Source: a virus (taxonomy: Duplodnaviria > Heunggongvirae > Uroviricota > Caudoviricetes). Taken from it: DNA of 64,000 nucleotides. The position numbers and the translations under genes were made by a program. The notes beneath the pieces are model-generated. The model worked only from the letters and a program-made list of their open reading frames with translations, had not been told where the DNA came from and did no database searches. The stretch spans positions 12,191 to 76,190 of the IMG/VR virus record IMGVR_UViG_3300022661_000085. One strand, given 5' to 3'. Below, one piece after another: positions 1-64,000 of this stretch; position 1 is the first letter of the stretch; each line of letters starts with the position of its first letter.

Positions 1-351
1 GAACTCAGGCTGGTGCATCTGAAGCTTTTTGAAATCATTTCTGCCAACCAGCCAAGTCAGTATCTCTCTCCTTTGCGCATCCGAAATCGCTTCTTGAGAA
101 ATGATGCTGAATGTATATTCAGGAGCGTCATCATATTCAATGCCGTTGTGCAAAAATCTACGAGCTCTCGCCGATTTCGTTATGTTCAATGTCGGCGCGA
201 ACACCGCAGTATCTTCGACGGTTTCACTGTCAAACGAAGCAATCTTCAGATTGTAAGCCCCGGAATACACGCCGTCATATGTAAAGTATGTAGCGTTAAA
301 CATAATACTCCTTTCTATAGTAAAAGAGCCGTGTGTTGCAACGGCTCTTGG

Positions 352-3300
352 TTATATTGAAAATTTATTGACTTCCCTACGGTAGCCTGTCCTGCTGAAT
401 GCGCTGTCAATTTCCTTCTTGACCTCGTCCACCGCTTGCTTAACTACCTTCTTGAGGGTAGGCATAGTATCCTCGGTAACCGAGTCGCATCTGATAGCGA
501 CAATAGGCGCGTTATACTGAATACCGCCATTGCCACTCTGCGCCATACCAAGCATTTTGGGATAAGTATCTCTCAAGAACTTGCTCATTTGGGCGGGGGT
601 GGAAACGAATTCGCCATTCAAGAGCTTTGCAAAAATCTCGTTGTCTTTGAGAATTGCTCCGCTACCAGCAAAGCCACCGGTATGGTGTTGCTCAGTAGGT
701 GCGGGGACAACGGGGGTAATGTTTAAGCTTGCCGCAAGACCATCGATTGCCGCAGTGATTCTGTCAACTTCTCTGCTAATAAGCTTTTCGTACTCGTCGT
801 ATGAAGAATCAAGTTCTTCAGTTAAAACGTCGATGGCGTGCTCTAAAGTGAAATCGTCCAGCTCTTCTTGCGCCTTATCAAGCTCACCCTTTAACTCTCT
901 TGCGCGAGCTTTTCCTGCCTCGGAATTATCCAAACGCGCCAGCGACAATTGAGTTTGCAGGCTTGCTATATTCTGCTCTTTCTTTTCCAGTTCTTTACGA
1001 TAATCTAATTCCTCCTTATATGTCTCCAAGAGGTCTTTTCTCATATCGATAAGCTCTTTATACCTATCAAGCTCTTCATCGAGAGCATCTTTTTGTTTTT
1101 CGAGCGCTTCGGTTTGTTCTTCAAGAGCAGCACTCCTCAATAACGTAGCCATGACCGCAATTGCGTTATTAAGATTGCCTTGAGCTATATTGTAATTTTC
1201 TGTTCCCTGCTCACACGCCGCAAGCTTATCAACATATTTTTGTAGATATCCCGTAGCAAAATCATTGAGAATATCAGAATTGCTCCAACCCGCATAAGCT
1301 CCTTTTAATTGGAACCCTTGATTGGTCATATCAAAATATTTCAGCAAATCGGGATACTTATCGAGCAGATCAACGATAGCATCAGACGCGACAATACCAT
1401 TGTCGGTAATGCTTTCAAGCGCAGAGTTCAAGGAGTCAAACTTTCCTTCTATATCATTCAATATGTCCAGAAACGACTTTTCAGCAAGAACCTTAGCCGC
1501 GTCAGCCATTGCGTTAATTTGATTAACGAGACCTTCTATGGCACTGGCATCTTCCCACGAGAACATTCCAATCTCAATGAGATAATCAACCATCTGTTTG
1601 AACGCGGGATTGGTGTCATAAAGGTTCTTTATGCTGTCTGTGCTAACTATTCCTTCATTTGCCCATTGCTTAAGCGTTTTTTGTATATCCGGGAAGCGCT
1701 CCATCGTAATAACGGACTTCCAAACAGAATCAAAGTTACCTTCTGCAATTGCAATTTTGTGTAAGTATTTATAATATGTATTATAAGCTTCGTTAGCATC
1801 TTTCTGCCATTGTTCAAGATTTTCACCACTATGATAAGTGAGCATATCCTTTTGGTCTGAAAGCTGCTGATAGAAATCAAATACATAGTTTCTTTGCTGT
1901 TCTGTTGCATTTTGCCAATCGCCAAGAATTTGATCGACATAGTCCTGAGCACTCGTTGTCTTTACAGACCAGTCACTTATACCGTAACCAAATGCATCAG
2001 ATATGCCCAATGTAAGAACAGAAGCAAGAGAACGCCCAACACCATTCCAGAATGTGTTGTCTTCTTGAACGTATGCGTCAGAAAGTTTTTCATCAAGGAT
2101 TGTGCCGACGGCGGTTGAAGCATCTTTCTCTGCTTCTTTCCGTTTGGCTTGCTCGACGTCTTCGAGTAATGCTTTCTCTGCTTCAAGCTGAGCAATTGAA
2201 GCTTCGAGTCTTTCCATTTCCTCTTGCTCAACGAGAGTTATTTTACCGTTGTTACTCTGCTTTTGCAGTTCTTTCAATCTGTCCTTTGCGGATACAAGCT
2301 TTTCATTCAGATCTTCGACTGCCTTCGCAGCATCTTCCCAAGCCTCTTTGGATGCTTCTGCGGCATCGACCGCTTCCTCTTTTGCCTTAGTTGATGCGTT
2401 TGCAAAACCTACAATCGCCTTAACAACCGATGTGATTGCCAAAACAACTGCCGTAATTGCAAGTAAAATCCAACCCAGAGGGTTGTTGGACATAAAGCCC
2501 CAAATAGCTGTATTCGCCATTTTACAAGCGATAGCTATGCCGGTACCGATCAGCATTACTGCACCAACGATAATTTGCGCCAAAGGCGGCATCTTATCTG
2601 AAAACGTAGTGAAGGCAGTAATTAAAACGGTAATATAAAGCATAGGGTTCTTTGCTAAAGTAAGCAAAGCTTGCCCAATTGTTTGAGTGCCAAGCTGAAT
2701 AGCGGCAACGAAATCGCCCCAACTTGTAAGAGCTCCACCAAAAACTTTAGTTATTAACTTGCCGAGCAACACTACTGAAACACCAACAAGAGCAAGTGTC
2801 GGGATCATCGAATCCCCAAACGATAGAACAGCATCAATCACGTTGACCAATGTGCTCATTATGTCCACTAATGTTACGACAAGATCGCTACTCAAAATGG
2901 TTTGTGAAAAACTCTCCCACGATGTAGTAAGCTTGTTTATAGAAGCATCAATACTTTCAACATACGCCTCTGTGTACTTTTCTTGCGCCGTGCCAGCAGA
3001 GTCTGCTGCGGTTGCCGCGTAATCAAGCGCGTCTCCGTAGTTCTCCATAAGAACAATAAACTTTTCCTGCTGACGAGTACCCGCGAAAGCGGTAGCGATT
3101 GCGTGCTGTTCAACGTTGTCAAAGTTCTCCCACTTAGATGCTACTTCATCAAGGACATCACCAGATGATCTAAAAATACCGTTGGTGTCTCTAAGCGCAA
3201 TTCCAAGTTCATTAAGAACTGTCTCGACATCATTCAGACTTTCCCCTGTCTCTTCATCTATGAAGTTGCCGGCGGCAACCTGATTCATTCGAGCGAACAA

Positions 3301-4716
3301 GGTTTTATAGAATGTACCAACACTCTCTGCGCCGTCCTGCGTTACTTCTGCAACGGTCGCTATGTAGCCGATAAGCTTGTTCATTGAAACACCAGCAATG
3401 TCTGCGCTCGTAGCTGTTTCAGCCATTGCTGTAGCAATATCGCCCGCACTTACCGCCGCTTCCATATCGACGGCAGTGAACTTATCGACAATATCGGTAG
3501 CCTCTTCTACTTCCTTTTTGTATCCCTTCATTGCGCTCGTAAGGGCTTTGGAGGCTTCGGCAGACTCTATCTGACCGAGCTTAGAAAGCATCATACTTGC
3601 ATAAATAAGGGTGTTTGCTTCTTCAATTGAGTAACCTTGACGAAGCCAAGTATCAGCACTTTGCGCAACCTCAAGTGTTGTAGCTCCAAGTTGCTTCGCG
3701 AGTTTACTATATGCTTTTATTAGTTCCTCTGTTTCTTCTCGCGTTTTTCCACTTGCGATCTGCAAATCGGTTATAGCCCTATCAAGCTCAACTACATTTT
3801 GATATAGCTGTTTAAGGGCTCGTGTAGCGATTCCTATAATCGCATACGCAAACGTTTGAAGAATTTTACTTGTAAAGGTATCCTTGAGCTTATTACCAAG
3901 TGTATCAGTTTCCCTTTGTATTTTCTTTAACTGACTCTGTGTGCCAATAAACTCTTGATTGAGCTTTTTGACAGCGGCTTGCTTGTCTTCTATGCTCATA
4001 TCATCGGTAAATGCGCTATTTACCTTTGCGTTAAAATCGTCAACGATTTGTCTCGCCTCTTTACTTCTGGCAATGACTTTATCAAAGCCGCCATCCGTGT
4101 ATAGCGATTGTGCATTTCTTTGTAGTTTCGCATAGCTCATTTCGAGCTTCGATGTGGCATCTGTGTTTGATGCACGCTTCTGCTCCATCTGTAAAGCTCT
4201 GTCAAGGCTTTGCGCATACTGATCCAGAGAATCTGCCTGTTCCTTAGTAATGTTACCATTAGCTAAAGCTTCTCTTCGATTGCCACTATATGCGGCAGTC
4301 AAATCTCTTATTTTTTGTTCTGCTATTGTAGCAGTAACACCACCCTCGGCATCATTTTTTATCTGCCTTTGCTGAGCGATGGATAGCGCCTCAAGCTGTC
4401 GTCTAAGATTGTCGTAAGCTGACGCTTGAGCATTTGCGGAGCTTCCTCCTGCTCCACCGGAGGAGGTACCACCATTCCCTTGAGTGGCAGTAACATTATC
4501 CGTTTTGATTGTTATTTTTAAATCGCCAAGCGTTTTCTCAAGCTCGGCTTTTAATGATGTTAATTGTTGGGTAAAATGATTTTTGTCAATGTTGACTTTT
4601 AGATGTATCTGTTTAGATAGCTCTTCCAGTTGTGACTTGATAAGCTGACCGGACTCGCCACTGATACTACTGCCACCAGCGACACCAAATCTAATGCCAA
4701 CTACATTATCTGCCAT
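352..4716 (-). CDS. phage tail tape measure protein
   Basis: 1454-aa ORF with long coiled-coil Ala/Gln/Glu-rich stretches, a Gly-rich N region and a central cluster of hydrophobic membrane-like segments. It lies last in the minus-strand tail gene series. Confidence 0.75.
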   Translation of the reverse strand: MADNVVGIRFGVAGGSSISGESGQLIKSQLEELSKQIHLKVNIDKNHFTQQLTSLKAELEKTLGDLKITIKTDNVTATQGNGGTSSGGAGGSSANAQASAYDNLRRQLEALSIAQQRQIKNDAEGGVTATIAEQKIRDLTAAYSGNRREALANGNITKEQADSLDQYAQSLDRALQMEQKRASNTDATSKLEMSYAKLQRNAQSLYTDGGFDKVIARSKEARQIVDDFNAKVNSAFTDDMSIEDKQAAVKKLNQEFIGTQSQLKKIQRETDTLGNKLKDTFTSKILQTFAYAIIGIATRALKQLYQNVVELDRAITDLQIASGKTREETEELIKAYSKLAKQLGATTLEVAQSADTWLRQGYSIEEANTLIYASMMLSKLGQIESAEASKALTSAMKGYKKEVEEATDIVDKFTAVDMEAAVSAGDIATAMAETATSADIAGVSMNKLIGYIATVAEVTQDGAESVGTFYKTLFARMNQVAAGNFIDEETGESLNDVETVLNELGIALRDTNGIFRSSGDVLDEVASKWENFDNVEQHAIATAFAGTRQQEKFIVLMENYGDALDYAATAADSAGTAQEKYTEAYVESIDASINKLTTSWESFSQTILSSDLVVTLVDIMSTLVNVIDAVLSFGDSMIPTLALVGVSVVLLGKLITKVFGGALTSWGDFVAAIQLGTQTIGQALLTLAKNPMLYITVLITAFTTFSDKMPPLAQIIVGAVMLIGTGIAIACKMANTAIWGFMSNNPLGWILLAITAVVLAITSVVKAIVGFANASTKAKEEAVDAAEASKEAWEDAAKAVEDLNEKLVSAKDRLKELQKQSNNGKITLVEQEEMERLEASIAQLEAEKALLEDVEQAKRKEAEKDASTAVGTILDEKLSDAYVQEDNTFWNGVGRSLASVLTLGISDAFGYGISDWSVKTTSAQDYVDQILGDWQNATEQQRNYVFDFYQQLSDQKDMLTYHSGENLEQWQKDANEAYNTYYKYLHKIAIAEGNFDSVWKSVITMERFPDIQKTLKQWANEGIVSTDSIKNLYDTNPAFKQMVDYLIEIGMFSWEDASAIEGLVNQINAMADAAKVLAEKSFLDILNDIEGKFDSLNSALESITDNGIVASDAIVDLLDKYPDLLKYFDMTNQGFQLKGAYAGWSNSDILNDFATGYLQKYVDKLAACEQGTENYNIAQGNLNNAIAVMATLLRSAALEEQTEALEKQKDALDEELDRYKELIDMRKDLLETYKEELDYRKELEKKEQNIASLQTQLSLARLDNSEAGKARARELKGELDKAQEELDDFTLEHAIDVLTEELDSSYDEYEKLISREVDRITAAIDGLAASLNITPVVPAPTEQHHTGGFAGSGAILKDNEIFAKLLNGEFVSTPAQMSKFLRDTYPKMLGMAQSGNGGIQYNAPIVAIRCDSVTEDTMPTLKKVVKQAVDEVKKEIDSAFSRTGYRREVNKFSI

Positions 4717-4774
4717 TTTTCTCCTCCTTTATTTTATTTTGAAAGCCCACCAAAGTGGGCTTGGATTTTCTCGT

Positions 4775-5302
4775 TTATACATATTCGCCCTCAAGGTAAG
4801 CCGTCGCAACTCCCGCCGATGCGCCGTTAAATTCACTTACGGCTTCGTCAAGGAAATTACTGGGTGCGCGAGTACGCTTACCCCACACGTTCTTTGCAAC
4901 GACCGTTCCGTTGTAAGTCCAATCGCCGTGAACGGGGTGCGATGTACGGTACCCCTTCGCAAACAGAAGAACGATGTTCTTCAATCCGTCGGGATAACCG
5001 TCGGGATATAATGATTCTCTATGCAAACTTCCCTCTCGGAAAGAAAGCTTTATCTCAAAGCGTCCATCCTCCCGCAGTAAAGGCTCTTCGACAATGATGT
5101 CATCCAAAGAGATGGACTTGATCTCCGAGTGAATATGGTTGTATAATATCTTTTTCATCCTGTTGCCGTAGGCTTTCACCTGTGCCCGAGTGAATTTTTC
5201 ATCATACTCGATACCATATTTCTCTCTGATTGCTTGTTTTCCTTCAGGGGACTTCGCGTATTCTCTCACAAGTTTCATTATGTACGATTCAGAAATTGCC
5301 AT
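4775..5302 (-). CDS. hypothetical phage protein (downstream of tape measure)
   Basis: 175-aa ORF with no recognisable motif. Position suggests a tail-associated protein. Confidence 0.4.
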   Translation of the reverse strand: MAISESYIMKLVREYAKSPEGKQAIREKYGIEYDEKFTRAQVKAYGNRMKKILYNHIHSEIKSISLDDIIVEEPLLREDGRFEIKLSFREGSLHRESLYPDGYPDGLKNIVLLFAKGYRTSHPVHGDWTYNGTVVAKNVWGKRTRAPSNFLDEAVSEFNGASAGVATAYLEGEYV

Positions 5303-5337
5303 ATAAAGCCCCCTTTATTTTTCATCAAATGTATGTT

Positions 5338-5700
5338 TTATGGGAGGATAGTCCACTCTTGGATTTCTTCCCAAATCCTATCGACGAATGAGTTTCCGCC
5401 GAGCTTCTTATATTGCTTATACATAAAAGCAATGCTTTCGTATTCGTACTGATATATTTCGCAGGTACCACGTCTTTTGTAGTAAATCATTTCAATGAGT
5501 TCACGCAAAACGCACCTGTCAGTTTCACGTTGCTCCTCTTCTCTTTCCTGCTCTCTCTTTTTATCTTCTTTGCTTTTGAGTATCTTCTTGCGGAACGGTT
5601 CACACACGATCATCAAGATGTTAAATGAACCGATAATAATTGATACAATAAAGCTAACCAATTGTAGTGTTTCTGCCACTTGCACTTGCTCCCTTCCCAC
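5338..5700 (-). CDS. small membrane protein, charged C-terminal half
   Basis: 120-aa ORF with an N-terminal hydrophobic helix followed by a Lys/Glu/Arg-rich segment. Confidence 0.3.
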   Translation of the reverse strand: MGREQVQVAETLQLVSFIVSIIIGSFNILMIVCEPFRKKILKSKEDKKREQEREEEQRETDRCVLRELIEMIYYKRRGTCEIYQYEYESIAFMYKQYKKLGGNSFVDRIWEEIQEWTILP

Positions 5701-5727
5701 TCAACTCCCAAAGGGAGCTAAGCGGTC

Positions 5728-6372
5728 TTAATTGTTTTCTGTATTTTCTGCTGTTGCCTTGAACTTGAGAATACCATCGATAAGCTGGTCTTCAGACAAG
5801 TTGGGCATATTTTTGAACACGTTGAGCAATTCCGTCAGCTCTTCCTTTGAGAAGTCTATCTTGCCCATAGCACCACCGAGTTTACTGAACAATCCGTTGA
5901 TATCGGTCTTGTTTGCCAAGTAATCTCTCTGTGCGGCAATAGCACGGTCAGCCTCGTCAAAGATGTCATCGATATCCTCTCCTACAATCTCGATAACGTC
6001 GCGGTAAATGGTCGTATGATTAAGAATCATCCACAAATCATTGAGCTTCGCGGGAAGCTTCAAGTCAGTGAAGTGCTGAAGAACCGCACATCTCTTTGCG
6101 AGTTTTACGTACTGAGGGGTATAACTCTGAATGGTGTCTATGCCTACCGTAAATGCGCTATCTACGATAAAGCTAATCATCTCCGTTCTTTCTGCGAACG
6201 AAATCACGGGGGTTACAACGACTTTCAATTCGGTTTCGCCCTCGCCGTATGTAAGAGTCTGGGGCTTAGCCGCCTGCGACTCAATCAATGCTTTCAGTGC
6301 ATTTTTTACTTTTGCCTTTGCGTTTGTGTTCACTTTTTTGTTGCTCATCCTTTTTCTCCTTTGCTTTCGCAT
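5728..6372 (-). CDS. hypothetical protein (tail assembly chaperone position, immediately upstream of tape measure)
   Basis: 214-aa ORF, synteny only. Confidence 0.35.
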   Translation of the reverse strand: MRKQRRKRMSNKKVNTNAKAKVKNALKALIESQAAKPQTLTYGEGETELKVVVTPVISFAERTEMISFIVDSAFTVGIDTIQSYTPQYVKLAKRCAVLQHFTDLKLPAKLNDLWMILNHTTIYRDVIEIVGEDIDDIFDEADRAIAAQRDYLANKTDINGLFSKLGGAMGKIDFSKEELTELLNVFKNMPNLSEDQLIDGILKFKATAENTENN

Positions 6373-6373
6373 T

Positions 6374-7153
6374 TTAATCGCTATAGTATTCCCACCTATA
6401 GCCGTGGCTTTGTTTTGTTTTATGAGTACAGCAATCGATTATGCACGAACGGTTGTACCCAGTTTCTCTTTGTATTTCTCTTGAAGAACTCCATACCTTG
6501 ATGAGTTCTCCGGTTGTCAAATCATATTGACAAATCTTGATTGCTGAGGCTTTATTTCTTTCAGCAACATCGAGGCGACTTTTACCGTACATCGGATTTT
6601 GGGTACCATTGTACTTCCCCTTCTTAGCCTCAGATATCTTTATTTTTGTTTCCTCCGAACATTTTCTACCAATGTTGGGGTTCTTGTCGCTATTCATAAA
6701 AGCTTTTATCCGAGCCTTATGTTCGTCAGATAGTTTCTTACCTCGATGAATGTCACCAATCTTCTGGCGTTGTTCTAAAGTCATTCGGTATCCTGTAATA
6801 CCATCACCGCCATCGGTTAAGTTGTATCCGACATTTTTGTTGTTTGATTGATATTCGGATATATATTTTTGTTCAAGAGCATAGAGCTGTTCTCTCATAT
6901 CGTCAAACGAAGCTCTTTCAACTTCTTCTAATACAGTAAACTTAAAATTCTCTATGCCGTATTTCGCCATAGCTTTGTGAAAATATGTGGGGCTATGACC
7001 GTTTTCTGTAAAGCTATCGTATATATGCTCACCTATTCTTGCGCTTAGTTGGCGAGTAGTTATTCCAACGTACACTTTGCCATTAACAAGGTTTGTCGCC
7101 AGATACACGAGCCCTTTTCTTTGCTTCTCTCCTGAGACGCTTACACTCGTCAT
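6374..7153 (-). CDS. GIY-YIG homing endonuclease
   Basis: N-terminal 'LVYLATNLVNGKVYVGITTRQLSARIGEH' GIY-YIG motif plus a basic C-terminal DNA-binding region. It is inserted inside the structural module. The annotated start overlaps the upstream ORF by 70 nt, so the true start may be an internal or alternative start codon. Confidence 0.7.
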   Translation of the reverse strand: MTSVSVSGEKQRKGLVYLATNLVNGKVYVGITTRQLSARIGEHIYDSFTENGHSPTYFHKAMAKYGIENFKFTVLEEVERASFDDMREQLYALEQKYISEYQSNNKNVGYNLTDGGDGITGYRMTLEQRQKIGDIHRGKKLSDEHKARIKAFMNSDKNPNIGRKCSEETKIKISEAKKGKYNGTQNPMYGKSRLDVAERNKASAIKICQYDLTTGELIKVWSSSREIQRETGYNRSCIIDCCTHKTKQSHGYRWEYYSD

Positions 7154-7538
7154 ACTCTATCCAACCTCCGTATTTTTTTACATAGACAAGCCAAATATAT
7201 TCAATGCTTGGGTATGTGAACCAAAACATCTTTCTCTTTAATATTGCAACCGCGTCAGGGCAACCTTTAATGTCAATAACTTGCTCCCTGCCATCTGCAT
7301 AAACAACATAGAAATCCGCTTTGTATTCGATGGGTTGCACCTTCTTGCCACAGTGTGTGTAAGAAGGTTGCAAGATGTATTTTTTTTGACGTTCAAATTT
7401 CAGAATACTTCCATCCTCAATACCGGGGAGAATTACTTCTGTGTAATATCTCATCTCCACCGAGCTATCGAAGACAATTCCGTCAAACGTCCTATCGGCT
7501 TTGTCTTTGCCGACGTTGAATTTGCTGGTTCTTCCCAT
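7083..7538 (-). CDS. DUF1064-like protein (putative nuclease fold)
   Basis: 'RTFDGIVFDSSVEMRYYTEVI...LKFERQ' resembles the conserved N-terminal core of phage DUF1064 proteins. This is family recall, not a database hit. Confidence 0.4.
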   Translation of the reverse strand: MGRTSKFNVGKDKADRTFDGIVFDSSVEMRYYTEVILPGIEDGSILKFERQKKYILQPSYTHCGKKVQPIEYKADFYVVYADGREQVIDIKGCPDAVAILKRKMFWFTYPSIEYIWLVYVKKYGGWIEYDECKRLRREAKKRARVSGDKPC

Positions 7539-7590
7539 AAGTAAAAGATAGCCGTGGTTGTTACGCCACGGCTATATAAAATAAATTTAA

Positions 7591-8148
7591 TTATTCAGCA
7601 GCGACGTCATCGCGCTCAATGTCAACGACCATACCCTTATCGTTGGTTCCAAGCTCGAATTCGATGTCGAGACTCTGAGGATCGCCAGAGCCATTGTAGG
7701 TTACGTTGTAACCGGGCTTCACGCAAGCCTTGTAGGCAGTGATAGTCTCGCTGTATGTAGTACCGTCTTCGCCCTGCCATACGGTTTTACCCTTAACGAT
7801 GTAGTACTTGGGCGCAACAGCGTCCTTGTCGTTCTTGAACGAAACCTCCTTGCCCGCAGCAGAAACATCTCCGCCGGATGCAAGAGTGAGCATCGCCATA
7901 TTGACGATCTGAGTAGAAATCTTAAGAGTACCCTCGGTAGGATCCTTGAAGCCGATCATTTTAGCGTGAGTCTGTCCGCCAGTAGCCCAAGTAATTGAAG
8001 AAGTCAACTCAAGAGATACTTCGTTTGCAAACTTGATGTCCGCAATTGCGTCACCAGAGACCACGCCATCTTTCTCATACGCATAGAATTCGATGTCCAA
8101 ACCAAGACGGTTAGCCATCTTTGTAGTTTTGTCTAATGCAGTAGCCAT
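7591..8148 (-). CDS. putative major tail (tube) protein
   Basis: 185-aa Ser/Thr/Gly-rich beta-type protein with a strong 'AAGGAG'-type RBS context. It sits between the connector genes and the chaperone/tape-measure genes. Confidence 0.4.
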   Translation of the reverse strand: MATALDKTTKMANRLGLDIEFYAYEKDGVVSGDAIADIKFANEVSLELTSSITWATGGQTHAKMIGFKDPTEGTLKISTQIVNMAMLTLASGGDVSAAGKEVSFKNDKDAVAPKYYIVKGKTVWQGEDGTTYSETITAYKACVKPGYNVTYNGSGDPQSLDIEFELGTNDKGMVVDIERDDVAAE

Positions 8149-8159
8149 TTTTGTTCTCC

Positions 8160-8921
8160 TTATATTTTAATTATTGGTTTTAACCACCCCTGCATATCGA
8201 AGTTCTCTCCACCGTGATTACTGAAAGCCATCTCGTTTAGATTCATTGCTCTCAAATATCCGTATTGGAAGAACTGGTCATACAGTTGGAATACAGTTAA
8301 ATCGTAAATATTGAATAGATTGTAAGAGGTTGAAGCGGCGCAAAGCTTTGAAATAATGTTGCCGAGGTTCATATTCTTGTCGGGTGGCGCTTTGGTGCTT
8401 TCCTCTTTTAGGTATTGCTGTGCCCGTTCCCAAAGTTCTTGGGCTTGTTTTGACGAGTGCTTAACGGGTTTAGCGGACTCGCCTATGTTGATGTAATTCA
8501 TTTGCAACATCATATCTCGAACGTCGTCGAAATTTTCTCGGGTAATCGTTCCCACCTTGTTGCCATCGCTATCTACGAGCGAGAATGACCGTGAGTGTTT
8601 ATCCCAAACCAAATCCTCGACAACAAAAAAAGCCATTGCATTTTGCAATAGCATTCTTGGTTCGTCTATGAGAGTCATTACATCGAAAAGCGATAGGTCT
8701 TCATTCTGTTCCAACTTGCGCAGATTCCTGCCAGTTGTAATCTTCATAAACTTGACAATTTCGCTTCTATCCCAAGCCATAAGTCCAATATATAAATTGT
8801 ACTTCCAAGTGCCGATACCTTGGGTTGGCTTGAGTTCTTTTAATTGCGGAGATCTGAAGTGACCTATTCCACTAACAAAAATGGAATCTCCGCTTATTAG
8901 GTCTTCGTAAGTGAATTTCAC
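8160..8921 (-). CDS. phage structural/hypothetical protein
   Basis: 253-aa ORF, start overlaps the stop of the upstream gene (coupled in operon). Confidence 0.4.
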   Translation of the reverse strand: MKFTYEDLISGDSIFVSGIGHFRSPQLKELKPTQGIGTWKYNLYIGLMAWDRSEIVKFMKITTGRNLRKLEQNEDLSLFDVMTLIDEPRMLLQNAMAFFVVEDLVWDKHSRSFSLVDSDGNKVGTITRENFDDVRDMMLQMNYINIGESAKPVKHSSKQAQELWERAQQYLKEESTKAPPDKNMNLGNIISKLCAASTSYNLFNIYDLTVFQLYDQFFQYGYLRAMNLNEMAFSNHGGENFDMQGWLKPIIKI

Positions 8922-9433
8922 TCGTGGTCTTCCAGCTCTACGATATTAAAGTCAGGAATTCTATAAGTGATTTCCCGCAGGGTGAATCCGCTGATCGGCG
9001 ACAGGGTTCTAACGGATTGAAGTGATAGAGTGCCTATTCCGCCTATGCCCATCGTGTCGTTCAATAATCTATCTACGTATCTCACCAAATTATCTCTGCG
9101 ATTTCCCATTACTCCGCGGAAAGTACTGCCTTTCAGTTTCATATAGCTCTTGTGACAAGCTATGGTAACATATAGGCGTACACCCTTTATCTGTTTGTTT
9201 TCAACGTGATCGACATCTATCTCAGCCCAAATGTAAGCTGAACTTTCCTGTGTCGTATCATCTACGTATTGGTAGTCATAAAGCAACTCGTCAAGAGCTT
9301 TATCACTATCTTCTTCGGCTATGCTATTGAAACTCTTGTTAAGCAATAGCCCTAAACAATACTTATCTTCAGATATCCTTTTCAAAACTTTTGCTGGATA
9401 TTCTACGAGCTGATCTAAATATGTCTTAGCCAA
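8918..9433 (-). CDS. phage structural/hypothetical protein
   Basis: 171-aa ORF with a 4-nt overlap to its neighbours. Confidence 0.4.
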   Translation of the reverse strand: MAKTYLDQLVEYPAKVLKRISEDKYCLGLLLNKSFNSIAEEDSDKALDELLYDYQYVDDTTQESSAYIWAEIDVDHVENKQIKGVRLYVTIACHKSYMKLKGSTFRGVMGNRRDNLVRYVDRLLNDTMGIGGIGTLSLQSVRTLSPISGFTLREITYRIPDFNIVELEDHE

Positions 9434-10403
9434 TAGAGATCACCTCAACTTCTTTCGTGACGGCACCATAGGTTTCGGATTTATCGAAGCACTCCAATAG
9501 CAAAACCTTGCCAATCAGAGAGTCATCCATAGCGACACTCAAAGTGACGCCATAATCTCCGTTACCAACGATGTTAACTCCGTCAAGCGCAGGCTGAACC
9601 TTCCACTCGGGGAGCAAACCATCAAGGGCATTCACCTTATAAGTACGCCCCGTTCCGACACGAATAGTATCCCTTCCTTCAAGGAAGAGATCTGTGACAG
9701 GCTCTTCTTCTGATGATGTAGCGAAGTAATCACAAATCATCAAATCGATATTGTCTTTTTCTTCGTTATACAAATCATCCGTTAGCCCAAATGCAAGCAA
9801 ATGGCTTCCCTTACCATAGTTTCTACTCTTGGTATCGAGCCAACAAATCTTGCCGACATCGATAATAGGCTTACCGTTTGCATCGTAAATTGTATCTATA
9901 GCCAAACGCTTGTCAACGCATAGCGCCTTACTGTCTTCGTCCATAGAAACATAGCAATTGAACGTATTATTTGTGACCGGGATTGCTTTATCGCTTCCTT
10001 TTGAATACGAGCCATCGTCAATAATGGCGTGCTTCTTAATGATTTTGCCACTCAAATCTTGATACTTGAATAGCTGATTGCACAGCCAAAGCTCACCGTG
10101 AGTAAGTTCATACTCGTCCGTATAGAGCTCCATACAAATCCAATATTCATTGAATACGTAAATCAAGTCGCCAATGCTCATAGTGTCTTCGGGCATAACC
10201 GTCAGACGGCATTTGCGAGTATTGCTTCTGGTCGCAATGATCGGTTGTGATACGCCGTTACGCAGAGCGCCTGTTTGATATGAAACGCTATTTTTAAAGG
10301 TCTCAATCAAGGTTTTTCTTGCGGAGTCCCTCTCCTGCTCGCGTTCTGCATCACGATTCATTTCCAACCAAGAGCGATATTTGTCAAACCAGTCATTTGT
10401 CAT
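9426..10403 (-). CDS. phage structural/hypothetical protein
   Basis: 325-aa ORF in the connector/tail region. Confidence 0.4.
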   Translation of the reverse strand: MTNDWFDKYRSWLEMNRDAEREQERDSARKTLIETFKNSVSYQTGALRNGVSQPIIATRSNTRKCRLTVMPEDTMSIGDLIYVFNEYWICMELYTDEYELTHGELWLCNQLFKYQDLSGKIIKKHAIIDDGSYSKGSDKAIPVTNNTFNCYVSMDEDSKALCVDKRLAIDTIYDANGKPIIDVGKICWLDTKSRNYGKGSHLLAFGLTDDLYNEEKDNIDLMICDYFATSSEEEPVTDLFLEGRDTIRVGTGRTYKVNALDGLLPEWKVQPALDGVNIVGNGDYGVTLSVAMDDSLIGKVLLLECFDKSETYGAVTKEVEVISIG

Positions 10404-10722
10404 TCTTTACTCCCCCGTATGCCACATAAAGGTTGTCGATATTGCGGGTTGAATTCAAGACGATCTTTCTCCATTTCTTGAAGTCAACAGGATGTTTTGA
10501 CGCATACTGCAAATTGTTGATTACGTACAAGTACTGTTTCTGATTTGCCAAAATCGGATATGTAGTTGTTGCTCCCTCAAGGTTGATAAGCAGAGCCTCA
10601 ATGTAATCACTAAGGTGATTATCAACGCCTGCCATTTCGTCTTCTTTCATAGGGAGGAGTTTAAACACATCTCCGCGCAAATTTGATAAAAAATTCAAAA
10701 GTTGTTCCATATAACACCTCAT
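10393..10722 (-). CDS. phage head-tail joining/hypothetical protein
   Basis: 109-aa ORF with overlapping starts and stops. Confidence 0.35.
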   Translation of the reverse strand: MRCYMEQLLNFLSNLRGDVFKLLPMKEDEMAGVDNHLSDYIEALLINLEGATTTYPILANQKQYLYVINNLQYASKHPVDFKKWRKIVLNSTRNIDNLYVAYGGVKNDK

Positions 10723-11156
10723 GCCTTTAGCTTATCGATATTTCCGTACCGAAAGGAATACGTGTTAATTTTACCCGTATATTCTGCGCGAACCGTTTCC
10801 CTTACTTCTTTGACAACCTTGAGAAGATTGCCGGGAGAATAAGATGTGTAATCTTTCTGGTGTATGACGTTACGCAAAAGCTCGCTGTTGAGCGTCTTTG
10901 CGGAGAACCAGTGAAACGCGATTCCGAGTGACAAAATCTCTATGATTTCATCGTCCAAGTCGTTGTTAAATTGTTCCTCTACCTTATCGTAATCTTTCAA
11001 GTCAACACGGCAAGAATGCTGAAAATCAACGACAGCAGATAGCAAGTACTTCTGAAGAGCCGCCTTTTTCAAATACTCGTTGGCGGTATGCAGAAAACCA
11101 TAATCCGTAATTTTGAAGATCGCCCTTTCGTATATTTCAGAAAATTTCGTTGCCAT
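10719..11156 (-). CDS. phage head-tail joining/hypothetical protein
   Basis: 145-aa ORF. Confidence 0.4.
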   Translation of the reverse strand: MATKFSEIYERAIFKITDYGFLHTANEYLKKAALQKYLLSAVVDFQHSCRVDLKDYDKVEEQFNNDLDDEIIEILSLGIAFHWFSAKTLNSELLRNVIHQKDYTSYSPGNLLKVVKEVRETVRAEYTGKINTYSFRYGNIDKLKA

Positions 11157-11166
11157 TTAGCTCTCC

Positions 11167-11760
11167 TTACTTATCGTCTTCCTCGTCGTGCAAATCGTGA
11201 AGTCTGCATCCGAGTGCGTTTTCAAACGCTCTGATGGATCTGATTGAATCCAGAGCGCCATTCTTGATACATTCGTTGAGCGTTACCACGAGGTTTTCCT
11301 GAGCGCCAGCGCTCATCATTGCAACTCTCTCTGCAATCTCCTTCTCGTTCCAAGAGCAGATTACACTTACATTGGTAGGCTCGATGTAATTCTGATAGTA
11401 CTGTGTGATAACGAGAGCTTTGTAAATGTCCGCACAGGTAGCCTCACACTCGGAGCCGTCTGCGACTCCAAGAATAACGAGCCACTGGTTTTTGAAGAAC
11501 GCAACCTGAGTTGCCTTCATCGCTCTCAAGTCGCCCATAGAAACGATCTGGATATCTCCAGCGCGTAGCCACTCTGTGCTCTCGCCTGTTTTCTTGTTAC
11601 GATAGAAGAGGCGTCCGAAATATGTACTCTTAACTTTTACAAGTACGCTATCGTCAATTTTGTATGAACCGCTACTTTTTGTAAAATCGAGGGTAGCCGC
11701 CTCGGTTGCTTCCAAAACATCTTCGGGAAGCGTGATGTTGTCCTTTTTCTTTTGTGCCAT
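11167..11760 (-). CDS. phage structural/hypothetical protein
   Basis: 197-aa ORF immediately downstream of the capsid gene. Confidence 0.4.
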   Translation of the reverse strand: MAQKKKDNITLPEDVLEATEAATLDFTKSSGSYKIDDSVLVKVKSTYFGRLFYRNKKTGESTEWLRAGDIQIVSMGDLRAMKATQVAFFKNQWLVILGVADGSECEATCADIYKALVITQYYQNYIEPTNVSVICSWNEKEIAERVAMMSAGAQENLVVTLNECIKNGALDSIRSIRAFENALGCRLHDLHDEEDDK

Positions 11761-11841
11761 TTATATATCTTCCTTTTATTCAAATTTATTAAAAAGGCAA
11801 GCGTGTTCCACACACGCCTGCCTTAAAGTATTTAAGCTATA

Positions 11842-12834
11842 TTAGCCTGCGATGGTGTAGATACCCATCTTCTCAGCGCAGATAACGCCAGTACCGAATG
11901 CCTGACCGTAAACATACTCCTGAGTAAGGTCGTTGTTTTCGGTTGCTTCGCGGGTAAGCATAATACCCTCGCCCTCGTTAACCATCTTAACGGGAGCGTC
12001 ATCACCAGCGATGATGTAGATCTTGGAATCATCGAGGATGAAGTTGGATGTGCCGGGCTTGTGAGCCTGCTTGAGCTGAACCATAGCAGTTCCGTTGAAC
12101 TTGCCATAGAAGCCCATATTGTAAAGGTCGCTCTTAGCCTCGTCGGAAACGTCGGCGGAAGTTACCTTACGAAGAGCAGTCTTGGTACCGTAGATAGTAG
12201 CGGTCTTGCCAGTAGCAGCCTCAACGTGCTCGATGATAGCAAGAAGCTTGTCCTCATCGAAAGTACCAGCATATACGTACTCAGAGCTGAGACCAGCAGT
12301 GTTCTCGGTCATACCAGCGATAGCAGCATACGCATCAGCAAGGATGGTCTTCTTGAAAGAGTTTGCAACAGCAGTTACGAACTGGTCGAAGGTGATTCTA
12401 CCTGCAAGAAGACGACCAAGGTTCTCGTAAACGCGAACGATCTTCATAGAGGTCTTAACGGTAACCTTCTCACCGCCAGAGATTCTCTGACGTCTTACGC
12501 CACGGATACCAGCAGCGGCATCTGCAACGATGAACACAGCTTCGCCAGAAGTATAGAACTCGTTAACGTCGCCGCTTGCGGTGTTCTTGTACTCAACGAG
12601 ACGGAAGATAGGATTCTCATCCTTCAAACCTTCCTCAACGATAGTAGGAATCAATTCCTCAACCGCAGAATAGAGCTCATTTCCGCGAACGAAAGTCTTA
12701 GGATTGAGCTTGTCAGATCCGCCGTTCATCTCAATGAACGCCTTGCGAAGAGCCTCGGAAGTCTGACCTTTTGAAAATTCGCCACTCATAGTGCCCTTAA
12801 TTGCACCGATAGCAATAGTAAGTACATTTTCCAT
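11842..12834 (-). CDS. putative major capsid protein
   Basis: About 330 aa, counted from the internal Met 'MENVLTIAIG', which follows a GAAAGGAGAAAC RBS (reverse complement of 12836-12856). The longer ORF to 12885 lacks an RBS. Size and position after the scaffold/decoration genes fit a major capsid protein. Confidence 0.5.
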   Translation of the reverse strand: MENVLTIAIGAIKGTMSGEFSKGQTSEALRKAFIEMNGGSDKLNPKTFVRGNELYSAVEELIPTIVEEGLKDENPIFRLVEYKNTASGDVNEFYTSGEAVFIVADAAAGIRGVRRQRISGGEKVTVKTSMKIVRVYENLGRLLAGRITFDQFVTAVANSFKKTILADAYAAIAGMTENTAGLSSEYVYAGTFDEDKLLAIIEHVEAATGKTATIYGTKTALRKVTSADVSDEAKSDLYNMGFYGKFNGTAMVQLKQAHKPGTSNFILDDSKIYIIAGDDAPVKMVNEGEGIMLTREATENNDLTQEYVYGQAFGTGVICAEKMGIYTIAG

Positions 12835-12860
12835 TATGTATTGTTTCTCCTTTCTTTTAA

Positions 12861-13349
12861 TTACGCAACTTCGATTACGTACCACTCGTTCTCGATAAGA
12901 ACGATCTTACCAACAACGGAAGCAGCACCGGTTGCTTCAGCAACTGCAGAAAGCTTAGTGGTGTCAGTAAGCTCTACAGTAGCGCCCACTTCAAGAGCCG
13001 CACCGTCAGCAAAAGCCTCAGCGGTAACGGAGAAGCAGTCATTTGCAACGAATCTGTATCCGCGAGCGATGTCGCCAGCTTCGTTTCTGAACTCTGCGAG
13101 AGTGTTGCGAGCCTTGCTCTTAACAACTTCCTCGCTCGCCACGAGGGCGCACTTATAAACATCTGCGTTCTTAGTAGGTGCAGTAGCCTTGCGAACTTCG
13201 CGCTCGCCTTCAAGATGGTCGCCAACGAGGACAACGTTACCGTTTTCAACGGGTGCCTCGGTCTCGCCGACCATAAATTTCAAGGACACGAGATCCTTGC
13301 CGTTTACAGTACCTGACATATTGTCAGTTCTTACACAAGCATAAGCCAT
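12861..13349 (-). CDS. head decoration/auxiliary capsid protein (hypothetical)
   Basis: 162-aa Ala/Val/Glu-rich ORF between the scaffold-like gene and the capsid gene. Confidence 0.35.
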   Translation of the reverse strand: MAYACVRTDNMSGTVNGKDLVSLKFMVGETEAPVENGNVVLVGDHLEGEREVRKATAPTKNADVYKCALVASEEVVKSKARNTLAEFRNEAGDIARGYRFVANDCFSVTAEAFADGAALEVGATVELTDTTKLSAVAEATGAASVVGKIVLIENEWYVIEVA

Positions 13350-13374
13350 AATTATTTTTTCTCCTTATAAATTT

Positions 13375-15015
13375 TTATTTTTTAATTGCATCGGGCAGAT
13401 ATTTGCTGAAGAATTCTTCTTCTGCCGTGATAGTTTTTTCGTCTTTTGCGAAGCTCAGAATGGGAATTCTGACTTCAGATACATCGCGCTTCTTAACAAT
13501 TCCGGACTTACCGCGAACTGCGTAAAGCTTCTCTTTCAAGTCCTCAGCACTTGCAAAATCCATTGCATTGCTGACCACGGTCTGATATTCCTCAACATCA
13601 GACAAGTCGGAAAACTCCGCAATAACTGCGGCATATTCCTGTTTTCTTTCAGCTTCTTGTTTTGCACGTTTATACTCAACAAGCTCGGCATACTCTGCTC
13701 TCTCCTTGTCAAGTTTTTCTGCCTCTTCAAGAGTCATCCAAACAAGACGAACCTTCTCAAAGCTATCCGCATTAAGCGCGATATCATTTTCGGTTTTGGA
13801 GTATGCAAATCTCGCGTAACCATCTACCGTACCCTCGTCGGATGCAAAGTAGTATCCAACGTATACGTGCTGGCTATCGAAATCACAAAGCCAGTAGCTC
13901 TTATAGAGAACGTCGTTCCATTCACACAAAGCTGAAATTGCATTGCACAAAGCTCTACGAGTTTCCTCGTTTGTGAGCTCGAACTGGAATTGAGGTGCAG
14001 GTTCTCCTTCGCCGGAGCCTGAGCCAGAATTGTCGGTAAACTCGCCTTCGCCAGTAGGTTCACCTTCGGGTTCTCCTGTACCAGCTTCGCCTTCGCCGTC
14101 AGTATCATTCTGGGGTTCTGCGGCGGGTTCTCCAGCAGGCTCTCCTGCGGGCTCTCCCTCTCCAGAGGGTTCTCCGTTAGCACTCATCTCTGTAAGGCGT
14201 TCTCTCAGCATTTCCTCAGTCATATCTTCCGTAACTTCAAAAGACAACTGCTCAACGCTTTCGATGCCGAACTCTCTTAAAATGCTTTCAATGTTCTCAA
14301 GATTCACTAATTTTTGTCCTCCTTTCTCAAAGTTAGGTTTCAACCCATAACTGTCAGCCAACTTGCTCTTAAATTCCTCGAAAAGTTCTTCCCAATTTTC
14401 TGCAGTCGAGAAATGGTATGGTTCAACTCTCGCGGACGGGAAGCAAGGACGAACGTTCTTGTCAGGATCATCACTCTTACCCATCAAGCACAGGGCTGAA
14501 TATCTAAACTTTTTAACCACTGTGTATCCATCTTTATCCACAACTGTTTCCAATGGTTTGATTTCCATACTTTGGTTAAAGTAGATATCGTCATCATATT
14601 TGGTATCCAAAAGCTGAGGATACCTACCCGTCCAGAGGATGATGTCTGCAACTTGATATGTTTTAATAGATCCGTCCTTTTCTTCAACCTCTTCGTAATG
14701 TACATTGTCCTGATAAGGAACGGTACCATAAGGAACGGTCAACGATCTGAGATAGTACTTGCCGTTTGCGTCTTTCTTAATCTCTTTATCGTGTCCACCC
14801 ATACGAAGCTCTTCATCTTCCTCGTCTACGAAAATGTGTCCAACTACGGGAATGTTGAACAGCGTAGGCAACGCATCGTCAACTGCCTCTTTCACAATGT
14901 CAGACTTGTTGACATTACGACCGGGGCACATAATATAACATTTACACAATGTCATCTCATCGTTGACGGGCTTGACAGGAGTGATTTTCGCAGTAAATCC
15001 AACTGATAAATTCAT
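13375..15015 (-). CDS. head morphogenesis protein (possible protease/scaffold-like) with a Glu/Pro-rich repeat linker
   Basis: 546-aa ORF. The central low-complexity 'GEPSGEGEPAGEPAGEPAAEP...GEGEAGTGEPEGEPTGEGE' is followed by a coiled-coil C-terminal half. It lies downstream of the portal gene. Confidence 0.4.
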   Translation of the reverse strand: MNLSVGFTAKITPVKPVNDEMTLCKCYIMCPGRNVNKSDIVKEAVDDALPTLFNIPVVGHIFVDEEDEELRMGGHDKEIKKDANGKYYLRSLTVPYGTVPYQDNVHYEEVEEKDGSIKTYQVADIILWTGRYPQLLDTKYDDDIYFNQSMEIKPLETVVDKDGYTVVKKFRYSALCLMGKSDDPDKNVRPCFPSARVEPYHFSTAENWEELFEEFKSKLADSYGLKPNFEKGGQKLVNLENIESILREFGIESVEQLSFEVTEDMTEEMLRERLTEMSANGEPSGEGEPAGEPAGEPAAEPQNDTDGEGEAGTGEPEGEPTGEGEFTDNSGSGSGEGEPAPQFQFELTNEETRRALCNAISALCEWNDVLYKSYWLCDFDSQHVYVGYYFASDEGTVDGYARFAYSKTENDIALNADSFEKVRLVWMTLEEAEKLDKERAEYAELVEYKRAKQEAERKQEYAAVIAEFSDLSDVEEYQTVVSNAMDFASAEDLKEKLYAVRGKSGIVKKRDVSEVRIPILSFAKDEKTITAEEEFFSKYLPDAIKK

Positions 15016-15035
15016 AGGTATTTCTCACTCCTTCT

Positions 15036-15272
15036 TTAGAAACACACAGTGGTATCTTCGACGAGTAATACATCTCCGCCGTCTTCGCCTTCGCCGAATG
15101 TCATATACTTGTTGACCTCGTTCATAAAGGCTTCCGACTCTTCGAAAATGAATACCTCTTGATTGCCATTGATAGTTTCTTTCATATATGAAAAACCGCT
15201 ATCAGCAAGGCTCATAGCGATCTTCTCATCAAATATTTTTATAAACTTCTTTTCTTCTCTACAATTATCCAT
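15036..15272 (-). CDS. small hypothetical protein
   Basis: 78-aa ORF between the portal and head genes. Confidence 0.3.
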   Translation of the reverse strand: MDNCREEKKFIKIFDEKIAMSLADSGFSYMKETINGNQEVFIFEESEAFMNEVNKYMTFGEGEDGGDVLLVEDTTVCF

Positions 15273-15287
15273 ACTGTCTACCTCTCG

Positions 15288-16799
15288 TTATCGGTTTGCA
15301 TTGGTGTCATTGTCACGAGTGCTTGCTCCATCATCCGAAAGATCTTCGTCTTTCTTCTGAGGGCGTCCCTTTTCTCCGTCTTCTTCGCCGGAGTTATAAG
15401 TATTACGCATAGGAACAAGCTCGCCGAACCCGAGCAAATCTTCCTCAAGGAATGTCAAACCTGCAATATCGTACTGAGGAATACCAAGAGCTGCCGCATA
15501 GTGGGATTTGCCCAAACCGAATGATGCGGCTTCTTTGTACTCCTTGACAAGTTCGTCTCTATTGAATACGGTTATAGGAAGGAATGTAATTTTGAACTTG
15601 ATAGTACCCGAGAAGGTAGTCTTCAGGTATCTGTTAAGAACCTTTTCGAGCTGTTTTACAATTCCGAATATGTAGGTTTCATCATTCTTGATTGAAAGCT
15701 TGGTAACACCAGACGTATCGTTTGCAACACCGTGCAAAAGACCGGAAGTACCCGCTGTAGACCAGAAATTAGCCACAGATTTTGCAATATCGTCCACGTC
15801 GGAAACGCCACTCTTTTGGTCAAAGCTGAACTGATCCATATCAAAAGGAGTGATAGCCAGTCCAACGTTCTCACCAAGCGCGTTGCTCAACTGATTATAA
15901 TATTTCAAATACAAATCCCAGCCAATCAACGGGTTACCGTTGGTATCGACTGGAACCTTGCCTGTAAGCATTTTGTAGTTTTTCAACTCATTTGCGGTTT
16001 CCTGCAAATTTTCGGTGTTTGCAATAGTGTAAAGAGATGGCATAACTGCCGCAAAAGGAGGAACCGAGAAGTCGATGATAGTGTCGTCTGCTTTGACACA
16101 GACGGAAATATCGGGCGGAACCTCTTGGTATTTCTCTCCAGTCTGCAAATATTTTGCATACATATCCGTAAAAGCTGCGGGATAAAACTCAAGTTTACCC
16201 TGAAGCTTTGTCATATCTACGGCATACAAGAATGTTCCGTTGCATATGGACGTGAGCTTGCAAATGTCGGGATCCAACTTCTGAATAAAGGTGGACGATT
16301 TATCAGACCACTTTACTCCGTAGTAAATACCGTCACGCAGGCACACACCTACTACACTTCTCACCAACGACGGAACATCGATAAGCTCCAAGAATTTGGT
16401 AACCTTGTAATATTGCTTTGCTATGCTTTCTCTCTTTGCTCCGTTTGTCTTTTCAAATCCGAGGGGAGATATTACGTAGTATCCGTAATACAACCCTGCG
16501 TAGTATTGGATAAGCCTTTGATAATGCATAGAAGATAGGTACATATAATTCGATGCATTACGCAGGCTCGTCTCGTTAGACGAGGGTGATTGTAGCCATT
16601 TCAGAATATTCTCTTTTGTGTATAGGGAATATGTGTATGACTTTTGAGAAGAGGAATTTTTAGGATTGTAAACGATTTGTTTGATCAGTTCTCTGGCAAA
16701 AGACATCGGCATTTCGACAAGAGCGTCTTGCTGTTTTGACTTTTGAGAGGTTGTCGCGGGCTTTTTCTTAGCCGGACGGGAGTTATTTCTTTTATCCAT
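15288..16799 (-). CDS. putative portal protein
   Basis: 503-aa ORF directly downstream of the large terminase, with a basic N-terminus and an acidic C-terminus. Confidence 0.55.
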   Translation of the reverse strand: MDKRNNSRPAKKKPATTSQKSKQQDALVEMPMSFARELIKQIVYNPKNSSSQKSYTYSLYTKENILKWLQSPSSNETSLRNASNYMYLSSMHYQRLIQYYAGLYYGYYVISPLGFEKTNGAKRESIAKQYYKVTKFLELIDVPSLVRSVVGVCLRDGIYYGVKWSDKSSTFIQKLDPDICKLTSICNGTFLYAVDMTKLQGKLEFYPAAFTDMYAKYLQTGEKYQEVPPDISVCVKADDTIIDFSVPPFAAVMPSLYTIANTENLQETANELKNYKMLTGKVPVDTNGNPLIGWDLYLKYYNQLSNALGENVGLAITPFDMDQFSFDQKSGVSDVDDIAKSVANFWSTAGTSGLLHGVANDTSGVTKLSIKNDETYIFGIVKQLEKVLNRYLKTTFSGTIKFKITFLPITVFNRDELVKEYKEAASFGLGKSHYAAALGIPQYDIAGLTFLEEDLLGFGELVPMRNTYNSGEEDGEKGRPQKKDEDLSDDGASTRDNDTNANR

Positions 16800-16814
16800 T
16801 TCTTCCTCCTTTGC

Positions 16815-18584
16815 TTAATATTTCTTTTTGATTTGCGGTGCTCTAAACTTGAACACCAGTTGTTCCATCGTTTTCTTCGATTTTTGAACTTGTAGATCTC
16901 TTTCTATGATTTTTGCGACGTGGATGTTATAGCTCAAACTACTATATCTATCCTTTCGCATTCCTGCTTTTTCTTTTACTCTGATAACATTGTTGCGCAC
17001 CTCATACTCAAGCTTAATAAGCTCGTTTATCAGGAGCGATGTATGTATATAAGGCAACTTGAGGTTCAACGCATCTGCGGTGCTAAGATTGTCATATCCG
17101 CGCAGTTCTCCGAGAGAATCTTCTGCGGCAAACTCGGAAGTTAGTAACCTAACGCTTCCCTGCTTAAGTGCCTCACGTAGTCCGAGTGCGCATTGAGAGT
17201 TAAACTCTTGCGTGCCTTGGACAGACCAAATTACTTTTGGAGCGTCGGGCACCAAGCATCGTTTCGCCAACTCGTCGTTATTACAACAAGATAGCGCTCC
17301 GTATGTTGTGCCACTCTCTTGGTCGTATATGTCCGCCATTAAGGCGTCACTAACTCCAAGACCTAAGCCTTTGGTATCCAATACAAGGTAATCACAATCG
17401 TAATCCTCAAATAATTTGCGTATTACCAACGCCTGCGCATCTGTACGAAGTCCCTCGTTGTTGTCCGCGTAAACAATGTTGTTTACAAACCTGTTATTAG
17501 AGGTGGGCAACATTTGGTTTACAAAGATTGACGTGGCGTCATTCTTATTTTTCGTTGAAGACATAAGTGCAATATCGGCTGAAAGCACTCTGACCTCACC
17601 GGGGATCTTCGGCGGGATATACAGTCGTTTGTCTGCAATCTTGTGTCCTGCAAACTTTGGATAAAACGGATATTTGATTACACGATTGCGGTCAATTTCA
17701 TCAAAGTTATAAAGACCTCCGCTACTCTGTCCGAAGAACAATGCTTCCATTTCCATCTGGAAGGTTATTGCATTAAACGTAGTTTCGGACATTTCGTCCT
17801 CGACCTTTGTCTTATCCAATCTTCCCTCTTTGATAGCCAACTGATATGGCATTGCACAACAGAAATAGCTTCTGCCTCGAATCATATTGACTACATACGA
17901 GCGTACCAACTCATACGACCAATGTGACTCGTACCAACAAGAGCTTGCATAAAGCTCTTTGGTTTGCTCCTTTGGATAATCCTTGTATTCGGGCTTATCC
18001 AAGAAAGCGGGGTGTCTCTGCGATGTCAAGAACTTACGAAGAACGGTGTCGATAATATTCTTATCTACCATACGGAACTCGTCCACGACCAGAACAGTTG
18101 CTCTGTTATGTCGTGCTGAGTCTGCCGCCGTTACAACGACAATTCTCGAATCGTTGCGGAAGCTCACGAAAGCGTTAGCTTGGTTAACTTGAACTTCCTC
18201 TATCTCAAGCCTCAAGTTTGCGGAACGCGGCATTAGGATTTCTCGGATTTTATCGATGATTTCCGTTGCCTGTTTTCGCGTCTTTGAAGCAAGACATATT
18301 CTTGTTTCTGGATATAGGATACAGTGTATGACGCAGAATATAGCAATCAAGAATGATTTACCGCCACCACGGCTCGCTAAGTAAACCACGTTTGAAAAGC
18401 GGAACATCATACACAAAATGATCTGCTGAAATCTATCCAGTTTTAAGTTAAGGTAATCCCGGGCAAAGCGGTGTGGATTTGCCCGATAGAATGCTGCCCA
18501 CACATTCACGCCGTTCATTATTCTGTCGGCTTTGTCTTGTTTGACTTGCGACTCCGTCTGGGAATTACGAGTTATCGTCGCCAT
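16815..18584 (-). CDS. terL: terminase large subunit
   Basis: Walker A 'ASRGGGKS', Walker B 'VLVVDEF', and a C-terminal RNase H-like nuclease region with conserved acidic residues. 589 aa. Confidence 0.8.
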   Translation of the reverse strand: MATITRNSQTESQVKQDKADRIMNGVNVWAAFYRANPHRFARDYLNLKLDRFQQIILCMMFRFSNVVYLASRGGGKSFLIAIFCVIHCILYPETRICLASKTRKQATEIIDKIREILMPRSANLRLEIEEVQVNQANAFVSFRNDSRIVVVTAADSARHNRATVLVVDEFRMVDKNIIDTVLRKFLTSQRHPAFLDKPEYKDYPKEQTKELYASSCWYESHWSYELVRSYVVNMIRGRSYFCCAMPYQLAIKEGRLDKTKVEDEMSETTFNAITFQMEMEALFFGQSSGGLYNFDEIDRNRVIKYPFYPKFAGHKIADKRLYIPPKIPGEVRVLSADIALMSSTKNKNDATSIFVNQMLPTSNNRFVNNIVYADNNEGLRTDAQALVIRKLFEDYDCDYLVLDTKGLGLGVSDALMADIYDQESGTTYGALSCCNNDELAKRCLVPDAPKVIWSVQGTQEFNSQCALGLREALKQGSVRLLTSEFAAEDSLGELRGYDNLSTADALNLKLPYIHTSLLINELIKLEYEVRNNVIRVKEKAGMRKDRYSSLSYNIHVAKIIERDLQVQKSKKTMEQLVFKFRAPQIKKKY

Positions 18585-19686
18585 CCTTGGTTACCTTATC
18601 GCTGAACTTGTCCAAAAGTGAAGTTTCGCCAAGATCATCTTCCTCGTACTCGGGAGGAGTAACGGTGTATTTCGCCATTTCCTCGCGGTACAATTCTTCG
18701 TAATCGTTCTTAACGTGAACGAGATTACAAAGATGTCCCAAGAAGAACGTGCTGATGTATCTTTCGATTTCATCTACATCCTTCCATTCCTCATCAGGTT
18801 CACCTATAGGACGTTCGGTTTCCCACTTTTTAATGAGAGTTCCGAATGTGTTTTGATCGGCTAATGCGTTATCATTAGTCTGGCTCGGCTTCAAATTACT
18901 GGTTCCAAGTAAGTCTTGGAAAGCCTTCATTGCATCGGTGACTTCTTTGGTGCTACCGCGCAACTGTGCTTTTTGGATTGTAAGCTGGGCTATGCACAAG
19001 CTCTTAAACAACTCTTCCTGTGCTTTGGTCTTACAATCGTATCTTGTCGTCCAGTCCGTGTACTGGTTGAGCAAGAAGTCGTATTCTTCATCCGTGTATC
19101 CAAACCCGAAGAACATAATAGTTTCTTTGGACACGCGGGATGCTCCCGACGTTTCTTCACCGTCAGCCATCTCGTCGGGTGTGATGTCTGACATAGTCAT
19201 AATCTTATTACTATGGCGGTCTTTAAGGGTATCCAAATATGTGGTTCCCTTCGCTTGGTTAACGTTCATCTTTGAAGGATAAACCAAGACCTTAGACCTG
19301 CCTTGGGAAATGTTTTTGGTCATTGCGACAATGTCGCTATTGTAGTACCAATCGAAAAGTCTGCAACAATGCTCAAGTGCGTGCTCTTCGTTTCCAGAAT
19401 AGAAGCCTACCAATTGCTGATAAAGCTTCTCTACGCAATGTTTGCATATATGTATGTACCCGTTATTGCCTTCATAAAGGAAGGATTTTGACACGGGGAA
19501 ATTGCCCTTTTGTGTGTTATATTCCTTGCCACAGCAAGTACATCTATATTTTGTATTCGGTTGGTCGTTCTTGATTCTCTCCGGCTTGACGCTGGTGTCA
19601 ATCTGTATGGGGCTCGAACTTTTGAGCCTTGATTGTTCAGATTTACTGCCACCCATAGGTCGTCCGCCCTTTCCTTTGTTCTCCAT
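18565..19686 (-). CDS. Zn-ribbon protein; terminase small subunit candidate
   Basis: 373-aa ORF immediately upstream of terL with a 'CTCCGKEY...CKHC' Cys4 motif. Small-terminase assignment is by position only. Confidence 0.35.
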   Translation of the reverse strand: MENKGKGGRPMGGSKSEQSRLKSSSPIQIDTSVKPERIKNDQPNTKYRCTCCGKEYNTQKGNFPVSKSFLYEGNNGYIHICKHCVEKLYQQLVGFYSGNEEHALEHCCRLFDWYYNSDIVAMTKNISQGRSKVLVYPSKMNVNQAKGTTYLDTLKDRHSNKIMTMSDITPDEMADGEETSGASRVSKETIMFFGFGYTDEEYDFLLNQYTDWTTRYDCKTKAQEELFKSLCIAQLTIQKAQLRGSTKEVTDAMKAFQDLLGTSNLKPSQTNDNALADQNTFGTLIKKWETERPIGEPDEEWKDVDEIERYISTFFLGHLCNLVHVKNDYEELYREEMAKYTVTPPEYEEDDLGETSLLDKFSDKVTKDGDDNS

Positions 19687-19726
19687 AAATCCTCCATTGA
19701 GAAATCCCGCCCTATATTAGGCGGGA

Positions 19727-20740
19727 TTAGTCGTCTTCAACATATAGTTCATCGAGATCGTCGCTGTCATCTCTGACAACATAAATCTCTGTGGTTGTCA
19801 CGGATTCGTGACCTAAAAGCTTTTGCACTACTTTTATGTCAACTCCATCCTCTACTGCAAGCTGGCTTGCACGCGAACTTCTCAACTGGTGAGGATATGC
19901 GCGTCTTCCGATGATTTTTGAGAATGTGCTCGTTGCCCAAGTATTAAATAAGGTTTCGCTCACTTGGCGAACTTCTCCACCATAGCGAGTAACAAACATA
20001 TACTCACACTCATCTTCGCCCCTGTGCTCCACCCATTTCTTGAGCGCTTTCATCGTATCTTCGCCGAAGATAAACTTTCTGACTTTGCCGACGCTACCTG
20101 CGCCTTTGCAACGAATGGAATGGGTTTGGTAATAAAGGACTTCCTTTTCTATCTCGTTTCCGTCTTCGTCCGTGACTTTTCTCATCTTCTTGATCGGGCG
20201 AGCGTCTACAACACTCTTCAGCAGTTGTCTGCTTTCTGCTCTACGGCACCCAGTATCTAAGGTGAACATAAGGTATGCCACCTTCTGCCACTCCTCACGC
20301 TCTGTCAACACCTCGATGAGATGATTGAACTCCTCTTTAGTCAAGGGTTCTTTAGGGTTGACAAATGCTTTGGGAGGTCTTTTAATACTCTTGTTGATAA
20401 AATTCCTGAACATAGGATATTCGTCGTGATAATATATCTCTATATACCCGTTCAGCGAGCTAATCGCGGCGCGTTTGTTATTAACGTCCGCAGATGAACA
20501 TCCGCGATTGACCATCCAGTTCTGAAACTTTTTGTACTCCAATGGCTTGATTTCGAGTTGAGTCTTGTTTCCAAGATTATCTTTAACCCAAACAAACCAT
20601 ATCTTCAAATTCGACTCATAAGCTTTCCTCGTGCGAGGCGATAGCTCAGTAGAGTTCGTTAAAAAGTCTTCAAGGATGGTTCTGTTGAACTCGTGCACAT
20701 TATCCCATTGCTCAGGCGTAATCTGCTCTAACTTCTTCAT
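19727..20740 (-). CDS. int: tyrosine site-specific integrase
   Basis: C-terminal 'RAYPHQLRSSRASQL...LLGHESVTTTEIYV' contains the R..H..R..Y catalytic signature of phage integrases. Confidence 0.85.
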   Translation of the reverse strand: MKKLEQITPEQWDNVHEFNRTILEDFLTNSTELSPRTRKAYESNLKIWFVWVKDNLGNKTQLEIKPLEYKKFQNWMVNRGCSSADVNNKRAAISSLNGYIEIYYHDEYPMFRNFINKSIKRPPKAFVNPKEPLTKEEFNHLIEVLTEREEWQKVAYLMFTLDTGCRRAESRQLLKSVVDARPIKKMRKVTDEDGNEIEKEVLYYQTHSIRCKGAGSVGKVRKFIFGEDTMKALKKWVEHRGEDECEYMFVTRYGGEVRQVSETLFNTWATSTFSKIIGRRAYPHQLRSSRASQLAVEDGVDIKVVQKLLGHESVTTTEIYVVRDDSDDLDELYVEDD

Positions 20741-20757
20741 ATTCCACCCTTTGGTAT

Positions 20758-21039
20758 TTATGTATTTGTTTCGTCGTATGCCACGCCGCTTGGCGTAAAT
20801 TTGATCATATCTCTCGGGGGCATCGTCATCATTTCGCCCGTAGAAGGATGTTTAACTCTCTTAGGCGCGGTCTTCTTGTGTTTGAAAGAACCGAATCCGT
20901 AGATTACAACATCTTCTTTGTCCTGATATATGGTCTCACCGAGGAAGTCAAAAACACTTTGACAAATTGTAGCGGCTTGCTTGTAGCTTACGCCGTATGC
21001 CTCGGCATATTTACGACTGAATTCTTTTGCGTTTAACAT
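20758..21039 (-). CDS. HU/IHF-family DNA-binding protein
   Basis: 93 aa. 'GFGSF...R.HP.TGE...P' beta-arm signature of the HU family. Confidence 0.8.
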   Translation of the reverse strand: MLNAKEFSRKYAEAYGVSYKQAATICQSVFDFLGETIYQDKEDVVIYGFGSFKHKKTAPKRVKHPSTGEMMTMPPRDMIKFTPSGVAYDETNT

Positions 21040-21086
21040 TAAAAATCTGTTCTCCTTTTCTTCCTATATAAAACTTATCTCATTAT

Positions 21087-22307
21087 TTATCTCAAGCTTA
21101 CATCATAAATGCACTTTACAGCCTGCGTTTCGCTCGTAATAATAACGCACTGCTCGGGATCTCCGGATATTCTGAGGTCTACACAGTGGTCATCGGAACC
21201 AACTACACAGCCAACCTGAACAATCTTCACTCCGTATTGAGTGTCATAAGCGTTGTGGTGGCGGTGGTGCATTATAATAGCATCAGGCTTCTTGCCCGTC
21301 ATCATCGTCAGCTTGTGCGTGACATTAGAGGGCTTGTCTTTGTCGCCGTGTACGATATAGAACAGCTTGTCATTTCTCGTAACGAACGAATTGATGGAAT
21401 TGTCGATATATCCATCATTGCAAATCTTCACATCGGAATAGTTCTCAAATTTAATAGAAAGGAAGAAAGGAATTAACGCATCCAGTTCCTCTCCGTTGAG
21501 ATGTTCTTCCTTGTTGGGACTCATACGCGAATGGTTTCCAGAAACGCTGTGTACTCTCACTTCGCTGAAATGTTTGTGCAACTCCATAATGAAGTCGCCG
21601 ATGTACGTTGCAGCAATCTTGATCTGCTCTACAACGTTCTCGTTGTTTTGAAGTCTTAAATTGGGATGAATGTTGCCGCTGATGTTGTCACCGCCAAGCA
21701 CCACTTCACATCTGTTGCAGTGGTGGGTTGACTGGATATTGCGGATTTCATCCAGATATTTGCTCAAACGAGCCTTAAGTATGTCGGTATTGTATTTATT
21801 CCAATGATTATCTACCTCGATGCCGACGTGTAAGTCGGATAGGCACACAATCATATCGTCACTACCAACTGTGATAGGAGAAGGAACATAATCAAAGGGT
21901 TGAATATCGCGGGCAAATGCACGCTCTATAACTTCGATAAAGGATTCTTTACGAGCTTCTTCTCTGATAGACTTCTGGTAATCAACTCTTTCATCGCTAA
22001 GCTTCTGCCTCTCTTTGCGAATTTCTTCCTTTTCTTTTCTTAATAGAGCCAAGTAACCGTTTGTAACTTCGCCCTTCGACTGTTTCTCTCTGAAATATTC
22101 GGCAATGAATGCTCCGCCGAAAATAGTTTGTGACGCCTTTCTTAAGGTGTCGCTATGTACGCCAAGATTATATTTATCAACGATCTCTGCCCAGTCCATA
22201 TCGTTCTGACCGTTCATCTTGCCTTGGATGTCGTCTAAGCAAAGTTCGTATTGTTCTCTACTCAAACCGTATTTTTCAAGTTCTTGGTCTATTTCTACCA
22301 AATCCAA
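21087..22307 (-). CDS. calcineurin-like metallophosphoesterase with N-terminal coiled-coil
   Basis: Motifs 'DLHVG', 'GGDNISG', 'GNHS' and 'HHRHH' in the canonical MPP order. 406 aa. Confidence 0.55.
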   Translation of the reverse strand: MDLVEIDQELEKYGLSREQYELCLDDIQGKMNGQNDMDWAEIVDKYNLGVHSDTLRKASQTIFGGAFIAEYFREKQSKGEVTNGYLALLRKEKEEIRKERQKLSDERVDYQKSIREEARKESFIEVIERAFARDIQPFDYVPSPITVGSDDMIVCLSDLHVGIEVDNHWNKYNTDILKARLSKYLDEIRNIQSTHHCNRCEVVLGGDNISGNIHPNLRLQNNENVVEQIKIAATYIGDFIMELHKHFSEVRVHSVSGNHSRMSPNKEEHLNGEELDALIPFFLSIKFENYSDVKICNDGYIDNSINSFVTRNDKLFYIVHGDKDKPSNVTHKLTMMTGKKPDAIIMHHRHHNAYDTQYGVKIVQVGCVVGSDDHCVDLRISGDPEQCVIITSETQAVKCIYDVSLR

Positions 22308-22357
22308 ATGCCTCCTTGTTTCTTATGTGTCTGCTCTCCTGCCTAATGGCTGTGTGG

Positions 22358-22429
22358 TACTACCGGCGGGGATCGAACCCGCGATATTGCCGTGAAAGGG
22401 CAATGTCTTAGCCACTTGACCACGGTAGC
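22358..22429 (-). tRNA. tRNA-Glu (anticodon UUC)
   Basis: Hand-folded cloverleaf on the minus strand. Acceptor GCTACCG/CGGTAGT, anticodon loop CUUUCAC, T-arm GCGGGTTCGATCCCCGC. Confidence 0.7.
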
Positions 22430-22442
22430 AAATAAGCAAGGA

Positions 22443-23183
22443 CTATGCGCCCCTGCTAATATAAAGAGCTTTTATTTTTTGTCTACTTGTTGGTATACCG
22501 CATTCTCTACACCATTTACGAATTGTTTCTGGGTTTACTCCATACTGTAATCCAACATCTTCGAAAGATTTTTGCATTAAAAGTTCCATCAGTTTTGTAG
22601 CCGAAGGTCTTTCAATTACTTTTCTGCTATTTACCCGAGCACACGCGGAACACAACTCCGCACCACGTGTCTTAACTGCTCCGCAAATTGCACAGATGGG
22701 AGTTTCACCTTTTGTATTAAACTTTGTATCCCTTAAAGGATACTGAAGTTCTGGGTGGTTATGTACGTCCCCTTTATTTATCCTGATTATAGTCCTGCGA
22801 CTTAAATTGTGTTTTCGAGCAATTATCGAAAACGGCGTATCCGTATTGATTATCTCCGAAATAATTGTTTCAAGCTCTTCTGGCATATATAGCGTGAAAT
22901 GTGTTCGAGTGCTGCCGTCGCTTTTTAGAACATTATAACCATCGGGAACTACGGTGTTATATTTTTTAATGTAATACTCTTCGAGAGAATTGAGATCTTC
23001 TTCTAAGCATTCGCACAGCACTTGAAAATCAAAATTTTCTTTCCCGCACTTTTTAATTGCTCTGCTTATTAAGCTGTCTGTACTTGGACGCATATGCTCG
23101 CTCCACCGTCTCTCGATATGAATAGACTGCCCAACGTAAGATTTACCGTTAAGCCTGTTTGTAATTTTATAAATTCCTATCAT
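22443..23183 (-). CDS. GIY-YIG homing endonuclease
   Basis: N-terminal 'IGIYKITNRLNGKSYVGQSIHIERRWSEH' is a canonical GIY-YIG motif. The C-terminal part has a Zn-finger-like motif and an HTH-like motif. It lies between tRNA genes. Confidence 0.8.
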   Translation of the reverse strand: MIGIYKITNRLNGKSYVGQSIHIERRWSEHMRPSTDSLISRAIKKCGKENFDFQVLCECLEEDLNSLEEYYIKKYNTVVPDGYNVLKSDGSTRTHFTLYMPEELETIISEIINTDTPFSIIARKHNLSRRTIIRINKGDVHNHPELQYPLRDTKFNTKGETPICAICGAVKTRGAELCSACARVNSRKVIERPSATKLMELLMQKSFEDVGLQYGVNPETIRKWCRECGIPTSRQKIKALYISRGA

Positions 23184-23280
23184 TTTGCCTCCGATTATGG
23201 GTGCCTCTTATATTAAATTAAGGTAGAAGAAGGAGGCTCTTCTTGTCAATGAGTTAATTACTCTCACCTATCTACCTGAA

Positions 23281-23357
23281 TGGCTCCCCCTGTAGGGATC
23301 GAACCTACGACATCGCGGTTAACAGCCGCGTGCTCTGCCTAACTGAGCTAAAGGGGA
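23281..23357 (-). tRNA. tRNA-Asn (anticodon GUU), CCA encoded
   Basis: Minus-strand cloverleaf. 5' UCCCCUU.., anticodon loop CUGUUAA, 3' AGGGGGA-G-CCA. Confidence 0.7.
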
Positions 23358-23363
23358 ATGTAT

Positions 23364-23439
23364 TGGTTGCGGAGACTGGACTCGAACCAGCGACCTCTGA
23401 CTTATGAGGACAGCGAGCTACCATCTGCTCTACCCCGCA
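23364..23439 (-). tRNA. tRNA-Met (anticodon CAU; could be an Ile-lysidine or initiator type), CCA encoded
   Basis: Minus-strand cloverleaf. 5' UGCGGGG.., anticodon loop CUCAUAA, T-arm GCUGGUUCGAGUCCAGU, 3' CUCCGCA-A-CCA. Confidence 0.65.
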
Positions 23440-23510
23440 ATATAGCGGCGACACAGAGATCGCCGTTTTCTATTTCTCCCTATACGCCTATTAGATTCTT
23501 GCAATTTTTG

Positions 23511-23541
23511 GTTGCAAAAGTGTCTAAATATGGCGTATAAT
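23511..23541 (+). promoter_or_regulatory. sigma70-like promoter carrying the conserved spacer motif; antisense to the 3' end of the 912-aa gene
   Basis: TTGCAA(23512-17), 18-bp spacer containing GTGTCTAAATATGG, then TATAAT(23536-41). Confidence 0.3.
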
Positions 23542-23634
23542 AGGGCAAAATTTTAAATTTCCACAAACTCTTTGATATAAATCCGTGTTAATTTTAGGGC
23601 AAAAAGTTGTAAAAAATTTGATATAAATATATAT

Positions 23635-26373
23635 TTAATGTAGCAAAACCTTCTTATATTTGAACTCATACAAGGTAATATCGCCGTCTTCTGCCTCTTC
23701 CAAAGTATATAACGGCTCCTTGCTCGCCTCAATCATTCGGAAGAATGACTCATTAGGCTTGCCGAACAACACTTCAAAAATGAAACGGTACACGTCTTTT
23801 GTGTCCTTGTTATCGAGTTCCTTGAGGGTTAAATACATCGTGTATTCACATTCAGACATCTTGTCGATTGCATCAATGCACTCTTGCCTACGCTCGGCAA
23901 CCTGATTCCAGATCAATTCCTTCTCGTCTTTCTTTTTAGTGTCATAATCGATGTACATTTTTCTTATATCATCCTTCGCTTTGCGGATGATTGTGATGAT
24001 CTTATCACGTTGGATGCAGTTATAACCACTGCGAACTGCCATCTCGGGCTTGCGAACGATATCCATAAAAGGAACAATCGTCGCTTTGTACTGCCGCGCT
24101 TGACGGAAATTTGTTGAGGAAATTATCTTCTGCAGATAATCCATAGGGGTATCAAAATATCTATATCTCGTACCGTCGCTAAGCTCATATCCATTCTCAA
24201 GCGTTATCATCTTGAAGAACATAGGCTTCACTTGACGGTTATCATCTTCTATTTTATACTTGGACTTCAACCAAGAAATCTCATTGAAGCTGTTGATTAT
24301 GTATTCTTTCTTCGCTTTGTCGATTTCAATGCCCGACAAGACTGCAAGCTTGCAAATATCGTTGTAGAGTTCTTCACAATCTTCCATACTCTCACCGCGG
24401 TTTAGTCGCTCCCAGTAAAGGCTGTTCAACTGCTGAGAGAGGTTTACGATTTCGCCGATCTTATTGACGCTCGTTTTCACGTCAAGGTCAGCTTTGTGCT
24501 CGTGATTGTAACGGCGGGCAGTTTTTTGAGAGTCAACGAAGCACGTTGGGACTTTGAACGCGGAATAATTCTTACGCGCCGCTGCAATAAGAACCTCATT
24601 GTCTGTGAGGAGAATACTGTCGGAGTCGTAGTCACAACCGTTTAGTCTTTGCTGAATGTTCTCGTTGATTGCATTCACGTAAACAATCTCGTTAGAAAGA
24701 TTGAAGTACTTGTCAATATCCTCGTTGGCTACATTCTGTGAAAGAAGAACATTGCCCATCGTGATATGAGGACTTCTGGATGCAAGGATTGTTTTGCCGT
24801 ACTCAAACTTTGTACTGTGAATGCACCCGGGAGCAATGACTCCTTCGCCTTTAAACGTTCCGATTGCCTGCTGCAGAAGCTCCATACCGTTTCCAAGAAG
24901 CGTTGAGTAGTTGCCGTGCAACAAAACGTGACCTTGTTTTAGGTTTCTGATGAAGCCCTTAACAATATCGTTGCGGAACTCTTTGTAGAGCTGAGTCAAC
25001 GCAAACTGATTATTGATGCCAAGCATCTTGAATACGATGTCGTTTTTGGACTTGAGGGGGTTTAGTTCCCCTTCCATTTCCTCTGCTCTGAAGGGATATC
25101 CGATATGGTATCTGAGCACGTCGGGATCTCTACGAACCGCCCCTATATAATCTAAGGAAGGTTTCAATAGTGCCTCAACCTCACCATAGGACAATTGAAG
25201 TGTGTTCAGCAATTGATAGTGGCACTGAACCATTCTGCCGTCGAAGAAGTGTGTTTCCTTCTCGTACTTGACGATACCGAATGTACTATCGATGTTCTTT
25301 AGCCACTGCTCGATCTTTCCGAACTTCAGATACTTAACACTGCTTGGCGTGGTAATCAGCTTGATTTGCGAGATGTCGGTAGCCAGTGTGAAACCATTGA
25401 GCTGGTCAATTCTCTCAATGCCGTTATCAGTGAACCATTTCTGAATATTGGTATTGAATGCGCAAGTCTTAAAGAAACGGTTACGCAAAAGCAACATTCC
25501 CTTGTCGGGGTAATCCGTAAACATACTCGTGTCCATCAAGGACTCACCGTCCCAGATACTATTGGAAATCTTCATTTCCTTTCTCTTGGATACGAGCTTA
25601 CCGTCCTGCGCCTCGACCGCCACAACCTCGTCTGTGAACTTGCTATCATAGTCATCAACAATGAGAATATTCTCGGGCTGAATTTGTATTGTATCAATGA
25701 TGCTACTCATAGGAAGCGAGATATAAGCTTCCCACGCCGCCAAGTCAATGGGATCGTTCTCTTTAATGGTTAAACCACATCTGTCCCACTTTGCCATTCT
25801 TTCCGCAACAACCGCATTTACAAACAAGCATTTTCCTACGCGGCTGCTTCCGCTACTTCTCTTATATCTAACGTAGTGAATACCGTCGCAGACAAATCCG
25901 TGCTCGTACAGATACTGTCTTAGGTCACTCTTGTTCATCTCGACGGGGATTGAACCGACCTGCTTATAGTAACCATCCGCGAATGTAAAACATCCGCCGA
26001 GCATCTCTTGTGAGATTGGCTCCCTGATTTCCACGTTGGTTTGAATTGCTACGAGCTTACCGTCTTGGATGCACACGCCGTCCTGCATTACGCAGTCTCT
26101 GAAAGCATATCCAGAGCGAATGTATGTATTTTTTCCTACCTTATTAAATTCTTTATATGAATACGAGAATTTCACGTTGATAACCATCTGAGTGTACTTC
26201 TTCCCGCCGGACACGAAATAGAAGTTTCTCTTACGAGTCTCGCGCTCATACGCTTCTTGGAGCTTGATAGTGTCCAAGCTCCAGTCCAACGCATTCTCAA
26301 ATTTCTTAAGTGAGATTTTACCTTCTCTGTCTCTTATATCGTAACCAACACCGTTGTTGTTGATTAGGTTCAT
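23635..26373 (-). CDS. large hypothetical protein (912 aa) with a D-x-D-x-D acidic motif; candidate nucleic-acid polymerase/primase
   Basis: Long ORF with good coding character. It has 'NGCDYDSDSILLTDN' (Asp at positions 1, 3, 5) and 'ILIVDDYDSKF'. No canonical helicase motifs. Confidence 0.5.
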   Translation of the reverse strand: MNLINNNGVGYDIRDREGKISLKKFENALDWSLDTIKLQEAYERETRKRNFYFVSGGKKYTQMVINVKFSYSYKEFNKVGKNTYIRSGYAFRDCVMQDGVCIQDGKLVAIQTNVEIREPISQEMLGGCFTFADGYYKQVGSIPVEMNKSDLRQYLYEHGFVCDGIHYVRYKRSSGSSRVGKCLFVNAVVAERMAKWDRCGLTIKENDPIDLAAWEAYISLPMSSIIDTIQIQPENILIVDDYDSKFTDEVVAVEAQDGKLVSKRKEMKISNSIWDGESLMDTSMFTDYPDKGMLLLRNRFFKTCAFNTNIQKWFTDNGIERIDQLNGFTLATDISQIKLITTPSSVKYLKFGKIEQWLKNIDSTFGIVKYEKETHFFDGRMVQCHYQLLNTLQLSYGEVEALLKPSLDYIGAVRRDPDVLRYHIGYPFRAEEMEGELNPLKSKNDIVFKMLGINNQFALTQLYKEFRNDIVKGFIRNLKQGHVLLHGNYSTLLGNGMELLQQAIGTFKGEGVIAPGCIHSTKFEYGKTILASRSPHITMGNVLLSQNVANEDIDKYFNLSNEIVYVNAINENIQQRLNGCDYDSDSILLTDNEVLIAAARKNYSAFKVPTCFVDSQKTARRYNHEHKADLDVKTSVNKIGEIVNLSQQLNSLYWERLNRGESMEDCEELYNDICKLAVLSGIEIDKAKKEYIINSFNEISWLKSKYKIEDDNRQVKPMFFKMITLENGYELSDGTRYRYFDTPMDYLQKIISSTNFRQARQYKATIVPFMDIVRKPEMAVRSGYNCIQRDKIITIIRKAKDDIRKMYIDYDTKKKDEKELIWNQVAERRQECIDAIDKMSECEYTMYLTLKELDNKDTKDVYRFIFEVLFGKPNESFFRMIEASKEPLYTLEEAEDGDITLYEFKYKKVLLH

Positions 26374-26443
26374 GGCGGCGTATAGATCCTTCGCCTCCAG
26401 TGATAATATCTTAAATGACTTGTTTATAGCCTTATCCTCCTGA

Positions 26444-26629
26444 TTAACCGTTTTGCTCGTCGATCAATTCCTGATACACTTGAGCACGTTCTTTTAAATC
26501 TTTTTCATATTCTTCAATAGCGATCTCTTCGTCATCGAGTGGCTCGTAATAATCGCAGTCCACCTCGATGTCGTTATCGCATCTATCTTCGCACTTGTCG
26601 TACCAAAAGCAGTTCTTGCAATTCTTCAA
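26444..26629 (-). CDS. small acidic Cys-rich (Zn-ribbon-like) protein
   Basis: 61 aa. 'CKNCFWYDKCEDRCDNDIEVDCDYYEP'. Start overlaps the stop of the upstream ATPase gene. Confidence 0.35.
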   Translation of the reverse strand: MKNCKNCFWYDKCEDRCDNDIEVDCDYYEPLDDEEIAIEEYEKDLKERAQVYQELIDEQNG

Positions 26630-27951
26630 GACTTTTTACCTCCTTCGTTCTTTCTCTTTGACCGATGGAGAGCATAAGCGCACTCGCGGTGCGTCGGTAC
26701 TTTTCTTGCGTTGAAACGCAAAGGCTCCAGATCTCTGCCTTCGGCGAGATTATCTATCCATTCCTGCAATAAATATCTCATTCGTTTGCTGGGAATGTAA
26801 ATCCAGACTTCCTCGCCCTTACGTACTGCGGAACGGAATATCCACTGCACGAGAACCGAAAGCGCGTACATATCTTGATTCACATCCTCGACGCCGAGCT
26901 TCGTCAGATAGTTCTTCATCCACGGTTGCATAAATACGTTTAAGCAATACGCCAAGTAATGGCGATCCGCGAAGTTGTTGCTGGCTCTTTTATTAAAGGT
27001 AATAAATCCGTTGGAGTATCCCTTTCCTTTAAGAGCACTGCGATATCTGTTCAAAGTCGTCCACATCTTATCGTCGTTTCCACTCTTCGTGTGTCTAAAT
27101 ATGTTGTATAAGTTATTTTTTAAAATGGTGATATTCGGTTGACCTACCTCGCGGTACACCCTGTCGAACCACCCTGCTGATAACGAAAAGCTCTTGTTGC
27201 CGATTTCGTTATGTCTATCATTATAATTTATATGGATCTTATCCCGTAGGTCTACGCGGCGATCCATCTCTTCAAGCGGGCAGAACTGAAAGATACCGTT
27301 CTGGCGCTTAGTGCCTATGAGCTGATACTCTACATTGTTTACATCAAAGAAGTATTTCAGCATCTGATATTCAAATAAATAGGTAAGCACGTAAACATCA
27401 TCGAAACAGTTGAATACATCTATCGGCAACGACCAGAAGTAGAAGGAGCCGTCGTAGTCAACGAGGTTGCGCGACTTGGATATCTGCATAATCTCGCTGA
27501 ACAGAACTCCCGTGTACTCATCGTCATCCCAGATGACATTGTCATCCTGCTTCTTAGCGATGTTGTTCCGTACAAGAAAATTCACATCTCCGCCGTCGAG
27601 ATTGACGGGCTGGAATAAATCGATTACCTCATCGAGCACAAGCGTGTAGTGTTGCTCTCGGATGAGCGTTTTAATCTCTTCATTATAACAAGAGAATAAA
27701 GCGTGTGTACTGGCGATGTTCTCACCAGCGCGTAAAAGAGAAGGAACATCTTTGAGCTTAGAGTATCCGTTGGTGAACCTCCGTTCCGGGGAAACGAACT
27801 TCCGCGCGGCGCAAGAGGTCTTAATCCTCTCTACCTCATCAAGATAAGGCGTTATGAAGATGTATTTTCTCTCTGAGTCATTGTTCATCATATTGATGCA
27901 AGACTGTGTTTTACCGGCTCCACAGAGCGCATCACAGACTTTTACAACCAT
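26626..27951 (-). CDS. P-loop NTPase (Walker A/B), function unknown (replication, recombination or defence-type ATPase)
   Basis: 441 aa. Walker A 'CGAGKTQ' near the N-terminus, Walker B 'LVLDEVID'. No terminase nuclease domain. A strong promoter lies upstream. Confidence 0.55.
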   Translation of the reverse strand: MVVKVCDALCGAGKTQSCINMMNNDSERKYIFITPYLDEVERIKTSCAARKFVSPERRFTNGYSKLKDVPSLLRAGENIASTHALFSCYNEEIKTLIREQHYTLVLDEVIDLFQPVNLDGGDVNFLVRNNIAKKQDDNVIWDDDEYTGVLFSEIMQISKSRNLVDYDGSFYFWSLPIDVFNCFDDVYVLTYLFEYQMLKYFFDVNNVEYQLIGTKRQNGIFQFCPLEEMDRRVDLRDKIHINYNDRHNEIGNKSFSLSAGWFDRVYREVGQPNITILKNNLYNIFRHTKSGNDDKMWTTLNRYRSALKGKGYSNGFITFNKRASNNFADRHYLAYCLNVFMQPWMKNYLTKLGVEDVNQDMYALSVLVQWIFRSAVRKGEEVWIYIPSKRMRYLLQEWIDNLAEGRDLEPLRFNARKVPTHRECAYALHRSKRKNEGGKKS

Positions 27952-28225
27952 TAAAAATCCTCCGTAAAAAACAAAAATGCAACCCGGGGGGTTGCAAACT
28001 GGTTCAAATTAGTCCCTATATAGGGGAAGATTTTTCACTCCCTAAAAAGGAAGGTATACCTTAAAATGCAATTATGCACTTGTCTGTAATCAGCTCTCAC
28101 TTCGTTCGAGACTCTTGCCAAGAGTGATAAAGACGTAATTGAATCAGTTAGCAGCCCGTATGTGTGGGCGTATTGGTCAGCGAATATCTCTTACAATCTT
28201 TATCCTCTGGAATCCTACTGTATAT

Positions 28226-28254
28226 ATTATACACCATATTTAGACACTTGTCAA
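28226..28254 (-). promoter_or_regulatory. sigma70-like promoter for the ATPase/912-aa operon
   Basis: Reverse complement reads TTGACA, a 17-bp spacer AGTGTCTAAATATGGTG, then TATAAT. Confidence 0.5.
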
Positions 28255-28339
28255 GGGGTTTTTGAAAAATAATTAAAAAAATTTTTGTTGCCGGTGCAAG
28301 ATCAGGGGTTCTTTCTTTTTATTATTTTTCTTTCTTAAA

Positions 28340-28470
28340 TATCAGCTTTCTGTTATAAGTAAGCTATATAAGCTTCCTTAATCAGTAAGCTAATAAGCTC
28401 TCTTATATAGTAAGCTAATAAGCTCTCTTATATAGTAAGCTTATATATTATATATATTATTATATATAGC
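28340..28470. repeat. AT-rich tandem repeats (25-bp unit AGTAAGCTAATAAGCTCTCTTATAT x2 plus partial copies; AGTAAGCT word x4)
   Basis: Direct inspection of 28384-28433 and flanks. Confidence 0.6.
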
Positions 28471-28499
28471 TATATATAGAAGGGTTGATTTCTATCTTT

Positions 28500-29460
28500 T
28501 ATAGTATAGTCGAAAAGACATCCTACCATAGGAGAGATCGCGAGGCTTGGGAACAATCAACCCTTCTCTTCTGTGTTTTACGGATCAAGCGATCTTCTCC
28601 GATTATGGGCAAACTTCCCGAATGAGGGTGCCGAGGTGTTCGAAGGGAAAATGGCGTGTGGGTGAGGAGAGGTGGACACCCTCGCGCACGCGAAAAAAGG
28701 AAGGGTTTGGCGTGTAAAATCACCCCCTATGGTCGGCGATGTTATCAACGCCAAAAAGATAACATTCGGTCGGCAAGAAAAGGGCAGGTTCTCCCTATGG
28801 GAGAAAAACCGCCTTTCTTGAGGGGGTGGAGCGAGTGGGTTCGAGTTGGCGAGTTCCCTCTACGAGGGAAAAGGGCGATTTCCCCTCTCTCCTCGTCCTC
28901 TCCCCTCTATTCACCTCAGTGAATAGCCGTCCTCTCGTGCCGTCCGTCCGAGAGCCGAGAGCCGACCTTCTCTCGTCCCGTAAGGGACTCTCTTCCCTCC
29001 TTTGTCCTCCCCTCCCTCACCGCCTTGCCGACCTCTGCCGACCGACCGAAAGCCCCAACCCCATAAAGGGGGTTGCCGTCGTCAAGAAGGGGGTAATAGG
29101 GGATATTCTCCCCTATAGTCCCCTCCTTCAAAGTGCCGTTCCCGTAGGGAACGAGGTTGCCCTCCCGTGGGTAGCGCAGGCAGCGCCCGCCTCACGCCTC
29201 CGCATCACACGAGGCAAGCCGAGCCGAAACCGAAATTTTTTCCCCGAAGGGGAAGTCGAGCCGAAAGTCGAAATTCACAAAAAATTCACAAATCGGCTCT
29301 CCCCGTAAGGGGAGTCGAAGCGCCCAAATCCGCAACCCCTAAAGGGGTTGACGAATCGTGCCGACCGTGGTATCATAGATACAGGCGGCAACCCCGACCG
29401 CCGACCGACCGAGCCGACAACGGCAAGGCGAAAAATCAAAATCACACAGGGGAGAAAGGC
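28500..29460. other. GC-rich ORF-free hairpin-dense tract
   Basis: Many CCCC-N3/4-GGGG and CTCCC..GGGAG mini-hairpins, CCGACCGACC repeats and a polypyrimidine tract. Six-frame ORFs here are low-complexity and lack RBS. Confidence 0.5.
29348..29376 (+). promoter_or_regulatory. promoter-like unit upstream of the HTH gene
   Basis: ACCCCTAAAGGGGT inverted repeat, then TTGACG(29348-53), a 17-bp spacer, and TATCAT(29371-76). An ATG follows at 29470 with a GGGGAGAAAGG RBS. Confidence 0.4.
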
Positions 29461-29469
29461 ACACACGCC

Positions 29470-30390
29470 ATGAAAAACACACGCAAAAACGCAACCGCAA
29501 CCACCGCAACCACCACCCGTCCCGTTACCACCGAAGGTGGTAAGCGTAGCCACTTTGACGAGGTACTTGACAAAGTCAAGTATGTCGGTGTCGGCAACGG
29601 ACTTGACGGCTCCGCCTACACCATCGAAGATGGTGAGGTCGGCTTGGGACTGAACGCACTTGACTGGCTTTGCTACGAAGTAGCAAAGGTGTTCGTGGTC
29701 AATCGTGATTACCTGCCCACACATATGCAGGACGCAGTTCGCCGTATCCGCCGAGTGAAACTCGGCACGGATACGAAGCCGGTTATGACGCCCTACATCA
29801 CCTCTGGTGATGCGTCCATTGACGACCTCCGTTCCACCGTTTGCTTGTCGCTCCTTGCCTCTTTAGAGGCAAACGACCGTGAGAACGCAATCCGCAATGC
29901 CTTTAAGGCATTGGATGCCGAAATCGTCCACGACAAGTACGAAGCCCGTGAGTACAAAACTCTTCCGAAGGAAGAGGTTTTGTGCGACGAGGACATCGGC
30001 TTGGTGAGGGCACTTATCGAGGGCAACACCTCTTACGAGGTGTCCTTCAAGCAAGACGGTCGCCCCGACCTCGTGGTGAGATACGAAGTATCTCCCGCCC
30101 TGCTCGCCATCTTTGACGGAGTCAAAGCGGCACACAAGTTCGCTTTCACGGACAGTATGTGCACGAGGTGGAGAGCGTTTGAGTACTTCGTACTCAACGT
30201 CAGCAACAACGAAATCGCCTCTCGGCTTGCTATAAGCAAGCAGAGAGCCTCGGCTCTGAACTGCGAAACTTGCAAGTGGTTTCTTGACGTAGTCAAGAAC
30301 CTCGACCTCAAGCACCTTGAGGAAATCGCCAAGTGTCCTAAGACACTTGAAACGCTCCGCCACATACAAGCGGCTGCACTTGCCGCCTAA
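29470..30390 (+). CDS. HTH protein with sigma-70 region-4/LuxR-like C-terminal motif (candidate transcription regulator)
   Basis: Start is the internal Met of the 29167 ORF, chosen for its RBS. The C-terminal 'NNEIASRLAISKQRASALNCETCKWF' matches the region 4.2 HTH pattern. Confidence 0.5.
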   Translation: MKNTRKNATATTATTTRPVTTEGGKRSHFDEVLDKVKYVGVGNGLDGSAYTIEDGEVGLGLNALDWLCYEVAKVFVVNRDYLPTHMQDAVRRIRRVKLGTDTKPVMTPYITSGDASIDDLRSTVCLSLLASLEANDRENAIRNAFKALDAEIVHDKYEAREYKTLPKEEVLCDEDIGLVRALIEGNTSYEVSFKQDGRPDLVVRYEVSPALLAIFDGVKAAHKFAFTDSMCTRWRAFEYFVLNVSNNEIASRLAISKQRASALNCETCKWFLDVVKNLDLKHLEEIAKCPKTLETLRHIQAAALAA

Positions 30391-30415
30391 GTCCCGTAGG
30401 GACTTAATAACACTC

Positions 30416-30454
30416 AACCCCGTAGGGCACAAAACCCCTACGGGGTTTTCTCTT
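30416..30454 (+). terminator. rho-independent terminator
   Basis: CCCCGTAGGG-cacaaaa-CCCTACGGGG followed by TTTTCTCTTT. Confidence 0.6.
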
Positions 30455-30550
30455 TACGTGCGTATATCATACGTGCGTTTTTTTACGCGCGTGCACGTGT
30501 GCCCGTCCTTTGGGGATAGGGGTTTGGGGGAAGGGGGAGCAGTGTTCGTG

Positions 30551-30760
30551 TGCCGACCGAACCCCTAAAGGGGTTGACGGCAGTTCCCTTTGAGTGCCGA
30601 CCGACCGAGCCGACCGACAACGGCACACGGCACACGGCACACACGAAAGCGGAGCGACCGAACCCCTAAAGGGGTTGACGGCAGTTCCCTTTGAGTGCCG
30701 ACCGACCGAGCCGACCGACAACGGCACGGACGGAACGCACACGAAAAACACACACTCAGG
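30551..30760 (+). repeat. two tandem ~105-bp promoter-like units, paralogous to the 29330-29410 unit
   Basis: Each unit reads ACCCCTAAAGGGGTTGACGGCAGTTCCCTTTGAGTGCCGACCGACCGAGCCGACCGACAACGGCAC. Confidence 0.55.
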
Positions 30761-30766
30761 AAGGAT

Positions 30767-38606: not shown

Positions 38607-40004
38607 ATGGATTACATCGATACTCTATTAACCAATTCAGACGCAAATGCATTCTTCGGAGTGGAGAGTCATTCATTCCCTTTCGGTAGCACCGTCCTCG
38701 AAGCAACGCTTCGTTATGTTGCCGTGGTTCATTGCCCCGAGAACATCGAAAAGGTAAAGCTGATTAAGGTTCAGTCCTCTACCTTTAGCCCCGGTGCTCG
38801 CGGCAATGATTTCGCGGCTTCGATGATGGAGTCGTCTCACAATATTCTCATTGTAGAATCGAGAAACGGAGCAGAGTTGCCTTACATTGACAAAGAGGGC
38901 TGGATTGCATTAGATACGCCTCCGTATCCTGTTGCGCCTTTCTTGAGCAAGGCATCTGCCACAGCAGTATTCCTTAACAGGGATGCACAAAAGGTTATTC
39001 TTTTTGTTAAGCGTGTTACTGAAAGATGGATTGATGAGTTCTGCTCTTCCCTTTTCAGAATTCTTCCGTGGATCTATACGGAAAACTACAGACTCACGGA
39101 AGGTGAGCTCGCACTTTTCAAGGCGGCTCACGATAAAGATTCCCCAAAGTTCACCAAGGTGGTGAACGAGCTGGCTCAGAAGTATGATTTCAAATCTATG
39201 ATGATGGCAAGAACTCTCATCGGATGGAACAATCACTTCAGAGAAGCACAGATTCGTACCCTCGAAAGCAAGTGCGACAAGGCGAGAAACAATATTGCCG
39301 CACAAGAACAGGCTATCTCAACTTTGTATATGGAGCTTGATGCCCTGCTCTTTAATCTCAACGCGATGCTTAACCAACCCGCAGATACCAACGAAGCTCT
39401 GTTTAATTTCTTCAAAACCCACAAGCAGTTGGGAGTTTACAGAGTTCAGAACAGCTCGAACGGAAAGACGTTGTATTACACAATCACCGAAACGATTGAG
39501 TATTATGACGAGGATGCTTTCGTAAGAGTAAGAGATAACCCCAATTCTTACTTCAATACGAGCACTTGTGGTGCAGAAGTCAGAGAGGTGTTTAACGCTG
39601 TATTCGCTCTCAATAAGGGAAAGTTCAGAGTTGAGGCAATGTTTACGTTGAACAATCTTTCAAGCATCAATGCCCAATCCGGTATGAGAAGTGGTGGCTA
39701 TGATGAAACACACCTTCCTCATCCTCACATCTATCATCACGCTTGTCTCGGTGGAAACCGAGATGCAATCGCCAGATATATGAATGATGGCGACTGGGAT
39801 TTGGCAATCGAGCAGACAATCGCGGCTGCCAAGAACGTCAACTTTGGAGACTCGACCGTAGTATCCAAGATGTTGAGAGATGTCGCAGGTCGCTTTGAGT
39901 CTTGCCGTTGCATTATCGCAGATAACGGCACCGAAATGACTCCCAGAGAGTTCCTTAACTACATCAGAACGGCGGAGAACAATGAAGGAGATAACAATGG
40001 CTAA
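38607..40004 (+). CDS. E2-like ubiquitin-conjugating protein (C-terminal HPx...C active-site-like motif) with a large N-terminal domain
   Basis: 465 aa. 'LPHPHIYHHACLGGNRD' resembles the E2 'HPN...C' catalytic signature. Its stop overlaps the start of the JAB gene. Confidence 0.45.
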   Translation: MDYIDTLLTNSDANAFFGVESHSFPFGSTVLEATLRYVAVVHCPENIEKVKLIKVQSSTFSPGARGNDFAASMMESSHNILIVESRNGAELPYIDKEGWIALDTPPYPVAPFLSKASATAVFLNRDAQKVILFVKRVTERWIDEFCSSLFRILPWIYTENYRLTEGELALFKAAHDKDSPKFTKVVNELAQKYDFKSMMMARTLIGWNNHFREAQIRTLESKCDKARNNIAAQEQAISTLYMELDALLFNLNAMLNQPADTNEALFNFFKTHKQLGVYRVQNSSNGKTLYYTITETIEYYDEDAFVRVRDNPNSYFNTSTCGAEVREVFNAVFALNKGKFRVEAMFTLNNLSSINAQSGMRSGGYDETHLPHPHIYHHACLGGNRDAIARYMNDGDWDLAIEQTIAAAKNVNFGDSTVVSKMLRDVAGRFESCRCIIADNGTEMTPREFLNYIRTAENNEGDNNG

Positions 40005-41001
40005 GAGAATTTATTTGTCCGATGAGGACATTCGCGCAGCTCTTGAGAAAGCAACGCAGGAACTCCGCAATACGAAGTTTCATTCCGAGGATGTCAAGGT
40101 TACACTCCCTGCTCCTAAAGACAATCGCAAAGCAAAACTTGTTTTTGCAGCCAGTGCGTGGGTGAAAATGTACGCTTTAGTTCACAAATACGGCACTGAA
40201 GTCGAGTGGCACGGGCTTGTTGAGCGCAAAGGTGAGGCAGAATTCCTCATTAAGGACATCCTCATTTTCCCTCACGAGGTTTCCAGCGCAACGGTAGTAT
40301 CCGATCAGAGATGCTACGAAGAATGGCTTGACTCCCTCGATGACGAAACCTTCAACGCCTGTCGTTTCCACGGTCATAGCCACGTAAATATGGCTGTAAG
40401 CCCGTCAGGAGTTGATATGACATACAGGAAGAACATCTTGGGCAACTTCGCTACACCGGGTGCAGGAGATGATTACTTCTACATCTTCATCATCACAAAC
40501 AAAAAAGGCGATATCAGTGGCGAAATCTACGACTTGTCGAATAACGCTTTATATGCTACCAATGAAATCGAATTCTCGGTAATCGAGATTGAAGACATCA
40601 AGAGACGCATCAAGGACGCATTCCACGATGCCATTGAGGAATATGTAGACAGGCTCACTCAAAAGAACCTTACTTCGATCAATAGTAAGGGTGAGCTTAG
40701 CTTCACGATTTCCTCTGATGTCGAGGTAGAAGATGACTTCTTCCTTTCGGAACTTATCTCTGAAGCTGAAGGCGTAGTTGTAGAGCGTAGAGTTACTGCC
40801 CCCGTATCAACCTATCCTTATCACGGCACATACAACGGAAGCGCTCCGGCAGCGGCAACAACCCCGAAGACTACCTCATCCTTGCAGAGCAAACGTCCCG
40901 ACGTCGAAGACGACGATGATTATGGACGCCAAATTTCCCTCTATGACGACGATGATGAGGACGACTACTACAAACTCTACAGAGAGAGGTGCTCAGTATG
41001 A
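39982..41001 (+). CDS. JAB/MPN (JAMM) metalloprotease, deubiquitinase-like, with an acidic Asp-rich C-terminal tail
   Basis: 'E...HGHSHVNMAVSPSGVD' is the JAMM H-x-H-x7-S-x2-D motif, with an upstream Glu ('VEWHGLVERKGE'). The C-terminal reads 'DVEDDDDYG...YDDDDEDDYY'. Confidence 0.7.
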   Translation: MKEITMAKRIYLSDEDIRAALEKATQELRNTKFHSEDVKVTLPAPKDNRKAKLVFAASAWVKMYALVHKYGTEVEWHGLVERKGEAEFLIKDILIFPHEVSSATVVSDQRCYEEWLDSLDDETFNACRFHGHSHVNMAVSPSGVDMTYRKNILGNFATPGAGDDYFYIFIITNKKGDISGEIYDLSNNALYATNEIEFSVIEIEDIKRRIKDAFHDAIEEYVDRLTQKNLTSINSKGELSFTISSDVEVEDDFFLSELISEAEGVVVERRVTAPVSTYPYHGTYNGSAPAAATTPKTTSSLQSKRPDVEDDDDYGRQISLYDDDDEDDYYKLYRERCSV

Positions 41002-41672
41002 ATCTCGTAAAATCACAGGACTACTTCAATCCTATTGACGTAACCAGCCGATGTCACATCATCGGCTGTGGCTCCGTCGGCTCTACCGTGGCAGAGCTTC
41101 TTGTTCGCCTCGGTATCACAAAGATTTCCCTCTACGACTTTGACGTCGTTTCTGCTCACAATCTGGCGAACCAGATGTTTACCAATGCAGACATCAAGCG
41201 ACTCAAGGTTGATGCGGTAAAGGATATGCTGTGTGCAATTAACCCCGAAGCCGCGAACGACATCACTGTTTACCCCGAAGGGTGGACACAGAACACACGC
41301 TTGAGTGGCTATGTTTTCCTGTGCGTTGACAACATCGACCTCAGACGTGAAATCGCTATCAAGAACAAACCCAATCAGTCCATCAAAGCAATGTTTGATT
41401 TCAGAACTCGCCTTGAGGATGCTCAGCATTATGCCGCCGACTGGAAAGATTCCCGTATGGTGGACAATCTCATCCGCAGTATGGACTTCACTCACGAAGA
41501 AGCTAAAGCTTCGACTCCTGTAACGGCGTGCAACGTTGAAATGGGAGTAGCACCCACAGTAAGAATCATCTGTTCTTACGGAGTTTCTAACTTTATGAAC
41601 TTCATCAGAAAGAAGGAACTCAAGAAAATTGTTACGATAGACGCATTCAATTTTGATATTGATGCGTTTTAA
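40989..41672 (+). CDS. E1-like (ThiF/MoeB family) activating enzyme
   Basis: 'IIGCGSVGSTVAELLVRLGI..ISLYDFDVVSAHNLANQ' is the Rossmann GxGxxG and nucleotide-binding signature of E1/ThiF. The C-terminal Cys reads 'TACNVEMGVAP'. Its start overlaps the stop of the JAB gene. Confidence 0.75.
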   Translation: MLSMNLVKSQDYFNPIDVTSRCHIIGCGSVGSTVAELLVRLGITKISLYDFDVVSAHNLANQMFTNADIKRLKVDAVKDMLCAINPEAANDITVYPEGWTQNTRLSGYVFLCVDNIDLRREIAIKNKPNQSIKAMFDFRTRLEDAQHYAADWKDSRMVDNLIRSMDFTHEEAKASTPVTACNVEMGVAPTVRIICSYGVSNFMNFIRKKELKKIVTIDAFNFDIDAF

Positions 41673-41689
41673 GTAACGCTCCGATAAAG

Positions 41690-41770
41690 AAATTCTTATC
41701 TTCACGATAAGGCTTTGGATTACATTCAAAGTGCCAAGATGTCAGAGCGAGCGACGACGCTCAGAAGGGA
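41690..41770 (+). repeat. conserved two-hairpin intergenic element, copy B
   Basis: Reads CTTATC-TTCAC-GATAAG, then GCTTTGGATTACATTCAAAG, then TGCCAAGATGTCAGAGCG..CTCAGAAGGG. Confidence 0.55.
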
Positions 41771-41906
41771 TGCAATCCGGGATACAACCAGCTCAAGCGA
41801 GCGTGGTACTGCTGGTAACTCCCGTGCACACGAGAAACCACCACCGAACACCCCCTTATGAGCCAGTTTATTAACACATTGTTAATAAATAATTGTTCAA
41901 AACATC

Positions 41907-41935
41907 TTGACAAACTCCATCTTCAGGATTACCAT
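41907..41935 (+). promoter_or_regulatory. putative promoter of the RT gene
   Basis: TTGACA(41907-12), 17 bp, then TACCAT(41930-35). Confidence 0.35.
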
Positions 41936-41995
41936 CGCAGGTTCCGCGGTCTTCATGAGATGACAATAAATAAATGTTTATAGGAGATCCACATT

Positions 41996-43390
41996 ATGCC
42001 ATACATAACTATACCGGTGCGTCAGAAAGAGTACCAGATTTCTTTCGACGACATCTTAAACGGTATCAATGAGTCGTTCTTTGCAAGGATGATGGATGAT
42101 ACCTGTGATACAAGAACGGTATATCGTGACCACACCCCGCCCCGTCTGCTTGAAAAAATCAACATCGGGGCTATGGTTGGTATGCTTGAAAAGTTCAACA
42201 ACCGCCACCGTGAGTATTTCGATGTACCCAAAGAAAACCTTTACGAAACCTTTTATCTTATGAAAAAGAACAAGGGTTTCTCGGTTGTAGTGCGTGAGAT
42301 TTTCAAGACTCACAACGCTAACTCTGGCATTTCATACAGCGGCAAAGACGTTTATGCAGATGTGTTTGCTATCTTGAAGGGATTGCTTACCAATCACCCT
42401 TGCGCAGAACACAACAGAATCGAGCAGGAATCTCTTGCTAAGTGTGTTCAGTACCTAACTCCTCTCGGATTTGAGGTAAATGAAGAGAAAATCAAATCCT
42501 TCATCAAAGCAGGGTTCCGCCGCATAGACGCACCCCGTGCTGAGTTTAAGAGCGTTCTCACCGACCTCAAAATCACCTTCGAAAACAAACTGTTCGGAAG
42601 CTATCACACCTCTGCATTTGCTTATGTCAAGGGCAGATCTACGATAGATGCTCTTAAACGTCACCAGAGAAACAATTCGCGCTGGTTCCTCAAGCTTGAT
42701 TTTTCAAACTTCTTTGGTTCCACTACTCACGAATTTGTTCTTCGTCAGCTTAGCAGCATTTTCCCTTACAGCGAGATTGTTAAGAGCGAAAGAGGTCGCG
42801 AGGCTCTGTCGAAGGCATTATCTCTCTGTTTCCTGAACGGCGTTCTTCCGCAGGGTACTCCGTTTAGCCCTACGATCACGAATATTATGATGATCCCTAT
42901 CGATCACGCCATCGCTAAGATGTGCCGTGAGCATAGCCCTCATCTCTGCTATACAAGGTATGCAGACGACATCCTCATTTCGAGCGACCTGTCGTTCACG
43001 TGGGAAGTCGATAAGGAAGGTTCCGTACAGAATGAAATCCTTGACATTCTCCGTCGTTTCAATGTTCCCTTCTCTCTTAACACCGAGAAAACCAGATATG
43101 GTTCTTCCGCCGGTCGCAACTGGAACCTTGGACTGATGCTTAACAAGGATAACGAAATCACCATCGGTCACGAAAAGCGAAAGGCTTTCAAGGCGGCGGT
43201 GTATTCCTTCTTAAACGATTACACGCATCATCGTGTGTGGGACGTTGAGGAAGTGCAGGTTCTTGGTGGACAAATTGCATACTACAGAAATGTAGAAAAG
43301 GAAAACATCGATGCAATTATTCTGGCGTATAACCAGCGCTTCGGTGTTGATATGATGCAGATCATCAAGGACATCATAAGCAATAGATAA
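41996..43390 (+). CDS. reverse transcriptase (stand-alone; retron/Abi/DRT-like, not group II or DGR type)
   Basis: RT motifs in order: 'AYVKGRSTIDALKRH' (NAxxH-like), 'FLKLDFSNFFGS' (motif A), 'LPQGTPFSPTITN' (motif B'), 'YTRYADDILISS' (YADD), 'NTEKTRYG'. There is an N-terminal extension of about 160 aa and no maturase or endonuclease domain. Confidence 0.85.
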   Translation: MPYITIPVRQKEYQISFDDILNGINESFFARMMDDTCDTRTVYRDHTPPRLLEKINIGAMVGMLEKFNNRHREYFDVPKENLYETFYLMKKNKGFSVVVREIFKTHNANSGISYSGKDVYADVFAILKGLLTNHPCAEHNRIEQESLAKCVQYLTPLGFEVNEEKIKSFIKAGFRRIDAPRAEFKSVLTDLKITFENKLFGSYHTSAFAYVKGRSTIDALKRHQRNNSRWFLKLDFSNFFGSTTHEFVLRQLSSIFPYSEIVKSERGREALSKALSLCFLNGVLPQGTPFSPTITNIMMIPIDHAIAKMCREHSPHLCYTRYADDILISSDLSFTWEVDKEGSVQNEILDILRRFNVPFSLNTEKTRYGSSAGRNWNLGLMLNKDNEITIGHEKRKAFKAAVYSFLNDYTHHRVWDVEEVQVLGGQIAYYRNVEKENIDAIILAYNQRFGVDMMQIIKDIISNR

Positions 43391-43460
43391 AAAACTTAAA
43401 TAGAAATTTTGATATACATATCAAACGTCTGATTATATTAGACGTTCCGCGAGGGTTCTT

Positions 43461-43535
43461 ACGTAGTACCGTTCTGAAGTCAAAGCCTTAAGAAACTGCG
43501 TTTCTTAAGCCAGTGATTCAGAACCGTACTACAAC
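43461..43535 (+). other. long imperfect stem-loop (~34-bp stem, 5-nt loop) downstream of the RT
   Basis: CGTAGTACCGTTCTGAAGTCAAAGCCTTAAGAAA-CTGCG-TTTCTTAAGCCAGTGATTCAGAACCGTACTACAACG. A smaller hairpin AACGTCT-GATTATATT-AGACGTT sits just upstream (43424-43447). Confidence 0.55.
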
Positions 43536-43599
43536 GAGAATTTTGATCGAGCAGATGAAAATTCTCCTTTATTGTATTTAAGTTTAACAATTACAATCG

Positions 43600-43690
43600 T
43601 TATTTCTATCGAAAGATAGGGCTTTGGGTTACACTCAAAGTACCACATTGTGAGACTGAAGAAGGCACGCAGCAGGCGCCTCCTGCAGGA
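43600..43690 (+). repeat. conserved two-hairpin intergenic element, copy C
   Basis: Reads CTATC-GAAA-GATAG, then GCTTTGGGTTACACTCAAAG, then TACCACATTGTGAGACTGAAGAAGG. Confidence 0.55.
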
Positions 43691-43907
43691 AGCTTGGACA
43701 CTGAGAGCACCTCATCAGACTCCGATTCGGGCTTTAGGTAGCAAAACCACAGAAATACCTAATATTTATGTTGGGTTTTAGACACTTTTCAACAATCATT
43801 TGCACAAATCCAAATGATTTCTTACGGTTCGCCGAAGCTGTCTCTGCCCAGTCATGATCATTCCGCCCGCTGAATTTATACGTGGATTGTAATGGAAAGG
43901 AAAACAA

Positions 43908-44345
43908 ATGTATGAAGTAACTATTTACACGGACGGGGCGTGTTCAGGAAACCCCGGCGCTGGCGGTTGGGGCGCAATTCTCTTCTACGGTCAACACTCA
44001 AAGGAAATCAGTGGTGGCGTAGCAGACACGACAAACAACCGTATGGAGCTTCAGGCAGTTATAAGTGCACTGAAGTGCTTAAAAGCACCGAGCAAAGTTT
44101 CGCTGTACAGCGATTCTGCGTATGTAGTAAATGCATTTGCTCAAGGCTGGATTGATAACTGGCAAGCATCCGGCTGGAAAACCAAGGGGAGAAAACCCGT
44201 ACAAAACAAAGAATTGTGGCTTCAGTTGCTTGCCGCTATGAAGCCTCACCAAGTTAAATTCATAAAAGTTAAAGGTCATTCTGATAACCAATACAACAAC
44301 AGATGTGATGAGCTTGCAAGAATGGCAATCGAAAAATTGAAGTGA
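43908..44345 (+). CDS. rnhA: ribonuclease HI
   Basis: 'IYTDGACSGNPGAGGWGAIL...TNNRMELQAVISAL...LYSDSAYVVN...VKGHSDNQYNNRCDELAR' carries the RNase H catalytic D, E, D, D signature in canonical order. Confidence 0.8.
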   Translation: MYEVTIYTDGACSGNPGAGGWGAILFYGQHSKEISGGVADTTNNRMELQAVISALKCLKAPSKVSLYSDSAYVVNAFAQGWIDNWQASGWKTKGRKPVQNKELWLQLLAAMKPHQVKFIKVKGHSDNQYNNRCDELARMAIEKLK

Positions 44346-45079
44346 AAGGAATACATATTATGCAACCTAAATGTGATTATTGTGACTTTTTCGGCGAGAA
44401 GTACCATTGCAACAACTGCAAACTCTTTAACAGAACGAGAACTACTCGCCTTCCGCAGGAGATGGACTGCACTCTTGAAGAACTTGTAGCATACATAAAC
44501 GGAACAGAAGATGTTACCGAGCGCTTTATGGTAGGCGACTACAAAACTATCGAGTTATATACCGGCGAGGAAGTCAAGATGATTCTTCTTGACGTCGAAA
44601 AGGACACTCTCGCAAGCGGTGGAACCGCTAAGACGACATTCGGTATTCTCAAGATGGATGACCGATACAGAATGAACCCTACAAACACAAACCGCGGCGG
44701 ATTTGCGTCGAGCACTATGAATACAGTCACTCTTGAACGCATTTACAGACTACTCCCCGATATTCTCAAGCAGAACATCAAGCTTGTTAATAAGAAGTGT
44801 TCTATGGGAGAAAACAATCCCGACATTTTGACCAGCGTACACCAACTCTTCCTTTTCAGCGAGGTTGAGATTAAGGGCGAAGCACAACATTCCTTCGCAG
44901 GAGAAGGTGAACAGTATGAGTATTTTGCAAATACCCGCCATCTCCCTTTCGAGGATTATACGTGGTTGCGTTCCCCTTACCGTGGTGACGGTCGCTACTT
45001 CTGCTACGTGTATGGCGGTGGCTTCGATTACCGCTGCGCCAGCAATCGCTACGCTGTCGCCTTCGGCTTTTGTATCTAA
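44342..45079 (+). CDS. hypothetical protein (245 aa) with an N-terminal Cys cluster
   Basis: 'CDYCDFFGEKYHCNNC'. Its start overlaps the rnhA stop. Confidence 0.4.
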   Translation: MKGIHIMQPKCDYCDFFGEKYHCNNCKLFNRTRTTRLPQEMDCTLEELVAYINGTEDVTERFMVGDYKTIELYTGEEVKMILLDVEKDTLASGGTAKTTFGILKMDDRYRMNPTNTNRGGFASSTMNTVTLERIYRLLPDILKQNIKLVNKKCSMGENNPDILTSVHQLFLFSEVEIKGEAQHSFAGEGEQYEYFANTRHLPFEDYTWLRSPYRGDGRYFCYVYGGGFDYRCASNRYAVAFGFCI

Positions 45080-45130
45080 TCTTTAATAAACACAAATCCG
45101 CACCGTTTTGGTGCGGATGAAAGGACTCAT

Positions 45131-45352
45131 ATGCACAAGTATAAAATTGAGTTGGTTACCATAACCGACATTCAAAACTTTGTTAACGTGGTATCCTCTC
45201 TGCCCGGTAAGATTATGTTGACGGACGGTAGCGACTTCTGCGTTAATGCCAAGAGTTTGCTTGGGGCAATGGCGACGGTCGAATGGAGCGAACTGTACTG
45301 TGTTGCTTCTGAGCCGATCTACACAAGCATTCAGAAATTCTGCATTTCGTGA
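45131..45352 (+). CDS. small hypothetical protein (73 aa)
   Basis: ORF. It follows the hairpin AAATCCGCACCGTTTTGGTGCGGATG (45094-45120), which is likely a terminator. Confidence 0.3.
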   Translation: MHKYKIELVTITDIQNFVNVVSSLPGKIMLTDGSDFCVNAKSLLGAMATVEWSELYCVASEPIYTSIQKFCIS

Positions 45353-45359
45353 GGTAGTT

Positions 45360-45665
45360 ATGGAGCACAAAACATTTTACTTCCCAATCCGCGGTGAAAG
45401 ATACGTTCCCTCTATGCATCACGCATTGGCTGAAATATTAAATTGCATTCTCAATGCAAAGCCTATCAGAATATACACCACCAAGGAGTTCGCCGAAGAG
45501 GCTGGCAGAAATATGCTTTTCGATGATGACACCTTTGCAATCTTCGAGGTTGAATTGTCGGCGTGTGTTTCAATCTATGAAAGAGATTTCAGAAACAATG
45601 AAATCAAGCGACATCATTGTTTTGCCAAAGATAAAATCTGGCGTTACTTTGGAATCGTCAAATAA
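45360..45665 (+). CDS. hypothetical protein (101 aa)
   Basis: Start is 'MEHKTFYF', internal to the 45246 ORF. Confidence 0.35.
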   Translation: MEHKTFYFPIRGERYVPSMHHALAEILNCILNAKPIRIYTTKEFAEEAGRNMLFDDDTFAIFEVELSACVSIYERDFRNNEIKRHHCFAKDKIWRYFGIVK

Positions 45666-45700
45666 TTTAAATCAAATTCTACTTTGATGGAAGGAAAATT

Positions 45701-45904
45701 ATGAAAAAGTACATCAATTTGAGGACTTTTATGTCTCTCTTGTATCTTTTGACATTCATCTTCCTCGCGGTTTTGATGAATCACTTCCCGCAAGCTCTTT
45801 CTGCGGAGCCAACTATTCTCGGAGCAATTCTCTGCGGAACGAATATCGGCATGGCAACGGTGCTTTTCATCGATGCAATTCGATCATCCAAAGAAAAGAA
45901 GTGA
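45701..45904 (+). CDS. small membrane protein (67 aa)
   Basis: Two hydrophobic helices. Confidence 0.3.
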   Translation: MKKYINLRTFMSLLYLLTFIFLAVLMNHFPQALSAEPTILGAILCGTNIGMATVLFIDAIRSSKEKK

Positions 45905-45911
45905 CATCGAT

Positions 45912-46385
45912 ATGAAATATTTTTTGATTGCCGATACACACTTCGGTCACGAAAACATCATCCGATACTGCAACCGCCCATTCAGGACGGCTGAGGAAAT
46001 GAACAGAGTGCTTATCCAAAATTGGAATAGCACCGTATCCAAAAATGACACTGTGTTTGTTCTTGGTGATTTTGCTTTCGGCAAGGAGTTGATTAAGGAA
46101 ATCGCTCCGAAGTTGAACGGAAGGAAAATCTTAATCAAGGGCAACCACGATGACTATAGAAATGAATACTATCGCAACTGTGGTTTTGAGGAAGTAAGCG
46201 AATACCCAATCTTGTTTGGCTTCTATCTGTTAAGCCACGAGCCGTTACAGCTCAGCGAAACCACACCGTATTTCAATTACTATGGTCACGTCCACAACGA
46301 TACAAAGTATGTGGACAACCTAACAAGCCGATGCGTAAGCGTCGAAAGAATTGGCTATAAGCCATTCTGCTTTTACGAAACATAA
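45912..46385 (+). CDS. calcineurin-like metallophosphoesterase
   Basis: Start is 'MKYFLIADTHFGHENI' (the D-x-H motif), followed by 'VLGDFAFG' and 'KGNHDD'. Confidence 0.65.
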   Translation: MKYFLIADTHFGHENIIRYCNRPFRTAEEMNRVLIQNWNSTVSKNDTVFVLGDFAFGKELIKEIAPKLNGRKILIKGNHDDYRNEYYRNCGFEEVSEYPILFGFYLLSHEPLQLSETTPYFNYYGHVHNDTKYVDNLTSRCVSVERIGYKPFCFYET

Positions 46386-46404
46386 AAAAAGTTTAAATAG
46401 GTAT

Positions 46405-46470
46405 GTCGGATCCCCTTATACATAATCCGAGCTTTTGATTACATCAAAAGTGCCTCGATGTTGAAAGTGA
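46405..46470 (+). repeat. conserved two-hairpin intergenic element, copy D (longer stem, same TTACA loop)
   Basis: Reads TCGGAT-(13 nt)-ATCCGA, then GCTTTTGATTACATCAAAAG, then TGCCTCGATGTTGAAAGTG. Confidence 0.5.
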
Positions 46471-46579
46471 ATTCAAATAAAAACAGTCGCAAAGCGACTG
46501 TTTGGAGGCTGGTTTTATAACGAATGCACCTCCAAGAGGAGCATTCCAAACGGTATTTAAACGGAATAGGAGAGGTACT

Positions 46580-46990
46580 ATGGACAACGAAAAGATTGTT
46601 GATATGAACGAAGAAGAAATGGACGAACAGTTCATTGAGGTAAAGCTTGATATCCTGCTCACCAATGAGGATATCGATGATATTATGTGTGCTGCTCTTG
46701 AGGGCGGTATCAACTATTGGTGCGGCAAAGCAAAGGTTGTCGGCAAGTACCTTGGCGATTATGCAAGCGAGCAGATCTCTCGCGGCGGCACTCTGAAGCT
46801 GTACGATGGTGAGTCTGGTGAAGAGTTCGAACTCACAAAAGAAAAGTTCATCAAAGGACTTATCAAACACTTGGAAGATGGTCGTTCTGACCTTATCTCC
46901 CAAGGAATGATTGATACCGGCGCCCTTGATGCTTGTGACGCCGATGCAATCATTCAGTATGCGCTCTTCGACGAAGTAGTTTATGGATGA
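46580..46990 (+). CDS. acidic hypothetical protein (136 aa)
   Basis: Start is 'MDNEKIV' after a GGAGAGGTACT RBS. Confidence 0.35.
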   Translation: MDNEKIVDMNEEEMDEQFIEVKLDILLTNEDIDDIMCAALEGGINYWCGKAKVVGKYLGDYASEQISRGGTLKLYDGESGEEFELTKEKFIKGLIKHLEDGRSDLISQGMIDTGALDACDADAIIQYALFDEVVYG

Positions 46991-46999
46991 GGTGACGGT

Positions 47000-47914
47000 A
47001 TGGCAAAATTCATAATGCTTATCGGTCTTCCGGGCTCGGGCAAATCCTATATCGCAGAAAAGACGAAAGCGAAAATGAAGAGTGTTCTCGTAGTTTCGTC
47101 AGACGAAATCCGAAAGGAATTGTTTGGCGACGAAAACGACCAGCAAACCCCCGAAAAAGTGTTTGAAACAATGAGAGAGCGAACCTTCAACGCACTCAAG
47201 GACGGCATCGATGTCATCTACGATGCCACAAACATCAGGAGAAAGTACCGCAGAGCACTTCTCCGTTCGCTTCCTAACTGTGAAAAAATTGCTTACGTCG
47301 TATGGTCGAGATATGACCTCTGCGTAAAGAGAGATGCGGAAAGAAGTCGCACTGTTGGCGAGCCCGTAATCAAAAAGATGCTTCTTGGATTTCAACCTCC
47401 GTTCTACGATGAGGGATGGGATAAGATTGAGGTTGACCACAACGGTGAACTTTATACTCAGTCCGACTACGAGGATTGGATGAACTGTGACCACGATAAT
47501 CCGCATCACAATAACACCGTCGGGGTTCACACTCAGCAGGTTTGCGATGAAGCATTCAAGCTCTCTTATGACGCTTTGAATGACGAAAAGTATAGCACGG
47601 CATTGACAAATATGATTGTTCTCTTCGCCGCCGCTATGCACGACACCGGCAAGAAATTTACCAAGACTTTCACCAACTTCAAGGGTGAAACCACCGAGAT
47701 TGCGCACTACTACGACCATCACAACGTAAGTAGTTACTATACTCTCGGTTTTGAAAAGTTGATGACTATGAGCATCGAGGAAAGATTGCTGATTGCTTGG
47801 CTTGTAAACGTACATATGGAGCCGTTCTTCAACAGCAAGTATTACAAAAATCTTAAGCCCGATCTGAAGTCGCTCGTTGATGCGCTTCATTCCTGCGACG
47901 TAAAGGGCGCATAA
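47000..47914 (+). CDS. P-loop polynucleotide-kinase-like domain fused to an HD phosphohydrolase-like domain (RNA end-healing candidate)
   Basis: N-terminal 'MLIGLPGSGKSY' and 'DATNIRRKYR'. C-terminal 'AAAMHDTGKK' and 'HYYDHHNVSSYY', which is an HD-type His/Asp pattern. Confidence 0.55.
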   Translation: MAKFIMLIGLPGSGKSYIAEKTKAKMKSVLVVSSDEIRKELFGDENDQQTPEKVFETMRERTFNALKDGIDVIYDATNIRRKYRRALLRSLPNCEKIAYVVWSRYDLCVKRDAERSRTVGEPVIKKMLLGFQPPFYDEGWDKIEVDHNGELYTQSDYEDWMNCDHDNPHHNNTVGVHTQQVCDEAFKLSYDALNDEKYSTALTNMIVLFAAAMHDTGKKFTKTFTNFKGETTEIAHYYDHHNVSSYYTLGFEKLMTMSIEERLLIAWLVNVHMEPFFNSKYYKNLKPDLKSLVDALHSCDVKGA

Positions 47915-47928
47915 AGAAAGGAGAGCAT

Positions 47929-48747
47929 ATGTTTGACCGCGAAACTTACATAAGAAGTAACTTGCAGGCACACTACAACGAAGCTGTTCAAAGCGGGCAA
48001 ATGGTGTTCTGCTTGATACTTCAAGGAAGCCAAAATTACGGGCTTGATATCAACAATGAAAAATATCAGAGCGATATAGACACGAAGGCTATTATCCTGC
48101 CTTCATTCGAGGATTTCTGTAGAGGCTCTGCTCCTATATCCACTACCCACATTCGAGAGAACAATGAGCACATTGATTTCAAGGATGTGAGAGTGATGTT
48201 TGAAACATTTAAAAAACAGAACGTTAATTTTGTTGAGGTTCTCTTCTCTGACTACTACATCGTAGCTGAAGGCTATGAGTCTTTCTGGGAAGATCTCCGT
48301 GCTCTTGCAGAAGATTTAACTCACTGTCACCCTACTCAAACACTGAGAACGATGGCGGGACTCAGCCTTGAAAAGCGGAAGGCGTTATGTCACCCATACC
48401 CTACCATCAAGGACAAGATCGATAAGTACGGATACGATGGCAAACAGCTACATCACATCATACGCATTAACGATTTCATCAAGAGATACGTTGCGGGAGA
48501 GTCGTTCAAGGCGTGCTTACATCCCACCCCTACAATAAGAGCTAAGCTGGATGCCGCAAAGTTGAACGAATATTCCTTGGAAGATGCGTTAAGGATGGCA
48601 GACGAGTTTTGCGATGAAACCAATGCAATCAGAAATGCTTATATGGAGAAGTATGGCAACGATTGCGATGGCAGAGCGTATAAGAAGCTCGATGAAATCA
48701 AAGTTGAACTACTACGCAAGTGGTTCAGAAAGGAATTGTCAATATGA
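47929..48747 (+). CDS. Pol-beta superfamily nucleotidyltransferase
   Basis: 'LILQGSQNYGLDINNEKYQSDIDTKAII', a GS..(D/E)xD NTase signature. Confidence 0.55.
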   Translation: MFDRETYIRSNLQAHYNEAVQSGQMVFCLILQGSQNYGLDINNEKYQSDIDTKAIILPSFEDFCRGSAPISTTHIRENNEHIDFKDVRVMFETFKKQNVNFVEVLFSDYYIVAEGYESFWEDLRALAEDLTHCHPTQTLRTMAGLSLEKRKALCHPYPTIKDKIDKYGYDGKQLHHIIRINDFIKRYVAGESFKACLHPTPTIRAKLDAAKLNEYSLEDALRMADEFCDETNAIRNAYMEKYGNDCDGRAYKKLDEIKVELLRKWFRKELSI

Positions 48748-49541
48748 AATATTATGTTGTTTCTGACATTCACGGATTCTACTCACAACTCGTGAAAACT
48801 TTGACTAAAGCAGGGTTCTTTGATGAGACCGAACCTCACAAGCTTATCGTTTGCGGAGATATGATGGACAGAGGAAATGAAGCTATCAAAATGCAAGAGT
48901 TTATGCTCAAGCTTCTTGAGGAAGACAAGCTTATATTTGTTAGGGGTAATCACGAAGATCTACTCATTTCAATGCTGGGCGACCTCAGAAAATCTCGTTT
49001 TGGATTTTACTTCGGCACCTCTCATCACGTATCTAATGGGACGTGGAGCACTGCTCTTCAGCTCACGGGGGTAAAGGATGATGATGCCACCGAGAACTAC
49101 GAAGACTTCATCAAGAAGGTAAAGGCGACTGGTTTTTATAAGAAGCTCATTCCTGCGAGCGTGGACTATTACGAAACCCCCAACTACATATTTGTCCACG
49201 GTTGGATACCCTGTTTCACAAACAAGATGCCTGATTGGCACACCAGAGGAAGGTCTTATGCTTACAATCCCAGATGGAGAGATGCAAGCAAAGAAGATTG
49301 GAATACCGCCAGATGGTTTAACGGTATGCAGGTTGCTGAGGAGCATCACATAATTGAACCCAACAAGAAAATTGTTTGCGGACACTGGCACGCATCTTTC
49401 GGTCACTGCGCTTACGAAAAGAAATGCACGGAGTTTGGTGAGAGTGCAGATTTCACTCCATATTATGGCAACGGTGTGATTGCAATCGACGGATGCACCG
49501 CGTACACAAATGAGGTTAATTGCCTTGTCATTGAGGATTAA
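48744..49541 (+). CDS. PPP-family (lambda-phosphatase-like) metallophosphatase
   Basis: 'YYVVSDIHG', 'CGDMMDRGNE', 'RGNHEDL'. Start is the internal Met 'MKYYVV'. Confidence 0.7.
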   Translation: MKYYVVSDIHGFYSQLVKTLTKAGFFDETEPHKLIVCGDMMDRGNEAIKMQEFMLKLLEEDKLIFVRGNHEDLLISMLGDLRKSRFGFYFGTSHHVSNGTWSTALQLTGVKDDDATENYEDFIKKVKATGFYKKLIPASVDYYETPNYIFVHGWIPCFTNKMPDWHTRGRSYAYNPRWRDASKEDWNTARWFNGMQVAEEHHIIEPNKKIVCGHWHASFGHCAYEKKCTEFGESADFTPYYGNGVIAIDGCTAYTNEVNCLVIED

Positions 49542-49546
49542 ATACT

Positions 49547-50017
49547 GTGTCGAAGCGCACATATATTTTATCAAATAAATCAGCTATTGAAGATTGGATC
49601 TTTTTAAATAAGAGCAAAGCTTGGATTGCCAGACAATTGCATTGCAAAATTGACACCCTAAACCGATATCTAAAAGAAATGAATATATCATATTCTGGAA
49701 ACCAAAGTGGCAAAGGGGTTAAGACATATGTTCCTTCGAGGTATATGCCATTTCAAGAATATATATCAAAATCCAAAAACGTTCATAGCGATCATATCCG
49801 AAAGAAACTATTAAGAGATGGATTAAAAAAGCACGAATGTGAACGATGTCATAATACTCATTGGAACGGACTTTTGATACCTCTCGAAGTACACCATAAA
49901 GACGGGGATAAGTCTAACAATGACTTGTCTAACTTGATGATGTTATGCCCCAACTGCCACGCTCAAACCGATTTTTACAGAGGCAGAAACAAGAATTCTG
50001 GGCGTATGGCGAAATAG
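49547..50017 (+). CDS. HNH endonuclease
   Basis: 'CERCHNTHWNG...EVHHKDGDKSNNDLSNLMMLCPNCH'. Confidence 0.75.
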   Translation: MSKRTYILSNKSAIEDWIFLNKSKAWIARQLHCKIDTLNRYLKEMNISYSGNQSGKGVKTYVPSRYMPFQEYISKSKNVHSDHIRKKLLRDGLKKHECERCHNTHWNGLLIPLEVHHKDGDKSNNDLSNLMMLCPNCHAQTDFYRGRNKNSGRMAK

Positions 50018-50084
50018 GCAGAACGCTACGGTCTTAAAAACCGTTGAATAAGATTCGTGCGGGTTCGAATCCCGCTATGCCCAC
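50014..50084 (+). pseudogene. degenerate tRNA-like element (T-arm + acceptor-like 3' strand + CCA, no D-arm)
   Basis: ..ACGGT-CTTAAAA-ACCGT..GCGGGTTCGAATCCCGC-TATGCCC-A-CCA. The 5' acceptor strand has 2 mismatches. Confidence 0.3.
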
Positions 50085-50597
50085 CAGATCGGTGCTACGA
50101 AGCCTGAATGCTGGCATTGAAAAGGAGAACAAACCAGCGGACGTTGGGATGAAAGCAGCAGTAGTAAATGGAGTTAGATGAACAGCCGATAAAGTGCGTG
50201 GGATGTTCCCCGCAAGCTACTCACCCATATGGAGAGATTTCCTGCAAAAGGTTGAAATTAGTAATCGTAAAACCCACGGCTTATTTCAATTTGCCGAAGA
50301 AATAAGCAACGAGATGGCGCACCACATACGCTCAAACCGCTAAGACTTTCATAAAACAGAACTTAGCAAGCTTAGAATGTGGAATTTTCAAGGGAAGGCA
50401 TTGGTGGGTTCTCTAAATTGCCACTGATGAGAAAGCCGAACAATAGGATTTAGTTCCGAAAAAGGCACTGGTGGAACAAACAGTACGACCTTGAAGCTAA
50501 GGTGTTCACCGACGGGACAGCCCCGCAACGGTTAAATAAGAGGCGAGCTAAAATTTCTCGGACGGCTTGAAGTACAAAAGCCGTAAACACATCATAC

Positions 50598-50687
50598 GGA
50601 GAGTTAAGCATAGTTGGCACTGCAGCGGTTTGCTAAACCGTTCGCCGTTTATTCGGCGCAGAGGTTCGAGTCCTCTACTCTCCGCCA
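50598..50687 (+). tRNA. tRNA-Ser (GCU), CCA encoded
   Basis: GGAGAGT..anticodon loop UUGCUAA..long variable arm CGCCG-TTTA-TTCGGCG..T-arm..ACTCTCC-G-CCA. Confidence 0.7.
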
Positions 50688-50689
50688 AT

Positions 50690-50761
50690 GTAAGTGTGGT
50701 GTAACGGTAACACGGCGGTCTCCAAAACCGTAAGATGGGGGTTCGAATCCCTCCGCTTATG
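50690..50761 (+). tRNA. tRNA-Trp (CCA anticodon)
   Basis: GTAAGTG..D-arm GTGT/ACAC..anticodon loop CUCCAAA..T-arm GGGGGTTCGAATCCCTC. Confidence 0.6.
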
Positions 50762-50762
50762 C

Positions 50763-50839
50763 GGGACGTTAGCTCAGTTGGTTAGAGCCACCGGCTCATA
50801 ACCGGTAGGTCTAAGGTTCGAGTCCTTAACGTCCCACCA
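50763..50839 (+). tRNA. tRNA-Met (CAU), CCA encoded
   Basis: GGGACGT-TA-GCTCAGTTGGTTAGAGC..ACCGG-CUCAUAA-CCGGT..ACGTCCC-A-CCA. Confidence 0.7.
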
Positions 50840-50987
50840 GCCCTGTTCATTCAAAAAGTTTCCTTGCAGGGGTTGTTAAAGGAAGCCTTCCGCTACGGTT
50901 AATGGTTCAAATTCTACCGGCAATAAAACAATAGAAGCCTCGCAAGGTGCAAGCGTTCCAATAAGGTGTTCAGCGGATTACATATAT

Positions 50988-51063
50988 GCTGGTGTAGCTC
51001 AGTTGGTAGAGCAGTTGATTTGTAATCAACCGGTCGTGGGTTCGAGTCCCACCATCAGCTCCA
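50988..51063 (+). tRNA. tRNA-Thr (UGU), CCA encoded
   Basis: GCTGGTG..GTTGA-UUUGUAA-TCAAC..GTGGGTTCGAGTCCCAC-CATCAGC-T-CCA. Confidence 0.7.
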
Positions 51064-51555
51064 AAAGTGTTGCAGATGTGAATATAGGCGGTGACAATGA
51101 CGCGACGAAAGTCGTGGTGCCAATATCGTGAGCACAATAACACGGGAGCTGCTCCTATGGCTGAAGGCTCCTTGCAACATTCATATAGATGAGAAGAAAG
51201 CAACTCTCTGCTGGCGGTGAAATGATATATCTTCCAGCCGTACTAAAACGTATTAGGCATTTGTATGACGTTAAGCCCTCTACCGACACGTTAGATCGGG
51301 GTAAGCACATCAGAGAGGATATAGTACTACGAGAGTGCAGATTACATACTTAGCGGGCATTTGGTAACTTAGCCGGTGGTGTGCATCGGTTAGCGAACTG
51401 CAAGAGCGTATAGGTTACTGAAGCGGCGCGGCAATCGTTTGCAAGCAAATAACTTTAATGGCTTGAGGAGTGGACGAGGTGTGGCTACGGAGACCAACCA
51501 ACGGTGTTGAGCGTAAGTAGAGTTGTTAACCTTGTTTGCTTGTGAACATTGTTAC
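51064..51555 (+). other. ~490-nt ORF-free segment inside the tRNA array (uncharacterised ncRNA candidate)
   Basis: No ORF with an RBS on either strand. Flanked by tRNA-Thr and tRNA-Ser. Confidence 0.3.
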
Positions 51556-51642
51556 GGAGAGTTAGCCTAATGGTAAGGCAGCAGACTTGAAATCTGCCGT
51601 CACCGAAAGGTGTTCAGGGTTCGAGTCCCTGACTCTCCGCCA
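51556..51642 (+). tRNA. tRNA-Ser (UGA), CCA encoded
   Basis: GGAGAGT..GCAGA-CUUGAAA-TCTGC..long variable arm..ACTCTCC-G-CCA. Confidence 0.7.
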
Positions 51643-51645
51643 TAT

Positions 51646-51729
51646 GCCAGAGTGGCGGAATTGGCAGACGCACCAGACTCAAAATCTGGCGGTGGCAACA
51701 CCGTGTGGGTTCAAGTCCCATCTTTGGTA
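51646..51729 (+). tRNA. tRNA-Leu (CAA), CCA encoded
   Basis: GCCAGAG..CCAGA-CUCAAAA-TCTGG..long variable arm..CTTTGGT-A-CCA. Confidence 0.65.
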
Positions 51730-51881
51730 CCAAGCGCTACGGCGGTCGGCGTCCTGAAAAGGTTAAAGATCGCCCCACATAAAATCTATGCACCTGTACC
51801 CTTGAAAAACTCGTATCAGGTATTTTACCGTGGATAAGCAGGTGCGTGTGAAATAAAAGGGTAAGAGAATAAGCACAACAC

Positions 51882-51956
51882 TGGGGTATCGCCAAGCGGT
51901 AAGGCATAGGACTTTGACTCCTACATTCGTTGGTTCGAATCCATCTACCCCAGCCA
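51882..51956 (+). tRNA. tRNA-Gln (UUG), CCA encoded
   Basis: TGGGGTA..TAGGA-CUUUGAC-TCCTA..TACCCCA-G-CCA. Confidence 0.7.
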
Positions 51957-52206
51957 AAGAAAGACACACACAGCAACTTTCAAATTAAATTAACAGGATA
52001 GTAAGTATAATGCTATGGGACGTGAGCTCCTAAAACTCACTGATTACTGGTTTAAGAACCAGATGACTGTCGGCAAAGTCGAATGATTGAGAATTAAACA
52101 TTCTCTGTTGCTCTTACGATGTAGCCTGTAGTAAGAAGCGACGTCGCAAGGCTATATCCTCACCCAACGTCATTGTCCGGGAAGGATGGCGGTGTGTCTT
52201 GAATAT

Positions 52207-52282
52207 GTTCGCGTAGCTCAGCCGGTAGAGCACCTGACTTTTAATCAGGGAGTCGGAGGTTCGAGTCCTCTCGCGAACACCA
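52207..52282 (+). tRNA. tRNA-Lys (UUU), CCA encoded
   Basis: GTTCGCG-TA-GCTCAGCCGGTAGAGC..CCTGA-CUUUUAA-TCAGG..CGCGAAC-A-CCA. Confidence 0.7.
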
Positions 52283-52285
52283 TTT

Positions 52286-52360
52286 GTGGGTATCGTCTAA
52301 CGGCTAAGACACCTGCCTTCCAAGCAGGGGATGCGAGTTCGATTCTCGTTACTCACTCCA
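52286..52360 (+). tRNA. tRNA-Gly (UCC), CCA encoded
   Basis: GTGGGTA..CCTGC-CUUCCAA-GCAGG..TACTCAC-T-CCA. Confidence 0.7.
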
Positions 52361-52361
52361 C

Positions 52362-52444
52362 GCCCGTGTGGTGGAATTGGTAGACACGCCAGACTTAGGA
52401 TCTGGTTCGTAAGAGTGAGAGTTCGAGTCTCTCCACGGGTACCA
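52362..52444 (+). tRNA. tRNA-Leu (UAG), CCA encoded
   Basis: GCCCGTG..CCAGA-CUUAGGA-TCTGG..long variable arm..CACGGGT-A-CCA. Confidence 0.7.
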
Positions 52445-52446
52445 AT

Positions 52447-52521
52447 CGGGGCATAGTTCAATGGTAGAGCTCTCGCTTTGGGAGCGAGATGTTGTGGGTT
52501 CGAGTCCCGTTGCTCCGACCA
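52447..52521 (+). tRNA. tRNA-Pro (UGG), CCA encoded
   Basis: CGGGGCA-TA-GTTCAATGGTAGAGC..CTCGC-UUUGGGA-GCGAG..TGCTCCG-A-CCA. Confidence 0.7.
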
Positions 52522-52547
52522 AAAAATCAATATAGGAGGATACACTT

Positions 52548-53057
52548 ATGAAGAAAGCTTTAATCGTCATCGATATGCAGAACGACTTTGTGACTGGTGC
52601 TTTGGCAAATCCCGCCGCAGAAGCAATCGTAAAGCCTATCGCAAAAAAAGTTAAGTCATTCGATGGCACAATTATCGCAACCAGAGACACTCACGATGCA
52701 GATTATCTGAAATCTCCCGAGGGTGTTAAGCTTCCCGTAGAGCATTGCATCAAGAACACCGACGGATGGAAGGTTGTTCCCGAGATTGAAGCTGCTATTA
52801 AAACAAAGCAGGATTTCAGATATCTCGATAAGCCCACCTTCGGTATGCCCAGAGATTGGAATCTCGGTACTTACGACGAGGTTGAGGTTGTAGGAACCTG
52901 CACAGACATCTGCGTTGTAAGCAACGTACTTCTCTTGAAGGCGCTCTACCCTGCTCTTTCCATCAAAGTTCACGCAAATCTTTGTGCCGGTCTTTCCGAG
53001 GAAAAGCATCTCGCAGCATTGGAAGTAATGCGTAGCTGTCAGGTCGAGGTAGTGTAA
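52548..53057 (+). CDS. pncA: isochorismatase-family nicotinamidase
   Basis: 'ALIVIDMQNDF', catalytic Cys context 'GTCTDICVVSN', 169 aa. Its stop overlaps the start of the next gene (TAATG). Confidence 0.7.
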   Translation: MKKALIVIDMQNDFVTGALANPAAEAIVKPIAKKVKSFDGTIIATRDTHDADYLKSPEGVKLPVEHCIKNTDGWKVVPEIEAAIKTKQDFRYLDKPTFGMPRDWNLGTYDEVEVVGTCTDICVVSNVLLLKALYPALSIKVHANLCAGLSEEKHLAALEVMRSCQVEVV

Positions 53058-53869
53058 TGATTAAACTAAACGACCACGTTATCGAACAGGATTGCTTTGG
53101 TGACGGCACTTTAAAGTGTGCCCTGCCGCCGATCAATTCCGCAGGCAGTCTTATCGTTATCACTTGGTGTTACGATAACGATGCAGAGTTATTTACTCTC
53201 TGGAGCCTTGTTTGCTATATCAGGGACAGATATCCCGACATTACGCTGAACTTGGCTATGCCGTACATTCCTCACGCAAGACAAGACCGTGAGGTAAGCC
53301 ATAGACTATTCACCTTGAAGTATTTTGCAAAGGCAATCAATGCTATGAACTTCCGCAAGGTGTTCGTGCTGGATCCCCACTCGGATGTTTCTCTCGCGGT
53401 ACTTGACAGAGTAGTACCTATGCGCTCCATCTTTTATCCCGATACCGATCTCACGAGGAATAGCGGTGATGTTTATACGGTTATGTACCCTGATGCCGGT
53501 GCGGCTAAGAAGTACGGCTCTCAAGAAGATGTCGCTAATCCTATCATCGGAAACAAGCATCGCAACGAAGAAGGAAGAATCGACGGATATGAGCTTCTTA
53601 ACTTTGTTGAGGGGACTAAGAACGTCATCATCCGTGATGACATTTGTAGTTATGGTGGCACATTTGTTGCCGCCGCAAAAGAACTGAAGAAGCGCGGTGT
53701 CGAGAAGATTATTCTCTACATTTCGCACTGTGAAAACAATATTTTGAAAGGCGAAGTTCTTGACTGGGTTGATATGGTGTATACAACCGACAGTATCTGC
53801 ACTGTCCAGCACCCCAAAATTCAGATTATCAAGAGCTTTAGAGAAGGTAGAGTCAATGTACCGAATTAA
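53057..53869 (+). CDS. ribose-phosphate pyrophosphokinase (Prs) homolog; candidate ADP-ribose pyrophosphokinase of a phage NAD+ reconstitution pathway
   Basis: 'VLDPHSD' and the PRPP-binding loop 'IIRDDICSYGGTF'. It overlaps the downstream NAMPT-like gene by 14 nt. Confidence 0.6.
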   Translation: MIKLNDHVIEQDCFGDGTLKCALPPINSAGSLIVITWCYDNDAELFTLWSLVCYIRDRYPDITLNLAMPYIPHARQDREVSHRLFTLKYFAKAINAMNFRKVFVLDPHSDVSLAVLDRVVPMRSIFYPDTDLTRNSGDVYTVMYPDAGAAKKYGSQEDVANPIIGNKHRNEEGRIDGYELLNFVEGTKNVIIRDDICSYGGTFVAAAKELKKRGVEKIILYISHCENNILKGEVLDWVDMVYTTDSICTVQHPKIQIIKSFREGRVNVPN

Positions 53870-55361
53870 CCCTTTGCTTGAAAGCGATTTCTACAAGCAG
53901 GTTCACTGGAACCAGTACCCAAAGAACGTTACAAAGGTTGTGAGCTACTTCACGCCTCGTATGAGCCGCCTTAAGAATGTGGGAGAAAACCACATCATTA
54001 TGTTCGGTTTACAGTCGTTCATCAAGGAGTTCTTAATCGAGGACTTCAACGAGTTCTTCTTCGCTCGCTCAAAGGAAGAGGTTATGGCAGAGTACAAGCA
54101 CTTGATGGATAACACCCTCGGTGCAGGGCTCTACGGAGAGGAAAGAATTGCAGAGCTTCACGAGCTCGGTTATCTCCCTCTCGAAATTAAGGCACTCCCC
54201 GAAGGAACGAGAGTCCCCGTAGGAGTTCCTATGTTTGAGATCAGCAACACACATCCCAAGTTTGCTTGGCTCACCAATGCGATTGAGTCGGTAATCAGTT
54301 GCGAGATGTGGCACGCTATGATTTCTGCGAATGTCGGATATATGTACCGTCAGATCGTAAACAAGTATTACGATTTGAGTTGTGATGACAATATCCCCCG
54401 CAGAAAAGCTCTTGGTGACTTCTCGATGAGAGGTCAGGAGTCCAAGAGAAGCGCATACAAATCATCTGCAGCGTGGCTTCTCTCTTTCGTAAACACCGCT
54501 ACCGTTCCCGCAATCGACTATCTTGAGAGATATTATGGTTGCGATTGCTCAAAGGAAGAGGTTGGCTTTGGCGCCGTTTCCACCGAGCACTCCGTAATGT
54601 GTAGCAATTTCGCGGTTGACGGCGATGAAATCACAATGATTAAGCGCTTGCTCACCGAAATTTACCCCAACACCTCTTTCAGTATGGTCAGCGATAGCTA
54701 CGACTACTGGAATCTCGTAGACAATCTTCTTCCCTTGTGCAAGAACGAGATTATGAATCACAACGGATGTCTTCTCGTGAGAGGCGACTCCGGCGATCCT
54801 GTAGAGGTCGTAACGCAAACCGTGTTCCACCTTTGGAACATCTTCGGCGGAACTGTTAATTCGAAGGGCTACAAGGTTCTCGATCCCCACGTCAAGGCAA
54901 TCTATGGCGATAGCATTACACCACAGAGAGCCAAAGCAATCTACAGTATCCTCGTTGAAAACGGGTTTGCCGCAAGCAATGTTTCTCTTGGCGTCGGAAG
55001 CTTTTCGATGCAGTGCTTGGAAACTATCGATTTATTCAACGGAGATCCCTTGACCACATACAACCCCTACACCAGAGACACCTTTGGCATTGCCATCAAG
55101 GCAACTTATGCTGAAGACGAGAACGGTGCGCCTATCCCGATTTTTAAGAACCCCAAGGAATCTTCCTTCAAGAAGTCCCACAAGGGTTGTGTAATCGTTA
55201 AGGAGCACGAGGGCGAGCTTGTGGCAGAAGATATGCACACCTACCTCGAAACCGTTGAGGACGAAAACAATCTTATGGAGTTTGTTTTCTGCGACGGTCA
55301 GATGGAGAAGGAATATTCCCTCAAGGAAATCCGCGACAGACTCCACGGAGGTAAGTTCTGA
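53856..55361 (+). CDS. nicotinamide phosphoribosyltransferase (NAMPT/NadV) family protein
   Basis: Start is 'MYRINPLLESDFYKQVHWNQYP', which matches the NAMPT N-terminal signature (NPLL..D.YK..H..QYP), after a GAGAAGG RBS. About 500 aa. Confidence 0.7.
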   Translation: MYRINPLLESDFYKQVHWNQYPKNVTKVVSYFTPRMSRLKNVGENHIIMFGLQSFIKEFLIEDFNEFFFARSKEEVMAEYKHLMDNTLGAGLYGEERIAELHELGYLPLEIKALPEGTRVPVGVPMFEISNTHPKFAWLTNAIESVISCEMWHAMISANVGYMYRQIVNKYYDLSCDDNIPRRKALGDFSMRGQESKRSAYKSSAAWLLSFVNTATVPAIDYLERYYGCDCSKEEVGFGAVSTEHSVMCSNFAVDGDEITMIKRLLTEIYPNTSFSMVSDSYDYWNLVDNLLPLCKNEIMNHNGCLLVRGDSGDPVEVVTQTVFHLWNIFGGTVNSKGYKVLDPHVKAIYGDSITPQRAKAIYSILVENGFAASNVSLGVGSFSMQCLETIDLFNGDPLTTYNPYTRDTFGIAIKATYAEDENGAPIPIFKNPKESSFKKSHKGCVIVKEHEGELVAEDMHTYLETVEDENNLMEFVFCDGQMEKEYSLKEIRDRLHGGKF

Positions 55362-55831
55362 TGGTTACATATCACCAAGGAGATTTAATCAAAAGCTCCT
55401 GCAATGTGATCTGCCATCAAACCAACTGTATGGGAGTTATGGGCTCGGGTATTGCAAAGACAATTCGAGCCCTTTATCCCGACTCTTACAAAGCGCTCAG
55501 AGAACGGTTCGAGAAAGGCGAGGCTAAGCTCGGCGAAATCGATATCGTTCCTGTGGAAACAGAAAATGGCTCTCTGCGTTTCGTCATCAATATGTATTCG
55601 CAGAGAGAATATCTTCCGCGCGGTATTCAACATACCAACTACGAAGCATTTAAGAGTTGCCTTGCGATGATTAAAAGCTTCTGCCATATCAAGTCTATCT
55701 ACAAGATTGGCTTCCCTGCTAAGATTGGATGCGGACTTGCTGGTGGCGACTGGAGTGTTGTCAAAGAGCTTATCGAGGAAGCATTTTCTGAAGATGGCTG
55801 GGACGTTGAGGTTTGGGAACTAAACGTTTAA
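55361..55831 (+). CDS. Macro domain protein (ADP-ribose binding/processing)
   Basis: 'GDL...NVICHQTNCMGVMGSGIAK' and 'GCGLAGG' match the macro-domain Gly-rich loops. Its start overlaps the NAMPT stop. Confidence 0.7.
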   Translation: MVTYHQGDLIKSSCNVICHQTNCMGVMGSGIAKTIRALYPDSYKALRERFEKGEAKLGEIDIVPVETENGSLRFVINMYSQREYLPRGIQHTNYEAFKSCLAMIKSFCHIKSIYKIGFPAKIGCGLAGGDWSVVKELIEEAFSEDGWDVEVWELNV

Positions 55832-55908
55832 CGGAATAATGTTCCGAACAATACCCCGAATAATACCGAACAATACAATCTATTGTTCGGAATGTACGGA
55901 GGCACCAT

Positions 55909-56193
55909 ATGAGAAATCGAGCTTATAGGCGAAGGATGAAAAACAAGAAGGACAATCGCCTTCGCAAAATCATAACAAAGTGCGGTTATATTCCTCACGC
56001 TGGTTACATCGACTGGGATGAGGTTGACGGAGTGTGGCAACCCACAGGCAAATACATTAAGTACCCGAAGAACTCCGACGCACAAAAATACTTAAAAAAG
56101 CAATCCAACCGTAGAGTCAGACGTTCTGCTGACCTTCCTCAAAAAGGGAATGGATATCGCAAACGTTCTGAATACTGGAGGATACTGTATTGA
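55909..56193 (+). CDS. small basic hypothetical protein (94 aa)
   Basis: Arg/Lys-rich ORF. Confidence 0.3.
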   Translation: MRNRAYRRRMKNKKDNRLRKIITKCGYIPHAGYIDWDEVDGVWQPTGKYIKYPKNSDAQKYLKKQSNRRVRRSADLPQKGNGYRKRSEYWRILY

Positions 56194-56208
56194 ATACAAG
56201 GAGCTTTT

Positions 56209-56925
56209 ATGAAAGAAAAACTTACAAAAATCCTCAGTTGGCTTGAGGATTACAAGAATGCTACCAATTGCAAGGGCGTTGTGCTTGGCATTAGCGGTGG
56301 CAAAGACAGCACAGTTGTTGCTATGCTTGCTAAGAAAGTTTGGGGCGACAACGTTGTTGGTGTTATGATGCCCGACGGTGGACAGGTTGACCTCAATGAC
56401 TCCGTCGCTATCTGTAACACGCTGAAAATCCAGAGTGCACTGGTGAATATCGGTGCCATTACAGGGCAAATGATTCACACAATCAATTCCTCTGTTCCCT
56501 TTGCAAACGTAAGTCAGAAGGCAATCACAAACATCCCGCCGAGAATCAGAATGACCACTCTTTACGCCATTGCTCAAAGCTTGGGATACAGAGTTATCGG
56601 CACCGGCAATGCGAGTGAAGCATACATCGGTTGGACGACCAAGTGGGGCGATAGCGCATACGACCTTAACCCCATTTACCATTTGACCTGCACCGAAGTT
56701 GTGGAAATCGGCAAGGAACTTGCGGCAGAGTTCGGGCTTGACCAGAAGTATATCAGCAAAGCTCCATCGGACGGTTTAACAGGAATGACTGACGAGGATA
56801 ACTTCGGATTTACTTATGAGTATCTTGACGGAGTCATCAGAGGTGAAATTGAAAGCACTGAGGCGATCAGCCTTCTCCACGCAATGAGTGCGCACAAAAG
56901 AGCTATGCCCTACACTCTTCAGTAA
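56209..56925 (+). CDS. nadE: NH3-dependent NAD+ synthetase
   Basis: PP-loop 'GISGGKDST', 238 aa. Confidence 0.75.
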   Translation: MKEKLTKILSWLEDYKNATNCKGVVLGISGGKDSTVVAMLAKKVWGDNVVGVMMPDGGQVDLNDSVAICNTLKIQSALVNIGAITGQMIHTINSSVPFANVSQKAITNIPPRIRMTTLYAIAQSLGYRVIGTGNASEAYIGWTTKWGDSAYDLNPIYHLTCTEVVEIGKELAAEFGLDQKYISKAPSDGLTGMTDEDNFGFTYEYLDGVIRGEIESTEAISLLHAMSAHKRAMPYTLQ

Positions 56926-56938
56926 GCAGGAGGGCAAT

Positions 56939-57631
56939 ATGAGTTCTGCAAAGCAAGATATTTTATCGAGGTTAAGCAAATGCCACGATCAAATCAAAGA
57001 ACATCCATTTCGCACATCCTTTGCGAGTGAATACATAAGTGATTACAAATATCTCTTATACCACCTGACGGAAATCTGGTGCGATTTGATTTGGCGTTGC
57101 GACGAGCTGACAGATATGGAGCGTGCACGCCTAAGATATTTCGACGGCTGGATACACGACTTCAGACAATATTTGCGTACTTGGGATAAAACATCGTTCC
57201 CGATGTGGTGTTTCGATTACTACGAGCAAATGCTCCAAGTAACTCACACCTTTATCGATACCGGGGAATATCCCGAGTATTATAACTTGGATGTGTACTT
57301 TATCGGCAATGCAAGAGAGGTTATATCCACGAAACATATATGGGTTACCGAAGAGAGTTGCGGTATTAAATCTGAGATTTTACCTTGCTACTTTCCTATC
57401 GGTGCTACGTTTGTAACCGATGAAGAAGCAATTAAGAAAAGAATCTACGACCAGATCTGGTCTGATCGCAGTGAATCTGCGATGGAAGCTCGTTTTGAGT
57501 ATTGGCTCAAGAATACCAAACCAGTACTCGAATACTTGAACAGTTGTCACAAAAGTATCGAGCACACTTTGCCGATATGGCACTCTATGAAATTAGAGCC
57601 AAGCAAATGCAGACCAAAGGAGGGAGAGTAA
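56939..57631 (+). CDS. hypothetical protein (230 aa)
   Basis: Start is 'MSSAKQD' after a GGAGGGCAAT RBS. Confidence 0.4.
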   Translation: MSSAKQDILSRLSKCHDQIKEHPFRTSFASEYISDYKYLLYHLTEIWCDLIWRCDELTDMERARLRYFDGWIHDFRQYLRTWDKTSFPMWCFDYYEQMLQVTHTFIDTGEYPEYYNLDVYFIGNAREVISTKHIWVTEESCGIKSEILPCYFPIGATFVTDEEAIKKRIYDQIWSDRSESAMEARFEYWLKNTKPVLEYLNSCHKSIEHTLPIWHSMKLEPSKCRPKEGE

Positions 57632-58441
57632 ATGAGTAATCGCAAAGATTCTCTCGGAGACAGAATGAAAGAAAATTACGAGAACCGAGCAAAAACTTAC
57701 TTGGTTCGCAGGATGCCTGTAATCATCCGCCTTGACGGTAAGGCATTCCATACATTTACCAGAGGCTTTGATAAGCCTTACGACGAAGTGTTCCACTGGG
57801 CGATGAACGAAACCCTGCGCTTTCTTTGTGAAAACATACAAGGATGTAAATTCGGCTATACACAGTCGGATGAAATTACTCTTTTGCTGACGGATTACGA
57901 CACGCTTACGACCGATGCTTGGTTTGACAACGCAGTCCAGAAGATGTGTAGTGTTTCGGCAAGTATGGCGACTTTGGTATTTAATCAACGTTTACATACC
58001 GCCGTATACAGACACGAAGTATCTGTTTGGCACGACGGTAGTGATACGCCCGTCGATGAAAAACAGAAAAGGCTTCACGATGCTTATGTAAAAGCATATT
58101 GCAAAGGAGCTATGTTCGACTCGCGTTGCTTCAATATCCCTGAAGACGAGGTAGTCAACTGCTTCATTTGGCGTCAGCAGGATGCAACGAGAAATGCAAT
58201 TCAGATGCTTGGACAGTGTAATTTCTCTCACAAAGAATTGAACGGCAAATCCTGTAATGCCATTCAGGATATGCTTATGGAGCAAAAACAAATCAATTTC
58301 AACGATATGCCTACCGCTTTCAAGCGTGGCGTATGTTGCTATAAAAACGAAGAGGGCAAGTGGGTAGTAGATGCTGAACCACCGATCTTTACACAGGATC
58401 GTGAGTATGTTGCCAATCATCTACTTCGCCACGAAGCCTAA
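57632..58441 (+). CDS. Thg1-like protein (tRNA 3'-5' nucleotidyltransferase family, tRNA 5'-end repair)
   Basis: 'RMPVIIRLDGKAFHTFTRGFDKPYDE...GYTQSDEITLLL' matches the Thg1 catalytic-core pattern (RxDG..F..F, D-E). Confidence 0.65.
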   Translation: MSNRKDSLGDRMKENYENRAKTYLVRRMPVIIRLDGKAFHTFTRGFDKPYDEVFHWAMNETLRFLCENIQGCKFGYTQSDEITLLLTDYDTLTTDAWFDNAVQKMCSVSASMATLVFNQRLHTAVYRHEVSVWHDGSDTPVDEKQKRLHDAYVKAYCKGAMFDSRCFNIPEDEVVNCFIWRQQDATRNAIQMLGQCNFSHKELNGKSCNAIQDMLMEQKQINFNDMPTAFKRGVCCYKNEEGKWVVDAEPPIFTQDREYVANHLLRHEA

Positions 58442-58456
58442 TTGGAGGTCGCAGGT

Positions 58457-58945
58457 ATGAAGACATATTCTTGTGACGAATGTAAAAACCGCGGGATGAC
58501 AAGCAGATGCAAACGATGCACTCATACCGCAGATAAGAAACCAACAAAGTTCAAGCTTGACAAGAATGCGGTTCCGTGCCCCGCCTATTCGAATGATAAT
58601 AAAGAGTGTAATCTTATAGTTTCAATTCGGGTATGGAAAGAGGAAATCGAAAAAATTGATTTGGAAATCAAGGCACAAGAGCTTATCGATGTAAAGCCCG
58701 TTATGGATTTCTTTTACGCTTGTAATCATATCATTCCATCAAGGTTTTTTACTTCCACCACTTGTTATGATAACGAGCATCTTCTCAATGTTATAAGTGG
58801 TTCTTTCCACGTGGTAAGCGCGAGTCAGCTAATTTCTACTCTTCAAGCAATCCGTGAAAGAGAAGCAACTTTGATTGAACTAAGAAGAAAGCGTGATGAA
58901 GTTAATCAGAAAATCGAAGATGCTAAGAAAAAATTAGGCATCTAA
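58457..58945 (+). CDS. Zn-ribbon/coiled-coil hypothetical protein
   Basis: Start is 'MKTYSCDECKNRGMTSRCKRC' after a GGAGG RBS. Confidence 0.35.
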   Translation: MKTYSCDECKNRGMTSRCKRCTHTADKKPTKFKLDKNAVPCPAYSNDNKECNLIVSIRVWKEEIEKIDLEIKAQELIDVKPVMDFFYACNHIIPSRFFTSTTCYDNEHLLNVISGSFHVVSASQLISTLQAIREREATLIELRRKRDEVNQKIEDAKKKLGI

Positions 58946-59002
58946 CAATCACAGTCCAAAGAGGGCTGACAATTAAATAAAACCTCTCTTTGGACTAAAA
59001 AT

Positions 59003-59635
59003 ATGTCCAAAGGAGGTCATAAATTGCCAGTAAGAATATCAACCACGAACAGCAAGCTCGGGTTAATCCCCTCGGTCAATCTGGTACCGGTTGTGACTTG
59101 CAGAGAAAACTGCCCTTGCGTAAAAGAATGTTACGCTATGAGAGGCAACTTCAGATTTGCGAATGTTCGCAAGTCGATGGAGCAAAACTACGAGTACTAC
59201 AAATCCAACCCCGAGAAATACTTTGAGGAAATCAAGCTTGCAATTAACAACGGAATGGTGTCATATGCCTACTTCCGATGGCACGCCGCCGGAGATATTG
59301 TGGACAAGCAATACTTCGAATATATGGTTAAGGTGGCGGAGCAACTACCTCTCACCTCCTTCTTGGCTTTCACCAAGAAGTTTGAGATTGTGAACGAATA
59401 CATAAAAGACCACGGAGCTCTTCCGCAGAACCTCAATATTGTGTTCAGCGCTTGGGGTGCCGACTTCAAGATTGACAATCCTTACAGGCTTCCTGTGGCA
59501 TACGTCAGATTTAAGGATGAGGAAAAGACGGGAATCATACCGACCGATGCGGTCGAATGTTCTGGTGATTGCACAACCTGCTTGCAGTGTTGGAAAATCA
59601 AAGCGGGACAGTCCGTCGTTTTCAAAAAGCATTAA
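59003..59635 (+). CDS. Cys-rich hypothetical protein (210 aa)
   Basis: 'CRENCPCVKECYA' and 'CSGDCTTCLQC' clusters. Confidence 0.4.
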   Translation: MSKGGHKLPVRISTTNSKLGLIPSVNLVPVVTCRENCPCVKECYAMRGNFRFANVRKSMEQNYEYYKSNPEKYFEEIKLAINNGMVSYAYFRWHAAGDIVDKQYFEYMVKVAEQLPLTSFLAFTKKFEIVNEYIKDHGALPQNLNIVFSAWGADFKIDNPYRLPVAYVRFKDEEKTGIIPTDAVECSGDCTTCLQCWKIKAGQSVVFKKH

Positions 59636-59724
59636 ATCCCCAAAAACAACTCTTAAACTGAGGCAGTTTAGCCGAAGAATGAGAGATTATATATATAATT
59701 ACATAAAAAAAGAAAGGAACTATT

Positions 59725-60846
59725 ATGGCAATCGCAATTATTTTGGGAATCCTCTTTGCAGTGCTTTGCATCGGAGGAATCATTTTCGCAGTGTATCAGC
59801 ACAGCGAGAATGACAACACGAAGCTTACGGTTGTTGGTGTTGTAGTCGCCGTTGTTATGGCGCTCCTCTTCATCACCGTGCCGTTCAGCTTCAGAACAGT
59901 AGACACCGGAGAGGTGGCAGTCGTTAAACACTTAGGTGAGGCGAAAGAAACACGCACAGCAGGTACATATTTTGACTTCTGGATGTTAAACACCTACGAC
60001 CGTTACGACGCAAAGGTGCAGAACGTGGAGATTACCACGGCGGCATATTCAAGTGATGCCCAGACAATGGATATTGCAATGACGTTGCAGTATCAGATTA
60101 TGAGTGATAAGGTTATCGATATCGCAAAACAGTACGGTTCTCTCGCAATTCTTCAGAGCAGAATTCAGTCTATTGCAATTGAGAAGACCAAGTCTGTTCT
60201 TTCCTCTTACAAGGCTATGGACATCATCTCAGACAGAGCTTCGATGTCGCCAAGAGTTGAGGAAGCAATCAAGAACGCAATTGCAGATAATTACCACGTC
60301 ACAATTGCAACCGTAGTATTAACCAACATTGATTTCTCCGACGCATTTGAAACCGCTGTCGAAGATAAGATGATTGCCGAGCAGAACCAGCTCCGTGCGG
60401 AATATGAAAATGCTGCAAAGATCGCTGCCGCCGAGGCAGAGGCTAAGGCAGCCGTACAGAAGGCAGAGGGCGAAGCTCAGGCTAAACTCAAGGAAGCGCA
60501 GGCTCAGATTGAGATCGCAAAAGCACAGGCGGAAGCCAAGCTGATTGCGGCACAGGCTGACCGTGAGGCACAAGTTGAGGTTGCTCGTGCCGAGGCTCAG
60601 GCTATTCAGCTTAAGTCTATCGAGATTGCAAGAACTCTCGGCTTTACAATCAACGAAACCACCATTACCAACGAAGATGGTACTACTTCTATCGAGTACG
60701 TAATCGACTTCGAGGGCAAGACGGCTGAAGAGATTGCAGTCATCACCGATTACCTCAAGTATATGGAGTATCTCGCTAAGTGGGACGGCGAGCTTCCCAA
60801 TGTTATGACGGACAGTTCCGCAACCATCGTAGTTCCCACCACATAA
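59725..60846 (+). CDS. SPFH/band-7 (stomatin/prohibitin-like) membrane protein with C-terminal Ala/Glu/Lys coiled-coil
   Basis: N-terminal TM helices, an SPFH core 'VVKHLGEAKETRTAGTYFDFWMLNTY...TMDIAMTLQYQI', and an AEAEAKAAVQKAEGEAQAKLKEAQAQ repeat. Confidence 0.65.
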   Translation: MAIAIILGILFAVLCIGGIIFAVYQHSENDNTKLTVVGVVVAVVMALLFITVPFSFRTVDTGEVAVVKHLGEAKETRTAGTYFDFWMLNTYDRYDAKVQNVEITTAAYSSDAQTMDIAMTLQYQIMSDKVIDIAKQYGSLAILQSRIQSIAIEKTKSVLSSYKAMDIISDRASMSPRVEEAIKNAIADNYHVTIATVVLTNIDFSDAFETAVEDKMIAEQNQLRAEYENAAKIAAAEAEAKAAVQKAEGEAQAKLKEAQAQIEIAKAQAEAKLIAAQADREAQVEVARAEAQAIQLKSIEIARTLGFTINETTITNEDGTTSIEYVIDFEGKTAEEIAVITDYLKYMEYLAKWDGELPNVMTDSSATIVVPTT

Positions 60847-60862
60847 AAAACATAAAGGAGAT

Positions 60863-62002
60863 TTGGTTATGGCAAGAGCTTTAGCTCATGTTGAACAAAT
60901 CGTCTGGAAAAAGCCTATTGAGGGTGCCGACAGGATTGAGCTTGTCGGTGTCCTCGGATGGCAGTGTATCGCCAAAAAGGACGAGTTCCAAGTAGGCGAG
61001 CCGTGCGTTTACATAGAAATCGACAGTATTGTAGACAAGGATAATCCCGACTTTGCTTTCCTCGAAAAGAAGCATTACAAGATTAAGACAATGAAGATGA
61101 AGGGCGTGATTTCTCAGGGAATTGTTTTCCCGATGGGTATTCTTCCCTTCCCGGACTACAACATTGGCGACGACGTTACTTCGGTTTTGAAAATCACCCA
61201 GATTGAGGACGATGTACCGAAGGCTAAACCCGTAGACCAGATGACTCGTTTCAAACAGCAACATAAAAAACTATATAACAACAAGCTTATCAGGTATATG
61301 ATGAAATATACTTGGTTCAGAAAGCTTATGTTCAAGTTCTTCATCCCTAAAAAGAAAGCGAAAGGCTTCCCCGATTGGATCGTGAAGACTGACGAAACTC
61401 GTTTGCAGAATATGCCGTTCGTTCTTGAGACTTTCAAGGACAAGCCGATGGTTGTTACCGAGAAGCTTGACGGTACATCAACGAGCTTCGGTCTAAGAAA
61501 AGAAAAGAAAAGAAAATACGACTTCGCGGTGTGCTCTCGTAACGTTCGACAGGCTGACATCAATCAAAAGTGTTTCTACGAAGATAATGTCTATCACGAG
61601 ATGTCGAATAAGTACAACATCAAGAGTGTCTTGATGACGATACTTGAGAGATATAACGCGACGACAGTAGTGCTTCAAGGAGAAACAATCGGCGAGTCAA
61701 TCCAGAAGAATAAGTACGGTTTGACCGGCAGAGACTTCTATGCATTCAACCTTGTTGTTGACGGCAAAAAGATTGATAGCACAGAGGCTATCAACATCGT
61801 TAAGGAATTCGGTATCAAGTGGGTGCCAATCCTCGATGAAAACTTTATCTTGCTTCCAACCGTAAACGATATGATTCAGTTTGCGGACGGTAAATCAGTT
61901 CTTTGCGACACGCTGCGCGAAGGACTGGTAATCCGAGATCACGACAACACAACAAGTTTTAAATGCATCAGCAACCAGTTCCTCCTTATGCACAATCTAT
62001 AA
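60863..62002 (+). CDS. ATP-dependent nucleic-acid ligase family protein (KxDG motif), probable RNA ligase
   Basis: Motif I 'VVTEKLDGTSTSF'. 379 aa. Context is RNA-repair genes. Confidence 0.5.
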   Translation: MVMARALAHVEQIVWKKPIEGADRIELVGVLGWQCIAKKDEFQVGEPCVYIEIDSIVDKDNPDFAFLEKKHYKIKTMKMKGVISQGIVFPMGILPFPDYNIGDDVTSVLKITQIEDDVPKAKPVDQMTRFKQQHKKLYNNKLIRYMMKYTWFRKLMFKFFIPKKKAKGFPDWIVKTDETRLQNMPFVLETFKDKPMVVTEKLDGTSTSFGLRKEKKRKYDFAVCSRNVRQADINQKCFYEDNVYHEMSNKYNIKSVLMTILERYNATTVVLQGETIGESIQKNKYGLTGRDFYAFNLVVDGKKIDSTEAINIVKEFGIKWVPILDENFILLPTVNDMIQFADGKSVLCDTLREGLVIRDHDNTTSFKCISNQFLLMHNL

Positions 62003-62012
62003 GGAGAAACCG

Positions 62013-62237
62013 GTGAACGATAAGAGAAGAAAGAAAATCAAAGACGTTATTAAGAGATTGAACGATTGCAAAGACGATCTTGAATCAATCAAGGAAGACG
62101 AGGATGAGGCAAGGGACAACATACCTGAGCCTCTTCAAAACGGCGACACTTATTGCGAGTCAGAGGAGTGTAGTGATAAAATAGAAGATGCGATCTCTGA
62201 CATCAAGGATGTCGTCGATAGTTTAGAAAACATTTAA
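62013..62237 (+). CDS. small acidic protein (possible antitoxin for the downstream MazF-like gene)
   Basis: 74 aa, Asp/Glu-rich, immediately upstream of the toxin gene. Confidence 0.3.
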   Translation: MNDKRRKKIKDVIKRLNDCKDDLESIKEDEDEARDNIPEPLQNGDTYCESEECSDKIEDAISDIKDVVDSLENI

Positions 62238-62254
62238 AACAGGCGGTATCAAGG

Positions 62255-62599
62255 ATGCATCGAGGCGAAATATATTTGGTAGACTTGAGCACTCACGTTG
62301 GCTCCGAGCAATCAGGAATACGCCCCGCTTTAATCGTGCAGAATGAACGGGGGAACGCTTGTTCCCCCACCACAATCATCTGCCCTTTGACTTCTAAACA
62401 GAAGCCGTCAATGGACACACACGTTCCGTTGACACCAAGTGATTGTGGTATTATCAAGGAATCAACTGTTTTGTGCGAGCAAATCAGAGTGATTGATAAA
62501 TCCCGCATTAGAAGAAAAGTAGGCGAGGTCATCAACATTCAAAAGATTGAAGACATCAATCAAAAATTGATGATATCTATAGGAATAGGAGTCCAATAA
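62255..62599 (+). CDS. MazF/PemK-family endoribonuclease toxin
   Basis: 'GEIYLVDLSTHVGSEQSGIRPALIV' is the canonical PemK/MazF N-terminal motif. 114 aa. Confidence 0.7.
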   Translation: MHRGEIYLVDLSTHVGSEQSGIRPALIVQNERGNACSPTTIICPLTSKQKPSMDTHVPLTPSDCGIIKESTVLCEQIRVIDKSRIRRKVGEVINIQKIEDINQKLMISIGIGVQ

Positions 62600-62809
62600 G
62601 TGGCTACATATCAACCATTAACTAAGATAATTACCGACGATGAGGGTAATCAGATGGTTACTTGTCGGTATTACGGTACTGAAGAGTGCCGTAAGATACA
62701 TACGCCAAGCAGATGCAGTGACTGCCCTATGCTGGCAGCCATATTTAATCAACTTCGAGTATTCGAAGAAATTTATACAGAGGAGGTAAACAAAACCAAT
62801 GCAAAATGA
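62600..62809 (+). CDS. small hypothetical protein (69 aa)
   Basis: Cys-containing ORF. Its start directly abuts the toxin stop. Confidence 0.3.
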   Translation: MATYQPLTKIITDDEGNQMVTCRYYGTEECRKIHTPSRCSDCPMLAAIFNQLRVFEEIYTEEVNKTNAK

Positions 62810-63800
62810 CGTTGAGGTTACTCTTGCCCCGCATTTAGCCGAAGCAATTCACCGAATGTACGAAACAGAAGCTCAAACTATTGCCCGGCTTGAACGAGAA
62901 AAAGAGCAATTAGCAAACGACCTAAGCACTGAGAGAAGATTGCGCTACGATGCAGAGCGCAAAGTTGAAGAGCTTGAGCAAACAATACACCAGCTCAAAA
63001 CAGTTATCCCGAAAAAACGTCGTCTGAAAGCAACTGGCGAGCACGAGGAATATACTGATTTTAAGAGCGATGGCAAGCGAAAGGCTCACGCGGCGGAGCC
63101 GATTCGGTCTTACGAAGACTTCGTTGCGATACAAAATTACTTCCTCGAACGTAAAAGAATTCGCGACTGGATGATGTGGACTGTAGGTGTTAGCCTCGGT
63201 TTAAGAATTTCAGACTTACTCTCTTTGAAAATAAGTGCCTTTCTCAACGAGGACAAAACCTTCAGAGAAAGGATGTACGTAATAGAACAAAAAACCAGTA
63301 AAATAAATGACTGTTTAATCACGGAGTCCGTGATAGATGCTATTACAAAATACTTCGATTCCATCCAATGGAAATTCGATCTGGACGATTACCTCTTCAA
63401 GAGCAACAAGACGAAGGGGAAAATGTATGAGGAATATGGGTGGAAGATTTTGTCCGATGCGGGCAAAGCACTAAAACTCCCGATCGTAATTGGCTCACAC
63501 ACGATGAGAAAGAGTTTTGCTAACATCGCTGCCTGTGTAGATAAATCCAGCATTGATATGAACGCCATTACCAAGATCCAAGGTTTGCTTAACCATAGCG
63601 ACCAGAGGGTTACAATGAGGTATCTCGGCACGTATCAAGCGATGTTCGACAGGGCTCGTGTATCAGTGAGTGATTTCGTTCTCGGAAGAACAGACGTGCA
63701 TGACCTAATCGCAGGAAACAATTACACCATAGACGACATTGTCCTCAAGCTTGATGCTTTGGAGAGTAAAATGTCAGAAAAAGAAACGACAGGAGATTAA
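62799..63800 (+). CDS. tyrosine recombinase/integrase family protein with N-terminal coiled-coil
   Basis: C-terminal 'GSHTMRKSFANIAA...LLNHSDQRVTMRYLGTYQ' matches the H-x-x-R ... Y catalytic pattern. Confidence 0.65.
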   Translation: MQNDVEVTLAPHLAEAIHRMYETEAQTIARLEREKEQLANDLSTERRLRYDAERKVEELEQTIHQLKTVIPKKRRLKATGEHEEYTDFKSDGKRKAHAAEPIRSYEDFVAIQNYFLERKRIRDWMMWTVGVSLGLRISDLLSLKISAFLNEDKTFRERMYVIEQKTSKINDCLITESVIDAITKYFDSIQWKFDLDDYLFKSNKTKGKMYEEYGWKILSDAGKALKLPIVIGSHTMRKSFANIAACVDKSSIDMNAITKIQGLLNHSDQRVTMRYLGTYQAMFDRARVSVSDFVLGRTDVHDLIAGNNYTIDDIVLKLDALESKMSEKETTGD

Positions 63801-63802
63801 AA

Positions 63803-64000
63803 ATGAAATTCACGAGTGCAAAACTTGACAGAAACTGCGTTCTCTCGATGAACGTAGTATTTGACACCGACCTTCTCGGCGCAATTAAAAAAGAGGAGGA
63901 CGGTTTCTTCTCCGGCTCATACGATATGAGCGACGGCGGAGTATCTGAGGAGTCTCTCTTCCCCATCATCGAAACCCTTTTGGTAATCCACCTCACCAAT
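63803..64000 (+). CDS. hypothetical protein, 5' partial at the window end
   Basis: ATG after a GGAG RBS. The ORF continues to the window edge. Confidence 0.3.
   Translation, partial: MKFTSAKLDRNCVLSMNVVFDTDLLGAIKKEEDGFFSGSYDMSDGGVSEESLFPIIETLLVIHLTN

What the first reader, a model, noticed from the sequence alone, without database searches (positions are those of the whole stretch)
41673..44345. Stand-alone YADD reverse transcriptase followed by RNase HI, flanked by structured repeats and a long downstream stem-loop
The 464-aa RT has retron/Abi-like motifs (an NAxxH-like block, motif A 'LDFSNFF', 'QGTPFSP', YADD, 'KT'). It lacks maturase or endonuclease domains and lacks the DGR-type 'SQ', so it is neither a group II intron RT nor a DGR RT. 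It is bracketed by copies B and C of the conserved two-hairpin element. A ~75-nt imperfect stem-loop (43461-43535) lies 70 nt downstream, and the next gene is a canonical RNase HI. RT + structured ncRNA + RNase H is the layout of retron or defence-associated RT systems, which make cDNA from an ncRNA template. Here it is phage-encoded.
Basis: partly seen in the sequence, partly recalled or inferred. Interest (0 to 1): 0.7.

Follow-up and report, generated by a model that had tools for sequence, protein, structure and literature searches.

The report
Phage retron-like RT with multiple template RNAs
A large family of gut phages carries a retron-type reverse transcriptase surrounded by several copies (five in this window) of a structured RNA built like a retron template; a natural one-enzyme, many-template arrangement of this kind turned up in none of my literature searches.

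Summary
A 464-aa YADD reverse transcriptase (41996-43390) is followed by RNase HI (43908-44345) in a tailed-phage genome, and the 43463-43532 stem-loop exists.

By HMM, PDB sequence and predicted fold, the RT sits with retron RTs of types I-A/II-A. Its NAXXH and VTG signatures are degenerate, and it has a 170-aa N-terminal extension.

The main revision is that the "two-hairpin repeats" and the "long stem-loop" are one RNA family. There are five copies, all on the + strand:
- A: 34223-34526
- B: 41679-41986
- R: 43392-43585
- C: 43590-43893
- D: 46391-46562

Each copy has:
- a 9-12-nt 5' arm (a1) followed by an invariant unpaired G;
- two covarying hairpins, then a variable body (a 70-nt hairpin in R);
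- a second G, then a 3' arm (a2) complementary to a1.

Terminal inverted repeats with two opposing Gs are the published retron msr/msd signature. In relatives the elements cluster on both sides of the RT gene, sometimes as ORF-free tandem arrays. a2 usually lies just upstream of the next gene's ribosome-binding site.

RNase H adjacency holds only in the closest relatives. An upstream 465-aa / 339-aa / ThiF(E1) trio always accompanies the RT. cDNA synthesis is inferred, not shown.

Verdict: a new, multi-template, phage-borne retron variant of unknown biological role.

The parts
41996..43390 (+). Retron-clade reverse transcriptase, 464 aa. RT core covers residues ~170-450, preceded by an N-terminal extension of ~170 aa of unknown function.
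   Evidence: ORF. Best PADLOC model is RT_II-A at 1.7e-44, and all of the top 25 are retron RT models. NCBIfam retron_St85_RT scores 167 bits (cut-off 235); group II scores 60 bits. The top 13 PDB profile hits are retron RTs. The AF2 model has pLDDT 84.5, and its best Foldseek matches are retron I-A/Ec83/Ec78/Ec86 RTs, TM up to 0.73. Catalytic residues are invariant in the family.
43392..43585 (+). Element R, the most retron-like copy.
   Evidence: MFE -70.4 kcal/mol, z = -9.2. In 7 orthologues, 27 of 46 predicted pairs show compensatory changes, and a1/a2 switches from A-U to G-C. Model R1 scores 177 bits on the + strand against 32 on the - strand.
41679..41986 (+). Element B, filling the ThiF-RT gap. 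a1 41679-41688; G 41689; SL1 41694-41712; SL2 41713-41731; variable body; opposing G 41976; a2 41977-41986, overlapping the RT Shine-Dalgarno sequence (ATG at 41996).
   Evidence: R2 scores 56.7 bits. The a1/a2 arms and the a2+AGGAG arrangement are conserved in 9 orthologues. The region folds with z = -4.3.
43590..43893 (+). Element C, in tandem 4 nt after R. a1 43590-43598; G 43599; SL1 43604-43621; SL2 43622-43640; variable body; opposing G 43884; a2 43885-43893, 14 nt before the RNase H ATG.
   Evidence: R2 scores 58.6 bits. In the 11-sequence alignment only a1/a2, SL1 and SL2 are conserved, and they covary. The MFE closes with a1/a2, z = -3.5.
43908..44345 (+). RNase HI, 145 aa.
   Evidence: PF00075 at 1.6e-46. 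NCBIfam RNase HI equivalog at 209 bits, above its cut-off of 160. It is adjacent to the RT only in the closest relatives.
34223..34526 (+). Element A, a paralogue of C. a1 34223-34231; G 34232; SL1 34238-34254; SL2 34255-34275; opposing G 34517; a2 34518-34526. It lies about 140 nt downstream of a perfect TTGACA-17-TATAAT promoter (34052-34080) and 61 nt upstream of ORF 34588.
   Evidence: R2 scores 59.1 bits. MFE z = -5.75 and closes with a1/a2. Promoter.
46391..46562 (+). Element D, a paralogue of R. a1 46391-46399; G 46400; SL1 46406-46430; SL2 46431-46451; two short hairpins; opposing G 46553; a2 46554-46562, 17 nt before the ATG at 46580.
   Evidence: Model R1 scores 54 bits, E = 1.5e-10, and R2 scores 50.7 bits. 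MFE z = -6.3.
38607..41672 (+). Conserved upstream gene block: a 465-aa protein (38607-40004), a 339-aa protein (39982-41001) and a ThiF/E1-like adenylyltransferase (40989-41672). This is context; it may be functionally linked to the RT.
   Evidence: ThiF: PF00899 at 2.6e-24, plus PADLOC E1-E2 models. All 80 ThiF-anchored viral loci carry the RT 0.3-3 kb downstream. The 339-aa ORF has a JAMM-like HxH...S..D motif by eye only, with no HMM or PDB support.

Best explanation
This is a phage-borne, non-canonical retron: one retron-clade RT served by a family of msr/msd-like RNAs.

What the sequence shows:
- The RT is conserved with intact catalytic residues.
- Five elements in this window, and several per related phage, share one plan: a1 arm, invariant unpaired G, two hairpins, variable body, second G, a2 arm paired to a1.
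- They lie only on the coding strand.
- They are concentrated immediately on both sides of the RT gene.

What I infer:
- The elements are transcribed within the long + strand transcript.
- The RT docks on the SL1-SL2 handle of each element. The a1/a2 helix presents the first G, whose 2'-OH primes cDNA synthesis. Synthesis starts at the opposing G and runs back through the variable body, which is the long hairpin in R.
- Phage RNase HI, or the host enzyme in relatives where none lies nearby, removes the copied RNA. The product is a set of different branched RNA-DNA molecules.

What I infer more weakly: the elements run from the upstream stop codon to 4-17 nt before the next ribosome-binding site, and B overlaps the RT's own. 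Copying plus RNase H would therefore also cut and remodel the mRNA just ahead of the downstream cistron. That would couple reverse transcription to expression of RT, the RNase H operon and other genes, in the way a type VI retron RNA controls translation of its effector. What the DNA products do for the phage (decoy, regulator or sensor) is unknown.
For: RT identity:
- Best PADLOC, NCBIfam and PDB matches are all retron RTs (II-A/St85, I-A Ec83/Ec78), far above group II, DRT, Abi and DGR.
- The predicted fold matches retron RTs best.

RNA family:
- Core model R2 finds exactly 5 copies in 64 kb, at 51-59 bits against a next-best 18 bits, all on the + strand.
- 13 of the 14 core pairs show changes on both sides (the closing pair stays G.U), and 99% of cells pair, against 36-49% when partners are slid.
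- SL2's closing pair is G.U in 44 of 46 sequences, which fits RNA of the + strand.

Long-range helix:
- The 9 nt just before the G have their reverse complement 170-370 nt downstream in essentially all 63 elements. Scores reach 8 or more in 35 of 63, against 9 of 189 offset controls.
- Arm sequences differ widely between copies.
- The base before a2 is G in 60 of 63.
- Every window copy closes with a1/a2 in an unconstrained MFE.

Match to the published retron definition:
- Terminal inverted repeats, 1-3 msr hairpins, a long msd hairpin and 'two opposing G residues' in the I-A/II-A1 consensus (PMC7736814).
- An inverted repeat plus an invariant priming G (PMC12475279).

Linkage to the RT:
- All 353 profile hits in 1.98 Mb of related loci are on the RT strand.
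- 184 of 206 hits lie within 1 kb of the RT ends, although flanks average 3-4 kb.
- 61 of 143 non-redundant loci have one on each side. None lies in the 6 kb upstream of ThiF.
- L152 has three ORF-free tandem elements before the RT.

Precedents:
- The type VI retron hyRNA, whose terminal repeats enclose an RBS and whose RT-DNA derepresses translation (10.1101/2025.10.22.683967).
- Engineered arrays listed (PMC10370050, title and abstract only) combine several retron ncRNAs in one cell.
Against: - No product is observed; everything about priming and cDNA is inference.
- The two RT signatures said to define retrons are degenerate: NAXXH reads ALKRH and VTG reads NLG. The St85 model score is below its curated cut-off.
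- Only R has the long msd-type hairpin. In A, B and C the ~230-nt body is conserved in neither sequence nor structure.
- In some R orthologues SL4 plus the U-rich tail looks like an intrinsic terminator that would end transcripts just before a2 (by eye).
- Elements that exactly fill intercistronic gaps next to ribosome-binding sites would also suit an RT-independent role.
- No RT-less relatives were found, so co-occurrence of element and RT could not be tested independently of shared ancestry.
- The core alignment was seeded by a script that required hairpins, which inflates the percent-paired figure.
Confidence: 0.55

Rival explanations
1. The elements are RT-independent intercistronic RNA modules of the phage's long transcript. 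They would act as processing, stability or translation-control sites, as the RNase III sites between T7 or SP82 early genes do. Their position next to the RT would then reflect only where transcription units begin and end.
For: - In the window, elements B, R and D start 1-6 nt after the upstream stop codon.
- a2 is followed within 45 nt by SD + ATG in at least 36 of 63 cases.
- B's a2 overlaps the RT ribosome-binding site.
- The bodies are unconserved.
- A sits in the leader behind the strongest promoter.
- Copies A and D are 7 kb and 3 kb from the RT.
Against: - This does not explain the retron-specific a1-G...G-a2 geometry.
- It does not explain ORF-free tandem arrays (R-C in the window; three in L152).
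- It does not explain why 89% of detected copies lie within 1 kb of a retron-type RT.
- A 9-12-bp helix is short for RNase III (from my own knowledge).
Confidence: 0.22
2. Same parts, different purpose: a retron-type defence or superinfection-exclusion system carried by the phage. The always-adjacent 465-aa / 339-aa / ThiF(E1) proteins would be the effector module, and the RT-DNA would act as sensor or antitoxin, as in bacterial tripartite retrons.
For: - The RT lies downstream of the three-gene block in 80 of 80 loci.
- ThiF matches E1 domains of CBASS Cap2-type and 6A-MBL defence proteins.
- Known retrons nearly always carry an adjacent effector (PMC7736814).
Against: - The block is fixed at one syntenic position across a lineage whose RTs have diverged to ~40% identity. 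That pattern resembles a core gene set more than a mobile defence island.
- None of the 13 retron types I recall has an E1/JAB-type effector.
- Multiple templates are not a feature of defence retrons.
- The 465-aa and 339-aa proteins match no defence model.
Confidence: 0.12
3. The hairpin pairs are transcription elements: put-like antiterminator RNAs, or terminators and attenuators. On this view the long stem-loop and SL4 simply terminate the RT transcript.
For: - Two adjacent hairpins recall HK022 put (from my own knowledge).
- SL4 followed by a U-rich tract in R orthologues resembles an intrinsic terminator.
Against: - The terminator scan finds no + strand terminator inside the elements beyond the short SL1 hairpin of A, and totals are near the shuffle expectation.
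- The a1/a2 helix with opposing Gs covaries across 63 copies.
- The 70-nt hairpin is conserved in shape but not in sequence across orthologues, and has no U-tract.
Confidence: 0.05
4. The RT belongs to a degenerate group II intron or a diversity-generating retroelement.
For: Weak similarity to group II RT/maturase: 60 bits against a cut-off of 300.
Against: - No group II intron RNA in Rfam scans.
- No domain besides RVT_1 in Pfam, so no maturase or endonuclease domain.
- No template/variable repeat pair: the element bodies match nothing else in the window.
- Retron RTs score far higher.
Confidence: 0.01

Closest known systems
Retrons of types I-A / II-A (Ec78, Ec83, St85 family)
   Same: - The RT is closest in sequence and predicted fold.
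- The RNA is contiguous with the RT gene and has terminal inverted repeats.
- It has an unpaired G at the inner end of the helix facing a second G, and short msr-type hairpins.
- Element R also has a long msd-type hairpin (definition in PMC7736814 and PMC12475279).
   Different: - Encoded as a syntenic gene of ~100-kb tailed phages, not in bacterial defence islands.
- At least 5 RNA copies per RT, on both sides of the gene and in tandem, instead of one upstream copy.
- NAXXH and VTG reduced to ...H and ..G.
- 170-aa N-terminal extension.
- No recognised effector.
- Most copies lack a conserved long hairpin and end at the next gene's ribosome-binding site.
Type VI retron hybrid RNA (Retron-Vpa2; bioRxiv 10.1101/2025.10.22.683967)
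   Same: A retron RNA whose a1/a2-like terminal repeats bracket translation signals, with reverse transcription needed to derepress translation of the downstream protein.
   Different: There the effector ORF lies inside the folded RNA, in a single copy, in a bacterial defence operon with an HTH partner. Here a2 lies upstream of the ribosome-binding site, there are many copies, and the downstream genes are ordinary phage genes that include the RT itself.
Engineered retron arrays ('multitrons', PMC10370050)
   Same: Several retron ncRNAs arranged together in one cell (title and abstract only).
   Different: Synthetic constructs for genome editing. My searches found no natural counterpart.
Retron-like RT of Staphylococcus jumbo phages (MarsHill, PALS_2; bioRxiv 10.1101/2020.12.14.422802)
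   Same: [quoted passage not shown]
- A long upstream non-coding region, which I find holds five tandem ~170-210-nt units. Each has a conserved hairpin, a variable GC-rich hairpin and flanking inverted repeats.
   Different: The RT domain is only 24% identical and the N-terminal domains do not align. The RNA units are a different sequence family: R2 finds nothing. I did not establish the opposing-G geometry there.
Intercistronic RNase III sites of T7/SP82 early mRNA and HK022 put RNA
   Same: Multi-copy conserved hairpin modules between early phage genes, on the transcribed strand (from my own knowledge).
   Different: From my own knowledge, neither has a 170-370-nt-range closing helix with opposing Gs, and neither is associated with an RT. 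No Rfam family matched.

Membership tests
Retron | RT falls in the retron / retron-like clade | tested here: met
   All top PADLOC models are retron RTs, the best being RT_II-A at 1.7e-44. The top 13 PDB profile hits are retron RTs. Foldseek's best matches are retron I-A, Ec83, Ec78 and Ec86. Caveat: NCBIfam retron_St85_RT scores 167 bits, below its curated 235, and no tree was built.
Retron | NAXXH motif between RT2 and RT3 | tested here: not met
   In the alignment to the Ec83 RT, LDNAKIH corresponds to IDALKRH. Only the H is kept. The family consensus is DAVKRH.
Retron | VTG triplet in RT7 (region Y) | tested here: not met
   Ec83 RHVTGV corresponds to NWNLGL. Only the G, reported as the most conserved residue, is kept (PMC7736814). 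RNWNLG is nearly invariant in the family.
Retron | Structured ncRNA contiguous with the RT gene | tested here: met
   B ends 9 nt before the RT ATG and R starts 1 nt after its stop codon. In relatives, 184 of 206 detected copies lie within 1 kb of the RT.
Retron | [quoted passage not shown] | tested here: met
   Found in all 5 window copies and in essentially all 63 examined, with different arm sequences per copy. The helix appears in unconstrained MFE folds.
Retron | Invariant branching G at the inner end of a1, facing a second G (I-A/II-A1 consensus) | tested here: met
   G is invariant in 46 of 46 aligned cores. The base 5' of a2 is G in 60 of 63. Whether this G actually primes was not tested.
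Retron | msr with 1-3 short hairpins and msd with one long stable stem-loop | tested here: inconclusive
   Two msr-type hairpins are present in every copy. A long hairpin is present in R and its orthologues, but no conserved one exists in A, B or C, and D has only short ones.
Retron | Production of branched msDNA | not testable with these tools
   Requires expression and nucleic-acid analysis.
Retron | Adjacent effector (tripartite system) | tested here: inconclusive
   The neighbours match no known retron effector model. However, a conserved 465-aa / 339-aa / ThiF block always lies upstream.
Group II intron | Ribozyme domains around the ORF, and a maturase/En domain in the protein | tested here: not met
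   No Rfam group II hit in the window at gathering threshold, nor at E <= 10 in 41600-44000. TIGR04416 scores 60 bits against a cut-off of 300. Pfam finds RVT_1 only.
Diversity-generating retroelement | Template repeat near the RT with a diverged variable repeat in a target gene | tested here: not met
   The element bodies and RT flanks have no second match in the 64-kb window. The DGR RT is a distant structural hit only. The rest of the genome was not available.
UG/DRT and Abi reverse transcriptases | RT groups with DRT/Abi models | tested here: not met
   Drt2 scores 43 bits, Drt3a 34.5 and AbiA 27, against 167 for the retron St85 model.

The most novel reading that the evidence does not exclude
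A natural multi-template retron is a core module of a widespread family of gut Clostridia phages. One RT primes on the branching G of five or more 5'-UTR/intercistronic RNAs. Together with RNase H it converts parts of the phage's own polycistronic mRNA into branched RNA-DNA. Reverse transcription would thus serve as a routine step of phage gene expression or host takeover rather than as bacterial immunity.
Probability: 0.2. Interest if true: 0.92.

Novelty: new variant of a known kind. Interest (0 to 1): 0.78.

Why it matters
- Retrons are understood as bacterial anti-phage systems with one RT, one template RNA and one effector. Here the same RNA architecture and RT lineage appear on the virus side, at a fixed syntenic position in every related locus examined (over 500 IMG/VR stretches encode the RT), with several templates per enzyme and no recognisable toxin.
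- If the RT does copy these RNAs, phages make their own msDNA-like molecules. That opens questions about decoys against retron or ssDNA-sensing immunity, and about reverse transcription as a regulator of phage mRNAs.
- It would also provide a natural multiplexed retron scaffold for editing technology.
- The related layout in cultured Staphylococcus jumbo phages makes the idea testable at the bench.

Tried and rejected
- **Rfam.** The whole window at gathering threshold returned only tRNAs. At E <= 10 in 41600-44000 there was nothing credible, so no known msr, group II, ribozyme or Y-RNA family matches.
- **DGR.** No second copy of any element body exists in the window.
- **INPHARED phage collection.** No nucleotide match. 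The best protein hit is 39.5% identical over 62% of the RT.
- **RT-less relatives.** I looked for them to separate element from enzyme, but all 80 ThiF-anchored loci and all 6 contigs holding an exact SL2 pattern carry the RT, so the test was uninformative.
- **Concerted evolution of SL2 loops within genomes**, as a sign of a shared reader. Paralogue distance was 0.31 against a cross-genome 0.37, which is not convincing.
- **Rule-based element finder.** Too unspecific at low thresholds (131 hits on + against 39 on -). I replaced it with profile searches.
- **Promoter and terminator scans.** Totals near shuffle expectation.
- **JAB assignment of the 339-aa ORF.** It rests on a motif seen by eye and has no HMM or PDB support.
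- **Literature.** Five searches for phage-encoded or multi-template retrons found only engineered arrays and the Staphylococcus jumbo-phage note.
- **Hammerhead reading.** Considered for a CUGAUGAG near element A, by eye in the sequence, and dropped because the motif is in one copy only and has no stem II.


Full report
**What is there.** The window is part of a tailed-phage genome. Tape-measure, portal and large-terminase genes lie on the minus strand. A 7.4-kb stretch around the RT is 100% identical to a 106-kb contig binned with a sheep-colon Clostridia MAG. ORF 41996-43390 encodes a 464-aa protein with RVT_1. It contains LDFSNFF, QGTPFSP and YADD, and the catalytic Asp and YADD are invariant in 23 homologues. 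ORF 43908-44345 is a bona fide RNase HI, at 209 bits against an NCBIfam cut-off of 160.

**What kind of RT.**
- All 25 best PADLOC models are retron RTs: RT_II-A at 1.7e-44 and RT_I-A at 4e-36.
- NCBIfam ranks the models as follows: retron St85 167 bits, Ec67 92, group II 60, Drt2 43, AbiA 27.
- A family profile hits the solved retron RTs Ec83, Ec78, Kva2, Ec67 and Ec86 before anything else.
- An AlphaFold model (pLDDT 84.5) superposes best on retron I-A, Ec83, Ec78 and Ec86 RTs.
- Residues 1-170 are an extension with no match.
- The two motifs used to define retron RTs are degenerate. NAXXH is ALKRH and VTG is NLG, keeping only the H and the G (definitions in PMC7736814 and PMC12475279).
- The St85 score is below NCBI's cut-off.

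I therefore call it retron-clade but not a canonical member.

**The RNA.** Aligning the region after the RT stop codon in the closest relatives showed a conserved arm, (A/G)CTTAAATA, followed by G. Next come two hairpins, a long hairpin of variable sequence and a further hairpin. The last part is the complementary arm TATTTAAG(C/T), with an A-U to G-C switch between phages. RNAalifold predicts 46 pairs, 27 of them with compensatory changes. The window copy folds at -70.4 kcal/mol, z = -9.2.

A core model was built from 46 sequences. In that alignment G, A and T of G-N-N-A-T are invariant, and SL2 is GCUUU...AAAGU with a G.U closing pair in 44 of 46. With filters off, the model finds exactly five copies in the window, all on the + strand, at 51-59 bits against a next-best 18.

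In 63 elements from the window and relatives:
- the 9 nt before the G have their reverse complement 170-370 nt downstream (a score of 8 or more in 35 of 63, against 9 of 189 offset controls);
- arm sequences differ from copy to copy;
- the base just before that arm is G in 60 of 63.

All window copies close with this helix in unconstrained folds. Terminal inverted repeats, one to three msr hairpins, a long msd hairpin and 'two opposing G residues' are how retron I-A/II-A1 transcripts are described (PMC7736814). Those are the same retron types the RT resembles most.

**Limits of the resemblance.** Only R and its orthologues have the long hairpin. In A, B and C the ~230-nt body is conserved in neither sequence nor structure, and D has short hairpins only. 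The seed sequences for the core alignment were picked by a script that demanded hairpins, so the 99% pairing figure is inflated. The flanking sequence conservation, the a1/a2 helix and the opposing G were not selected for.

**Linkage to the RT.**
- More than 500 IMG/VR stretches and 67 stretches in species-representative genomes encode relatives of the RT.
- Two iterated nhmmer profiles over 230 loci (1.98 Mb) gave 353 hits, every one on the RT strand.
- I then took the 143 non-redundant loci with at least 900 nt on both sides of the RT. Of these, 94 have a detectable copy: 79 within 900 nt upstream, 72 within 600 nt downstream and 61 on both sides.
- 184 of 206 hits lie within 1 kb of the RT, although flanks average 3.9 and 3.2 kb. 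Sensitivity is incomplete, because L152 was missed.
- In ThiF-centred 12.6-kb loci, none of 32 covariance-model hits lies in the 6 kb upstream of ThiF.
- L152 has three tandem elements with no plausible ORF between ThiF and the RT. In the window, R is followed by C after 4 nt.

So the elements are not simply one leader per gene.

**Relation to genes.** In the window, elements B, R and D start 1-6 nt after the upstream stop codon, and A lies in a promoter-proximal leader. B, C and D end 9-17 nt before the next ATG, A ends 61 nt before it, and R ends 4 nt before C. B's a2 overlaps the RT Shine-Dalgarno sequence, an arrangement kept in 8 of the 9 aligned orthologues. At least 36 of 63 elements have SD + start within 45 nt of a2. 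One perfect sigma-70 promoter precedes A. I saw no convincing + strand terminator between 34 and 47 kb, which is consistent with a long transcript carrying all five.

**RNase H and neighbours.** RNase HI follows the RT only in the nearest relatives. In a few other lineages it lies between ThiF and the RT or several kb upstream, and in most loci none was detected within the fetched flanks. By contrast, a 465-aa protein, a 339-aa protein and a ThiF/E1-like enzyme precede the RT in every ThiF-anchored locus, 80 of 80. No RT-less relatives were found, so the dependence of the elements on the RT cannot be separated from common descent.

**Mechanism.** The anatomy is shown. The following steps are inferred:
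1. The RT binds SL1-SL2.
2. It primes from the 2'-OH of the first G.
3. It copies the body starting at the opposing G.
4. RNase H removes the template.

Because of where a2 sits, this would also process the mRNA ahead of the next cistron. The type VI retron hyRNA is a precedent for reverse transcription controlling translation. Engineered arrays combine several retron ncRNAs in one cell (title and abstract only).

The main rival is an RT-independent intercistronic processing or translation element. It explains the placement, but not the a1-G...G-a2 geometry, the ORF-free arrays or the clustering on a retron-type RT. A defence or exclusion role with the upstream E1-containing block as effector cannot be excluded.

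**Novelty.** Five literature searches found no natural multi-template or lytic-phage retron of this kind. The nearest is a note that Staphylococcus jumbo phages encode a retron-like RT with an N-terminal domain and a 1.2-kb upstream non-coding region. In PALS_2 that region holds five tandem units of conserved hairpin plus variable hairpin. This suggests that template arrays next to phage RTs may be more general. I rate this a new variant of a known kind, of high interest, with function unproven.

Noticed in passing
L231 (Staphylococcus phage PALS_2, MN091626.1) 1560-2870: The 1.28-kb non-coding region upstream of this jumbo phage's retron-type RT holds five tandem ~170-210-nt units. Each has a conserved hairpin (ATCATATGAATACGTATGAT), a variable GC-rich hairpin and flanking inverted repeats. 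The layout matches the one found here, but the RNA sequence family is different.
   Followed up: partly
window 38607-41672 and L151-L230: A 465-aa protein, a 339-aa protein (JAMM-like HxH...S..D motif by eye only) and a ThiF/E1-like enzyme form an overlapping operon. It sits immediately upstream of the RT in 80 of 80 ThiF-anchored viral loci, so it may be a functional partner of the RT.
   Followed up: partly
window 35501-35616 and 35624-35741: Two Rfam tRNA hits of unusual length (116 and 118 nt) that ARAGORN does not call. They lie next to tRNA-Tyr and just upstream of a DUF2828/TROVE-like 'RNA-binding protein' gene (36159-37676, phrog_850). This may be a Ro60/Y-RNA-like pair, or intron-containing tRNAs.
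   Followed up: partly
L152 6725-7765: Three complete elements in tandem fill the 1.1-kb ThiF-RT gap, with only a 4-codon ORF after the second. A fourth follows the RT.
   Followed up: yes
window 30554-30626 and 30655-30727: Two 100% identical 73-nt copies lie 101 nt apart. They are rich in CCGACCGA motifs, which also occur at 29401.
   Followed up: no
window 28221, 34125, 34528, 37765: The motif CCATATTTAGACACT recurs in intergenic regions of the + strand block, and a TTTAGACAC variant lies inside element C. It is a candidate phage-specific promoter or regulatory site.
   Followed up: no
window 34863-35500: About 640 nt have no convincing ORF. The stretch lies between the small zinc-finger-like ORF downstream of element A and the tRNA-like genes.
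   Followed up: no
window 50000-52520 and 53760-55361: A cluster of 13 tRNA genes is followed about 1.2 kb downstream by a nicotinamide phosphoribosyltransferase gene. This is typical auxiliary content of large virulent phages.
   Followed up: no
window vs L086 (JAFVSI010000063.1): Coordinate mapping of the identical contig implies that the window runs past that contig's end. This is consistent with a circularly permuted ~106-kb genome or with a different assembly of the same phage.
   Followed up: no

What the first reader, a model, noticed from the sequence alone, without database searches (positions are those of the whole stretch)
52548..56925. NAD+ salvage / reconstitution cluster: PncA - Prs-like - NAMPT-like - Macro - NadE
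Five co-oriented, partly overlapping genes. They are nicotinamidase, a PRPP-synthetase homolog directly overlapping (14 nt) a NAMPT-family enzyme, a macro domain and NAD synthetase. A Prs-homolog plus NAMPT-homolog pair is the signature of phage NAD+ reconstitution pathways. These pathways rebuild NAD+ from ADP-ribose and nicotinamide to counter NAD-depleting defence systems, with the Prs homolog acting as an ADP-ribose pyrophosphokinase. The macro domain could supply or clean ADP-ribose. The extra PncA and NadE suggest a second, Preiss-Handler-type route. This combination in one operon is unusually complete.
Basis: partly seen in the sequence, partly recalled or inferred. Interest (0 to 1): 0.6.

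Follow-up and report, generated by a model that had tools for sequence, protein, structure and literature searches.

The report
Nicotinate-type phage NAD+ rebuilding operon
A gut-phage operon resembles the known pathway that rebuilds NAD+ from ADP-ribose, but its key enzyme has lost the nicotinamide-recognising residue and always travels with a nicotinamidase and an NAD synthetase, so it probably rebuilds NAD+ through nicotinic acid, a route not yet described.

Summary
The five genes are real, co-oriented and tightly packed: PncA, an Adps-type Prs homolog, a Namat-type NAMPT homolog, a macro domain protein and NadE. A small unrelated ORF sits before NadE. The Adps–Namat core and the macro gene match the published phage pathways NARP1 and NARP1-AP.

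What is new is how PncA and NadE fit in. In this Namat the Asp that hydrogen-bonds the nicotinamide amide (SpβL1 D215, human NAMPT D219) is Ala, and pocket residue A242 is Ser. The catalytic, ribose-phosphate and main adenine-clamp residues are kept. Across about 330 related loci, the Ala/Ser variants almost always sit beside PncA, Adps and NadE. Asp-type Namats have Adps but never PncA or NadE. In Lachnotalea glycerini the same set forms a chromosomal pncA–adps–namat–nadE–nrtR operon, with adps–namat where classical operons carry pncB–nadD.

My best reading (about 0.6) is one deamidated NARP1 route: Nam→NA, ADPR→ADPR-PP, NA+ADPR-PP→NaAD, NaAD→NAD+. This rests on sequence and gene context alone; no enzyme activity was tested. 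I found no paper describing it. I class it as a new variant of a known kind.

The parts
52548..53057 (+). PncA-type nicotinamidase (169 aa). Predicted step: nicotinamide to nicotinic acid.
   Evidence: Pfam Isochorismatase 3e-19. Best PDB relatives are M. tuberculosis and P. horikoshii PncA. Catalytic D9/K95/C122 and metal ligands D47/H49/H66 are invariant in 53 cluster-linked homologs. Only 7 of 50,697 GenBank phage records hold a homolog, all from the human gut.
53057..53869 (+). Adps-type Prs homolog (270 aa). Predicted step: ADP-ribose + ATP to ADPR-pyrophosphate.
   Evidence: phrog_619 3e-60. It falls below every NCBIfam Prs cut-off. Its motifs DPHS, NKHR (catalytic Lys kept), DDICSYGGT and SHCE are shared with Adps proteins next to canonical Namats and differ from E. 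coli Prs. An HMM built from canonical-locus Adps scores it at 209 bits against 131 for E. coli Prs.
53856..55361 (+). Namat-clade transferase (501 aa) with an altered pyridine pocket: A215, S242, G239, N213, G187. Predicted step: nicotinate + ADPR-PP to NaAD.
   Evidence: Best PDB and fold match is SpβL1 Namat 9w5x (378 bits, TM 0.87). D215→A, A242→S and S239→G are the only columns that perfectly separate the PncA/NadE-linked homologs from canonical ones. Clamp residues R38, F383, T406, R407 and D408 are kept. A β-hairpin is inserted in the SCH motif.
55361..55831 (+). Macro domain protein (156 aa), Adpp-like. Predicted ADPR-1''-phosphate phosphatase that feeds ADPR to Adps.
   Evidence: Pfam Macro. 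phrog_335 'phosphatase' 9e-44. A profile search hits BT1257, the DarG macro domain, Poa1p (6e-14) and TARG1. Macro genes inside NARP1 operons are the published Adpp of NARP1-AP. A macro gene is present in 41 of 55 viral variant loci.
55909..56193 (+). Interposed 94-aa basic ORF. Function unknown; probably not part of the pathway.
   Evidence: No significant Pfam, PHROG or NCBIfam family. It is absent from this position in related clusters. It is present in identical copies of this phage.
56209..56925 (+). NH3-dependent NAD synthetase NadE (238 aa). Predicted step: NaAD to NAD+.
   Evidence: TIGR00552 6.5e-53, above its cut-off. The SGGxDS P-loop is invariant in 57 homologs. Best PDB relatives are P. 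horikoshii NadE and F. tularensis NadE. NadE lies beside 54 of 55 variant Namats and beside 0 of 19 canonical ones.

Best explanation
The cluster is a deamidated version of the phage NAD+ reconstitution pathway NARP1-AP. It has five predicted steps:

1. The macro protein removes the 1''-phosphate from ADPR-1''-P where needed.
2. The Adps-type kinase pyrophosphorylates ADP-ribose to ADPR-PP.
3. PncA converts the released nicotinamide to nicotinic acid.
4. The Namat-clade enzyme joins nicotinate, not nicotinamide, to ADPR-PP and so makes nicotinic acid adenine dinucleotide (NaAD) directly. Its pyridine pocket has been rebuilt: Asp→Ala at the amide-binding position, Ala→Ser opposite it, and polar or basic residues added nearby.
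5. NadE amidates NaAD to NAD+.

Adps plus this Namat variant would therefore do the job that PncB plus NadD do in the classical Preiss-Handler pathway, using the ADP-ribose left behind by NAD+-cleaving defence enzymes.

What is shown: the gene identities, the residue changes, and the co-occurrence pattern.
What is inferred: every enzymatic step, above all the nicotinate specificity and the use of ADPR-PP.
For: **1. The pocket changes are specific and few.** I compared 59 variant and 26 canonical homologs over 481 columns. Only SpβL1 positions 215 (D→A), 242 (A→S) and 239 (S→G) separate the two groups perfectly. This held with 123 variant and 29 canonical sequences, which also showed H187→G/S, G213→N/K/R and F184→R/K. 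D215 and A242 are nicotinamide-pocket residues in the Namat crystal structure. The changed positions map onto mammalian NAMPT H191, G217, D219, S241 and A244. D219 sets NAMPT substrate specificity. D219S switches substrate and D219A inactivates the enzyme. Namat D215A lowers NAD+ synthesis 8-fold.

**2. Gene context follows the pocket type.**
- Viral loci with full flanks: variant type 55 loci, with PncA at 54, Adps at 53 and NadE at 54. Asp type 19 loci, with PncA at 0, NadE at 0 and Adps at 19.
- GTDB genomes, variant type: PncA 43/43, Adps 41/43, NadE 40/43.
- Metagenomes, variant type: 40/40, 38/40, 38/40.
- The pattern survives clustering at 70% identity and several different gene orders.
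- A Ser215/Ser242 sub-variant, which mimics D219S, also carries PncA, Adps and NadE.

**3. The ADP-ribose side looks intact.** R40 and F392 are the clamp pair whose double mutant abolishes function. Both are kept as R38 and F383, whereas the true Nampt HdNadV has E and Q there. The Adps motifs match canonical Adps, not Prs. A macro gene is usually adjacent.

**4. Operon slot logic.** L. glycerini carries pncA-adps-namat-nadE-nrtR on its chromosome. C. acetobutylicum carries nrtR-pncA-pncB-nadD-nadE. Bacillus phage G carries PncA, PncB, NadD and NadE without Adps. No NadD was found in the + strand genes 42-64 kb of the window, within ±10 kb of the cluster in related contigs, or in the few genes scanned in variant loci.
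Against: - No enzyme activity was tested, and no ligand modelling was possible.
- The variant clade is essentially monophyletic. The association could therefore stem from one or two ancestral events, although it has been maintained down to about 35-50% identity.
- The SCH adenine-clamp motif is not canonical. Y394 is Met, and Y396 is displaced by a 6-40 residue β-hairpin insert. Adenine binding, and hence ADPR-PP use, may be altered.
- Namat can also use PRPP in vitro, so NaMN formation cannot be excluded.
- A few variant loci lack a detectable Adps (L037, L130, L140, L142).
- The closest solved NadE relatives include F. tularensis NadE. From my own recollection, that enzyme prefers NaMN.
- No selective advantage of the deamidated route over canonical NARP1 has been demonstrated.
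Confidence: 0.6

Rival explanations
1. A PRPP-based Preiss-Handler booster. The Prs homolog makes PRPP. The NAMPT homolog is a nicotinate phosphoribosyltransferase that makes NaMN. The host NadD adenylates NaMN, and the phage NadE finishes the job. PncA feeds nicotinate into the route. ADP-ribose is not recycled.
For: - The pocket changes fit nicotinate equally well under this reading.
- Namat enzymes accept PRPP in vitro.
- The SCH clamp is disrupted by an insert.
- A few variant loci lack Adps.
- Host NadD is near-universal, so it need not be encoded by the phage.
Against: - The Prs homolog shares the diagnostic non-Prs motifs of Adps and falls below every Prs family cut-off.
- Purified SpβL1 Adps gave no Prs-type product in the assay reported by Osterman et al., who conclude it is not Prs.
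- R40 and F392 are conserved in the variant clade but absent from the true Nampt HdNadV.
- A macro (Adpp-like) gene that handles ADPR is usually in the operon.
- Phages that do run a PRPP-based Preiss-Handler route carry PncB and NadD themselves.
Confidence: 0.17
2. A canonical NARP1 (nicotinamide + ADPR-PP → NAD+) sits next to an independent partial Preiss-Handler aid, in which PncA and NadE work with the host PncB and NadD.
For: - All the gene families are present.
- NARP1 and NARP1-AP are experimentally established.
- The catalytic core of the transferase is intact.
Against: - The Asp that binds the nicotinamide amide is Ala in every PncA/NadE-linked homolog. The same change cripples both Namat and NAMPT.
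- A phage PncA would compete with Namat for nicotinamide.
- None of the Asp-type Namat loci sampled has PncA or NadE, which is hard to explain if the two modules were independent.
Confidence: 0.1
3. General NAD+ housekeeping rather than counter-defence. The module is a bacterial ADP-ribose/niacin recycling operon under NrtR control. The phage carries it as an auxiliary metabolic gene set to raise NAD+ supply during infection, whether or not a defence system is active.
For: - There is a chromosomal copy with NrtR, flanked by ordinary bacterial genes, in Lachnotalea glycerini.
- The module is widespread in Clostridia genomes.
- Nothing in the window shows a defence target.
Against: - This reading concerns the biological role, not the chemistry, so it is compatible with the best explanation.
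- In the phage the module lies in a region rich in counter-defence-type genes: a tRNA array, a Pnk-like kinase, an RNA ligase and Thg1.
- The macro gene, linked to aRES evasion, is enriched in phage copies (41/55) over genomic ones (12/43).
Confidence: 0.1

Closest known systems
NARP1 (Adps + Namat; Osterman et al. 2024, bioRxiv 10.1101/2024.02.11.579819; Namat structures 9w5x/9w5w, PMC12774641)
   Same: An adjacent, overlapping Adps-type Prs homolog and Namat-clade transferase. The best sequence and fold match is SpβL1 Namat. The catalytic His, the ribose and phosphate contacts, and clamp residues R40, F392 and T398-R399-D400 are all conserved.
   Different: The nicotinamide-binding Asp215 is Ala and Ala242 is Ser. 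The SCH motif carries a β-hairpin insert. The pair is obligatorily linked to PncA and NadE. The predicted product is NaAD, not NAD+.
NARP1-AP (NARP1 + macro-domain ADPR-1''-P phosphatase Adpp; bioRxiv 10.64898/2026.01.28.702374)
   Same: A macro-domain gene of the Poa1p/TARG1/DarG clade sits inside the operon, right next to Namat.
   Different: Orthology to Vibrio phage Gary Adpp was not tested directly. The gene order here is Adps-Namat-Macro, not Adps-Adpp-Namat. PncA and NadE are extra.
Classical Preiss-Handler salvage (PncA-PncB-NadD-NadE), e.g. [quoted passage not shown]
   Same: The same entry enzyme (PncA) and exit enzyme (NadE). The same ADPR-sensing regulator, NrtR, in the bacterial version.
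   Different: The middle two enzymes, PncB and NadD, are replaced by Adps and a Namat variant. The adenylyl-ribose part would come from ADP-ribose rather than from PRPP plus ATP.
NARP2 (NadV/Nampt + NMNAT, e.g. KVP40; Xanthomonas phage X1 locus) and NARP3 (PnuC + NadR; PMC13464706)
   Same: Phage-encoded rebuilding of NAD+. NARP2 also uses a NAMPT-family enzyme.
   Different: There is no NMNAT, NadR or PnuC here. The X1 NadV keeps GTDT, HDFGYRG and GMGGGLLQKV, i.e. the Nampt type.
Bacterial nrtR-prs-nadV operons (PMC2330246) and bacterial NARP1 homologs (PMC12774641)
   Same: A second Prs paralog is coupled to a NadV-family gene under NrtR. The Clostridia chromosomal copy of the present module also ends in nrtR.
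   Different: The published operons carry no PncA or NadE. I did not check whether their NadV keeps the Asp.

Membership tests
Namat (nicotinamide ADP-ribose transferase) | Closer in sequence and fold to Namat than to Nampt | tested here: met
   378 bits to 9w5x against 175 bits to human NAMPT. Foldseek top hits are 9w5x and 9w5w, TM 0.87.
Namat (nicotinamide ADP-ribose transferase) | Conserved nicotinamide pocket including Asp215, which hydrogen-bonds the amide (PMC12774641) | tested here: not met
   Ala at 215 and Ser at 242 in the window and in all 123 variant homologs.
Namat (nicotinamide ADP-ribose transferase) | [quoted passage not shown] | tested here: inconclusive
   The sequence is GSFSMQC-[17 aa]-YTRD. 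Position 3 (F) and the TRD are kept. Position 5 is Met. Position 7 is displaced by a β-hairpin insert.
Namat (nicotinamide ADP-ribose transferase) | SCL loop provides a stacking Arg/Lys/Tyr (R40 in SpβL1) | tested here: met
   R38 aligns with R40. It is Arg in 57 of 59 variant homologs.
Namat (nicotinamide ADP-ribose transferase) | Makes NAD+ from nicotinamide + ADPR-PP | not testable with these tools
   This needs an enzyme assay.
Adps (ADPR-pyrophosphate synthetase) | Member of the phage Prs-like clade found next to Namat and distinct from cellular Prs | tested here: met
   The gene is adjacent and overlaps by 14 nt. phrog_619 3e-60. It is below all Prs cut-offs. It shares non-Prs motifs with canonical-locus Adps. 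It scores 209 bits against 131 for E. coli Prs on an Adps HMM. No reference tree that includes the experimentally characterised Adps was built.
Adps (ADPR-pyrophosphate synthetase) | Catalytic Lys (SpβL1 K162) retained | tested here: met
   NKHR aligns with E. coli DKRR. The Lys is conserved in both locus types.
Adps (ADPR-pyrophosphate synthetase) | Phosphorylates ADPR, not ribose-5-phosphate | not testable with these tools
   This needs an enzyme assay.
Adpp (NARP1-associated macro phosphatase) | Macro-domain protein encoded in a NARP1 operon and homologous to yeast Poa1p | tested here: met
   It overlaps the Namat stop codon. The profile hit to Poa1p 6lfu is 6e-14 over the full length. However, the DarG macro domain and BT1257 score higher.
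Adpp (NARP1-associated macro phosphatase) | Orthology to the characterised Vibrio phage Gary gp137, and ADPR-1''-P phosphatase activity | not tested
   The reference sequence could not be retrieved. Activity needs an assay.
PncA nicotinamidase | Asp-Lys-Cys catalytic triad plus Asp/His/His metal site | tested here: met
   D9, K95, C122, D47, H49 and H66 are invariant in 53 homologs. The closest structures are PncA enzymes. It is below the NCBIfam PRK11609 cut-off.
NadE (NH3-dependent NAD synthetase) | TIGR00552 above its cut-off; SGGxDS ATP pyrophosphatase loop | tested here: met
   179.5 bits against a cut-off of 63.65. The P-loop is invariant. The preference for NaAD over NaMN was not tested.
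Classical Preiss-Handler pathway | PncB-type NaPRT and NadD present | tested here: not met
   Neither was found in the + strand genes at 42-64 kb or within ±10 kb in related contigs. The rest of the phage genome was not searched.

The most novel reading that the evidence does not exclude
The Ala/Ser-215 Namat clade is a nicotinate ADP-ribose transferase. This would be a new enzymatic reaction: nicotinate + ADPR-PP → NaAD + PPi. With PncA, Adps and NadE it would form a previously unrecognised four-step NAD+ recycling pathway. That pathway would bypass PncB and NadD, run under NrtR control in gut Clostridia, and have been captured by their phages, often together with a macro phosphatase, to undo NAD+-depleting immunity.
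Probability: 0.55. Interest if true: 0.8.

Novelty: new variant of a known kind. Interest (0 to 1): 0.7.

Why it matters
- **A new branch of NAD+ metabolism.** If correct, it adds a fourth chemical logic to phage NAD+ reconstitution, beside NARP1, NARP2 and NARP3. It also predicts a new reaction: direct synthesis of NaAD from nicotinate and ADPR-pyrophosphate.
- **It explains an odd gene pairing.** It would account for why a nicotinamidase and an NAD synthetase, both very rare in cultured phages, travel with a NARP1-like core in gut phages.
- **It corrects likely misannotation.** A large group of genes labelled "NAMPT" or "nicotinate phosphoribosyltransferase" and "Prs" in Clostridia genomes and gut viromes would be wrongly named. 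Among the 150 nearest 50%-identity representatives, 53 carry the variant pocket.
- **It offers a simple marker.** Ala or Ser at position 215 together with Ser at 242 separates the two pathway types in annotation pipelines and anti-defence finders.
- **It is directly testable.** Four purified proteins and LC-MS would settle it.

Tried and rejected
- **Nucleotide search of GenBank phages with the cluster:** no hit.
- **Ordinary Nampt.** Rejected. The protein is far closer to Namat, and Nampt-type motifs (GSGGG/GMGGG, HDFGYRG) are absent.
- **DFSMRG as a Namat marker.** I first took it as one, then withdrew this. The true Nampt HdNadV (9ke8) also has it. Only R40 and F392 discriminate.
- **A NadD or NMNAT that would support a PRPP route.** None appeared in Pfam scans of window genes at 29-64 kb, in related contigs, or in the few genes scanned in variant loci L037, L039 and L142.
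- **Bacillus phage FADO macro gene as an Adpp reference.** It is not next to FADO's NARP1, so it was uninformative.
- **Vibrio phage Gary Adpp.** I could not retrieve it for a direct comparison.
- **Sorci et al. 2009 on NadE NaMN/NaAD specificity.** The paper is not held.
- **Promoter and terminator scans.** Promoter-like sites were no more frequent than in shuffled sequence, and terminator-like sites only slightly more (13 against 8.9 ± 2.9), so operon boundaries are not defined.
- **The AF2 model.** It gives fold and confidence only, with no coordinates, so pocket geometry and ligand fit could not be examined.
- **Literature.** Searches found no paper that links NARP1 or Namat with nicotinic acid, PncA or NadE. 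The only paper holding both 'NARP1' and 'nicotinic' is the NARP3 paper, which describes PnuC + NadR.

Full report

- The nicotinamidase-like protein (52548-53057) matches Pfam Isochorismatase at 3e-19. Its nearest solved relatives are the PncA enzymes of M. tuberculosis and P. horikoshii.
- The Prs-like protein (53057-53869) matches phage family phrog_619 at 3e-60. It stays below every NCBIfam Prs cut-off; TIGR01251 gives 74.7 bits against a cut-off of 113.
- The NAMPT-like protein starts at the ATG at 53856, which gives the stated 14-nt overlap.
- The macro protein (55361-55831) matches phrog_335 'phosphatase' at 9e-44.
- NadE (56209-56925) passes TIGR00552.
- A 94-aa basic ORF (55909-56193) lies between Macro and NadE. 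It has no family match and is not conserved at this position in related clusters.

The window is a siphovirus-like phage with a tape measure protein, a portal and a large terminase. The cluster follows a 12-tRNA array. It lies among RNA-repair-type genes: a Pnk-like kinase, metallophosphatases, an RNA ligase and Thg1. The exact Namat protein occurs on at least 24 metagenome contigs.

**What is already known.** NARP1 is a two-enzyme phage pathway. Adps, annotated as Prs, turns ADPR into ADPR-PP. Namat, annotated as NAMPT, joins ADPR-PP to nicotinamide to give NAD+. NARP1-AP adds a macro-domain phosphatase, Adpp, which converts ADPR-1''-P to ADPR and so overcomes the aRES defence; it is found in 15% of NARP1 phages. 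The Namat crystal structures define two things. One is a nicotinamide pocket made of F189, R192, D215, A242, R306, D13' and Y15'. The other is an adenine 'selectivity clamp' made of R40 in the SCL loop and the motif GSXΦXΦXΦTRD in the SCH element. The Adps–Namat–Macro core of the finding is therefore a known kind of system.

**The transferase belongs to the Namat clade, with a rebuilt pyridine pocket.** It scores 378 bits against SpβL1 Namat (9w5x), 311 against H. ducreyi NadV (9ke8) and 175 against human NAMPT. An AlphaFold model (pLDDT 87) matches 9w5x best, with TM 0.87.

In the alignment, D215 is Ala (FVNTATVPA against FTGTDTIPA). All 120 closest database homologs share NTAT. I compared 59 such homologs with 26 Asp-type homologs from viral contigs. 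Only three of 481 columns separate the two groups perfectly: D215→A, A242→S and S239→G. The result held with 123 variant and 29 canonical sequences. That larger set also showed H187→G/S, G213→N/K/R and F184→R/K.

These positions map onto mammalian NAMPT H191, G217, D219, S241 and A244.
- D219 defines NAMPT substrate specificity. D219S switches substrate and D219A inactivates the enzyme.
- H191, G217 and A244 are the inhibitor-resistance positions.
- Namat D215A loses 8-fold activity.

By contrast, the following are conserved in both groups: the catalytic His245, R306, D308, G360 and D361, the clamp residues R40 and F392, and T398-R399-D400. R40 and F392 are the pair whose double mutant abolishes function. 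The true Nampt HdNadV has E and Q at those two positions. The SCH motif does differ. It reads GSFSMQC, then a 6-40 residue insert, then P[YF]TRD. The model shows the insert as a β-hairpin at residues 387-404.

**Gene context follows the pocket type.** Counts below use loci with at least 3.5 kb on both sides of the transferase gene.

| Sample | Pocket type | Loci | PncA | Adps | NadE |
|---|---|---|---|---|---|
| Viral contigs | Ala (variant) | 55 | 54 | 53 | 54 |
| Viral contigs | Asp (canonical) | 19 | 0 | 19 | 0 |
| GTDB genomes | Ala (variant) | 43 | 43 | 41 | 40 |
| Metagenome contigs | Ala (variant) | 40 | 40 | 38 | 38 |

- After clustering at 70% identity the split is 15/16 against 0/20 for NadE. 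By my arithmetic Fisher's exact test gives p of about 3e-9. The clade is essentially monophyletic, so these are not independent events.
- The association persists through at least six gene orders, and down to about 35% identity in the code-15 gut phage Phass-1. That phage carries the same tRNA array followed by nicotinamidase, Prs, NAMPT, a hypothetical protein and a NadE-like gene. The Phass-1 paper does not discuss the cluster.
- Among the 150 nearest 50%-identity representatives, 82 are D/A, 31 are A/S and 19 are S/S. The two S/S loci with adequate flanks (L248, L326) also carry PncA, Adps and NadE.
- In GenBank phages, PncA homologs occur in only 7 of 50,697 records, all from the human gut. 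NadE occurs in 50.

**The Prs homolog is of the Adps type.** Adps proteins from both locus types share DPHS, DDxC[SD]xGGT and THCE. E. coli Prs has DLHA, DDMIDTGGT (the ribose-5-phosphate phosphate loop) and THPIFSG. The catalytic Lys is kept. An HMM trained on Adps from canonical loci scores the window protein at 209 bits and E. coli Prs at 131.

**Slot logic.** In Lachnotalea glycerini DSM 28816 the module lies on a 1.04-Mb contig among ordinary bacterial genes. It reads pncA–adps–namat(Ala)–glutamine-dependent nadE–nrtR. NrtR is the ADP-ribose-responsive regulator of NAD metabolism. The same paper lists the classical C. acetobutylicum operon nrtR-pncA-pncB-nadD-nadE. Bacillus phage G carries PncA, a PncB-type NaPRT, NadD and NadE, and no Adps. 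Xanthomonas phage X1 pairs an Asp-type NadV with an NMNAT. No NadD or NMNAT was found near the present cluster or its relatives. Adps plus the variant Namat thus sits exactly where PncB plus NadD sit, between nicotinate and NaAD.

**Best explanation (about 0.6).** One deamidated NARP1(-AP) route:
1. Macro: ADPR-1''-P → ADPR.
2. Adps: ADPR → ADPR-PP.
3. PncA: nicotinamide → nicotinate.
4. Variant Namat: nicotinate + ADPR-PP → NaAD.
5. NadE: NaAD → NAD+.

All five steps are inferred. Only the sequence features and the co-occurrence are shown.

**Rivals.**
- A PRPP-based route that makes NaMN and relies on host NadD (about 0.17).
This is disfavoured because the amide-binding Asp is lost and because a phage PncA would compete with Namat for nicotinamide.
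- A housekeeping role rather than counter-defence. This is a separate question about biological role and is compatible with the chemistry above.

**Weak points.** The adenine clamp is not canonical. The variant clade probably has a single origin. A few loci lack Adps. The NadE substrate is untested. No advantage of the detour through nicotinate has been demonstrated.

**Novelty.** None of the NARP1, NARP1-AP or RyDEP papers mentions nicotinic acid, PncA or NadE. The only paper holding both 'NARP1' and 'nicotinic' describes NARP3, which is PnuC + NadR. A 2022 survey of viral NAD+ systems does not mention them either. The core is known. The nicotinate-type variant and its predicted NaAD-forming reaction appear to be undescribed.

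Noticed in passing
window 50000-52521 (plus 22355-23439 and 35751-35835): A dense array of 12 tRNA genes lies directly upstream of the NAD cluster, and the window holds 16 tRNAs in all. Phage Phass-1 has the same layout of a tRNA array followed by the NAD cluster.
   Followed up: partly
window 45873-49541, 57632-58441, 60863-62002: An RNA-repair-type gene set surrounds the cluster: two metallophosphatases, a Pnk-like AAA_33 kinase, a Thg1-like tRNA-His guanylyltransferase and an RNA ligase. Together they look like a tRNA-repair, counter-nuclease module.
   Followed up: no
window 49547-50017: An HNH endonuclease gene is present in the window and in contig L169. It is not among the called genes in the otherwise matching contigs L168 and L170, which suggests a mobile homing-endonuclease insertion.
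   Followed up: partly
window 41996-43390 and 43908-44345: A reverse transcriptase (RVT_1, 464 aa) is followed by an RNase H gene. The type (retron, DGR or group II intron) was not determined.
   Followed up: no
window 62013-63800: A MazF/PemK toxin gene is preceded by a 74-aa ORF, a possible antitoxin, and followed by a phage integrase. This suggests a temperate lifestyle. The same block follows the cluster in related contigs (L166-L170).
   Followed up: no
window 36159-37676: A 505-aa protein with DUF2828, DUF7788 and a weak VWA match lies close to a lone tRNA-Tyr gene. A protein with the same two DUF domains also lies near the NAD cluster in L039.
   Followed up: no
window 55866-55890: A 10-bp-stem palindrome (CCGAACAATA...TATTGTTCGG), with related direct repeats just upstream, lies in the Macro/orf94 spacer. 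It may be a regulatory element or a transcript-end element.
   Followed up: no
L003, L009, L011, L014, L015, L035; L046, L047, L050, L055, L066, L084; many of P0121-P0270: In several related loci the Adps gene is split, or lies 2.5-5 kb from Namat. The Namat match itself often spans 1.7 kb or more, or comes in two or three pieces, and the proteins run to 550-1100 aa. This suggests introns, inteins or homing-endonuclease insertions in these genes.
   Followed up: no
L152 (Lachnotalea glycerini DSM 28816, NZ_QICS01000001.1 200456-215910): There is a chromosomal pncA-adps-namat(Ala)-nadE(glutamine-dependent)-nrtR operon flanked by ordinary bacterial genes. The module is therefore not phage-specific.
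   Followed up: partly
L039-L043, L052 (IMG/VR 3300045988 contigs): A sub-variant has KTAT and GGFSMLSYMDEFGNVDMFSRD in place of the usual motifs. Its order is PncA-Namat-NadE, followed by an adenylosuccinate-synthetase-like gene and then a divergent Adps-like gene about 4 kb downstream.
   Followed up: partly
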